Shown here: in pieces, positions 1-64,000 of the stretch | Numbering within the stretch: the first letter of the stretch is position 1 | How the letters are laid out: the number at the start of each line of letters is the position of its first letter | Source: Dendrobates tinctorius | Lineage: Eukaryota | Reading direction: 5' to 3' | DNA: 64,000 nt | Assembly (NCBI RefSeq): GCF_039654945.1 | Contig: NW_027361692.1 | Coordinates: forward strand, 24,490,001-24,554,000 | Translations under genes and position numbers: made by a program | The notes under the pieces: model-generated | The model's input: only the letters and a program-made list of their open reading frames with translations | Told to the model about the DNA's origin: nothing | Databases searched by the model: none

Positions 1-175
1 AAAATGGACGCCTGCACACGTCACAGAGTGAACTATTTCGCCATCAACGTTCGATTTGTTTGTTTGTGACAAAAAGAAAATTGTTACCAAGACACTGGCA
101 GTAAAAGATAGTAAAGCTCATCACAGCAGCCAGTTTCTCCAGGCCTTAGTGGAAAAAGTTGTGCAAGATTATGAA
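1..175 (+). mobile_element. Decayed hAT-like transposase fragment
   Basis: Translates as KMDACTRHRVNYFAINVRFV, then after a frameshift KIVTKTLAVKDSKAHHSSQFLQALVEKVVQDYE; resembles the first catalytic-Asp region of hAT transposases. Confidence 0.45.
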
Positions 176-486
176 CGTAAAAAAAAAAAAAAAGAATAGT
201 TTCTGCGTGAGCCCTGGCAGATGACGCCGGGAGTCCATATATGTCACGGTAAAACTGACCTGCTAATACGAGTCTCCAGGTCAGTACGAGTATGCAGATA
301 TCAAACATGTATAGTGTTTTGTTTTTTTTAATTTAGGGGATGAAAAAAACTCAGAAATTTGTATTAAAAAACAAACTTGTTCTTGTCTCCATTTTAAATA
401 AGCCATCAAGTGTGGAGAAAGACAGATACACTAGGGATAATATTGAAAGTTTCACAATTTTCAAACTTTTAATTTTGATGTTCTTA

Positions 487-566
487 AACCTCTCGTGCGT
501 TTCCTGTCCCTAGAGGATGAGTAGGATTACCTCCTGTCATGCTGTCATGAGGGACGTCCTGGAAAA
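487..566 (-). mobile_element. DIRS-like terminal repeat fragment (similar copy at ~4330-4400)
   Basis: Shares tttcctgtcc.tagaggatgagta.ga.tacctcctgtcatgc with 4341-4400; the reverse complement starts TTT and contains catgacagca, like the DIRS termini elsewhere in the window. Confidence 0.4.
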
Positions 567-1266
567 ATTACATTTTTTCCAATAAAACATTGTTTTAAAC
601 CCACATTTTCACAAGGGAAAGTAGGTAAAAATGTCTAGAAGACCTAGTAAGGTCGAAACGCGTAGTCTGCATGCATAAAGCAGCAGTGTGCCCTTTTTCT
701 TCTGACCCCCTGTATACATTTGGGTTTCTGCCACATAGAACTATTTTAAAAGATAAAAATAAAATGGATTTTATGGCCAAATAGGAAGCATCCGCTGGAA
801 TTATTTGCTGGTTTTTGTTTGTATAGTACTGTGTGGCCACACAGCGATATTCAGTAGGGAAGGAGCTCTATTTGACTTTTGGAGCACAGACTTTCCTGGA
901 ATCATTTGCAGACTCCATATACAGATACCCTAAGTGCCAGAAGAGCAGAAACCTCCCTCAGTTTACCCCAATTTGGAACTTACACCACTCCAGGAATCCA
1001 TCGACAGGTGTAGTGATGATTTTGACTCCATGGACGTTTTCCAGAAACAAACCGCAATAGACGTTGCAAAGTAAAAATTCCAAAGTAAAAATTGCAAATA
1101 TGGTACTGTAGTACCCGTACATTGTACTGTCCTCACATTGTGCCCAGCTAGTGCTTCTGGAGACATGCACCCCATAATTTAAGTGAGCTCTAATCACTAC
1201 AGAAAATGCCAAACATGTGAACGCTACGGCATTTTAACTACGGTAATAAATAAAGCAGCACTAACG

Positions 1267-2051
1267 CTATAGCATGAAAACATGAAACCTATAAAATTTG
1301 AATGACATTATTGCTCTAGAAAATAGGAAAAAATAAAGATACTTCACAGATAATTTGGACAATTCATGCATGCCAAGCAGTCACTGCAAATGACCTTCTT
1401 TGCTGGGAACCCATCCTAATGCGATTACTCTCCTGGGCTGAAGCCTACATTTATATGGGTAGGTAGGATCCTGCTGTAATTAAAACTGCCACGGGCTGAT
1501 GGGTGGAGTGCTCAATCAGAAAGACTATGTATAAATAGGCTCTCTGACTGACTGGAAGGGACGGTCAGTCTTTTAGGCTGTGTGCCAACGTTGCGTTTTT
1601 GAAGCGTTTGTGCCAGATCAGATGCTTCAGAAACGCTTTAAATAAGCTTCCCATTCAATTTAATGCATTTTGGGCTTTTTGTGCTAATGCATGCTCAGAA
1701 AACGCTTAGTTGCTAAAAAACGCGCATTTTCTGGGAAGGAGTCTGTTTTTTTGAGCGTTTTAAAACGCTAACGTGGCCACATAGCCTTAATATTTATACA
1801 TCGGCTCTTTGACTGAGCACTCCATCCATAAGCCCGTGGCGGTTTTGATCATAGCCATACTATCTACCCATATAAAATGTAGTCTTCAGTCCAGGAGAGG
1901 AATCACATTAGGCTAGGTTCCCAGCAAACAAGGTAGCCTTTCAGTGGCTGCTGGGAATGCATGAATTGACCAAATTATGTGACAAGTATCTTTTTTTTCA
2001 TATTCTCTAGAGCAGTAATGCAATTTAAATGTCACGTTTACATGATATAGC
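1267..2051. mobile_element. Long palindromic non-autonomous DNA element (MITE-like) carrying a nested MITE
   Basis: Left arm (gctatagcatg...aagatact...attcatgcat...) is the imperfect reverse complement of the right arm (...atgcatgaat...agtatctt...catgatatagc). Confidence 0.6.
1576..1786. mobile_element. PIF/Harbinger-type MITE
   Basis: TIRs ggctgtgtgccaacgtt / aacgtggccacatagcc flanked by TTA on both sides. Confidence 0.7.
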
Positions 2052-2382
2052 ACTACAGAGTGCAACTTTATGTTAGTTATGTATGAAGATGGCAACTATT
2101 AGTATACACCTGTACACAACAGTTTTCTGTTTGGAAGTAACGGTCAGTCTTAATATTGCTACCGCACACTGTGGTGCTCAAGAGGAAGGGGAATTTCAAA
2201 GCGCAAATTTCAATGGATTTCTTTTGAAGGGAGCAATGTCACTTTTCTAGAGCCTTTGTTTCTACTGGGAATCTTCTCCATATATTTCTGTTAACACATG
2301 TTGGACCTGAGTGGGTTGAGTTTTGTGTGGGTAGAATAGAAGCTTTTATTGGAGTAATTTTTGGGTCCAGAACATTTTGTAT

Positions 2383-3212
2383 TAGTTCACATTTATCTTG
2401 TGCACTACACTAACATAGTAACATAGTTTTGAAGGCTGAGGGAAGACCTTATGTCCATCTAGTTCAGCCTATTTTTAGTGCAGCTGTTCTGCATTGTTGA
2501 TCCTGGGGAAGGCAAAAAACCCACAGAGTAGAAGCCAATTTTCTCCATAGGGAAAAAAAATTCCTTCCCCTAAGCTGGGTCAACTATTTACCTATAATAT
2601 TCTGTTATTCGTAACCTTCTATACTGTTACTCATAAGAAAAGCATCCATTCCTTTCTTATATTCATTCAGTGAGTTGGCCATCACCACTTCCTCAGGAAG
2701 AGAATTCCAGAGCCTCACTGCTATTATCGTGAAGAACCCTCTTCTATGCTGGTGCAGAAATTGTCTTTCCTCCAAACGAAGAGAATGCCCCCTTGTTCTT
2801 GTCACAGTCCTTGGTACAAACAGTTCATTGGAGAGATCTCTGTTTTGCCCTCTGAGCACTTACATCAGGGTTTCCATTTAAATCTACGAAATATGTGATT
2901 CAGATGAAACCCCAGAAGGATCTATTCACTAATGAGGCAGCATAGACACTCTGGAGTCTATGTGGCTTCTGTTTGACGGTATCCGGCTTTTCAGAGATGC
3001 AATAAATTGCGGTCGACTGTACTTTTATGCACACCTAAAAAAGACTGACAACGCTGTATCATAGGCCAGACTGCATCCACGATGTCTCCATCTGCCACAT
3101 TATAGGGAATCTTATGCTGGGTGTTCCATCTGAATCAAGTATTTCACAGATTTACACGTAAACCCCTGTGTAAGCGCTCAGCGTAGAGCGCAGGATAAAT
3201 GCGAGCCTAGCC
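2383..3212. mobile_element. MITE interrupted by a CR1 fragment (related copy at ~13241-14410)
   Basis: The left TIR (gttcacatttatcttgtgcactacact / gagcacttac) is split by the CR1 insertion; the right TIR is gtaagcgctcagcgtagagcgcaggataaatgcgagcctagcc. Confidence 0.6.
2411..2851 (-). mobile_element. 5'-truncated CR1 LINE (ORF2 C-terminus plus 3' tail)
   Basis: ORF 2605-2859 has RTRGHSLRL...FFT..AVRLWNSLPEEVV..NSLNEYKKGMD, the typical CR1 ORF2 end; the tail reads (CTATGTTA)2 on the minus strand. Confidence 0.85.
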
Positions 3213-3429
3213 TTACTGCGATCTTTGGCAGGAAGAATGAACAAATCAACTGCAGGTGAAGAATTGTTTTTATTTTTTATGCCGTTCACTGTGCGGTATA
3301 TTTAACTAGACAACTTTTTTCTTCCGGTCTGTGCAATTACAGCGATACCAGATTTATTTATTTTTTTTTTTTTTTTTTAATGTATGGCTGCTGTCACACA
3401 CTAAAAAAAAATTTTTTTTTTCATATTTC

Positions 3430-3870
3430 TGCCAACAGTCAAGTGAGGGATTGAGTGGAGAAAGGAGCCTACCGTGCCTTGACAAGGAAAACACAAATCA
3501 TCCAGAGCTACCACAAACCTCAGCCTTTCATGAGTGTAGTAAACTCAGTTTAGACATTTATTCTCGATCAAACAGTCCCTAGCACTCACCACGGAGTAAT
3601 AAAATGTATTTTCCACCTCTCCCCATTCCTCCTCAGTCAAGTCCAGTAGATCTGCCCCCTATTTCATGTAAGGCTTGACAACAGACGACTGGAGAAGTAA
3701 ATATGCTTGTGTTGGGGTTTAAGTAAATCAGAGGTCCCAAGAACCGCTCCAATTTTGGAAAGCCTAGCGACACTGGTGCTTTCCCAAACTATGCATGCAC
3801 TGTATGACGAAGTTGTATGTATAGGAACTTAGTGGGGTAGCCGGAATCCCATAGCTAGCTTGGAGATCTT
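3430..3870 (-). mobile_element. Decayed L1/Tx1-like LINE ORF2 3' fragment
   Basis: Minus strand reads FLYIQLRH, resembling the F.YLQLRH motif of vertebrate L1/Tx1 ORF2; lies near the endonuclease fragment at 4400-4990. Confidence 0.4.
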
Positions 3871-4399
3871 TACTGTGTCAGCACCCCCATAGCCTTTTCT
3901 TGTGTTCCTGGTTGGAACGTACGCTGCACCGCCCAGATCGGAAGTACCCCTCTAAACCGAACGTGCGCTCCATTTTGGAACGCACGTGCGTCATCGGAAG
4001 GCGTCCCTGGCTGGAAATGCATTCCATGCTGGAACGCACGCCAGTATGAGCGACCAGAAGTCCAGCGGCTGGCAGCAGCGTGGAGCCGAGAGCCCTCCAG
4101 AGAGGGAAGCAGCGTAGCCGGGAACTCCATCCTGCTCCACTGACAGGCTGAGAGACCCGCGCCCAGTGAGGTATCAGCTGCGGAGCCTCTTGACAGCGTG
4201 AAAGGAAGAGATCTAGTCCCCTCTGATCCCACCGAGCTCCTCCGGTAAGTTCTTCGTTCTCTTTCTCTTGCTGTGATCTGTCCTGCTAGGGACAGGAAAA
4301 ACACTTAGGGTGAGGTGGAAGGGGCTTTTAACCTCGTGTGTTTCCTGTCCTTAGAGGATGAGTACGACTACCTCCTGTCATGCGGGACATCCTGGGGAA

Positions 4400-4990
4400 A
4401 GGACTTTGCATAGTTGAATAATAAGAAAACACCTGTTTTTCGGCATAAACCCAATGCCATAATAAGTTAATTGATGAGCTGAACACGAGGGATTTAACTA
4501 TATAGAATGCTGTGTCCAGACCACCCGTACGGTCTATAGTTGCATTAGGAACTTTATTAAAGTCACCCAACGCATAAATATAGGGCTAACCAGAAAAGAC
4601 ACATCCTTTTGGAAAATCAATTCCAAAAAAGCAGAGTCAAAAGGTGGGGGTACGTAAACATTAACCAGTACAAAAGAAAAGTTACCTAGTGTGCAGTGTA
4701 CCATAATATACCCCACAAAATGATGACATGCAACCTGTGTAATTTCAAGTGGGAGGAATTTGGTCACTAAAACAGAGACCCCCTGCATATAGTTAAAATA
4801 AGTGGTATAGTAACTTGTAACAATCCAGGCTCTTGTTAGGGCTAGAATCTTCTGGCCTGCGAGAGGCGTCTCCAGTGCAAATGATATGTGGCACTTGTTT
4901 CTTAACAAAATTCATTACAATGGCCCTTAAATTTGGAACTAAGCCCTCTCATAATCCAGCAGAGCACAATAAGGGTCGTCATCTCAAACC
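4400..4990 (-). mobile_element. Decayed L1/Tx1 LINE AP-endonuclease fragment
   Basis: Frameshifted ORFs contain GVSVLV, LVNVYVPP and GDFN motifs of the LINE APE domain. Confidence 0.7.
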
Positions 4991-5197
4991 ATTGAAAACG
5001 TATCTGACCCAGACATTACCACAGTCTGAGTGAATGAAAGGAGGAAAATTGGGAGAGGATCAGAACCCGAAGCAACCCCCATACACACTATGAACACACA
5101 TCACACCACTCAGAAAACCATGTGTAATTATCAACAGCATTCCCCAACAAGTAACAAGGAATAACATTATTCTTGTTGTACCCTGTCTAACACTTAA

Positions 5198-5560
5198 GGT
5201 ACTGTCACACTTAGCGATGTACCAGCGATCCCGACCAGCGATATGACGCGGTCAGTATCGCTGGTACATCACTAAGTGGTCGCTAGTGAGCTGCCACACA
5301 GGCAGATCTCACTAGCGACATCGCTGGGGACGGGGGTCGCTACTTACCTGTCACACCAGGCGATCCTGCGTCCTCCCGCCCGGCTCCACGCGTCGCTCGT
5401 CGTCACAGCAGGAAGCTGACGACGAGAAATAGTCCAGCCTGTTCTCGCGCGATAAGCAGCGGGGGAGCGGGTTGTAGGTAAGTATCACACACAGCGATAT
5501 CGCTATAACGTCACAAGTTATAGCGATATTGCTAGCGATATCGCTTAGTGTGACAGTACC
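5198..5560. mobile_element. MITE (TWA/TTAA-flanked)
   Basis: Perfect TIR ggtactgtcacact / agtgtgacagtacc with TTAA on each side; internal agcgat/atcgct repeats. Confidence 0.8.
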
Positions 5561-5874
5561 TTAAGTAGCATAGACAAATCCTAAACACTATCTGACTACA
5601 GCTTTTCAGCAAAACCTGGGAACAAACACGTACAGAGAAAAAATATATATTTTATAACTGTGAAGGCACAGTGCTAATTACTGGGTGACTAGTCAGGGGG
5701 GAGTTGTTTTCCCAGACTAATCAAGTCCTTGGGTTTGAGTAGTATGATTTGCAAGAGAGGTGTCACTGCTGGCTCTTTGCAAATCTTTTCCTCCCTGGCA
5801 ACGCACTGTAAGCTGGGTGCACACACCATGGCTTCATAGGCGCACTGCACATGCCAAGAGGAGCAGCAATGACT

Positions 5875-6072
5875 TAATAATAATAATAATAATAATATTA
5901 ATCTTTATTTTTATATAGCGCTAACATATTCCGCAGCGCTTTACAGTTTGCACACATTATCATCACTGTCCCCGATGAGGCTCACAATCTAAATTCCCTA
6001 TCAGTATGTCTTTAGAGTGTGGGAGGAAACCGGAGTACCCGGAGGAAACCCACGCAAACACGGGGAGAACAT
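5875..6072 (-). mobile_element. V-SINE-like element with L2-type 3' tail (fragments also at 28950-29045 and ~63940-64000)
   Basis: Minus strand has tgttctccccgtgtttgcgtgggtttcctccgggtactccggtttcctcccaca (V-domain-like), followed by tgtaaagcgctgcgg...gcgctatata and a simple tri-nucleotide repeat. Confidence 0.7.
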
Positions 6073-6380
6073 GGGGAAAACACGGGGACTTAAGAACGCC
6101 AATGAAGCCAGGGTGCATCCACCCTGTGTAAAGACTTGCTGTGTCCTGCATCACCGAAGCCTCTCCGGTCATGTGTGGTGGTGCGCCGCCGATGAAGCCG
6201 GGGAGTGGACACCTGACTGACTGCATATTGTCAGGAAGGCAGAGATTTGCAAATCACTCATACCCACAGGGGCATGAGAACATGATTATATGCCTGCAAA
6301 TCTTAAATAATTGTAGACATCAATAACAAGATTTAGAGACCACATCCTGGAAAGAAAACATTACATTAAAAGTAACTCAC

Positions 6381-6531
6381 GTTTAAGTCTCTCAATGGCG
6401 AAGGTCTCAAACTCTGTAAGAGAAATGTTTTCGGCTGGCGGAAGCTGATAGAACTGAAGACTGAACAGGTACTGATCCCCCTTCCTAGCGCCAGTTAATC
6501 TCTGGTGTCTCAGACTCCTGGTGAACTGCAT
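6381..6531 (-). CDS. PRIM2: DNA primase large subunit, first coding exon (exon 6381-6571 including 5'UTR); the gene continues left beyond the window
   Basis: MQFTRSLRHQRLTGARKGDQYLFSLQFYQLPPAENISLTEFETFAIERLK matches the PRIM2 N-terminus (LQFY..PP.ENISL.EFE..AI.R.K). Acceptor ttttcag precedes 6571 and a phase-1 donor gtgagt follows 6381. RAB23 is the expected neighbour. Confidence 0.93.
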
Positions 6532-6829
6532 TTTCAAGTTCAATGAAAGAGTGTTATTAACCAACGAAACCCTGAAAATTCACAAAGAAAACTCGTTAAA
6601 CGATGTTCATTGTGTAGCTTAACAAAATAGTAATGGCAATCTGTAGGACGTGTATATAGGGATCATGTCCTCCCATCCCTCAGAGCTCCAAGGAACAGAA
6701 CACAACAATCCAGAACTGGTCTCACTAGATCTCCATACTCTGATGATCACTGCTCCCTATCGTCCACCTCTAGTTATACAGCCAGATCCCATAGGAGTAA
6801 ACAGACCTGGACCTGTAGTCTGTGAGCAC

Positions 6830-7080
6830 CTGAGGAATAACGCACGGCAGCGGATAGTGTGAAGACAGGGACGAACCAGTGCAGTATGTCGCGACTCTAG
6901 CGGAGACACCGCGCCGCCTCCTCAGCAGCTGGCACGAATCTCGCGCCGTCAGATTGAACGCGGGAAAAAGGGACACATGACCTAGACGAAAGCAATCGCT
7001 ATGCCGAGCGGATCGAGTTCTTCTCAGCGGAAAGGTTCTCGTACTCCAGCACCGTACGTCCTGCTAGAAGCCCGAGGTGA
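6830..7080 (-). promoter_or_regulatory. PRIM2 CpG-rich promoter and probable non-coding exon 1, with E2F sites
   Basis: Local CpG cluster ~300-450 bp upstream of the first coding exon; TTTTCCCGCG on the minus strand (6959-6968) and TCTCGCGCC (6939-6947). A possible weak donor cag|gtgctc lies at 6830. Confidence 0.6.
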
Positions 7081-7311
7081 GGCAGTGTGATAACTGCTAT
7101 AGCCTGCTCACCTACAGACCCGCCACGTCATCACAGCACGTGACTAGTCACCTGACACTGGACGGGACAGGCATTGTGACAGATCCCAGACATGACAGAT
7201 GGTGGTGGGCTGCGAGGCATTCTATGAAGGATCTGGTGATGTTACCAAGCGTACTAGGGTGGGAGGAGAATTAAAGGGGAGTTCCAATGTATAGGTGGTG
7301 AATGTATGATC

Positions 7312-8665
7312 CCTGGGGTCCCACCAGCCACCACTCCGGGGTCCCCACTACTCCAGAGTCCCACATCACTCCAGGGTCCCCACTACTCCACGGTCCCACC
7401 AACCCCTACTCCGGGTCCCCATCACTCCAGGGTCCCACCAGCCACCACTCCAGGGTCCCCATCACTCCTGGGTTCCACCAGCCACTACTCGGGGGCCCCA
7501 CAACTCCAGGGTCTCACCAGCCCCTACTCTGGTTCCCCCTCACTCCAGGGTCCCACCAGCCGCCACCACTTCGGGGTCCCCACTACTCCACGGTCCCACC
7601 AACCCCTACTCCGGGTCCCCATCACTCCAGGGTCCCACCAGCCACCACTCCAGGGTCCCCATCACTCCTGGGTTCCACCAGCCACTACTCCGGGGCCCCA
7701 CAACTCCAGGGTCTCACCAGCCCCTACTCTGGTTCCCCCTCACTCCAGGGTCCCACCAGCCACTACTCTGGTTCCCCCTCACTCCAGGGTCCCACCAGCC
7801 ACTACTCTGGTTCCCCATCACTCCAGGGTCCCACCAGCCACTACTCTGGTTCCCCATCACTCCAGGGTCCCACCAGCCACTACTCTGGTTCCCCATCACT
7901 CCAGGGTCCCACCAGCCAGTACTCTGGTTCCCCATCACTCCAGGGTCCCACCAGCCAGTACTCTGGTTCCCCATCACTCCAGGGTCCCACCAGCCACCAC
8001 TCCAGGGCCCCCATCACTCCAAAGATCCACCAGCCACCACTCAAGGGTCCCCCTCACTCCTGGGTTCCACTAGCCACTACTCTGGTTCCCCCTCACTCCT
8101 GGGTTCCACTAGCCACTACTCTGGTTCCCCCTCACTCCAGGGTCTCACCAGCCACTACTCTGGTTCCCCATCACTCCAGGGTCTCACCAGTCCCTACTCC
8201 GGGTCCCCACAACTCCAGGGTCTCACCAGCCCCTACTCTGGTTCCCCATCTCTCCAGGGTCCCAACAGCCACTACTCTGGTTCCCCATCACTCCAGGGTC
8301 TCACCAGTCCCTACTCCGGGTCCCCACAACTCCAGGGTCTCACCAGCCACTACTCTGGTTCCCCATCACTCCAGGGTCCCACCAGCCACCACTCCAGGGC
8401 CCCCATCACTCCAAGGATCCACCAGCCACCACTCCAGGGTCTCCATCACTCCTGGGTTCCACTAGCCACTACTCTGGTTCCCCCTCACTCCAGGGTCTCA
8501 CCAGTCCCTACTCCGGGTCCCCACAACTCCAGGGTCCCACCAGCCCCTACTCTGGTTCCCCATCTCTCCAGGGTCCCACCAGCCCCTACTCTGGTTCCCC
8601 ATCTCTCCAGGGTCCCACCAGCCACTACTCTGGTTCCCCATCACTCCAGGGTCCCACCAGCCACC
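7312..8665. repeat. GC-rich minisatellite, ~39-bp unit
   Basis: Unit ccccatcactccagggtcccaccagccactactctggtt repeated roughly 30 times with variants; produces spurious Pro/Ser/His-rich ORFs. Confidence 0.95.
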
Positions 8666-9029
8666 GCCCCAGCACAAGGCCAGTAAGTTATTGGATATAA
8701 TGAGCATTTTGAACTCACAGGTACTACACACAATGGGATAACATTAGGTCTTATTGAAAATCTTCATTTTTTCATGAACCTGTTGCTCTAGACCCATATT
8801 TTTCACTTTTTCAAGAGCTAACATGAATAAGCAGACCCCACAGTGGTTACCCGCTTTCTTGTGAGCATGGAAATACAGAACTTGTAGTCAAAAAATTCTG
8901 TTTGGACCCAAGATGCGGTGCGGAAGGGAAGACGTGACATTTGGTATTTGGAGTGGAAAGTTGACTGGAAAAGATTGCAGACACTGTATTTCATTTTCAT
9001 ATTTTTTTATTTTGTTAGTGTGCAATGGA

Positions 9030-10150
9030 CATGTCTATCATCAGCGTTAGCTATTCTTGAGAAGATTCCACATCGCTGTGAAACAGTGGGTATTGGATCA
9101 AGGAAATGAAAATATCTAGTAAGAAGAGAAAGAGAAAAAGAGAAAATAAGAAAAGGACAAAATATAAAATGCACTAATCACTTGATCTCGATTTTGAGAA
9201 GGAATTGTTCTTTTAGTGCATTATGTGAGGTCGGTCTCATTGTGAGATTTTTTTCTCATGCTATACTATCTTCTTTATTTTTCTTATTGGATTTTGCTAT
9301 TGCTGATTGATTTTCTTTGCCCTATGCATATATTTTTAAAGATTGATATGGTATTATATATGCATTCTCTATCCTTATTCAAACACATTGAAAATCACTT
9401 GTATTATTTGTACCTAATCACGTTATTATATGATGTATTAATTATGGCAACACAATTATTCATTTATTATTAAGCACTTTGGCACTATAATCGGTCACTC
9501 ATAATATAATGATGCTGTATGTGCGCCCCATTGCTTCCATTTCCGGTATGACGCCGCATCTGTGTGACGTGATTGTGACCTGGTACCGGCCCTATTGCGT
9601 GACCGGAAATTGCGTGCCGAGACTGAGGCTTGGAAGGCGGTGGTAGCGCACTTCCGCGTCTCACGCATGTGCACTTTCACATGTAGTAGCGGTCACATGA
9701 CTGCAATGATTCACTATATAAATCGGACCGAGACCGGGATTAAGCCACGCCCCCTGAGGAAGCGACATCCTGTGTACGCGAAACGCGCATTGGGGTTTTT
9801 GACCGGGGTCAGACGGGACTATTGAACACATATGGGTAACTATCTTTTTCCCTTACCATGTTTAATATGATATACATGAGGCGGTATGGTGTTTATTGAC
9901 TATGTGGTAATCATGGCATTTGATATGTTTATTCACTGAATTTCACCTTATTGTCTGGCACATGTTTTGGAAAGATATGAGATTTGCATTGAGCGATATT
10001 ATTGTTTGTGCATGTGTCATCATTTTATCCTGTCCTGTATCTTGTGGTCAATTGTTTGACCCATGGATTTAGTCACATCATAAATAAACCCATGTAACTT
10101 ATATGACATAAATTATGTAACTTTTGTACAACATTTGGTAATGAATAAAA
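9030..10150 (+). mobile_element. Probable Penelope-like element 3' end / pseudo-LTR remnant
   Basis: AT-rich tract, then a CpG-rich segment with ccggaa motifs and a TATATAAA, followed by a minimal hammerhead-like motif at 9750-9795. Confidence 0.45.
9750..9795 (+). ncRNA. Minimal type-I hammerhead ribozyme-like motif (probably mutated)
   Basis: cccc-CTGAGGA-a-gcg..cgc-GAAA-cgcgcatt-gggg: stem I cccc/gggg, stem II gcg/cgc, near-palindromic stem III with one substitution at the cleavage triplet. Confidence 0.6.
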
Positions 10151-10815
10151 TTTTAAAAATACTTTTTGGCAACAAATGCTCTTTTTTCTCCTTGTTTGTT
10201 TTTACTGTATTTCATTTGCTGAGTCCCTGAGGTGCCAAAACAACAGAAACTCCCCAAAAGTGACCCCATTTTGGAAACGTGACCCATCAAGGAATTAAGG
10301 TAGGGGGGTGTTGAGTTTGTTACCCCTAGGTGCTTCACAGAACATTTTAAAATGTGGATGTGAAATGAAAAAAAAATTCTGCTAAATGTTTTTAGCTCCA
10401 AATTTGTAATTTTCACCAAATTTAAAATGTAAAAATGTAATTTTTGTATTTGCTGCAAACTTGTCAGGTACACAAGGGTTAATAGGTCAAACTAGTCCCC
10501 ACAATTTATTGCGCAACTTCTCCCCAACGCAGTGCTGCCCCACATGTTGTCAGAGGCTACTGTTTGGCAAGTCAGGGATGAGAAGGAAGGAGCGCTATTT
10601 GGCTTTTATAGCACAGATTTTGCTAGAATAGTTTGCAGGTGACATTTGTGGAGCTCCGAAGGTGCCAGGACAGCAGAAAAACCTCCAAATTGACCCCATT
10701 GTAGAAACCGCACCTCTCAATGTATTAATCCAGAGCTGCAGTGACTATTTTGTAACATCCACGCCAGGCTGTATTCTGGATAACTGCAAATCCGCCAGGC
10801 TAGTACCCATACATT

Positions 10816-12867
10816 CAGGGCCGGTTTTAGGGAAAGTTTAAAATGGGGTCCAAATGCTAACATATTGCACATCACACAGAAGAATTTCGGTTGCAGTTAC
10901 ATGCGCTGAGTTCAGGCCGCTAAAGGAGTGTAATAGACAATACTGAAGTCGTTCAACGCTTGTTTCCTGGCCTCTTTCCACCATCTGAGAAAGAATGATG
11001 GGAACAGAACAATCACTAATGGATCATTAACACATCACCATACAGTATCATATCAGCAGCACATCTACAGTTTACACCCCATAGTCCTCCATGTAATATA
11101 ATGTGCCCCATAGTCCTCCATATATTAAAATACCCTCAGTCCTCCATATAGTATAATACACTCCTCATAGTGCTCCATATAGTATAATACACCGCCAGTC
11201 ATCCATGTAGTACAATTCACTTCCCATAGTATAATGCACCCCATAGTTCTTCACATAGTATAATGTATTCCCCATTAGTCCTCATTACAGTATAATGCAG
11301 CCCTGCCTTACAATATAATGTAACCCCCATAGAATATATTGCAGCCCCCTCTTATAGTATAATGCAGCCACCCCACAGAATATAATGTACCCCCCCCATA
11401 GAATATAATGCAGACCCTCCATAGAATATATGGCAGCCCCGTCAGAGTATAATGCAGCCCCCCATAGAATATAATGCAGCCCCTCCATAGAATACAATGT
11501 AACCCTCCTCATATAGTATAATGCAGTGCTAATAGAATATAATGTAGCCCCCTCAAAGTATAATGAAGCCCCTCATACAATATAATCTAGCCCCCATAGA
11601 ATACAATGTAGCTTCCTCATATAGTATAATGTAGCCCCCTCAGAGTATGATGCAATAACCCCCATAGAATATAATATACTACAGCCCCCCATTGAATATA
11701 ATGTAGCCCTGAATAGAATATAATACAGCCCTCCTCCCCATAGAATATAATGTAGCCCCCATGGTATATAACACAGCCGCATAGTATATAACAGCACCAC
11801 ATGGTATACAGCACAGCCCCCCCCCAGCACCATGGTATACAGCACAATCCCACATGGTATACAGTACAGCCCCCCTCCCCCAGTACAGCCCCCCCAGCAC
11901 AGCACCATGGTATACAGCCCCCCTCCCCCCAGCACAGCACTATGGTATACAGCACCATGGTATACAGCCCCCCCTCCAGCACAACACAACACCATGGTTT
12001 ACAGCGCCACCTCCAGCACAGCACCATGGTATACAGCACCATGCTATACATCCCCCCTCCCCTCCAGCACTGCACCACACCATGGTATACAGCCCCCCAG
12101 CACAGCACCTCACCATGGTATACAGCCCCCCTCCCCCCTAGCACAGCACCATGGTATACAGCTCCCCCTCTCCCACAGCACCATGGTATACAGTCTCCCC
12201 CCCCAGCACAGCACCATGGTATACAGCTCCCCCTCTCCCACAGCACCATGGTATACAGTCTCCCCCCCCCCAGCACAGCACCATGGTATACAGTCTCCCC
12301 CCCCCCAGCACAGCACCATGGTATACAGTCTCCCCCCCCAGCACAGCACCATGGTATACAGTCTCCCCCCCCCAGCACAGCACCATGGTATACAGTCTCC
12401 CCCCCCCAGCACAGCACCATGGTATACAGTCTCCCCCCCCCAGCACAGCACCATGGTATACAGCTTCCCCACAGCACCATGGTATACAGCACCCCCCGGC
12501 ACAGCACCATGGTATACAGCCCCCTCCAGCACAGCACCATGGTACAGTACTCACTGTTGCATTAAAAAAAAAAAAAACACTCCTCACCTCCTCGTGCCCG
12601 CACTGCTCCTGTCTCCTGCTCTGCCTGGTACACAGGGAGTGCGCAATGACGTCATCGCGCACCCATTGTATGTCAGAGGCAGAGCGGGGAATGATGGAAG
12701 AGGGAGCATCAGTCGGTATAGTTCAATGAGGCGGCGGGGTGAGTCGGCACTGGGGGCAGGCGGGCCCCCCTGCCTCACGGGCCCCATAGCGGCTGCGTGA
12801 TGTGCCGCTAGATGGGGGCCCCTGTGGGAGCAGGGGCCCTAGGCAGCTGCCTGGTCTGCCGGCCCTG
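10816..12867. mobile_element. Non-autonomous hAT element with internal minisatellite expansion
   Basis: TIR cagggccgg / ccggccctg with a perfect 8-bp TSD CATACATT (10808-10815 and 12868-12875). Confidence 0.85.
11080..12546. repeat. Compound minisatellite (~21-bp atagaatataatgcagccccc grading into ~33-bp cagcacagcaccatggtatacagtctccccccc)
   Basis: Tandem units directly visible; explains the many low-complexity ORFs in all frames. Confidence 0.93.
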
Positions 12868-13376
12868 CATACATTGTGCCTCCATACAGTGCAGAAACCC
12901 TATGTACTGTAGCGCCCCCATACATTGTACCCAACTTGTGCTTCTGGAGATGCACACCACGTAAATTAAATGCGCTCTCCCCTCTACAATAATGCCAAAC
13001 GTGGCCGCTCGCTTACTGTGGTTTAGGCACAGTGGGGGGCATTTGGATTTGGGAACACATTTCACTAGATTTTATTTGGGGGTGTGTTGGACGTGTCACT
13101 TTTCCAGAGAGTTTGTTCTACCAGTAACGTGCAAGCCCCCCTATATTTCCAGTGACAGATGATGGGTTTTGTGTGGGATAAGTTAAGGTTCTTACCAGTA
13201 ACATTTTGGGGTACATAATATTTTTGATCCCTTTCAGTATAAGGCTGGATCACGTTGTTGTGCTCTACGCTGAGCACTTAGATCTGGGTTTCCCTGTAAT
13301 TCTAAAAAAAAAAAATGTGAATCAAACGAAACCACCGACTGAGCCAACCACCATGAGGCAGATGGAGACACTTTGG

Positions 13377-14171
13377 TGTTATGATTGAGTCACCGTAGGA
13401 GGCAAAAACAGAAATGCTAAGTCCAGAAAACCAGAGAAGTTGGCAGCTATCGGATTGCAGACCCCTGAACCTAGCAACACAACTAGCAGTAGCCGTGGGG
13501 GGTTCCTACGATGCCCTAGACCCCTCTATCACAGCCGGAGAAATAGCTAGGCCTAAAGAAAGAAAGGGGAAAACTAAACTGCCCCAGAGCAGACCCCAAA
13601 GCAATAGGCAGCCCCCAACATATGACGGTGAAGCAAGATGAAAACACTAACACAGGCAGAAAGATAGATTGAGCAAAGACGGGGCCCAATCTAGCTAGAT
13701 AGAAAAGGACAGGAAGGCTGCTGTCTGCAATCCGTGAAAAACCCTATGAAAATAAGAGCCAACAGACTGATAGTGAAAAAGGCCCTGAAGACGCTAGGCT
13801 TCAAAAAAGCTATGTCAGTTCTCAGGAATATTCTGAAGACAGAGCTACAGGCAAAAGGAGATTCAGCTCACCCCAGCAGGGAATGGCAATATCCAGAAAA
13901 GCAAGGAAAACAAAAACAAAACACTAATGCAAACAGGCAAAGCAGAAAAACTTAGCTTAGAGGAGCAGGAATCAGACTGGTGTCCTAGAAGTCCACAGAG
14001 AAATCACCCGCAGGGCAGAAGGGCGTCGGCAGCCTTATATCCAGTCCGTGACTCCACTCAGCCAGTCATCCTCATCAGGTTCAGGTGCCTGATAATCAGG
14101 CTCATTACCTTCCTTCACCAGAATAGAGTTCACCAGACCTCAGTGACGAAGGGGAAAATGAACTCACAACA
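13377..14171. mobile_element. Solo LTR inserted in a MITE
   Basis: Ends TGTT...AACA with flanking direct repeat CTTTGG; removing it restores a sequence collinear with the MITE at ~2850-3210 (agacactytgga). Confidence 0.7.
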
Positions 14172-15930
14172 CTTTGGATTCCGTTTGGTGTCTGTTCTGG
14201 TGGTGTACCTCTTTATATGCGTGCACAGATCTGTGGTCCTCCACACATGTAAGCTATAAAGATGCCTAAAATGATGGGACGCTGCCGGAACAGAGGCCAG
14301 ATGAAGTCCAAGTGTCTCCATCTGGCTAATAAGTGGTTCCATTGGGGGTTTTGTTGGAATCGCGGTTTTGGAGAATTTACGTGGAAACCCCAACAGTAGC
14401 TGGACCTTAGACTCCTAGTCTAAAGTTAGCCACATGTCATGCCTGCACAGGGCCTCATGATTGGGCATAACATATGCTGAGCATGTTTATCCTCATTTTT
14501 AGATTGAATGACATGCTGATGTTTTCACTGTTATCCACCAGACCAGTATCAGTCTGCCTACTCCATCCATGGGCGGACACATGGTGTTGATACAGCACAT
14601 TATGTCTGGGAAGACTGCCCTCCAGCTACGCCTTGTTAATTGTTGGCGCCTTCGGGTCGGGCTAGTCTAGCAATTGAGATGTGCCACTCACAGTGAAGGT
14701 TTAAGCTGAATTCAGAAGGATTACTCTCTTAAATAAAAGTCTGACTTTGGAATATCATTCCAGTATATGGTTTAACTTGCAGTGCACTGGTCTATGTGCA
14801 GGGAGGAGAGGCTGACCTGGAAGAAGTGGGAATAGGGATCTTAATACTTCAACTCTCCATGTGGACTCACTGTGGTCTCAGACTGGCGCTTTTTTGTTTT
14901 TTTCATTCGTCTTACAATACGGCACCTGATTAGTATGTCCGGACCTGGTAGCAGCAGGCAGAAACGTGCGTTGGGGCCGTGTGTACAACACCACAGGACA
15001 GATATGGGTAATACAACTACCTGTTGTGATGCTCCTGCTGCTGTAGTCAATGCTTATCTGCTTTAATACTGTGATTTATGTATGATACATGTATTACTTA
15101 TTTACTTGCATTGATACATTTGCATGAGTCTTTCTGAGTTTGATTAATGGACTTGGTGAACTATCACTTTATATAACATACAGGTCCTCTTACTAGGCTC
15201 TCCCTACCTACACTGCATATATGGTGTTGCACTTGATTTTTCTTGTTGCACCCAGTCTTCTGCCTAAAATAGCTTTGTCATTGATACGTTTTTTTATTTT
15301 ATTTTGACGTGCTTTCTATGTATTGAGTTAAATAATCTTTTTGTACTCTATTGGTGGATTGTTTTACTCCAATGGAAAACAATATCGCTGTTAAAAACTC
15401 TAACCTCCTATATTCCAGTAGGCGCGTGGTCACAGATACACAGCTGTGTGTTGCAACGAAAGATCCGATCTGATTCCTCCAACCTAAAGCTCTTGGCAAT
15501 AAGGCAGTATATAAGAAAGCTCCTTTCACCTATACAAGGTCACCATGTAAGGGTCTTGTCATTCAGTAGGGTAGCTTACATAAACCATTAGAGGGGAACT
15601 CTGCTGAGATCTGTAATGACACTGAACAGATTTTTCAGCATTTTGGAGTCTCACATTTTATCTTTAACAGCGGCTCATATAAAGGAGGAAGAGAATTACA
15701 AGCAGACTGCTTGAGCCACATACCTCTAAAACAGGGTCAAATCTTAATTTAGCAGCATTGAATTTGAAAATGAGCTTTGGATCTAGTACATTTCCAATCC
15801 AAAGTTGGTACTCTGAGATCTGAATCCGGTGCTTACCGCTGTAACAAGTCTTCATTAGACCCCATATATTGGACGTCTTCACACTAAAGACTATGATCCT
15901 GGTGGCCCTGACTTGGGCATGGAGAGTTAA

Positions 15931-16572
15931 GGCCCCGTCTCACTAAGCGATCTCGGTAGTGAGATCGCTGCCGAGTCACAACTTTTGTGACGTAACAGCG
16001 ATCTCACCAGCGAGATCGCTGTGTGTGACAGCGATCAGCGAGCGGCCCCCCTGCCGGTATCGCTGGAAGAAACCTCTGGACATTTCTTTGGTCGCTGGTC
16101 TCCCGCTGGCCAGCACGCATCGCTGTGTGTGACAGCGGGAGACCAGCGATCAGGTGTAAAAAAATAATAAAAAAAAAGTTATTCTCACCTTCCGATGTCC
16201 CGTTCAGCCATCCTGCCTCTCTCCACTCTCCGGTCCCAGTGATCCTTTGCATGAATGACCGCGAGACTTTGTTATCCCGCGAGACCGTGACATCTCGCGG
16301 TCATTCGTGCAAAGGATCACTGGGACCGGAGCGTGGAGAGAGGCGGGATGGCTAAACGGGACGTCGGAAGGTGAGAATACTATATTTTTTATTTTGATAC
16401 TATTTTCTACAGTAATAGCCAGCGATGCCGGGCGCTCTGCATCGCTGTGCTGATCGCTGGTGAAGCTGTCTGTGTGACAGCTCACCAGCGATCACATAGC
16501 GACTTACCAGCGATCCTGACACCTTCATATCAGTGTCGGGATCGCTGGTGAGTCGCTTAGTGTGACGGGGAC
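15931..16572. mobile_element. MITE related to 5198-5560, with an internal ~200-bp palindrome
   Basis: TIR ggccccgtctcactaagcga / tcgcttagtgtgacgggg; internal inverted repeat 16180-16380. Confidence 0.75.
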
Positions 16573-16866
16573 TTTAGTTACATTCAAGCTTTGTTTGTGA
16601 TTCCTCTTTACACAGATCCTAGAAGATAGGGTGGTTCCAGAACCACCCTATCTTCCCAAGCTTGCTTCCAAGTTCCACAGTAGTTAGGCATTTGTGAACT
16701 AGGTTTATTAAGTCCTGTGATAGCCCTAGTCCAAAGATTCCTCCCTGGGATTTTAATTTAGCATGAGAAGCAGTGACCAAATGTCTTTTTGAGCCTTTGC
16801 AGGAGTTATCCATGAGAAATCTCACATTAAAAGCAGTGATCCTTGTGGCGTTAACAGCAGCTCTTA

Positions 16867-17720
16867 GGCTATGTGCACACATCCGGAATTCCCGTGGACT
16901 TTATGCGTTTGCTGCGTTTTTTTTCGCTGCAAAAACGCATAAAATAAGCAACCCAATTGAATTCAATGGCATTCCGCACATGCTATGATAATGCGTATTT
17001 TTCCGCTGCAAAATCGCATCTCGGAAAAATACGCAGCATGCTCATCGCGGGAATTCCGCACACATAGGAATGCATTGTTCCGCTTATTTTCCGCATGTGG
17101 CTATGCCCACCATGCACAAAGTAAGGGGAAAATGTGTGGATAGTACCCAGGGTCTGGAGGAGAGGAGAGTGTCCTCCAGGCCCTGGGTATCATATCCCTG
17201 TTAAATTTTTTTTTTTTTTAAATAAAAAATCATGATATTCTCACCTTCCGGCGTCCCACGCAGCGTTCCCAGGCCTCAGTGATGCTCCCGGCAACTCCCG
17301 TTCCCAGCGATGCCTTGCGACAATGACCTTTGACGTAGCGGTCTCGCGAAACCGCTACATCAAAGGTCATTGTCACAAGGCATCGCTGGGAACGGGACTT
17401 GCCGGGAGCATCGCGAGGATCGGGGATGCCAGAATGTGAGAAAAACACGAATAATTTTTTTAACTTTATATATTTTTACTATTGAGGCATAGGCAGCCTC
17501 AATAGTAAAAAGTTGGTCACACTTGTCAAACACTGTTTGACGAGTGTGACCAACCTGTCAATCAGTTTTCCAAGCAATGCTACAGATCGCTTGGAAAATG
17601 CTAGTATTCTGCAAGCTAATTACGCTTGCAAAACGCTAAGGCGGGAATTATGCATGCGGAATTCCCGCGGCAGGGAGTTGCGAAATTCCCGCAGGAATTC
17701 CAAACGCGTGCATTAGAGTC
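16867..17720. mobile_element. MITE (ggctatgtgcacac family)
   Basis: Starts tta-ggctatgtgcacac, degenerate right TIR, internal palindrome 17230-17445; splits the DIRS YR remnant. Confidence 0.6.
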
Positions 17721-18387
17721 AACAATATTTAGGCTTTATCATTTACTCAAATTTGATGACAATAGTTTGAACCCTGATCCTTCCTATCAACCAAAAGCAG
17801 CCAAGAGATTCCATTGGAGTCAAGAATTTGTACTTCCGAATAGTTCCTCAAGCTGGACGTTAGAAGGACCCTAATTAAATAAATGATAGCAATTGAAGAG
17901 TGGAGGAAGAGCCAGTCATAGTTTTTCTTTCCGGGGGGGCTAGGAAAGGTTTTAAACTTTCAAGGGGCACCCTAGCAAGGTGGATTAGGGTAGCCTGTTC
18001 TGCTAGCAACGTGTCAGTTCAAGAACGATAAGAGCTCATTCCACTCCAGAAGTGTGCATCAACCAAATATGTACAGTAAGGCAGCAGCTTGGTCCTCTAC
18101 ATCAACCTTGTACACTATAGGCTGGATTTATCCTCCACGGCTGATTTAACCTTTGGTAGAAGGGTTCTGCAATCGGTGGTCCCTCGCTAAGGTGGATTGT
18201 TTTTCTCTTTAAATCTCTCAAGTGGTGGTGTCATGGGTGTAGGGAAAAATCTAAGTTACTCACCAGTAATGGGATTGTCCAGAGCACATGACAACACCCC
18301 TATATATTCCCATCTGTCACCGGGTTTGGGTGCACTATTTAAGTTAAATGATTGGTTTTAAGAGTGTGGTGATAACTTGGTGAGTTA

Positions 18388-18751
18388 GGCTACTTTCACA
18401 TTAGCGTCGGGGCGACGTACCGTCGCATGCTGTGAAAGGCGTGCACAACGGGGGCATGCGGATTTTTCATCGCATCTGCTGCCCCATTGTAATGTCCGGG
18501 GAGGAGGGGGCGGAGTTTCGGCCGCCCCTGCGCGGTAGAAAATGGCGGAGACGCCCCCCAAAAAACGTTACATGTAACGTTTGTGTGCGTCGCGGCCGCC
18601 AAAACATGACGCATCCGTCACACGACGGATGCGACGCTAATGTAAGTCAATGGAGAAAAAACGCATCCTGCAGGCAACTTTGCAGGATGCGTTTTTTCCC
18701 CAAAACGACGCATTGCAACGTGCATCACACGACGCTAATGTGAAAGTAGCC
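18388..18751. mobile_element. PIF/Harbinger-type MITE
   Basis: Perfect TIR ggctactttcacattagcgtcg / cgacgctaatgtgaaagtagcc with TTA TSD. Confidence 0.85.
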
Positions 18752-20491
18752 TTATGTGCGTATGTGGGGGTCCGCTCATGCTCTGTACCCCCAACTGATG
18801 CAGGAGAGAGGTGCCGTCCTTTTATTTCAGTGGATTTCTTGTCCTAATTATGCAAATCCCCCCTCTCAGGTGCTGCCGTCATGGGCTCTAGAAAATCCCA
18901 TTATCAATGAGTAACTTAGATTTTTTTTTTTTTTTTACGACGTTTTGATTTTTTTCAGTTTTATGTGTCGATATGATGAAAAAGCAACATTACTTTTTTT
19001 AAAATAACCATATTCGATATACGGAATAAGTAACATGCCAGTTTGACAAATCAGGTCGTTCTGAATACGGCAATACCAAATGGTGTACTTTTTTTTGCTT
19101 AGTTTTGTTTTATCACAAACGTTGCGTTTTAAGTCGCAAAACCACTTTGTGATGTGTGTGAGCTTTTTGTTTGTGAAATAAAGTAGAAGAACAAAGTACC
19201 GTATATACTCGAGTATAAGCCGAGGCACCTAATTTTTCCACGGAAAACTGGGTATGCTTATTGACTCGAGTATAAGCCGGGTATGCATTGTCCCCTCAGG
19301 TCGGGCTTTCCTTCGTATTGCCCAGCTGCTAACTGCAGTACCTGCATCATCAGTGCAATACTAAGGAAATCCTAAAACCGTGGTGGCTGTTGGGACCTGG
19401 AGATTGGAGAATACTGCTCTAAGTTATCAAGCACAGGAGATTTTATTTTATATCGTGACCGACTTGGACAATAACACAATATCAAAATACCAGCAGCCGA
19501 CAGCACATCAGGAAAAATATAAGAATGCACGTTTAAAGTCCATAGACCCAACTGGACAAACGAAACAAAAAATAGAACAGCATCCAATCCAGGAGAAAAA
19601 ATAAAGAAAATGTCTTTATTCCGCCATCATACCACGTTTCGACCTGCTCGGTGTTTTTCAAGTACTTGATCAAGACGAAACATTGCATGATGGCGGAATA
19701 AAGACATTTTCTTTATTTTTTTTTCTCCTGGATTGGATGCTGTTCTATTTTTTCTTATTTGAGTAACACAATATCAGGCTGCGCTGCGGTAATGAAGAAT
19801 CCACATGGGATCTGGTGTCGTGTGATCATCCACATTGGTCACCTATCCTGGAGATCATCCCCAGCCATGAGGCAGCAGCTGGCATCTTCAGGTCTCATCG
19901 GGAGGGGGGTGCCGGTACACCACCCGCTCAGGTGAGCACCTTACTTTCACTTTCCTTTCCCCGATGGTCTTGTGCGCTTCTGGTTCCCATAGTTTTGGCT
20001 ACCTTTATATTGTTGTCTAGGTTACCAGCCACCTCTGCCAGCTCATAGTTCAGAGCAGCGGTGCGATCAATCCACTGATCTGAACTGTCAGCTTTCAGGA
20101 GGCGACAGGACGCATTGGATGCCTGAACATACAACTCGAGCAAGCTCCATGTCCTTTCCCGTGCCATGGAGACATAACCCTCATCATGGTACCAATGCTT
20201 TTATGCAACTGACAACTAAGCCAGTGTTGCCATAAACTTGTAAAATATTTTATTTTTACCCCAAAGTCTCTATAGCAAAAATAAGTTGTGCCACTCTGCT
20301 GCACCCAGATCACTAATATGGACGGGCAGACATGGAGCGGATCGGGCACAGTAATGCTGAACTAGAAGGCTAGTTCTGTAATATCTACTACTCCCACCAT
20401 CGAGCCGGGGGCTTCTTTCCTCCGCCCGTGACGCCCAGTGTGTGGTCCATCACAGACAACATGATGGATGGCATGCCTCCACAAGGCAGCA

Positions 20492-21532
20492 TCAAGAGAC
20501 GTCCTCCAGGTAGTCCGCCACATCGCTCAGGTGGGAGATGGAGTTGTCCAGGGTGAGCTCCTCCAGCTTGTGGTCACTGGCCGTCAGCTCGTCCACAGAC
20601 AGCTCGTCCTCCAGGTCCTCGCCAATGCTGGCCTCACTCCTCTGGCTGCTGCTGTGGAAGTCGTCCATGTAGTCCTCCTCCTGAGCAGCCCCGATCTCCA
20701 GAGAGGCCATCTTCTCGGAGGTGGATCTCAGCGAGCCTTCTCTGTCCGGGTCCTTGCCCGTAGGTGACCCCTGCGAGTGTGTGGGGACAGGGCGCACCTC
20801 CTCCTTCCAGCCATAGGTTCTCTCAGGCTTGGGGATGGGGTCATCGAAGAACGAGTCTCCTTCCTGGTCGTCCTCGTCGTCCGGCTGCGGGCTGCTGCTC
20901 TTGTAGTCGCCGACGACCACACTCCTGCAGTGGAGGAAGAGCCCCCGGTACACGGCCAGGAAGCGCTGCTCGTCTATGGCGCCGGGGAGCCCCGCCAGCT
21001 GCTCGGTGACGTACGTGTCCAGCATGCCCCGGTGGAAGCCAGGACACAGCTCCAGCAGCAGCGCCCGCAGCTCCGGCTCCCCAAGCTCCCCGGTGCCCGC
21101 CCGCTGCCGGTACTTGGCCCGGGCCTGCTCGGTGCGCCCCGGGGACAGCTCCTCTCTCTGCCGGTGCCGTCTCAGCAGCTCCAGCAGCAGAGGCGCCTCC
21201 GACACAGACAGCCCGAGCTCCCGGGCGGCGGCCGGGCGCTGGTCGGGGGCGCTGGGCAGGCAGGCCTCGGGCTGCAGCACGGCCAGGGTGAAGTCCAGGT
21301 GGAAGTGCTGCAGGAAGTCGGTGAGCAGGCTGGCGAGCAGGCGGCCATCGCTGGTGGCCAGGAACTGCCGCAGCCTCTCGTTGGTGAGCGCCGGCTTACT
21401 CTCCTCCTGCTCCTCCAGCGCCAGGAACACGGACGCCCGCAGCTCGGCCTTGATCTTGTTCAGGACGCCGTTATTCTCCAGCGTATGGATCAGCAGATCC
21501 CGGAGCTCCGTGTCCTCCTCCGCCGCAGACAT
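20492..21532 (-). CDS. CEP43: Centrosomal protein 43 (FGFR1 oncogene partner), intact single-exon ORF of 346 aa; probable retrogene
   Basis: N-terminus EEDTELRDLL..TLEN.GVLNKIKAELRA.VFLALEEQE and LisH-type LDFTLAV.QPE; internal GDSFFDDP.PKPE.TYGW; C-terminus LSDVADYLEDV. No introns or stops; AATAAA on the minus strand at 20249-20254. Confidence 0.93.
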   Translation of the reverse strand: MSAAEEDTELRDLLIHTLENNGVLNKIKAELRASVFLALEEQEESKPALTNERLRQFLATSDGRLLASLLTDFLQHFHLDFTLAVLQPEACLPSAPDQRPAAARELGLSVSEAPLLLELLRRHRQREELSPGRTEQARAKYRQRAGTGELGEPELRALLLELCPGFHRGMLDTYVTEQLAGLPGAIDEQRFLAVYRGLFLHCRSVVVGDYKSSSPQPDDEDDQEGDSFFDDPIPKPERTYGWKEEVRPVPTHSQGSPTGKDPDREGSLRSTSEKMASLEIGAAQEEDYMDDFHSSSQRSEASIGEDLEDELSVDELTASDHKLEELTLDNSISHLSDVADYLEDVS

Positions 21533-21870
21533 GTCGGAGCGGTGATGATTGCCGAGCTAATCGAGCGCAGTTGTGTCACTTACGTGCCGGCGAACAGCCA
21601 ATCACACAGCACGCCGCTTTTAGGGGGCGCTAGTGACGTCAGGGAAGCGCCAGGTTTGAGCGCCAAGTAATCCACGCCTTTGTTGGAACTGTTTCTGTCC
21701 ACTGGTAACTAAGCAACTTTAAGCTCCGCCCTTCCAGGCATTATGGGCAGATGTAAGATGCGGAGAAAAAAGTCGATCGGCTCGTCAGCTCAGCTACTCT
21801 GGCCTTATGGTCTGTGTCTCCCAGCTCAGCCCTCCCCGCGTTCCCCGGGCGCTTGGCAACCGAGCGGCGC
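21533..21870. promoter_or_regulatory. Putative bidirectional CpG-island promoter (CEP43 leftward, RAB23 rightward)
   Basis: CCAAT 21598-21602, perfect CRE TGACGTCA 21634-21641, X-box-like GTAACTAAGCAAC 21705-21717, GC box ctccgccc 21724-21731, half X-box TTGGCAAC 21853-21860; inside a CpG-rich region ~20500-22060. Confidence 0.65.
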
Positions 21871-21912
21871 AGAGCGTGGCAGGAAGACTGGGACTGCGCT
21901 GCCAGGAGCTGG
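21780..21912 (+). other. RAB23: Candidate non-coding exon 1 of RAB23 (start approximate)
   Basis: GC-rich segment after the promoter motifs ending in a possible donor gg|gtagga. The first coding exon has an upstream acceptor, so a 5' exon must exist; this is the most promoter-like CpG island upstream. Confidence 0.4.
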
Positions 21913-22059
21913 GTAGGAGCCGGGCATCGGCGGGATGGGTGCGGTTCTTTGTACCGATGTGGTGTCCGGTTATGTTGGCGTGGCCGCATAACTTAGTGTC
22001 CTAACCCAGTGTGATGGCAGGAGCTGTCTGCGCCGCCGGCCTGTGCTCTGCGGGGGTCC

Positions 22060-23752
22060 GTGCCCTGCCGGATAGGGTTACACGCGGCACAGTGCAGCAT
22101 CGGGGGCAGATCAGCTACATGGCTGATCCATCACTGCTGCCGGAGACCACTGGTCATAGGGTCTGTCGTATCTCGGAGGTCCCTGCCCTGGATGCTGCCG
22201 GATAGGGTTACACTGGGCACAGTGCAGCATCGGGGGCAGATCAGCTACATGGCTGATCCATCACTGCTGCCGGAGACCACTGGTCATAGGGTCTGTCGTA
22301 TCTCGGAGGTCCCTGCCCTGGATGCTGCCGGATAGGGTTACACTGGGCACAGTGCAGCATCGGGGGCAGACCAGCTACATGGCTGATCCATCACTGCTGC
22401 CGGAGACCGCTGATCATAGGGTCTGTCCTATCTCAGGGGTCCCTGCCCTGGATGCTGCTGGATAGTGCTGCTGCCCAGTGCAGCATCAGGGGCAGACCAG
22501 CTACATGGCTGATCCATCTCTGCTGCTGGAGACCGCTGATCATAGGGTCTGTCATATCTCGGAGGTCCCTGCCCACATGGCTGATCCATCACTGCTGCCA
22601 AAGACTGCTGATCATAGGGTCTGTCCTATCTCAGGGGTCCCTGCCCTGGATGCTACCGGATAGGGTTACACGGGGCACAGTGCAGCATCAGGGGCAGACC
22701 AGCTACATGGCTGATCCATCACTGCTGCCGGAGACCACTGATCATAGGGTCTGTCATATCTCGGAGGTCCCTGCCCACATGGCTGAGCCATCACTGCTGC
22801 CGAAGACCATTGATCATAGGGTCTGTCCTATCTCAGGGGTCCCTGCCCTGGATGCTGCCAGATAGGGTTACACTGGGCACAGTGCAGCATCGGGGGCAGA
22901 CCAGCTACATGGCTGATCCATCACTGCTGCCGGAGACCGCTGATCATAGGGTCTGTCCTATCTCAGGAGTCCCTGCCCTGGATGCTGCCGGATAGGGTTA
23001 CACGGGGCACAGTGCAGCATCGGGGGCAAACCAGCTACATGGCTGATCCATCACTGCTGCCGGAGACCACTGATCATAGGGTCTGTCCTATCTCAGGAGT
23101 CCCTGCCCTGGATGCTGCCGGATAGGGTTACACGGGGCACAGTGCAGCATCGGGGGCAAACCAGCTACATGGCTGATCCATCACTGCTGCCGGAGACCAC
23201 TGATCATAGGGTCTGTCCTATCTCAGGAGTCCCTGCCCTGGATGCTGCCGGATTGGGTTACACGGGGCACAGTGCAGCATCGGTGGCAGACCAGCTACAT
23301 TGTCTGATCCATCACTGCTGCCGGAGACCACTGATCATAGGGTCTGTCCTATCTCAGGAGTCCCTGCCCTGGATGCTGCCGGATAGGGTTACACGGGGCA
23401 CAGTGCAGCATCGGTGGCAGACCAGCTACATTGTCTGATCCATCACTGCTGCCGGAGACCACTGATCATAGGGTCTGTCCTATCTCAGGGGTCCCTGCCC
23501 TGGATGCTGCCGGATTGGGTTACACGGGGCACAGTGCAGCATCGGGTGGCAGACCAGCTACATTGTCTGATCCATCACTGCTGCCGGAGACCACTGATCA
23601 TAGGGTCTGTCATATCTCAGGGGTCCCTGCCCTGGATGCTGCCGGATAGGGTTACACGGGGCACAGTGCAGCATCGGGGGCAGACCAGCTACATGGCTGA
23701 TCCATCACTGCTGCTGGAGACCACTGTTCATAGGGTCTGTCATATCTCGGGG
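22060..23752. repeat. Tandem array, ~130-bp unit, about 12-13 copies with variants
   Basis: gatagggtta recurs at 22071, 22201, 22331 and again at 22861, 22991, 23121. Confidence 0.95.
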
Positions 23753-24792
23753 GTACTAAGCACAGATATCAGCCCCCTGTGCCTGCGGTAGGGATCTGGT
23801 ACCTTATATATGTGTGGGGTGATCGGGGGCATAAATGGGGAAACATGGGGCCCCCAGATCAAAAGCCCTGATTTCCCCCTCCCCCTCTATTTGGTGGGGT
23901 CAGCAAATAAACAGTCACACAAGCACATACATCCCAGTATTTACAGATATGGAGGGGCAAATGTGCACAGTAATTGTGCCTCTATTGTAGCCCCTTATTA
24001 TTCTCACCCACTGCAGTGCCCCTTTCATGACCCCCCCCCCCAATGAGTACTGTATATTACCCTATAAATGACACACACACTGTCCCCACACAGTATGACC
24101 CCTCCACAGGGAACCCACCACATATACCTTATTGTGTCAACCAACCCAATATGATGTTCCCACAGTATGAGGCCACACATTATATTGCCACTAGTTACCT
24201 CTCCCCCCACAGTATGCTGCCTTCCTCCACAGTGCAGTGCGCATGGTACAGTGGCCTCATTGCACACCGTATAATGGCAAAATGAAAGGTAACCCCCAGC
24301 CCCATTTCCCAATGTCCTGCTTCGGTTTGTGTTTTGCGTACCAAGACTCCATGCACTGAGCTCCATTTAGTGATGTCCTCTTGCCTGCTGTGCTGAGACT
24401 TGGACACACATGCTGAATAGTGGAAGGTGAAGCTGATGGCTACACTATTATATTCAACTAGGGAAGCAGCTACCATTGAAATCCAGGCACCGTTCATCTC
24501 CAGCGCTCCACAACTGAGAGGCCACGCGGTCTGCCGCTATTTATCTTTTGGCCTTTGATGTTGAGGGGCCCGGGTCCTGTAAACGTTTTAGAGCCCATCC
24601 TGAGGCCGGTTTAGATTCACTTAAGTATTTATACAGCTTTTGAGGCTGTTGAGTTCATGAGAGGAGACACGCGACCACTCTACATGGACCATGAATCTCT
24701 GACATGGGAAACCAGGCTTACTTTACATAGTGTACTAAGGCAACAAAACATAAATCCTGCAGCAGAAAAAGGGAGAAAACCCAAATATATAT

Positions 24793-24824
<32 letters not shown>

Positions 24825-25519
24825 CATTCCTTATAAAAGACCGAAATCCCAGAAACCCACAATGCCAGTGTGAAAGTGTCACTTATTTCCTGCCGACCTC
24901 ACACCTCGGACAAGAGGGCTATGAAGCAAAGAGCTGTGGGCAAATGTCTATGTTCCTTTAGCTTCTGTGTCACCTCTGACCTGACCATGGCCGCTGTTGT
25001 CGCCCTTTCCTCCAGCTGAGACGTAGAATTCTGCCCCCTAGAGAGCATTGATCTGCCCGAGTGCCTGTCTTATCTGTAGACACATAACTATGGCAGCAGA
25101 TTCATGTTTTGCAGAATTCTGTATTTCCTCCCAGGCACTGCTTCAGATTCCTGTTATTCAGAGCAGATTGGAAATACTGAATTCTTATGTGTTAACGCCC
25201 TGAACATATGTTTCCAACCAAAATATTTTGCTCCTGAATGTGAAACATCCCAAGAGTCATCCAGGACTGAGCCGTCCAGAAACGTCGCTGATTGCTGTGT
25301 ACATGGAGGCAGCGCTTGAAATCCGGAGTCTATGGCACCGGAAAGACAACCTAAAATAATAGCCACAGCGCTGAAACTCAGGCTTAGCTTAGTAGTCAGA
25401 GGTCTTGCTGTTCAGTCTTTCACTCACTATCATCCTTTTTTTTGTGCTAGAAAGAAGTGTCAGACTTTTTTGATTGCACGCTGGAGAATATATACAGTGT
25501 GTATATATATAATATAATA

Positions 25520-26236
25520 ATTAGTAAATCAACCCCCCTTTATCACCCCCTTAGTTAGGTAAAAATAATAAAATAAAAAATGTATATATTTCCATTTTTC
25601 CGTTAGGGGTTAGGGTTATGGTCGGGGTTAGAGCTAGGGTTGGGGTTAGAATTGGGGGAGTTTCCACTGTTTAGGCACATCAGGGGGTCTCCAAACGCGA
25701 CATGGCGCCACCATTGATTCCAGCCAGTTTTGCATTCAAAACATCAAACTGTGCTCTTTCCCTTCTGAGCCCCGACGTGTGCCCAAACAGTGGCTTTCCG
25801 CCACTTATGGGGTATCGGCGTACTCAGGAGAAAGTGCACAACAAATTTTGTGGTCCATTTTCTCCTGATACCCTTGTGAAAATAAAAAAAATTGATTCCA
25901 AAGTAAATTTTTTGCGAAAAAAGTAAAATGTTCATTTTTTTCCTTCCTCATTGCTTTATTTCTCGTGAAGCACCTGAAGGGTTAATAAACTTCTTGAATT
26001 TGGCTTTGAGCACCTTGAGGGGTGCAGTTTTTAGAATGGTGTCACTTTTGTGTATTTTCTGTCATATAGACCCCTCAAACTCACTTCAAACAATATGTCA
26101 TGAAAAAACATTATCAGAATCAGCGGGATCCATTAAAGCGTTCCGGAGTTATAACCTCATAAAGTGACAGTGGTCAGAATTGTAAAAATTGGCCTGGTCA
26201 TTAAGTACTAAATTGGCTCTGTCACTAAGGTGTTAA
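25520..26236. mobile_element. Fragment of an abundant TTAA-ended non-autonomous DNA element (related fragments ~195-1230, 10210-10760, 12900-13230)
   Basis: Shared motifs (ccccattttggaa, gtcactttt, gggttaata), degenerate ttaggg run, and an end resembling aaggggttaa. Confidence 0.45.
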
Positions 26237-26239
26237 GGT

Positions 26240-27200
26240 AATCTCGGAAAGATGCAGTGATGTTGATATCAGGGCTGTGGGGGCCATATCATCACTTCTA
26301 GGAATAGTTTTAAGATAGTTCCTTAGAGACACATCTGCATGTTTTGGGCCATTTTCCTGCTGCAGAATAAATTTGGAGCCAATCGGATGCCTCCCTGAAG
26401 GTATTGCATAGTGGATAAGAATGTGCCTGTATTTCTCCGCATTGATAACACCATTAATCCTACCCAATTCCATGTGCTGAAATGCAGCCCCAATCTTGCA
26501 AGAAACCTCCACCATGCTTTACTGTACACTGCATGCTGTTACAGCCCAAGGCAAATTTTGATTCATCAGTTCACACATTTGCTGCCATTTTTCTGCTCTC
26601 CTGGTCCCATGATTTTGTGCATAGCTGAGTCTCTGACAGGTTTCCATGCTGAAGGTATGACTTTTGATCACAATTCTTCTATAAACACCACTTCTGTCCA
26701 GAACAGTAGAATGCTGTACCTGGGTCCTACTGGCTACTGGAACTTCTGAGCTGATAGCACTTCTGGACATATTTCGAAGGGAAGTAAGCATGGTGTGTCT
26801 TCCATCCGATGCACAAGTTTCCTCCTGTTACCATGAAGTCTGCGTTCCTCCACGTTGACCATTTCTTGATGCCTCTTCAAAGGGGATTTAACAGCAGGTC
26901 TTGAAAACTCCAGTCTGTTTTGAAATCTGTGCCTCGCAGAGACCCTCTAAATGCAGTTCTTCTACTTCAGGGTTTCCCAACTCCAGTCCTCAAGGCACAC
27001 CAACAAATCATGTTTTCAGGATTTCCTTAGTATTGCTCAGGTGATAATTGCTTCACCTGTGCAATACAAAGGAAATCCTGAAAACATGACCTGTTGGTGT
27101 GCCTTGAGGACTGGAGTTGGGAAACCCTGTTCTACCTTGTGTCTTTTTGCTGTGATCAGTCTTGCCATGGTGTTTGACCTGTGACCTGAAACTGTCTTGG
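26240..27200 (-). mobile_element. Decayed Tc1 transposase fragment
   Basis: Minus-strand remnants such as KYRHILIHYAIPSG..LQQENGPKH (QDNDPKH-like) with frameshifts. Confidence 0.7.
26968..27129. mobile_element. hAT-type MITE, 162 bp
   Basis: Long TIR cagggtttcccaactccagtcctcaaggcacaccaaca; 8-bp TSD TTCTACTT/TTCTACCT. Confidence 0.88.
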
Positions 27201-27369
27201 GCCTCATTCAGATGTCTGGGTGGCACATACATGTGCTGTCTGCTTTGACTTATTTATTTTTTCCACGGCTACCACACATTCTAATCTATGCAGTCCTGCG
27301 AGCCTGGAATAAGGTTATTCTGAAGCTGCAATTTATTTATTTTTAAAATATATTACTGTGGGAGTGCCA

Positions 27370-28460
27370 TGAATGTGCCGCATTGTGCTGAGCCCAGGTC
27401 CTCTTTAAATCCACACAGCCATTCGTGAGTTTACAGGTTTCTTGTGGTATGGAAATGGTTTAGAGTTCCTCGTGGTCTATTGGCTGTGCTGCTTATTGGA
27501 ACCACACCCTTCCATTTTATAAACCCGTGTCTGGCTTCCCTCCATGTCGTCATGGATTTGGACAATTTTATGTGGCCTCCTTTTGGCTCTGGGAGGGGTA
27601 TGTACTGTATACCCATGCTGGACTAGGATTCTCTGTCAGTTATACTTTCGTTCTGTCTGGGTCTGACCCCTGGTGTGCATACTGCATTGTTTGATTGTTT
27701 TCTGGTTTTGACCCTCCGGCCCGTCTGTCTTGACTCTGCTACTTCTCGTCCCTTTTGTACCTCACCGCTACGTTTGGCTTTCTGACCTCTTGCTTCTACC
27801 TGACTACTCTTTTGTCTCATTCCCCGGTACCTCGTTTGACCCCCCGGTTTAGACTTGGTAACGTTTAGTCTTCCCTCCGGCGCCTCACGCCGCCCTCGGC
27901 CACTCCCCCTGGGTCACGTGGGTTAGGTCCTGCTCGCAGCCTAGTGAGTTCTCCACCGCTCTGCGTTCACCTCCCTCACAGCTGTGTGCAGCCTTCCCTG
28001 AAGCGGTCAGCACAGAGGACCGTGACACTTGAGAGCAATAGAATCTTCATTCTGTTCCTGGCTGCATTGGAGAAGGTGTTCTGGAGAGCTGCTCTTGTCG
28101 TTTTGAGATTGTTGTATGCGGTTTGTTTTGAATACCTCTATCTTTGCCTTTTTGGCATTTTTTTGCGTTGCTTTTCTGCCTCCTTACTGTGCACCCATTT
28201 TTCCGTTGTATTTTATCCTGTGTGCCTTTTGTTTGATGGTGCATTGGTTCTGCCTGTCTGTCTAGTCGGTGTTAACCTTTTACTCCCTGGGGGGTAGGGT
28301 GGGAGCTGCTAGGATTTCATAGGCGCACAGGGAGGTACTTGACACAGGCCTCCCCACCTTCAGGGGTAACTCTGGGGTTAGAGATAGACTAGGTTTTCCC
28401 TAGATTAATGGACAGTATAGAGTCCCTCCTCCCCAACTTTCCTATGGTCACAGCGTTACA
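27370..28460 (+). mobile_element. LTR-like remnant(s)
   Basis: Two LTR-like ends (cgtgaca at 28027, cgttaca at 28460), TATA-like motifs and pyrimidine-rich ctgac repeats; no TSD confirmed. Confidence 0.35.
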
Positions 28461-31017
28461 AGGAATTTATCGGTTACTTTTTGTTTCTGTTTTACTTCAC
28501 GATTCAACATCAAATTTTTTGTTTTTACGTGTTTTTTTTCTCCTCCTCTTCTTCCAAGAGCCATCTTTTTTTTTATTTTTCTCTCAACGTAGCTATTGTT
28601 TTATGGTTTTTGTTCTTACTGCGGTCATTAGTTCAGTGCAAAATGACCCAGAAATATTTTTGTCCAGTCCAATGACGGCGATGTCAGGCTTGCATCGAAT
28701 CCCATCACCTATTTAAGTGATTTTGCAAAAATTTTGTCACCATGTTTTCGTTTTTCTGACACATAACAACATTACAGCTGAGTGATAGCTTGGTGTTCTA
28801 CACGGTGGGCTAACAGTTTTACTGATACCAATCCGGAGCACAGAGGACATGTATGATCCTCTTCCCCCCTCCCCCCTTTTTTTTTTTTCTCTTCCTTTGG
28901 CATTCTAGTTGACCAAGGGAAAAAAACATAATTAATCTTTATTTTTATAATAATCTTTGTTTATATAGCGCTAACATATTCCGCAGCGCTTTACAGTTTG
29001 CACACATTATCATCACTGTCCCCGATGGGGCTCACAATCTAAATTCTGGCGTTTTGATGTCTTTTCTCCTTACGTTTTTTTTTTTTTTTACCATAGAGTT
29101 GATTCTTTCTATATTTTGATAAATCAGACTATTACATACTCGGTGATTTTTCTTCCCTCTTTCTTTTTAACAAGGATTGTGTAGTCTTGAGACCTGTAAC
29201 TTAGTTTTGCCACCTATAGAGCTGTATGAGGACTTTGAGGTTCATACAATGTTTTGATCAGTTTTTATTGCATTTTTTGTGGGAAGTGCAGAGACCCAAA
29301 AATTGGTTGTTAGTAATTAAAAAGATAGAAACACCAATGCATACAGTATGGGTTTCACTTTTTTCTTTCTTTTTTTTGTCATCTTCATAGGGTACTTGAA
29401 CCTGTAATAGTTTTTTCTGTTCTTTATGCCAAAGAATCTAACCCTAATAATGATCGTGACCTGACAGAGCTACCGCCATGGCAGCGATAGGCGCAGGCCC
29501 CTGGCTGATATGGCCCCCGTACAGGGTTTTGTGAATTTAGTTATCGATAGAGAAAATATCTGATTTCTTGGGACATAGATTCCCTTTAAAAATCTTGTGT
29601 ATCACCAGGTTTTTGCTATGTTACCTGAGAGGGGCAGAGACTCTGATTCCAGCAATGTGTCATTTACTAGTCTGTATCCGTTCATTTTGATATAGTGTGT
29701 TCTCTGACTGGTGATTTCTATATAACTCTGCCCACATCACTGACTGACTTGCGCTCTGTATACGCTGTGCATAGGCAGCAAGCTACTAATCAGTGGTAGT
29801 GGCAAAGTTACATGGAGTAAGGGGACCTCATGGTGCAAGACAACTAGTCCCACTAGTTATAACCTAATGATAATGCATTGATATGTATCAAGGTCTCTGT
29901 CATTCTGCTTTCAGATTACAAAGAAAACTGGTCACAGATTCCCTTTTAATTGTATAATCAAGTGGATAGAAGGGACCAAAAGGGGAGAACCACTTGTATG
30001 TTATTTGGGTATTTCATAGATCTGGTGCTCTCTATCCGAATTACAGCATGGGAATACAAGTCCTACAAAGCCATATTTCAGTGGCAGGAACCTTGTTACA
30101 TCCGGACATCTGATCTCAGAAACTGAGACGTCCAGAGCGTAATTCCTGCATTCACGTTCAAAGTCAGAGGAGACGTGGTGACAGGTCACTTTTCTGCTCC
30201 TCTCTGGCTCTTGGCAGATGTTTACCTGGACAGAGTATGATGGGTCAGGGCCATAGCCCCTGATTCCCTCCACTTACATCTTGTAGCTCGTGCTCATTGC
30301 ATGTGAAGAATGAATAACTAATGCTTTTTAGATTATTGGTTCAGTAAGAGAAAATGTATTATTAGAGAATTCCCTCTATACTTATTCAACTTTCCAAAAA
30401 TAAAAAAACGTCGCAGGCAAGTATGAACCATCCTGCAGCCGGTGTAACCAGTAAAAGTGTCCTTTTATTCAGGAAAATGAGAATACGATGTAGATCAGCG
30501 ATGGTTAAGAACATTTCAGAGTCGCTGCACGTATGAGGACTTTGAAAATACAAATTATTGCTTTATAGAGCATCATTGATTTCAGGGTGCTGGACATGTA
30601 AAATGGGGTCACATGCAAAATATAGATGGCAACGATGCTTATCTAAAAATGCATGCAGGTCACATGCACACATATGGTTCGAATAGTAAAAACTACAAAG
30701 CCACAATAACGGTATAGCGTAGTGGTATTACTAGCAGAGCAATAAAGGTAATACATATAATCCCATATAAAGACATATAGGCCAAATGACAAAGAATGGA
30801 AAGTGGCATGCAGAAAAGATTAGGTCCCGAAAGAATAAATGGAATATGAATTGTACAGGGAAATGGCAAACAATGCAAGGCTATTGTGTAGGAAATGTAT
30901 TGAAATAGGCATCAGACAACAGCAGTGCATGGGTCCTCGCCATAATGGTTATATACAAGGCACATAATGTATCATAGATTAGGAATACATGTGTGTCCAC
31001 CTGATGATGTACAGGAG

Positions 31018-31052
31018 CCCCGACGCTCGTTTCACCCTGCTTCCTCAGGGGG
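31018..31052 (-). ncRNA. Minimal type-I hammerhead ribozyme-like motif in a probable Penelope remnant (~30630-31260)
   Basis: Minus strand cccc-CTGAGGA-agcagggt-GAAA-cgagc-GTC-gggg: intact core, GUC triplet, stem I cccc/gggg. Confidence 0.65.
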
Positions 31053-32398
31053 CGTATGTAGAGTCGGCAGAGAGACTGGGGGTTTAAATATAGCCAGGGG
31101 TCCAATTGTAGAAGAGAGATCAGCATCCATTATTGTTATGGTCAGGTGTGCAGCGCATGACATGCTCACTCCTCAATGGAGAAAATGACTTCATCATGTT
31201 TCCGGGCCGCGAGACACAAGGTGTTAAAATGTCACCCAAAGGTCTTTTAAACATATTGATACATTCTTTTCATTGCTGATTTTTCGGGCTGGGTCCAGAG
31301 GAGGATGCTCTTGTTCAGTGTTCTATATGCAGAGATTGTGAAGGCAGACATGCTAATAAACCCTCACTGCCTTCTCCTTGAGGAGTCTTTCTGCATCTGA
31401 CTGCCCTCCCCACTGCATGATTTTGTGCAAGCACCTATTGACATTTTAGAATGTCAGCGCAGGGTAAAGTGCGGAGGGCCCCAGACCTTTAAAGTCTATG
31501 GATGGTCAAGAAGTAGTGAAGTCCTGTTCCAGATTAATCACACCTTCCCACCTGCTTGTTTTCGGTCTTTCCACCCCCTGCCTTTTCTTGGATTAACAGT
31601 TCTGGCTTTAGTTGGAGAAGGGCAGAGATAGATGGAAGGTGGGAAGGTGTATATAAATGACTGGCCCCGCCGTGATGCACTGAGCGCCTGAACTTGGTTT
31701 GAACAGTCATTCAGTGCTGACAGTCCCGTTAATAATATATATATATATGAGTGCCAGTGACTTTCGTCAGAGAAGGCTCTCGGATGGTTTTGTGTCGTCT
31801 CAGGAGGTTGCTTGGGTTCCAGACTCCTAAATGGTCAGTTTGTGTCTAACTGATAAAAACACTGTAGCATTGTATCAGTAGATTCTGCTCTTATTAGAAA
31901 GTTCAGCTGTGGTTTCTATGAAATCTTTTGCTTTTAGTATTCTGATTTTTTTTTCTCCATTCCTCACAGTACCTTTGTTAACAGAACAGGAATGTATTGG
32001 GCAGGAGCCAGACTTTTTTCCATTGCTATGTTTAGTCTAAGCTGTGTGATGCTTGTGCTCCATTAAGATGACAGCCCAATAATACATGGGCCAGATACTT
32101 CTTTCTGCAGAACAGTATTGTCTATAGCAGGGGGAGGGAACCTTCTGTGGCCCCGGGCAGATTCCTGGGCCGGCAGCTGTGTTTTGACGGCCCCTGGCCT
32201 TTGAATTTCTTCTTGCTCTGTGAGCACACACACGGTGTTCACTGCTGAATGCTGAAACGTGTGCAATGAAGGGTTACATCCAGCGTCAGGACGTACTTTG
32301 TGGGCAGAGTTAGCATGCAATTTCTACAGCCCCCCAAAGGATCCTATAAATATCCATATGGCCTTTGGAAGAAAAACGTTCCCCACCTCTGACCTTAA

Positions 32399-32847
32399 AG
32401 GGAATCTGTCACCCCTTTTTTGAGATATCATATAATGATATCATTCAATTGTGTGTCACATAAGGATTCTCTTAGTACTTTTGCTTCCCCCTGACCCCGC
32501 ACCTTTCATGCATAAATACCTTTTTTATATATCGGTTCAAATGTATGTAAACTGCTGCTGTCTGGTCTGCTGGGCGGGGCTTATTCACTTGCTCCCCCCT
32601 CCCTGTCTTGCTCTATACATTTCTTCTTGCATAGAGCAAGACAGGGAGGAGGGAGCAGGTGAATAAGCCCCGCCCATCGGACAGGACTGCGGCAGTTTAC
32701 ATACATCTGAACCGATATAAAAAAGGTATTTATGCATGAAAGGTGTGGGGTCAGGGGGAAGCAAAAGTACTAAGAGAATCCTCATGTGACACACAATTGA
32801 ATTATATCATTACATGATATCTCAAAAAAAGGGGTGACAGATTCCCT
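32399..32847. mobile_element. TTAA-target palindromic MITE (T2/Kolobok-like)
   Basis: agggaatctgtcacccctttttt / aaaaaaggggtgacagattccct with arms complementary over ~190 bp; TTAA on both sides. Confidence 0.88.
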
Positions 32848-33143
32848 TTAAGTAATAAAGCTCATTTTCTTCGAGTTCTTTTATTTACTCCCCTATGCAC
32901 ATATAACTCAAGGTCTATTATGACGTCTTGTATTATATACTAGTTTTAGATTGTATTTTAAAGTTCTTTATCACGAAACTTATCTCCAAACTATAGGGCA
33001 AAGTAACAGTGGAGTAATTGTCTATAGCAGCTGATCATGTTCGAAGCCCTCATTTTTCCAAGGTCCTGTAATTATTATTATTATTCAAAATGAAAGCATC
33101 ATCTGACTAATTGTGCTGGACAACTTTTACATAGGGCCTTATA

Positions 33144-33667
33144 CAGTGGCATGTCAAAATTTGGGCACACCTGGTCAAAATTACTGTTATTGTGAACAGT
33201 TAAGCAAGTTGAATATTTTCATCTTTTACATGTTAAAAATTACAAAAAGGAAAATGGGCTGATGCAAAAGAGTTGGGCACCCTTGGGGATTTGTGTGCTC
33301 AGATAACTTTCAAACCTTAATTAGCCTGTTAGGGTTATGGATTGTTCACTATCATTGTTAGACAAGGCCAGGTGATGCAAATTTCTCAGCTTTAGAAAAT
33401 CCCAGCCTCCGCTAACCTTGTGCCAAAAAACAGCAGCCATGGGTTCTTCTAAGCAGCTGCCTAGCCCTCTGAAAATGAAAGTGAAGGAGGCCCACAAAGC
33501 AGAAGAAAGTTATAAGAAGATAGCAAAGCATTTTCAAGTTGCCCTTTCCTTAGTTCGAAATGTAATTAAGAAATGGCAGTTAACAGTGGAGGTCAAGATA
33601 AGGTCTGGAAGACCAAACAAAATTACAGTGAGGGCTGCTCTTAACATCGCTAGAAAGGCAAATCCAA

Positions 33668-33726
<59 letters not shown>

Positions 33727-34714
33727 GCATGACTGCAACAGACCTTCAGAAAGATTTAGCAGACTCTGGAGTTGTGGTAAAATGTTCTACTGTTCAGAGA
33801 CCCCTGCACAAATATATGGCCTTCATGAATGGGTCATCAAAAAACCTCTCCTATGTCTTTACCATATAATTCAGAGTTAAAGGTATTCAAAAGAACATCT
33901 AAACAAGCCTGATACATTTTGGAAGCAAGTCTTGTGGACTAATTGAGGTTAAAATAGAACTCTCTGGCCACAATGATCAGAGGTATGTGTGGAAAACAAA
34001 AAAGGGCACAGAAATTCAGGAAAAAATATCTTGATGACCATGAACCATGGAGGTGGATCCATCATGCTTTGGGGTTGTGTTGCATGTGCAGTCAAATCCA
34101 TGGGGAACATTTCATAGGTAGGAGAAGAAATGGATTGCTGTAAATGAAATTTCAACAAATTCTTGATGCAAACATATGACCATCTGTCAAAAAAAGCTGA
34201 AATTGAAAAGAAGATGGCTTCTACCAATGGATAGTGATCTTAAACACACATCAAAATCCACAATAGACTACCTCAAAAGGCGCAAGCTGAAGGTTTTACA
34301 ATGCCCCTCACAGTCTGTGATCTGAACGTCATTAAAAATGTGTGGCTAGAACTGAAAATAGCAGTGTTTGCAAGACAACCCAGGAATCTCAAACCTGGAA
34401 AAATTTTCCAAGGAAGAATGGATGAAAATTCCTCAAACAAGAATTAAAAGATTCTTAGGTGGCTACAAAAAGCTGTGATACTTTCAAACGAGGGTGCTAC
34501 TAGGTACTAGCCATGCACGGTGGCCAAACTTTTGCATCGGTCCATTTTCCTTTTTGTAATTCGCAAATGTAAAAGACTTTGCCTGAAATAGAAATGTGTC
34601 ATATTTAACTTTAGCCCTTTTTAGAGATCTTTATTTTTATTTTTTCAACTTGCTTAACTGTTAACAATAACAGTAATTTTAACCAAGGGTGTCCAAACTT
34701 TCACATTGCCACTG
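33144..34714 (+). mobile_element. Full-length but decayed Tc1 transposon with an inserted (CA)n tract (33671-33725)
   Basis: TA-cagtggc...gccactg ends, long TIRs, transposase remnants (MGSSKQL..., RSGRP, HGGGSIMLWGC) with many stops and frameshifts. Confidence 0.85.
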
Positions 34715-34880
34715 TGTCTGTGGGGTTCCAACACTGTGTTTTGTAGTTTTATTAGTTTACTTTTACAATCTCTGCAGTTTGTCTTTTGTGATGCGATTGT
34801 GTAAACTTGACTCTTCTCGATCTTCCTTATATGCCTCCAGGCTAAAGTCATTCAAAAGTGGTGAAGGTCGAACAATCAAG

Positions 34881-35035
34881 ATGTTGGAAGAGGATATGGA
34901 GGTGGCCATTAAGGTGGTGGTGGTTGGGAATGGTGCGGTTGGTAAATCAAGTATGATTCAGAGGTACTGCAAGGGAATATTCACAAAGGATTATAAGAAA
35001 ACCATTGGCGTGGACTTCCTAGAAAGGCAAATACA
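34881..35035 (+). CDS. RAB23: Ras-related protein Rab-23, first coding exon (exon starts at 34841)
   Basis: MLEEDMEVAIKVVVVGNGAVGKSSMIQRYCKGIFTKDYKKTIGVDFLERQI; acceptor ctccag ends at 34840; phase-2 donor gtacgt at 35036. Confidence 0.97.
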
Positions 35036-36988
35036 GTACGTATTATTTTAACATTTGTTTGCATATGTTAGTAATGTTCTTTGTATCACACATTTGTTTG
35101 AGCTGCCATATCTCCAGTGCACACAATTATCATTGTCACTTGCAAAGAAATAAGTATAGCAGCAGGATGCATGTGCAACAAACCTCTCCAATCATCTCCT
35201 CCTCGCCGTGGTTTTGCAGTTGGTAAGGAACACCTAATGGTTTTGGGGCAGATGCCATGAAACGTGACATCGGTTGACCCAAAGTAGAAATTTCCTAATA
35301 GCACAACAACAGTCAGCCATGGGTATCCGGGTCTGGCCCAGCATCTACAACTTTGAATTGAAGTTTCAATGAGGACCTGGTGGTTAATAGACCTGTGCAA
35401 GCCTTCTTAACTGGGAGCTTGTTACAGGGCGCTATTCCGTATCTTAAATAATGTCAGGCTTGACTATTAATAATCAATATTCGGCTAATTCTTCACCTGT
35501 TACTATTCAGATTCCTTTGCATTATATTCTACAACTGGCGAGATACTGAGACAAAACCAGTGTATCAATGAAAGGTATTTATTACACACGTCTACAGTTA
35601 AATACACTACTGAATTATCACACTAACAGTATACAGTAAAAACACTATATAATTACAATTAACCCCACAATATCCGAATTATACTTCCCACCCACTTACC
35701 TAAAACATACACACATTAATTACAGCTCACCCACCTATTGCTAACTATCCCTATGGGAAATAAGGGGTTAATTGTGATACTTATCACTTCCCGGGACTTG
35801 GTGTGGTTTAAGATCCTGCTTGAGACTTGTTCATTTTGATGAATGTTAGGCAGTCTACACTTTCATGGGACAACCGGATGCACTTATCTGTCAGAACACC
35901 ACCAGCAGTGCTGAAGACATTCTAAGAGAACGCTGGCTGCCGGGCATGACAAAACCTCCAATTCGTGACAGGCGAACTCATGCCACTCTTCCATTTTTGA
36001 CCAAAATGAAAAAGCGTCCAACTTGTCCCTCCTGATGGCATTGATATTGAGCTCCAGATACTCCTGCACCATCCTCTCTAGTCATTCACAACGTGTCAGA
36101 CTTGTACTCTGTTCTACTGGTCTAAAAAAAAAATGTGTGAAATGACTCACAGAAATTGCTTATGCCACTTACACTGCTGCTGTGCTAATGTTTTTGCGAT
36201 AACGCCTTGACGTTCCCGGCGTTGGACGCCTAAAACTGCCATGCACACTGTGTGCTTCACTACTGTCTTGAGGAAAACCATTCTTAAGATAGTCTACAAG
36301 CATGTTTCTGTTTCGATACTCCAGCATTCGCGCGTCCCTTTCCTTAGGGTGAAGTAGGAAAATTTACTCTTGTACCGTGGATCTAACAGAGTGGTAACCC
36401 AGTAGTCAACACTATTTCTAACGCTAAGAATATGTGCATTATGTTGCAGATAGTGCAGCAAGAAGGTGCTCATGTGTCGGGCGCTTTCATAAAGTTCAAG
36501 TGTATGGTGTATTGCTGGCGGGGTAAAACTCAAGCTTGCTTCCTCCGTTCCCTCCCGCCAACTACGGAAAACAGAGAGATGATTATCCTCTTCATCTCCT
36601 GACTGTTGTGCGTCCATCACCTCTTCCTCCTCCATTTGTTCCTCGGCTCCGGCACTTTCACTAACAGTTTGTCAGGTACCATGAGCTCCCCCTCGATCGT
36701 TGTAATCCACCCTCCCATGGCATCCACCTGTGCGATGACAGACCGGAACTTTGAGATATTGTTATCCCTTTCTCATCCTCCTCTGTTGTCACCTCTCCCT
36801 CTGGAACCACCACCTCACGCACACTATTCAAAGTGTTCTCCGGCATGTAAATGACCGGAATAGTGATACTGATGACAGCATTGTTGGCGCTAACCTGAGT
36901 AGCCATTTCTCAACTGTTTAGAGGTCCATCATCTGTGCTCACACTGCAAGCGTGTTTTGCACCGTGCCCGTACTGTGTTGGCCTAGGC

Positions 36989-38815
36989 CAGTGATGGTGA
37001 ACCTTTAGAGACTGACTGTCCAAACTGCAATCCAAAACCCACTTATTTTTAGCAAAGTGCCCTGAATACTGAGGTTTTAGATTAGAAAGACAACTCGTAC
37101 ATTAGCGCGCTATAGAGTCAATATCAAAGAGTTTGTAAGCGCTGCAGTCCAAGCCTAAAATACTAACTACCAATTGTAGTGAAGGTCTGTTCTTGAGAAG
37201 AGAGGATTTTTAATCAAAAGTAAAATTGCAAAGTTTGTTTTTACAGCCTCTTTGCAATTCTAACCCTTTATCATGATGAGAATAAACCCTTGAGGCAGGG
37301 ATATCAAATTCAAATTCACAGAGGGCCAAAGTTAAAAGCTTACAGAAAGTTGCAGGCCTACCTTGATATTTGGTTACAAAATGTCTACAATTGAGGAAGT
37401 TTTTTCTTATCAAATAAAATTAACTTTTCGAATTATAGTGAAATAATATAATATGTAATGTTATGTAAGAGCAGTAAAAAGCATATGGCCCAATTATCTA
37501 ATTTACATATGTAATAACAAAGATTAAAACAACCTTGAATAAAACATATAATAAAGTATGAGGCAAACAAAAGTGGCCACAAACACAGTATGATACCCCC
37601 ACAGTGAACTTCTCCTCCACACGTACAGTATGATGACCCTACTGTACCCCCCTCCCTCAGTTCCCCCAGCAAAGAATGGTGACCCCATCACAGTATGATT
37701 TTTCAACTTTAATCACCACACAGCCCTCCATACAGTATAATGGGCACAAAAAGTCCTCCATACAGTACAGTGGCTCCACATACATCTCCATACGGTGTAA
37801 TAAGCCCTACATAGTACTCCCTGCAGTATAATGGCTCCACATAATGCTCCACATTATAACATGGCCCCACATAGTGCTCCATACTGTATAATGGCCCAAC
37901 ATGATGCTCCATATTGTATAATGGCCTCACATTGAAAAAAAAAACAACATGTATATACTCGTGTATAAGCCGACCCGATTATAAGCCAAGGCACCTAATT
38001 TTGTCAAGAAAAACTGAGAACTTATTGACTCAAGTATAAGCCGGGTATGCATTGTCCGATAATCCCTATTCTGGTATGCATGGTTCCTCATCCCCATCCT
38101 TGTCTGCATGGCTCCTCATTCCTGCCCTAGTGTTCATGGCTTCTTATCCCCATCCTTGTATGCATGACTCCTCATCCCTATTCTGGTATGCATGGCTCCT
38201 TATCCCAGCCTTGTATGTATGACTCCGCATCCCTGTCCTGGTATGTATGGCTCCTTATCCCATCCTGGTATGCATGGTTCCTCATCCCTATCCTGGTATG
38301 CATGGTTCCTCATCCCTATCCTGGTATGCATGGTTCCTAATCCCTATCCTTGTATGTATGGCCCCCATGAGAAAAGCAATAAAAAAACCATCCTACTTGC
38401 CTTCCCTGCACACCCTTGCGGCATCTTTTTCCGGTGCCAGCAGCTCCTGCAGCTGAGCAATCACGTGTCCCCGCTCATTAAGATAATGAATATTCACCTC
38501 TCTCCACACCTATGGGAGTGGAGAGAGGTGAATATTCATTACCTTAATGAGTGGACACCCGTGCTAGCTTGGCAGCTCCTGGAAGCCGGCGACTGCGGCT
38601 GAAACTGCTCGCTATAAGAGAAATGAATATTCAGTGCCAATGCAGTGAATATTCATTTCACTTTAGCAGCCACTGACTCTTGTCTCCTGTGACCCGCTGC
38701 TCCGCCACTCACCCCTCCCTCGCTGTCTTCTAGTACTGAGGAGATGGCGCGCATGCCCACCGGGAGGGCTCTGCTTGCCCCCTCTGGCACGCGTGCGATA
38801 GGTTCATCACCACTG
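36989..38815. mobile_element. Non-autonomous hAT element with internal short tandem repeats
   Basis: TIR cagtgatggtgaacct / aggttcatcaccactg; 8-bp TSD GCCTAGGC/GCTTAGGC. Confidence 0.8.
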
Positions 38816-40091
38816 GCTTAGGCAATGGAAAAGGACATACTTCACCAGGGCTCATCGCTGCTGCAACATGTGCAGAGTAGCATAGCACCGTGTCGGAACA
38901 TCTCAAATCAAACTGTTTACTGGTAGGCTGAAAGACCTCTGTAGCGATGCAAGTCAATGACCTGCAGGATGCGATTGTTGGAAGTGAGCACTCAGCGACT
39001 GCGCTCTCTTCAGCAGCGCATCCAGGCCGGGATAGTGGCAGAAAAATTGCTGCACCATCAGGTTGAGGAAGTGAGCCGTGCAAAGCATGTGTGTGAGTTT
39101 GCCCCGGCGTAGGGCCGCCACCAGGTTTCACCATTATCGCACATGACCTTCCAGGTTCAATGGAGACAGCCATTGCTCTAACTCGACCTGGATAGCTGTC
39201 CACAACTATTGAGCTGTGTGACTGTGATCCCCCAAGGCATATTAATTTGAACACTGCCTGACTGCAGTGAGCCATGGCTGCGCGGTACGGAGGTGGGGGG
39301 GTTCTATTTACACTGTTGGAACGTGTGTCTGATTAGGGGAGGGGTTGAGGGCACAGGTGGAGGACCTAGAGGAGGTGGAGGAGCCAGAAGCCGTAGAGGA
39401 ACTGTTTGAATCCCCAAGCCTTGCAGGACATACTTCTATATTGAAGTGTTGTGAAGCAGCCCTTTGACCGCCTGCCCCCACAGTCACCAGAATCACCCAG
39501 TGGCCTGTCAGCAAGATGTAACGCCCCTGCCCATGTTTGCTCAACCAGGTGTCAGTGGTGAATAGGTGATGTCTGCGACATGCTGGTGTAGTGCAGGCAC
39601 AGCTTTGTTAGAGAAGTAGTGGCGACTGGGAAACTGGTACTTAAGGACTGCGATGGCCATCAACTTTCAGAAACTGTCTGTATCCACCAGGCGGAAAGGC
39701 ATCATTTCCATGGCCAACAGATTGGAGATGGTGGAGTTCAACTAGGAGGAAACATTCTTTTGCAGGACCGAGGGCTGGCTTTTGTACTAAGAGAGAATGA
39801 AGTAGGGTGAACAAGACAATCTGCCGGACTGTGAGTGAGGTGTAGACAGAGATGTTGTGGTGGATTGAGAAAGATGTGTTGTGCTAGGTGTCACAAGAGC
39901 AGCAGTCATGTCCACGTCTGTAACAGCTGACCAGCTCTCATTCACCACGACTGTAGGGGGTAAACAAGTGGATATTCTGCGGCTGGAAACCTGTGTGAGA
40001 ACACTTGGCATGGTGATGGAGAAAAAAGCAGCAGATGTGGCTGGCGAGGCCCGCCAGTCGGCATTTTAGTGCAATGAGATTCTCAGACTAA

Positions 40092-40501
40092 GGCTAGCTT
40101 CACCCTAGCGTTTTAGCGCACGGCCGCCGCTAAGCACCGCCCCCTGCCCGCCCCCTCCTGTCATCTCCGCCTAGTAGCGCACATCGCTGCATGAGATTCT
40201 GCACACCCTATCTTTAGCATAGGGTGCGCTGACCGTGCGCTAGTAGGATTTTTGAGTGCGCTGCGCACTTTTGAAGGTGCGGCGAACGCAGCATGTTGCA
40301 TTTTGGTGCGCTCGGCGCACCTTCAAAAGTGCGCAGCGCACGCAAAAATCCTACTAGCGCACGGTCTGCACACCCTATGCTAACGATAGGGTGTGCAGAA
40401 TCGAATGCAGCGATGTGCGCTTCTAGGCGGAGATGACCGCAGGGGGCGGGGCTTAGCGGCGGCCGTGCGCTGCGGCCTAAAACGCTAGTGTGAAGCTAGC
40501 C
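40092..40501. mobile_element. Near-perfect palindromic PIF/Harbinger-type MITE
   Basis: ggctagcttcac / gtgaagctagcc with TAA TSD; arms complementary almost to the centre (~40290). Confidence 0.88.
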
Positions 40502-41250
40502 TAAAGCATGTTGATCTCAAATAAGGCGGTTTGTGCATATTGCAATTTTTGCCTCTGAGTGTTTTGTTTTGATTTTTTTTTTCTTGTTTTGCAAATTTGG
40601 CAGCGCGAGTTGGGTCATCCTTTGTGGTATCAAAAAAGATCCAAGCTATGCCACCCCTGCGAACTGCACACTTGCGACCGGCTCTTGCTACAGCCAGAGT
40701 TGGTGCTAAGGATGCAGTGCTTGTCGTGGTTGCATTACTTCGTGTCTGTGCGGGAAGCCACAACGTAACCCATCTACACCTCTTCTGCTGAGTTACTAAG
40801 CTGCATACATCTGGGTACATACCAGGTGGGATCTACAACCTCCTCGTCATCCTCTGTTTTCTCACACTCCTCTCCCTGAGAGTCACCCTCTTCCTGCGTT
40901 GACACCACAGTACAGTCCATGTGCACCTCTGCTATCTGAGTCCCATATGCATCACCTCCACCCCCAGTGGTTAACGTCTGGTGACGAGGGTCTGGATTTT
41001 GCTCGGATTCTACTTTGTTCGGCCCTGGATCCAACATGAAAAAATTTTGGGCATCGGTGCCAATGCTTTCCTCCTTTTGGATTCCTGTGAGTCTTGGGAG
41101 CAGACCTCCGATGCCCATGGAATAGAATGTGTGAACAGCTCTGCAGACTGGCCCATCTGTGGTTCCCCACAGTAAGTTGGGCGTTTGAAAATTTTTGACG
41201 CGGTGGGAAACGAGGCTGATTGGGGTACCACCTCTGAGGATTGTACTATA

Positions 41251-42855
41251 CAGTGGGGCAAAAAAGTATTTAGTCAGTCAGCAATAGTGCAAGTTCCACC
41301 ACTTAAAAAGATGAGAGGCGTCTGTAATTTACATCATAGGTAGACCTCAACTATGGGAGACAAACTGAGAAAAAAAATTCCAGAAAATCACATTGTCTGT
41401 TTTTTTTTTCATTTTATTTGCATATTATGGTGGAAAATAAGTATTTGGTCAGAAACAAAATTTCATCTCAATACTTTGTGATATATCCTTTGTTGGCAAT
41501 GACAGAGGTCAAACGTTTTCTGTAAGTCTTCACAAGGTTGCCACACACTGTTGTTGGTATGTTGGCCCATTCCTCCATGCAGATCTCCTCTAGAGCAGTG
41601 ATGTTTTTGGCTTTTCGCTTGGCAACACGGACTTTCAACTCCCTCCAAAGGTTTTCTATAGGGTTGAGATCTGGAGACTGGCTAGGCCACTCCAGGACCT
41701 TGAAATGCTTCTTACGAAGCCACTCCTTCGTTGCCCTGGCGGTGTGCTTTGGATCATTGTCATGTTGAAAGACCCAGCCACGTTTCATCTTCAATGCCCT
41801 TGCTGATGGAAGGAGGTTTGCACTCAAAATCTCACGATACATGGCCCCATTCATTCTTTCATGTACCCGGATCAGTCGTCCTGGCCCCTTTGCAGAGAAA
41901 CAGCCCCAAAGCATGATGTTTCCACCACCATGCTTTACAGTAGGTATGGTGTTTGATGGATGCAACTCAGTATTCTTTTTCCTCCAAACACGACAAGTTG
42001 TGTTTCTACCAAACAGTTCCAGTTTGGTTTCATCAGACCATAGGACATTCTCCCAAAACTCCTCTGGATCATCCAAATGCTCTCTAGCAAAGTTCAGACG
42101 GGCCCGGACATGTACAGGCTTAAGCAGTGGGACACGTCTGGCACTGCAGGATCTGAGTCCATGGTGGCGTAGTGTGTTACTTATGGTAGGCCTTGTTACA
42201 TTGGTCCCAGCTCTCTGCAGTTCATTCACTAGGTCCCCCCGCGTGGTTCTGGGATTTTTGCTCACCGTTCTTGTGATCATTCTGACCCCACGGGGTGGGA
42301 TTTTATGTGGAGCACCAGATCGAGGGAGATTATCAGTGGTCTTGTATGTCTTCCATTTTCTAATTATTGCTCCCACAGTTGATTTCTTCACTCCAAGCTG
42401 GTTGGCTATTGCAGATTCAGTCTTCCCAGCCTGGTGCAGGGCTACAATTTTGTTTCTGGTGTCCTTTGACAGCTCTTTGGTCTTCACCATAGTGGATTTT
42501 GGAGTCAGACTGTTTGAGGGTGTGCACAGGTGTATTTTATACTGATAACAAGTTTAAACAGGTGCCATTACTACAGGTAATGAGTGGAGGAAAGAGGAGA
42601 CTCTTAAAGAAGAAGTTACAGGTCTGTGAGAGCCAGAAATCTTGATTGCTTGTTTCTGACCAAATACTTATTTTCCACCATAATATGCCAATAAAATGAA
42701 AAAAAAACAGACAATGTGATTTTCTGGATTTTTTTTCTCAGTTTGTCTCCCATAGTTGAGGTCTACCTATGATGTAAATTACAGACGCCTCTCAACTTTT
42801 TAAGTGGTGGAACTTGCACTATTGCTGACTGACTAAATACTTTTTTGCCCCACTG
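41251..42855 (-). mobile_element. Intact Tc1/mariner transposon, 1605 bp
   Basis: TA TSD on both sides; near-identical ~207-bp TIRs (41251-41458, 42650-42855); uninterrupted transposase ORF. Confidence 0.97.
41468..42490 (-). CDS. Tc1 DD34E transposase, 340 aa
   Basis: Paired-like N-terminus with RSGAP, then WSDETK, HDNDPKH and [11 protein letters not shown]; 34 residues between the second D and E. Confidence 0.96.
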
Positions 42856-44328
42856 TATGTGATGTTAAGGTGGAGGAAGAGTAGGAGAGGCCACTTCATG
42901 CAGCGCTTGCCATCTACTGGAGCACATGCTCTTTCTGAGCCTTGTCTACAAGACGTACCGCTGTGCAGCTGCCAAAGAAAGGGAATCAAGTAGCCGGTCC
43001 AGTAACTATGCTGTCAGTGGTCTTTGGGTAGGACGGGATGGTGTTTGTTCACTTGAGCTTTCATTAACTTTAACATTAACACCTAACCCACGTACACGTC
43101 GAACACCAATCCTATTCCCCCTTCCACCATGACCTTGCTTTTTTCTCCTTCGTCTCATTGGGGGACACAGAGACTGTGGGTGTGTGCTACTGCTGTCTGG
43201 AGGCTGACACTAGGCATACAAAAAAAACAAGTTAGCTCCTCCTCCGCCGCATACACCCTCGCCCCGATAGCGGGCGGAAACCAGTTTTTTGCTTAGTGTC
43301 TTATGGAGGCACACGCAGTCTGGATCTCTCCAGACTAATTTTTTCTAGTTTACCATGAAGATGTGACAGGGGCGACGGATCCTATAGAAAGGGTCCGATC
43401 TCCCCAAACCAACAACGGGCGAGCACGCGTTGAGTATCGCCTCCGCGTATCCTTTCCCGCACCGAGGGACATATCTGGGACTTTTCCCCAGACATCTGTT
43501 TTTTTCTTTGTTTTATGAAGATAAGACAGGGGCAACGCATCCTATTGAAAGGATCCGATTTCCCCAAACCAGCAACGGGCGACCACGTGCGAGTATCCCT
43601 CCACGTTTCCTCTCCCGCGACGTGGGACATTAGGCCAGACTTAGCCCTGTCCACCCCTAGGTATTGAAACCATGGGCTTGCACAGAGGCACAAGACTAGT
43701 CTGTGCGGCCCCCATGACTCCACCAACGCATGACGGCGGTGCTGCATGGCGGCAGACGGTCCCTCTCCTCGCCCCGGCAAGGCGGTCGGAGCTAGGGTGC
43801 CTGCACCGTCTTAAACAGAGTACCTCAGGTATGTGCTGGAGCGAGTGGAGGGCCCTGGGCAGCGTTTTTCGGAAAGGCACGCTTTCCCCTCCGCTCCTCT
43901 AACCTGCTTCGCCTCCCTCCGGGTATTGGCGCGGCCGGGAGACTGTGGGGAGCTGCATCCGGATGGCTGAGGTAGAGGGGTAGAGATCGGTCTGCAGGCG
44001 TGCTAGGCGGGCGGACCGGCTCCAATTTAGCCCGCGGCTTCGGCCTGGGCCGCGGGCGGAAGCGCCGCACGTCTTCTCCGGCGCCGCCCCCCGTCGTCAG
44101 GCATGGGGAGGCGGGCGGCCGGGGTAGCGGTCGGGCGGACCGCTTCTAAATTTAGCCCACAGCCTACCAGGAGTGAGACTGAAGCACGGGGAGAGACGCG
44201 CAGGAGCGGGTAAGTGCGACCCCGTCCCGGAGCCACACTAGGGCACTACACAGTACCCTCCTCCCCCTCCGCCTACCCCCCCCCCAAACCTTTAAGGGAT
44301 TTTTTGTGTGTGGGCCGACGCCAGCAGT

Positions 44329-45774
44329 ATGTCTGGGAAAGGAAAAACGCACACGTTCCTTTATGCCGCATGCGTTTCCTGTGGGGTGATGTTCCCACGA
44401 GCGCAAACTATTAAGTTATGTGAAGCCTGCGACTCCGTACGCGCCCAGGACCCCTCCCCTGCGACAGAGCCCAGGGGTCTGGATCCCCCAGAATGGGCGT
44501 TATCACTCTCTCGGTCCATGGTTTCCCTCACAAAGGCGATTGAGACCCTTCAGGCCCCGGATAGGGGTAGAGATGACGGCTCGCCTGTTTGGGAGGGGTC
44601 ATCCACCTCACAAGAGCCTCCGGCCTGCAGGGGCCGCACACTCTCTAGGCAGGCGCACAGGAAAAGAGCCCGTACGGCGTCTCCTGGCCCCTCCGGTGCC
44701 TCAGCATCCGTGAGTGCGGCATCTCGCTCACCGTCACCATTTTCTGGGAGCGAGCAGAGTTCAGGTGATGACTGGGAAGAGTCCTTGGACCTGGATACCC
44801 CGGGGTACCAGGAGACGGTAGACAGTCTTATTGAAGCAGTCAATCAGACTCTGGGTATTGACGATGATGTCTCCCTAACCGCAGGTCATAAGGTATCCTT
44901 TAAGAAGACCAGGAGACCACATAGAGTATTTAGCACTCATCCTGAGTTCGAGGATATAGTGCAGCGGCATAGGGATCGTCCAGACAGACGTTTTTCAGGA
45001 CAAAAAACGCTGGAAACGAGATATCCGTTCGCATCGGAACTTTGTAAAAAATGGGCGGAATCTCCGGTAGTGGATCCCCCAGTGTCACGCCTAGCTTCTA
45101 GGTCCTTGTTGTCAGTACCTAGCGGTTCTTCCATTAAGGACCCCACGGATCGACTCATAGAAGGTTTAGCTCGCTCGGTGTATGAAGCATCGGGATCAGC
45201 GCTCTTTCCTTCTTTTGCGGCAACATGGGTATCCAAAGCCATGATGTCATGGTCAGATTCTTTAAACAAGGTCCTAAAGGATAGAGATTTGCCGTCGGAA
45301 GTGGCGGAGATAGCAAGTCAGATCGCGATGGCGGGTGACTATTTAATTAATGCATCCTTGGATGCGGCTAATGGCGCGGCTGTAGCGGCAGCAAATGCAA
45401 TCGCCATTAGGAGAGCCTTGTGGTTAAGGTTATGGCGAGCTGATTCTATTTCTAAGAAGTCTTTGACTTCCCTGCCTTTTCAGGGTAATCGGCTATTTGG
45501 GGAGAAATTAGACAAGCTCATTTCAGATGCTACAGGGGGAAAAAGCAGCTTCCTTCCACAGCAAAGGATTAGGCCGCCTTTTCGTCAACCTCAGGTGCGC
45601 TTTCGAGCATTTCGCACCCCCGGGTGGATGGCAGCGGCCAGTACCTCCACCCCAGCTCGCTATAACCAAGACAAGGAGTGTCAGGTCACGTATAGAACCA
45701 ACCCGCTGGGTAGGATGCGGGGCCGCCCGCCCAGATCAAGGGGGGCCAGGTCCCAGAAGCCCTCAGCGAAATGA
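44329..45774 (+). CDS. DIRS ORF1 (gag-like): N-terminal CxxC..CxxC, Ser-rich linker, LAP2alpha-like C-terminal domain
   Basis: Open frame from ATG 44329; CVSC/CEAC, VDPPVSRL, IKDPTDR, RRALWLRLW.AD..SK..L..LPF.G..LFG motifs. Confidence 0.85.
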   Translation: MSGKGKTHTFLYAACVSCGVMFPRAQTIKLCEACDSVRAQDPSPATEPRGLDPPEWALSLSRSMVSLTKAIETLQAPDRGRDDGSPVWEGSSTSQEPPACRGRTLSRQAHRKRARTASPGPSGASASVSAASRSPSPFSGSEQSSGDDWEESLDLDTPGYQETVDSLIEAVNQTLGIDDDVSLTAGHKVSFKKTRRPHRVFSTHPEFEDIVQRHRDRPDRRFSGQKTLETRYPFASELCKKWAESPVVDPPVSRLASRSLLSVPSGSSIKDPTDRLIEGLARSVYEASGSALFPSFAATWVSKAMMSWSDSLNKVLKDRDLPSEVAEIASQIAMAGDYLINASLDAANGAAVAAANAIAIRRALWLRLWRADSISKKSLTSLPFQGNRLFGEKLDKLISDATGGKSSFLPQQRIRPPFRQPQVRFRAFRTPGWMAAASTSTPARYNQDKECQVTYRTNPLGRMRGRPPRSRGARSQKPSAK

Positions 45775-47679
45775 CTCGAGGCATCCAGTACCCGAGGACA
45801 GCAGAGTAGGCGGACGTCTGCGCAGGTTCTGCCGTGTCTGGGTCGCGGTGGCGCGCGACGCATGGGTGGCAGAATTAGTGTGTTCCGGGTACAAAATAGA
45901 GTTTGTCAAAGATCCGCCAAGACGATTTTTTCTTTCCCGGCTTCCCAAAACGGAATCCCGGGCAGAGGCATTGCTAGGGGCCATCGAGGTGTTGCAGCGC
46001 AACGGGGTCATTGTCCCTGTACCAGAGTGCGAGAAGACCCAAGGATTTTATTCCATCTGTTCGCAGTCCCCAAGAAGGAAGGAACAGTAAGGCCGGTTCT
46101 GGACCTAAAGCTCCTGAACAGGTTCATCAGGGTCAGGCGTTTTCGCATGGAATCTCTCCGGTCGGTCATATCGTCCATGGAGCACGGAGAATATTTGGCC
46201 TCGATCGATGTCCAGGATGCCTACCTGCACATCCCTATTTTTCCCCCACATCAAAGGTTCCTTCGGTTTGCAATCGAGGGCCGGCATTTTCAGTTTGTGG
46301 CCCTACCTTTCGGGTTGGCCACGGCCCCCAGGATATTCACGAAAGTGATGGCGGTCGTCATGGCCGTTCTACATTCTCGGAGCATAGTGGTTTTGCCATA
46401 CTTAGACGACCTCTTAGTAAAGGGGCCGTCCTTTCGGGCATGCGAAGAGAATGTGAGCATCACACTGGATACCCTATCTCGCCTAGGATGGTTGATCAAT
46501 GGGAAGAAATCTTCCCTTACCCCAGCTCAGAGGATTTTATTCCTGGGGATGATTTTCGACACTTCCTGAGGGTTGGTAATTCTCCCTCAGGACAAGGCTC
46601 AGGCGCTCCGGCAGGGAGTCCGAAGTCTTCAACAACCGGGCCCTCACACTATCCGGTTCGGGATGAGGGTTCTAGGAAGGATGGTGGCGGCTATGGAAGC
46701 AATTCCGTTTGCTCAATTTCATCTCCGTCCCCTGCAGCATGCTCTCTTAGCGGCTTGGGACGGGAGTTCGTTCTCCCTCGATCATCAGTGCAGGTTGCCC
46801 TCTCAGGTTCGACGGGCGCTTCAACGGTGGACACACGACTCCTCTCTTCGTCAGGGGAAGCCTTTTCCCCCAGATCATTGGTTGGTGATCACGACCGATG
46901 CCAGTCTTTACGGCTGGGGGGCAATCTTCCAGCATCACACGGCCCAGGGGCAATGGTCGCCTCAGGAGTCTCGTCTGCCGATCAACCTGTTGGAGATTCG
47001 AGCGGTGCGGTTGGCGCTGCAGCGTTTTCAGCACTTGCTAGCAGGACGCCCAGTCCGAGTTCAGTCAGACAACGCCACGGCAGTGGCGTACGTGAATCAC
47101 CAGGGAGGCACGCGCAGCAGGGCAACCATGCGCGAGATAGAGTATGTACTCCGTTGGGCCGAGTGGCACCACTCGGTAATCTCAGCAGTTCACATACCAG
47201 GTGTGGAAAATTGGGCAGCAGATCTCCTAAGCCGACAGGGCGTCGCGGCCGGGGAATGGTCCCTTCACCCCCAGGTCTTCCAGCAGATTTGCCAACGGTG
47301 GGGGACTCCAGACGTGGATCTGCTGGCGTCCAGGGAGAACGCCAAGGTGAGCACGTTTGTCGCTCGGTCTCAGGACCCGCGAGCGATCGCGGTGGATGCG
47401 TTGGTCCTACCGTGGAGCCAGTTTCGGCTCCCATACCTGTTTCCCCCACTGCCGCTTCTCCCAAGGGTCATCAGAAAGATCAAGACAGAGGGGGTCCCGG
47501 CAATTCTGCTGGCCCCGGACTGGCCCCGTCGAGTATGGTACGCGGATCTAGTGCAGCTCTTCGCAGACGTGCCTTGGCGTCTACCGGAACGGCCAGACTT
47601 ACTGTCTCAGGGGCCGATCTGCCACCCGAACTTAGGGGCCCTGTGTTTGACGGCATGGCCGTTGAATCTTGGATTCTGA
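45771..47679 (+). pseudogene. DIRS RT / RNase H / Dam-like methyltransferase ORF, disrupted
   Basis: RPVLDLK, DVQDAYLHIPI, LPFGL..APR, YLDD, TTDAS..GWG, SDN.TAV.Y.N.QGG, DLLAS..N, YLFPP; frameshift near 46055 and stop at 46567-46569. Confidence 0.9.

Positions 47680-64000: not shown

Follow-up and report, generated by a model that had tools for sequence, protein, structure and literature searches.

RESULTS

An intronless CEP43 gene lies between PRIM2 and RAB23

The window analyzed here is a stretch of 64,000 nucleotides from Dendrobates tinctorius (RefSeq assembly GCF_039654945.1, contig NW_027361692.1, positions 24,490,001 to 24,554,000 of the forward strand), and all coordinates below are counted from its first letter. 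It carries a single-exon gene for CEP43 (FOP/FGFR1OP) and parts of the two genes on either side of it, as follows.

6379..6531 (about), minus strand: first coding exon of PRIM2 (DNA primase large subunit), from a motif scan and a PDB match
19724..20248, minus strand: extended 3' UTR of CEP43, present in one run only (X18 contig 19724-21581)
20249..20491, minus strand: 3' UTR of CEP43 to the proximal poly(A) signal, an AATAAA at 20249-20254, 237 nt past the stop
20492..21532, minus strand: CEP43 coding sequence (probable retrogene), one exon with 346 codons and a stop, supported by the ORF, Pfam, PDB, orthologues, and RNA contigs
21533..21581, minus strand: RNA-supported 5' UTR of CEP43, with contig ends at 21554 (X1), 21581 (X2, X18), and 21546 (X17)
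21582..21853, no strand: putative shared bidirectional CpG-island promoter of CEP43 (minus) and RAB23 (plus), from composition, conservation, and flanking transcript ends
21821..21885, no strand: near-invariant block of about 60 bp that overlaps the beginning of RAB23 exon 1, from an alignment of upstream regions
21854..21912, plus strand: RNA-supported part of the non-coding RAB23 exon 1, from X2 and X18 contigs, with a GT donor at 21913-21914
34841..35036 (end approximate), plus strand: RAB23 exon 2, the first coding exon, with a Ras P-loop motif and a canonical start codon at 34881
62558..62695, plus strand: open reading piece holding the next RAB23 coding exon, from a WDTAGQEE switch II motif (motif scan)

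The CEP43 ORF runs from ATG to TGA over 1041 nt, and the protein of 346 amino acids matches the Pfam family FOP_dimer (PF09398; E=1.9e-18, 66.9 bits for a cutoff of 29.4) as well as the sequence of the N-terminal domain of FOP in PDB entry 2d68 (E=4e-16). At least about 20 neobatrachian frogs have orthologues named CEP43 among the matches listed in a protein database search, the gene tree establishes orthology to vertebrate CEP43, and the 53 alignment columns that are invariant over 45 vertebrate CEP43 sequences are all retained (53/53). The coding sequence is rich in GC (0.67; GC3, 0.89) and contains 81 CpGs, with an observed/expected ratio of 0.70. Since long ORFs are common in DNA of such composition, it is homology, not ORF length, that puts this one beyond chance, and we rejected a chance ORF on the basis of the homology to CEP43. 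The same DNA carries an antisense ORF of 297 amino acids, and its remaining two sense frames contain just 6 to 7 stops.

On either side, PRIM2 exon 1, which follows the CEP43 stop codon at a distance of about 14 kb, matches residues 7 to 53 of the DNA primase large subunit in PDB (E=2e-15), and RAB23 exon 2, preceded by an AG acceptor at 34839-34840, has Rab-23 as its best PDB match (E=3.7e-28). An earlier note, made from the letters of the window alone, had described a complete intronless ORF for a 346-residue CEP43 between PRIM2 and RAB23, with conserved N- and C-terminal blocks, a shortened and diverged middle, GC-biased third positions, retained CpGs, and a poly(A) signal about 240 nt past the stop. 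This description stands; the deletions in the middle fall in the segments encoded by exons 5-6 and 11-14 of the CEP43 gene of the outgroup frog Pelodytes.

Unspliced CEP43 transcripts arise head-to-head with RAB23

RNA contigs from four runs (≥99% identity) cover the whole CEP43 ORF and its UTRs with no joints, and read depth is zero over the adjacent 1.45 kb (22046-23500). The type of these runs is annotated as a guess ("RNA?" or "?"); the X2 and X18 contigs stop at 21913 with loose ends that continue at position 34842 onward, which corresponds to the splicing of RAB23 exon 1 to exon 2, and the presence of this spliced junction in the same runs identifies the libraries as RNA. These data show that CEP43 is transcribed as an unspliced mRNA, as expected of the functional retrogene proposed in the earlier note. 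The contigs end on the 3' side at 20249 (X1), 20288 (X17), and 20306 (X2), and the extended 3' UTR stops about 770 nt past the stop codon, just ahead of an A9 run (+767) and of a second AATAAA (+774).

On the 5' side, CEP43 RNA extends to 21581, and a low-depth X17 contig (21518-21697) weakly suggests that the 5' UTR may reach 21697; RNA of RAB23 exon 1 begins no later than 21854, which leaves a head-to-head gap of at most 273 bp. Positions 21533-21913 have a GC content of 0.59 and a CpG observed/expected ratio of 0.88, and the gap contains a CCAAT box at 21598-21602 and a CRE-like TGACGTCA at 21634-21641. Because the CEP43 5' end lies within about 270 bp of RAB23 exon 1 inside a CpG island, we infer that the RAB23 promoter is bidirectional and drives both genes. 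An alignment of the window with four other neobatrachian upstream regions revealed strong conservation from -100 to -360 relative to the CEP43 ATG in all five, and the block of about 60 bp at 21821..21885 is common to hyloid, ranoid, and myobatrachid frogs.

Purifying selection acts on CEP43, and its protein evolves rapidly

We computed NG86 dN/dS values for the 10 pairs formed by the window, Dendropsophus, Nanorana, Pyxicephalus, and Mixophyes; YN00 was unstable on these saturated, GC-skewed pairs, and the NG86 values were used. All 10 pairs gave 0.17 to 0.30, with bootstrap 95% intervals of 0.21 to 0.41 for the window versus Dendropsophus and of 0.15 to 0.28 for Nanorana versus Pyxicephalus, and none of the replicates exceeded 0.46 (three pairs, 300 replicates each). 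CEP43 is thus under purifying selection, which the earlier note had deduced from the open frame. After the probable relocation of the gene, the neobatrachian protein has evolved about three times faster than the CEP43 of frogs with the parent-type gene, and in hyloids, D. tinctorius included, it has become shorter, its gene is very GC-rich, and EF-hand sequence models no longer match it.

The FOP dimerization domain, which contains a LisH motif, is present at the N terminus by sequence and by predicted fold (PF09398 and 2d68), 2d68 being the top Foldseek match of the predicted structure (TM-score by target, 0.73). Non-mammalian CEP43 carries a pair of EF-hands in its central part; Pfam detected no EF-hand in the D. 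tinctorius protein even at E≤0.1, and residues of the EF-hand loop are replaced, with an additional two-residue deletion. AlphaFold2 predicted a domain of two helix-loop-helix units at residues 130-206 (pLDDT of about 90), and the weaker Foldseek matches are EF-hand proteins; these predictions suggest that the EF-hand-pair fold remains despite the lost match to sequence models. The invariant acidic motifs of the C terminus are also kept.

A single-exon CEP43 is shared by three groups of Neobatrachia

The CEP43 coding sequence consists of a single exon, with a gene range equal to the coding length, in all eight neobatrachian genomes examined: besides D. tinctorius, Phyllobates (1083 nt, 360 amino acids), Bufo (1092, 363), Rana (1209, 402), Dendropsophus (1146, 381), Nanorana (1305, 434), Mixophyes (1338, 445), and Pyxicephalus (1293, 430). 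The protein measures 346 residues in D. tinctorius, 430 to 445 in Nanorana, Pyxicephalus, and the myobatrachid Mixophyes (402 in Rana), and 447 to 488 in non-neobatrachian frogs. RAB23 lies head-to-head upstream of CEP43 in five of the eight, which together span Hyloidea, Ranoidea, and Myobatrachoidea: in Nanorana, Mixophyes, and Pyxicephalus a RAB23 coding exon lies 8 to 9.5 kb upstream, and in D. tinctorius and Phyllobates a gene model of the Ras family ends 211 to 263 bp upstream. In Bufo, Rana, and Dendropsophus, a search within 10 kb of CEP43 yielded neither a RAB23 gene nor a RAB23 exon.

In Pelodytes, CEP43 has 18 coding exons spread over 53,353 bp, most of them with clear GT/AG contexts, and encodes 488 amino acids. 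Neither RAB23 nor PRIM2 exons are present in the 73-kb Pelodytes locus, and a search of its flanks by long ORFs and motifs found neither CCR6 nor RNASET2. Parent-type CEP43 proteins with many isoforms occur in other non-neobatrachian frogs, in salamanders and a caecilian, and likewise in lungfish, coelacanth, and ray-finned and cartilaginous fishes. In the gene tree, the neobatrachian sequences make up a single, fully supported clade (100/100), nested within anuran CEP43 and borne on a stem of 0.39, the longest inner branch of the tree; an AU test did not reject a placement of Neobatrachia with Pelobatoidea (p=0.30). The well-supported groups inside the clade agree with frog relationships (Ranoidea; Myobatrachoidea with Hyloidea). 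The retrogene is therefore neither recent nor private to D. tinctorius but is one single-exon gene found across Hyloidea, Ranoidea, and Myobatrachoidea. The old retrocopy postulated in the earlier note is borne out by this distribution and by the presence of RAB23 upstream in members of each group.

The structure of the gene points to a copied mRNA

Of the 17 intron positions of Pelodytes CEP43, 13 align to residues within the continuous 346-codon ORF, in agreement with the earlier view that an intron-bearing gene was copied without its introns. In addition, exactly Pelodytes exon 13 is absent from every neobatrachian CEP43 protein that we compared, and the clean removal of one parental exon is expected from the copying of an exon-skipped mRNA. 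From the structure of the gene, we infer that CEP43 was retroposed. The usual hallmarks of such an event have faded: the proximal poly(A) signal in the window is not closely followed by an A-tract, five species share no A-tract at a common position, the only long A run (A29, in Pyxicephalus) lies about 470 nt past the nearest upstream AATAAA/ATTAAA, and target-site duplications around the gene are not detectable. Their decay is expected for an event older than the divergence of Hyloidea, Ranoidea, and Myobatrachoidea. Comparison of the UTRs and flanks of the Pelodytes parent with those of the retrogene gave scores not above shuffled controls; in Pelodytes a splice acceptor stands directly before the ATG exon, and the genomic sequence upstream of that exon is therefore not 5' UTR.

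The fate of the parent was addressed with two protein searches, which included Logan assemblies, in a database of 5.8 billion proteins (best 120 of 8000 scored candidates). Among the matches listed, no parent-type CEP43 came from any neobatrachian. With Pelodytes CEP43 as the query, all listed matches at 59 to 74% identity came from non-neobatrachian frogs, and the listed neobatrachian matches were the intronless genes only, at 50 to 52% identity, level with sharks. Two Logan matches fall outside Neobatrachia in the tree, their neighbors being a megophryid frog and salamanders. Judging from protein databases and annotations, the 18-exon parent appears to have been lost in Neobatrachia, which lends support to the replacement that the earlier note had raised as a possibility.

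DISCUSSION

Taken together, our results suggest that D. tinctorius CEP43 is very probably an "orphan" retrogene, that is, a working and expressed copy, adjacent to RAB23, that has replaced its multi-exon parent. We propose that, on the neobatrachian stem, a spliced CEP43 mRNA devoid of one alternative exon was reverse-transcribed, and that the cDNA would have inserted into the RAB23-PRIM2 interval, head-to-head with RAB23 at the CpG-island promoter of the latter. Subsequent loss of the 18-exon parent would then have left the copy as the sole CEP43. NCBI already annotates the gene as "centrosomal protein 43", and we found neither an account that treats it as a retrogene nor a literature report of a CEP43/FGFR1OP retrogene or of a neobatrachian one; orphan retrogenes are a known class, to which frog CEP43 would be a new addition.

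The part of this proposal that concerns replacement would fall if the multi-exon parent survived, unannotated or missed, beside a functional retrogene that would then be an ordinary duplicate. Its absence is indeed judged from protein lists limited to the best 120 of 8000 scored candidates, and one Lithobates pipiens protein is named "centrosomal protein 43-like", a label that NCBI sometimes gives to second copies. That protein, however, falls inside the retrogene clade, beside Rana, and the plain CEP43 name is given by NCBI to the intronless gene in most species. Moreover, among the matches listed from Logan and from at least about 20 annotated neobatrachian genomes, no neobatrachian protein reaches the 59 to 74% identity to Pelodytes expected of the parent type and no neobatrachian species appears twice, and we consider the survival of the parent unlikely. 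As to the mechanism, the lack of a poly(A) tail and of target-site duplications means that an RNA intermediate is not directly visible, and this would suit a DNA-level rearrangement that moved CEP43, with its introns lost afterwards and no retroposition. Such a course would nevertheless have to explain why 17 of 17 introns are absent in all neobatrachian lineages sampled, why one whole exon is missing exactly at its boundaries, and why no parental flanking sequence was carried along; since one cDNA insertion accounts for all of this in a single step, we regard a DNA-level move as highly improbable.

Two further readings are refuted by our data. Stop codons are few in GC-rich sequence, as the antisense ORF and the 6 to 7 stops of the other sense frames illustrate, and a processed pseudogene without function might keep its frame open by chance; yet more than 20 species from the three groups of Neobatrachia have retained an uninterrupted frame, ranoid orthologues keep it at a GC3 of only 0.58 to 0.60 while their other frames contain 15 to 45 stops, dN/dS is 0.17 to 0.30, and the gene is transcribed as seen from its RNA contigs. 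The earlier note had also considered that a single-exon CEP43 at this position could be ancestral across amphibians; the multi-exon genes would then be derived. We found no point in favor of this idea: Pelodytes has 18 exons, the proteins of non-neobatrachian frogs, salamanders, the caecilian, lungfish, coelacanth, and fishes are of the many-isoform parent type, and the intronless genes make up a single nested clade.

With respect to function, residues 1-173 of human FOP suffice for targeting to the centrosome and satellites, and chicken DT40 cells do not survive the deletion of FOP (PMC3595297); in early ciliogenesis, FOP acts with CEP350 and CEP19 (PMC5493781). Human FOP is known to localize to centrioles and satellites and to bind CEP350, CEP19, and EB1 (PMC3595297, PMC5493781). 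Since the FOP dimerization domain and the C-terminal acidic motifs are retained, D. tinctorius CEP43 most likely performs, on the strength of its sequence, the standard job at centrioles, in microtubule anchoring linked to CEP350, CEP19, and EB1 and in ciliogenesis.

CEP43/FOP is a core component of centrioles and cilia, the great majority of extant frog species belong to Neobatrachia, and Xenopus is the standard amphibian model for cilia. If modern frogs have as their sole CEP43 a cDNA copy that moved to a new place, borrowed a promoter, evolves faster, and has calcium-binding loops in decay, it would provide a clean and datable non-mammalian case of an essential gene replaced by a retrogene, and the findings made on Xenopus cep43, which is of the multi-exon parent type with many isoforms, may not carry over to most other frogs, where CEP43 could no longer be alternatively spliced. 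Together, the one insertion and the precisely missing exon would also constitute a rare genomic change marking the group formed by Hyloidea, Ranoidea, and Myobatrachoidea, and the retrogene may be viewed as a natural experiment on the dispensable parts of CEP43. More speculatively, it is conceivable, though we hold it to be doubtful, that at the base of Neobatrachia the exchange of an essential centriole gene for its own cDNA, placed at the promoter of RAB23, a gene of cilia trafficking, was a rewiring followed by the threefold rise in protein rate and by repeated decay of the EF-hand calcium sites, in which case the regulation of CEP43 at the centriole and cilium would differ systematically between modern frogs and Xenopus.

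Compared with vertebrate CEP43/FOP (FGFR1OP; PDB 2d68), the frog gene shares the FOP_dimer domain, the invariant C-terminal motifs, and orthology by tree. It differs in that the vertebrate gene has multiple exons, whereas the retrogene has a single exon in a probably new chromosomal neighborhood; its product in D. tinctorius (346 residues) is also well short of the 447 to 488 residues of non-neobatrachian frogs and shows no Pfam EF-hand, unlike ranoid, non-neobatrachian, and fish CEP43. The gene resembles known "orphan" retrogenes (Ciomborowska et al. 2013, PMC3548309; Carelli et al.) in that it lacks the introns of its multi-exon parent and probably occupies a new locus, in that no parent was detected in the lineage among the protein matches listed, and in purifying selection. 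Nine of 10 mammalian orphan retrogenes have a CpG-island promoter (Carelli et al. 2016, PMC4772013), as frog CEP43 also does, the frog case differing in its lineage, Neobatrachia, and in the gene concerned. Human orphan retrogenes are described as very strongly constrained, whereas frog CEP43 evolves about three times faster than its parent-type orthologues and is without a match to EF-hand sequence models. Finally, retrocopies integrated head-to-head within 2 kb of a gene are expressed via the bidirectional promoter of that neighbor (Carelli et al. 2016, PMC4772013), an arrangement closely resembled by CEP43 and RAB23, whose 5' ends lie at most about 270 bp apart in one CpG island.

Results

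The window contains a 346-codon ORF that runs without interruption from ATG to TGA (20492-21532, minus strand), and the encoded protein matches FOP/CEP43 in Pfam (FOP_dimer, E=1.9e-18, 66.9 bits where the cutoff is 29.4); its only sequence match in the PDB is 2d68, human FOP's N-terminal domain (E=4e-16). Judged from these matches, the feature is real by homology rather than by length, which is weak evidence because long ORFs come easily in GC-rich DNA; the gene itself is overlapped on the other strand by an ORF of 297 aa. The ORF has a GC content of 0.67, a GC3 of 0.89 and 81 CpGs (observed/expected 0.70), and an AATAAA lies 237 nt 3' of the stop. The earlier note's description of a complete intronless CEP43 ORF with GC-biased third positions, retained CpGs and a poly(A) signal ∼240 nt past the stop, flanked by PRIM2 and RAB23, is thus accurate. 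The neighboring exons and other ORFs are as follows.

Exons and ORFs around CEP43 in the window
∼6379-6531, minus strand: first coding exon of PRIM2 (DNA primase large subunit match, 2e-15)
34841-∼35036, plus strand: first coding exon of RAB23 (Rab-23 match, 3.7e-28; next Rab family just 3e-10)
41471-42490, minus strand: 340-aa ORF, Sleeping Beauty/Tc3-type HTH domains and DDE_3 transposase domain (E from 1e-23 to 7e-16)
44308-45771, plus strand: 488-aa ORF, Pfam LAP2alpha (E=1.6e-13)
56424-57488, minus strand: 355-aa ORF, reverse-transcriptase domain RVT_1 (E=3.9e-17)

By their domains, the ORFs at 41471-42490 and 56424-57488 are classed as a largely intact Tc1/mariner transposase and a retroelement fragment, respectively, both inside RAB23 intron 2. 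A DIRS-like element is the presumed source of the LAP2alpha-specific domain of mammals; a 658-aa ORF adjoining the LAP2alpha-matching ORF had no Pfam match.

Among the database matches listed, those closest to the window protein come from two dendrobatids, Phyllobates and Ranitomeya ("centrosomal protein 43," 85 to 86% identity), with ∼20 more neobatrachian frogs next, each with 100% query coverage. In all eight neobatrachian genomes looked up, which cover Hyloidea, Ranoidea, and Myobatrachoidea, the CEP43 gene is exactly as long as its coding sequence, which is therefore a single exon.

Single-exon CEP43 genes of neobatrachian frogs
Dendrobates tinctorius, assembly GCA_039654945.1, source of the window: 1041 nt, 346 aa
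Phyllobates: 1083 nt, 360 aa
Bufo: 1092 nt, 363 aa
Rana: 1209 nt, 402 aa
Nanorana: 1305 nt, 434 aa
Dendropsophus: 1146 nt, 381 aa
Mixophyes: 1338 nt, 445 aa
Pyxicephalus: 1293 nt, 430 aa

Besides this structure, five of the eight share the genomic position: the canonical RAB23 start exon lies 8 to 9.5 kb upstream of CEP43, head-to-head, in Nanorana, Mixophyes, and Pyxicephalus, and a Ras-family gene model ends 211 to 263 bp upstream in D. tinctorius and Phyllobates. No RAB23 was found within 10 kb of CEP43 in Bufo, Rana, or Dendropsophus.

The multi-exon parent of Pelodytes ibericus (Pelobatoidea) spans 53,353 bp, with 18 mapped coding exons, most in clear GT/AG splice-site contexts. Thirteen of its 17 intron positions align to residues within the continuous ORF of the window, the remaining four falling in window gaps. 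Exon 13 (aa 333 to 355) is missing exactly, at exon boundaries, from all neobatrachian proteins aligned, and the equivalent segment is present in Spea and Xenopus; such an absence would be the expected look of a cDNA copied from an exon-skipped mRNA. One retroposition would account in a single step for the disappearance of every intron, the precise deletion of exon 13, and the new neighborhood. Neither a poly(A) tract nor a target-site duplication was detected at the retrogene, and comparison of the Pelodytes UTRs with its flanks gave no score above shuffled controls, which is unsurprising for an event that predates the split of Hyloidea, Ranoidea, and Myobatrachoidea; going by published frog timetrees, it would be roughly 150 to 200 million years old. 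At positions 13626-26128 of the Pelodytes locus (73 kb), in the intron that separates coding exon 2 from coding exon 3, an 845-aa ORF occurs in three copies with the same flanking ORFs, two in tandem ∼4.5 kb apart and one inverted; this repeat is a recently amplified element.

In a tree of 41 CEP43 proteins built with IQ-TREE, the neobatrachian sequences form a single clade (support 100/100) on the longest inner branch (0.39), and well-supported subgroups agree with frog relationships (Ranoidea, 100/99; Myobatrachoidea plus Hyloidea, 97/86). Of the two unnamed Logan matches, one joins a megophryid frog and the other the salamanders. The clade is not adjacent to Pelobatoidea in the free tree; a position next to Pelobatoidea is nevertheless not rejected by an AU test (delta lnL 1.66, p=0.30), so that the data are compatible with the retrogene having arisen on the stem of Neobatrachia. 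With the Pelodytes parent protein as query, all matches listed at 59 to 74% identity are non-neobatrachian frogs, followed by salamanders (54 to 56%), a caecilian (53%), and fishes (∼50%), and the neobatrachian matches listed are solely the intronless genes (50 to 52%). No neobatrachian species appears twice among the matches listed for either the window or the Pelodytes protein. These protein database searches are good but indirect evidence that the parental CEP43 is gone from neobatrachians.

Contigs from four public sequencing runs (X1, X2, X17, and X18) were placed on window positions 19500-23500 at an identity of at least 99%. Those of X17 (20288-21546) and X18 (19724-21581) span the entire ORF without a joint, and depth is zero across 22046-23500, a silent control against DNA contamination. 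The 5' ends fall at 21546-21581, one weak contig extending to 21697, and on the 3' side the contigs stop near the proximal poly(A) signal (20249-20306), except that X18 ends at a distal signal (19724). The X18 contig carries the transcript ∼525 nt past the proximal signal (19724-20248) and halts where a second AATAAA and an A-run occur, which looks like alternative polyadenylation. For five retrogenes aligned by codon, NG86 gives pairwise dN/dS values of 0.17 to 0.30, smallest in the two terminal blocks (N and C) and larger in the middle; for the two least saturated pairs, the bootstrap 95% intervals are 0.21 to 0.41 (window versus Dendropsophus, dS 0.49) and 0.15 to 0.28 (Nanorana versus Pyxicephalus, dS 0.56). 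The earlier note had proposed an intronless copy of a multi-exon gene kept by purifying selection, and both points hold.

The neobatrachian protein is fast-evolving despite this constraint: counted from the anuran ancestor, its tips lie on average 0.96 substitutions/site away (1.14 for the window protein), against 0.30 in other frogs. The two hyloid genes (window and Dendropsophus) have a GC3 of 0.83 to 0.89 versus 0.58 to 0.60 in Nanorana, Pyxicephalus, and Mixophyes, are enriched in G/A/R/P residues (0.26 versus 0.19 to 0.22), and encode shorter products. A driver of this divergence and shortening may have been GC-biased gene conversion, or else the gene becoming part of the promoter's CpG island.

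The 53 vertebrate-invariant columns (45 sequences) kept in the window protein are located in residues 3-114, a DSFxD motif (226-230), and a Y-x-DDF...S...GE block (288-305). Pfam detects EF-hands in CEP43 of non-neobatrachian frogs, fish, and several ranoids and none in the window or other hyloid proteins; in the first EF-hand loop of the window protein, the D-x-D-x-N positions are gone and two residues are deleted. AlphaFold2 (45-sequence alignment) confidently predicts two helix-loop-helix units at residues 130-206 (pLDDT ∼90) and a disordered tail from residue 207, and Foldseek ranks 2d68 first, followed by nearly all EF-hand proteins with weak E-values. The EF-hand-pair fold is thus probably kept in this model, and calcium binding probably lost.

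Discussion

Contigs of X2 and X18 over 21854-21912 run on into letters matching 34842 onward, across a GT-AG intron of RAB23 (21913-34840; ATG at 34881), and this exon 1-exon 2 splice indicates that those libraries are RNA. The noncoding exon 1 of RAB23 starts at most 273 bp from the 5' end of CEP43; the interval between the genes is a CpG island (GC 0.59, observed/expected 0.88), and the stretch from -100 to -360 upstream of the CEP43 ATG is strikingly conserved in all five neobatrachian loci aligned.

Conserved elements upstream of CEP43
21821-21885: block of ∼60 bp where RAB23 exon 1 meets the promoter, near-invariant among hyloids, ranoids, and myobatrachids
21634-21641: CRE-like TGACGTCA, within the conserved upstream stretch

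The annotated RAB23 model has 307 aa in D. tinctorius and 286 aa in Phyllobates, compared with 237 aa for Nanorana, Mixophyes, and Pyxicephalus. The 70 additional codons are consistent with a start at an in-frame ATG (21743) and reading through exon 1 into exon 2 (21743-21912 plus 34841-34880). This extension is probably an annotation artifact intruding into the shared promoter, because RNA support for exon 1 begins only at ∼21854.

Retrocopies are known to gain expression by head-to-head integration at bidirectional promoters, and orphan retrogenes have CpG-island promoters (PMC4772013); the CEP43/RAB23 layout fits this route. The gene itself is not new, since RefSeq already annotates single-exon genes as CEP43; full-text literature searches found no paper that identifies the gene as retroposed or treats it as a character of Neobatrachia. 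The neobatrachian retrogene is real and its mechanism ordinary, and it is apparently undescribed. Neobatrachian CEP43 is probably an orphan retrogene as in Ciomborowska et al. (PMC3548309) and Carelli et al. (PMC4772013) but, unlike typical human orphan retrogenes, it combines accelerated evolution with domain decay.

Follow-up and report, generated by a model that had tools for sequence, protein, structure and literature searches.

A copy of a gene that derives from its mRNA brings no promoter to the site where it lands, and the locus described here raises the question of how such a copy of CEP43 (FGFR1OP) came to be expressed, and to what extent it shares its regulation with RAB23, the gene with which it stands head-to-head in the genome of Dendrobates tinctorius. 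The stretch of DNA analysed, hereafter the window, comprises 64,000 nucleotides of contig NW_027361692.1 (assembly GCF_039654945.1), and the region in question lies at 21533-21912. CEP43 and RAB23 both act at the cilium or basal body. A preliminary description of the window had proposed that the CEP43 retrocopy survived by co-opting antisense activity of the RAB23 promoter, thereby creating a new, co-regulated ciliary gene pair behind a shared promoter with X-box-like motifs for RFX factors. Mammalian retrocopies that are transcribed from a neighbouring gene's bidirectional promoter are known, for example HTR7P1 beside HEBP1, and 11 human and 12 mouse retrocopies have been found within 2 kb of a neighbour in head-to-head arrangement, with raised co-expression (Carelli et al. 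2016; PMC4772013). A literature search found no publication describing the CEP43 retrogene-RAB23 locus. The parts of the two genes in the window are as follows.

20492-21532, minus strand: intronless CEP43 (FGFR1OP) coding sequence, 346 amino acids plus stop codon (open reading frame, Pfam, identity, dN/dS)
21532-21530, minus strand: ATG of CEP43 (sequence)
21533-21581, minus strand: CEP43 5' UTR (contig 5' ends at 21546, 21570 and 21581)
19646-20491, minus strand: CEP43 3' UTR (contig ends)
about 21751-21912, plus strand: non-coding exon 1 of RAB23 (contig of run X17, loose end of a contig of run X5, splice donor)
21913-34840, plus strand: intron 1 of RAB23, 12.9 kb (splice sites, contigs)
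34841-35036, plus strand: exon 2 of RAB23, with the conserved start codon at 34881 (Pfam Ras, splice acceptor, spliced contig)
62609-62695, plus strand: exon 3 of RAB23, limits approximate, with the WDTAGQEEF switch II region (six-frame motif search)

The minus-strand open reading frame contains the FOP N-terminal dimerisation domain (Pfam FOP_dimer, PF09398; E-value 1.9e-18), and among named relatives it is closest to the CEP43 of Phyllobates terribilis, at 86% identity, and of Ranitomeya, at 85%, with other neobatrachian frogs next in order. With dN/dS values of 0.15-0.34 against seven other frogs and no internal stop codon in eight species, it is intact and under purifying selection. A CEP43 coding sequence in a single exon is also found in Phyllobates, Bufo, Rana, Hyla, Mixophyes, Pyxicephalus, Gastrophryne, Lithobates and Mantella, such that all ten other neobatrachian loci from these nine species are intronless (nine intact, one frameshifted). 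In Pelodytes, which lies outside Neobatrachia, the gene spans 53 kb and has multiple exons, with an intron after the codons for NKIK; this intron is missing from the CEP43 of the window, where the reading frame is continuous and the RNA contig unspliced. Many CEP43 isoforms are annotated in Xenopus, Ascaphus, Bombina and Spea. The contrast between the intronless neobatrachian loci and the intron-containing gene of Pelodytes bears out the view that the CEP43 of the window is a retrocopy. No obvious poly(A) remnant or target-site duplications are present downstream of its stop codon, and none are expected at such an age. The retrogene appears to be the sole annotated CEP43 of the species that have the shared promoter. 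Residues ~110-215 of the protein (window 20900-21200) resemble a degenerate remnant of an EF-hand pair. Pfam recognises this pair in the CEP43 of ranoids, Xenopus, salamanders and fish, whereas it gives no match for it in the window's CEP43, and the precomputed domain lists of hits from Hyloidea do not contain it.

Evidence at the RNA level comes from Logan contigs of four public runs (X1, X5, X17 and X18; three studies and two organisms, X5 being from a related species) placed on 19200-22050; the ends of such contigs do not prove true RNA starts or ends and their depth is not an expression measure. Contig depth is zero at 21984-22050, within the intron, and in X17 also at 21600-21695, and the runs therefore behave as RNA. 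A 1928-nt contig of X17 lies without gaps on 19646-21570 and represents unspliced CEP43 mRNA with a 5' end 38 nt upstream of the ATG. The other pieces on the CEP43 side cover 20288-21546 (X18), 20306-21032 (X1) and the sequence from 20239 (X5). Two 3' ends of CEP43 are thus apparent, one near 20240-20306 (three runs) and the other at 19646 (one run), and the contigs suggest two forms of the 3' UTR, a short one that ends near 20239-20306 and a long one extending to 19646. The long-form contig also carries T-to-C differences clustered at 19707-19749.

On the RAB23 side, the last 163 nt of a 1676-nt contig of X17 lie on exon 1 (21751-21913) and its remainder elsewhere, only the last 60 nt of a 1113-nt contig of X1 lie on the same exon, and the match of a contig of X5 stops at 21913 and continues as window sequence from 34842 onwards. 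A G stands at both 21913 and 34841, which places the joint at 21912|34841; the donor reads CTGG|GT (21912/21913) and the acceptor AG|G (34840/34841). The preliminary description had named spliced reads from ~21912 to 34841 as a check on its placement of RAB23 exon 1; precisely this splice is found in the RNA-derived contigs, and exon 1 lies where it was predicted. The donor of exon 1 is kept in the aligned Hyloidea, and intron 1 measures 8-13 kb across the frog loci compared. The RAB23 N-terminus encoded by 34881-35036 matches Pfam Ras with an E-value of 4.4e-12, and the longest stop-free frame around exon 2 is of 122 amino acids in the window and 106 in Mixophyes. Exon 1 holds two upstream ATGs, at 21758 (in frame through the splice, adding 65 amino acids) and 21807 (out of frame); a coding extension of RAB23 from these was rejected, as neither ATG is kept in Bufo or Hyla. 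The RAB23 models of 286 amino acids in Phyllobates and 257 in Hyla probably contain spurious upstream extensions.

The start of the CEP43 reading frame and the 5' end of RAB23 exon 1 are thus separated by 218 bp, and the mRNA ends (21546-21581 for CEP43 and 21751 for RAB23; contig 5' ends, and hence approximate starts) leave a gap of ~180 bp. The genes lie head-to-head on opposite strands with starts less than 1 kb apart, and transcription of both is seen in contigs from the three studies and two organisms. What had been described as a shared bidirectional promoter of ~300 bp is therefore divergent and transcribed on both sides as proposed, but its size is nearer to 180-220 bp. A low-depth contig carries the CEP43-side transcription as far as 21697, 8 bp from the X-box, and one contig of X5 spans the entire intergenic gap. 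Because the contig ends vary and a contig crosses the gap, the start sites are probably dispersed and may overlap. The motif positions given in the preliminary description were all recovered from the sequence of the window, and the cluster of CCAAT, CRE and GC-box motifs that it had placed ~70 bp from the CEP43 ATG is present, with the CCAAT box at 66 bp. The elements of the region are the following.

21598-21602: CCAAT box (ATTGG in the sense of CEP43; sequence)
21623-21629: GC-rich GGGGGCG (sequence)
21634-21641: palindromic, perfect CRE, TGACGTCA (sequence)
21647-21667: tandem TGGCGC element, GCGCCAGGTTTGAGCGCCAAG, E2F-like by resemblance only (alignment of frogs)
21705-21717: X-box-like 13-mer, GTAACTAAGCAAC, with a spacer of 1 nt (fit to the RFX consensus)
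21726-21731: GC box CCGCCC, between the X-box and the RAB23 start (sequence, alignment)
21855-21860: GGCAAC half-site, inside RAB23 exon 1

Bidirectional promoters of vertebrates that lie in CpG islands typically serve head-to-head genes less than 1 kb apart and are enriched in CCAAT/NF-Y, E2F, Sp1 and CRE-type motifs. The frog pair resembles them in its spacing, in a CpG observed/expected ratio of ~0.9 (0.95 in the intergenic part and 0.81 in RAB23 exon 1), in its CCAAT, CRE, GC-box and E2F-like elements, and in that the alignments of frog promoters reveal no conserved TATA box in the ~180-bp intergenic region. It is unlike most vertebrate bidirectional pairs, which are ancient, in that one partner is a retrogene with a datable origin. 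Thus, 21533-21912 is very probably a compact, CpG-rich bidirectional promoter together with the non-coding exon 1 of RAB23, common to both genes.

Eight genomes have this shared promoter, viz., the window and those of Phyllobates, Bufo, Hyla, Mixophyes, Gastrophryne, Pyxicephalus and Mantella, the seven other frogs belonging to Hyloidea, Myobatrachidae and Ranoidea. From the CEP43 5' UTR to the donor of RAB23 exon 1 (~260-370 bp), the seven can be aligned with the window at 70-91% identity (blastn and alignments). For example, the promoters of the window and Pyxicephalus are 72.5% identical, which corresponds to a Jukes-Cantor distance of ~0.34, whereas synonymous sites in the adjacent coding sequence of the same two frogs are saturated (dS of 1.70), and RAB23 intron 1 gives no alignment among the frogs compared. 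Judged by these alignments, the promoter core is conserved in the eight neobatrachian genomes far beyond the neutral rate. The percentage of invariant columns, over seven genomes, differs along the region as follows.

21647-21667, tandem TGGCGC element: 81%
21835-21885, block in RAB23 exon 1: 76%
CRE: 75%
21724-21731, GC box: 75%
X-box: 69% (9 of 13)
Intergenic region overall: 33%
Start of intron 1: 4%

The conservation is concentrated in discrete putative footprints, which are the CCAAT box, the CRE, the tandem TGGCGC element, the RFX-type X-box, the GC box and the block of 50 bp in exon 1. These are not retained to the same degree: the CCAAT box is present at the aligned site in the window, Phyllobates, Bufo, Hyla and Gastrophryne and absent in Mixophyes and Pyxicephalus, and a block in the CEP43 5' UTR is kept in six of seven genomes. 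The CRE is perfect in six of the eight promoter-sharing genomes and its CGTCA core is invariant in all seven aligned. No other invariant stretch of the intergenic region is as long as the tandem TGGCGC element, which is also more conserved than the X-box and of which an exact 20-mer occurs in Mantella too; a reading of this element as a CDE/CHR pair was dropped, its spacing being unlike that of known examples. The nearly invariant block of ~50 bp in exon 1 contains the GGCAAC half-site, and its 25-mer core is exact in five loci, while a 24-mer from this core is exact in Mantella. Two conceivable roles for this block are those of a downstream promoter element and of an RNA element in the 5' UTR.

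The published consensus for the RFX X-box is GTNRC(C/N)N0-3RGYAAC (PMC2859551), and the 13-mer GTAACTAAGCAAC matches it with a spacer of one nucleotide, in agreement with the earlier assignment of this site. The second site that had been put forward, GGCAAC at 21855-21860, is indeed a half-site, but it lies inside RAB23 exon 1 (~+105) and not in the intergenic promoter; its partner half does not fit, no second X-box with two half-sites is present in 21533-21912, and a lone GGCAAC, expected ~0.2 times per 380 bp, has no statistical weight alone. A 14-mer X-box pattern, with one mismatch, matched less often than expected by chance and nowhere in the promoter. The aligned sites in the eight genomes read as follows.

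Window and Phyllobates: GTAACTAAGCAAC
Bufo: GTAACCTAGCAAC
Hyla: GTTACCAAGCAAC
Mixophyes: GTAGCCAAGCAAC
Gastrophryne: GTAACCAAGCAAC
Pyxicephalus: GTATCCTAGCAAC
Mantella: GTATCTTAGCAAC

All eight genomes agree in the strong half, AGCAAC, and six of them keep the full consensus; the natatanurans Pyxicephalus and Mantella each depart from it once, at the R of the weak half. Variation is confined to four positions, all of which fall within the six degenerate positions of the consensus (hypergeometric p ~0.02). It might be argued that the 13-mer is fortuitous and is conserved only through the conservation of the whole core promoter. The preliminary description had looked for several motifs, its 13-mer pattern occurs once in the 64-kb window against 0.6 expected and is hence unremarkable window-wide, and a third of the intergenic columns are invariant anyway. 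Set against this, a match to the published consensus, with any spacer and on either strand, is to be expected in no more than 2.2% of 380-bp random sequences with this composition, this chance is to be multiplied by that of a substitution pattern that follows the degeneracy of the consensus, and the consensus has persisted in six of the eight lineages despite four variable positions. We consider a fortuitous site improbable on these grounds. The comparison rather supports an X-box under constraint, with the pattern expected for an RFX site having one strong and one weak half, and the balance of probability lies slightly on the side of its being occupied by an RFX protein in vivo.

Whether such occupancy would amount to cilium-specific control is a separate matter. 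The locus could be a generic bidirectional CpG promoter of the housekeeping or cell-cycle type, in which NF-Y, CREB/ATF, Sp1 and the E2F-like tandem element do the work and the X-box is bound by the ubiquitous RFX1 or RFX7, or by another factor, without cilium-specific co-regulation. The highest conservation in the intergenic region is that of the tandem TGGCGC element, and the CRE and the GC box are conserved like the X-box, as such a promoter would have it. Also, neither rab23 nor fgfr1op appears in the supplementary texts, possibly incomplete as available, of a scan of human X-box genes (PMC5838959) and of studies of Rfx2 targets in Xenopus (PMC3889689) and in mouse testis (PMC4498915). Literature searches found no paper linking RAB23 with RFX and X-box, and nothing relevant on FGFR1OP with RFX2 or with retrogene. 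Moreover, the CEP43 of ranid frogs works behind an X-box-free promoter. However, an invariant strong half with substitutions only at degenerate positions fits recognition by RFX specifically, and RFX input is biologically sensible for two genes of the cilium or basal body. We regard the generic promoter as a serious contender, although its chances are a little short of even. That the X-box measurably co-regulates CEP43 and RAB23 is conceivable but, as a prediction from sequence, somewhat doubtful.

A second way in which the genes might lie close together without co-regulation is that of two abutting one-way modules, the X-box, the GC box and the exon-1 block acting on RAB23, and the CCAAT box, the CRE and the 5'-UTR block on CEP43, with nothing more than proximity between them. 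The layout of the region has features of such a division, as the X-box precedes the RAB23 contig end by 34-46 bp but is removed from the main CEP43 end by 135-147 bp, while the CCAAT box and the CRE are 28-71 bp from the CEP43 end. The CCAAT box and the 5'-UTR block have also been lost in some lineages, whereas the elements on the RAB23 side are kept in all eight genomes. On the other hand, 180 bp is less than one nucleosome with its linker, so that all the elements would have a single nucleosome-free region in common; the CEP43-side contig reaches 21697, and reads of X5 tile the whole gap. Besides, mammalian head-to-head retrocopy pairs are co-expressed (PMC4772013). Two separate modules are therefore an unlikely description of this region, and we retain that of one promoter common to both genes.

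The age of the arrangement bears on its origin. Gene models of RAB23 are found upstream of CEP43 on the opposite strand in Phyllobates, Hyla, Mixophyes and Pyxicephalus, and the pair is therefore no younger than the last ancestor that Hyloidea, Myobatrachidae and Ranoidea share; the earlier suggestion of a new gene pair has to be abandoned. By timetrees, this ancestor is well over 100 million years old. No similarity to the shared promoter was found in the Pelodytes CEP43 locus, in which an intron comes before the exon with the ATG, so that the promoter of the parental gene lies outside the sequence compared.

Ranidae are the exception to this arrangement. In Rana temporaria (locus stretch 9000-11500), CEP43 is preceded by sequence that, beginning directly at position -1, has no relation to the shared promoter, and the similarity of ranid CEP43 to that of other frogs is confined to the coding sequence and 200-300 nt of the 3' UTR. 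The upstream sequence of CEP43 in Lithobates pipiens is 84% identical to that in Rana. The intact copy of Lithobates lies within the span of a gene model for ZNF451 on the opposite strand, and a second copy, 424 kb away and inside a segmental duplication, is frameshifted after ~31 codons, which looks like relocation followed by segmental duplication. Since Pyxicephalus and Mantella retain the pairing with RAB23, the retrogene probably moved again in the lineage leading to Ranidae, presumably by a second retroposition. As the CEP43 of Ranidae is intact behind an unrelated promoter, the pairing is dispensable, and CEP43 is evidently able to function in the absence of RAB23's promoter and X-box.

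Based on these observations, we hypothesize that a promoter-less CEP43 retrocopy landed ~200 bp upstream of a pre-existing CpG promoter of RAB23, in the opposite orientation, and that CEP43 has since been expressed from the divergent activity of this promoter, an instance of promoter piggybacking. NF-Y, CREB/ATF, Sp1 and possibly E2F would provide basal activity in both directions, and an RFX dimer at the X-box, which is nearest to the RAB23 start, would raise the expression of one or both genes in ciliated cells. We regard this account, of a retrogene piggybacking on the CpG promoter of RAB23 with its RFX-type X-box, as likely. The direction of the co-option is suggested by the reasoning that a retrocopy brings no promoter and that RAB23 was there first. 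In the reverse scenario, the retrocopy would have gained a CpG promoter of its own, from which RAB23 later recruited its non-coding first exon; the long intron 1 of RAB23 (8-13 kb) is what one would expect of a recruited distal exon. Yet vertebrate RAB23 genes usually have a non-coding first exon with a long intron behind it, and the strongest conservation, including the block of 50 bp in exon 1, is on the RAB23 side, which an old RAB23 element explains more easily. Such a reversal is thus very improbable, and the RAB23 promoter is probably older than the retrocopy.

A more far-reaching possibility is that, in Neobatrachia, a retrogene under the RAB23 promoter took the place of the centriolar-satellite gene CEP43, such that a single conserved X-box would place both genes under common RFX control. 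This is speculative and we consider it rather unlikely, but if true, it would constitute a lineage-specific rewiring of the ciliogenesis programme persisting for more than 100 million years, with Ranidae as a natural uncoupling experiment.

With respect to known systems, the locus is an old and unusually tight case of documented retrogene promoter sharing, in another vertebrate class. As in the retrocopies of Carelli et al., an intronless, mRNA-derived copy stands head-to-head within 2 kb of an older gene with a CpG-rich promoter, and both genes are expressed. Unlike those mammalian examples, the frog pair is very old, being common to Hyloidea, Myobatrachidae and Ranoidea; the retrogene is apparently the only annotated CEP43 and not an extra copy; and the gap is unusually short (~180 bp), with a conserved X-box and a later move in Ranidae. 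The region also resembles ciliary promoters with RFX X-boxes (PMC2859551, PMC2375033, PMC5838959), as the 13-mer fits the consensus, is phylogenetically conserved and lies less than 50 bp from the transcription start of a cilium-related gene. It differs from these in its degenerate weak half (AGTTAC-type), in having one predicted X-box for two divergent genes, and in that the papers searched, so far as their texts were available, list neither gene among RFX targets.

The CEP43-RAB23 locus thus provides a datable and deeply conserved example of a promoter-less retrocopy that became a working centrosome/cilium gene. Three groups of frogs, i.e., those with a multi-exon CEP43 (Pelodytes and, by isoform number, Xenopus), those with the RAB23-CEP43 pair and the ranids with the moved retrogene, allow a direct test of how promoter sharing affects expression, and the short promoter with its six footprints is a handy reporter substrate for the two-way action of one X-box.

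Repeats are found on both sides of the region. A tandem array with a 130-bp unit (12.9 copies, 84% matches) occupies 22065-23754, beginning 150 bp into RAB23 intron 1. At 19200-19298, the summed contig depth is very high, with many diverged pieces in all four runs, as in a highly repeated, transcribed element.
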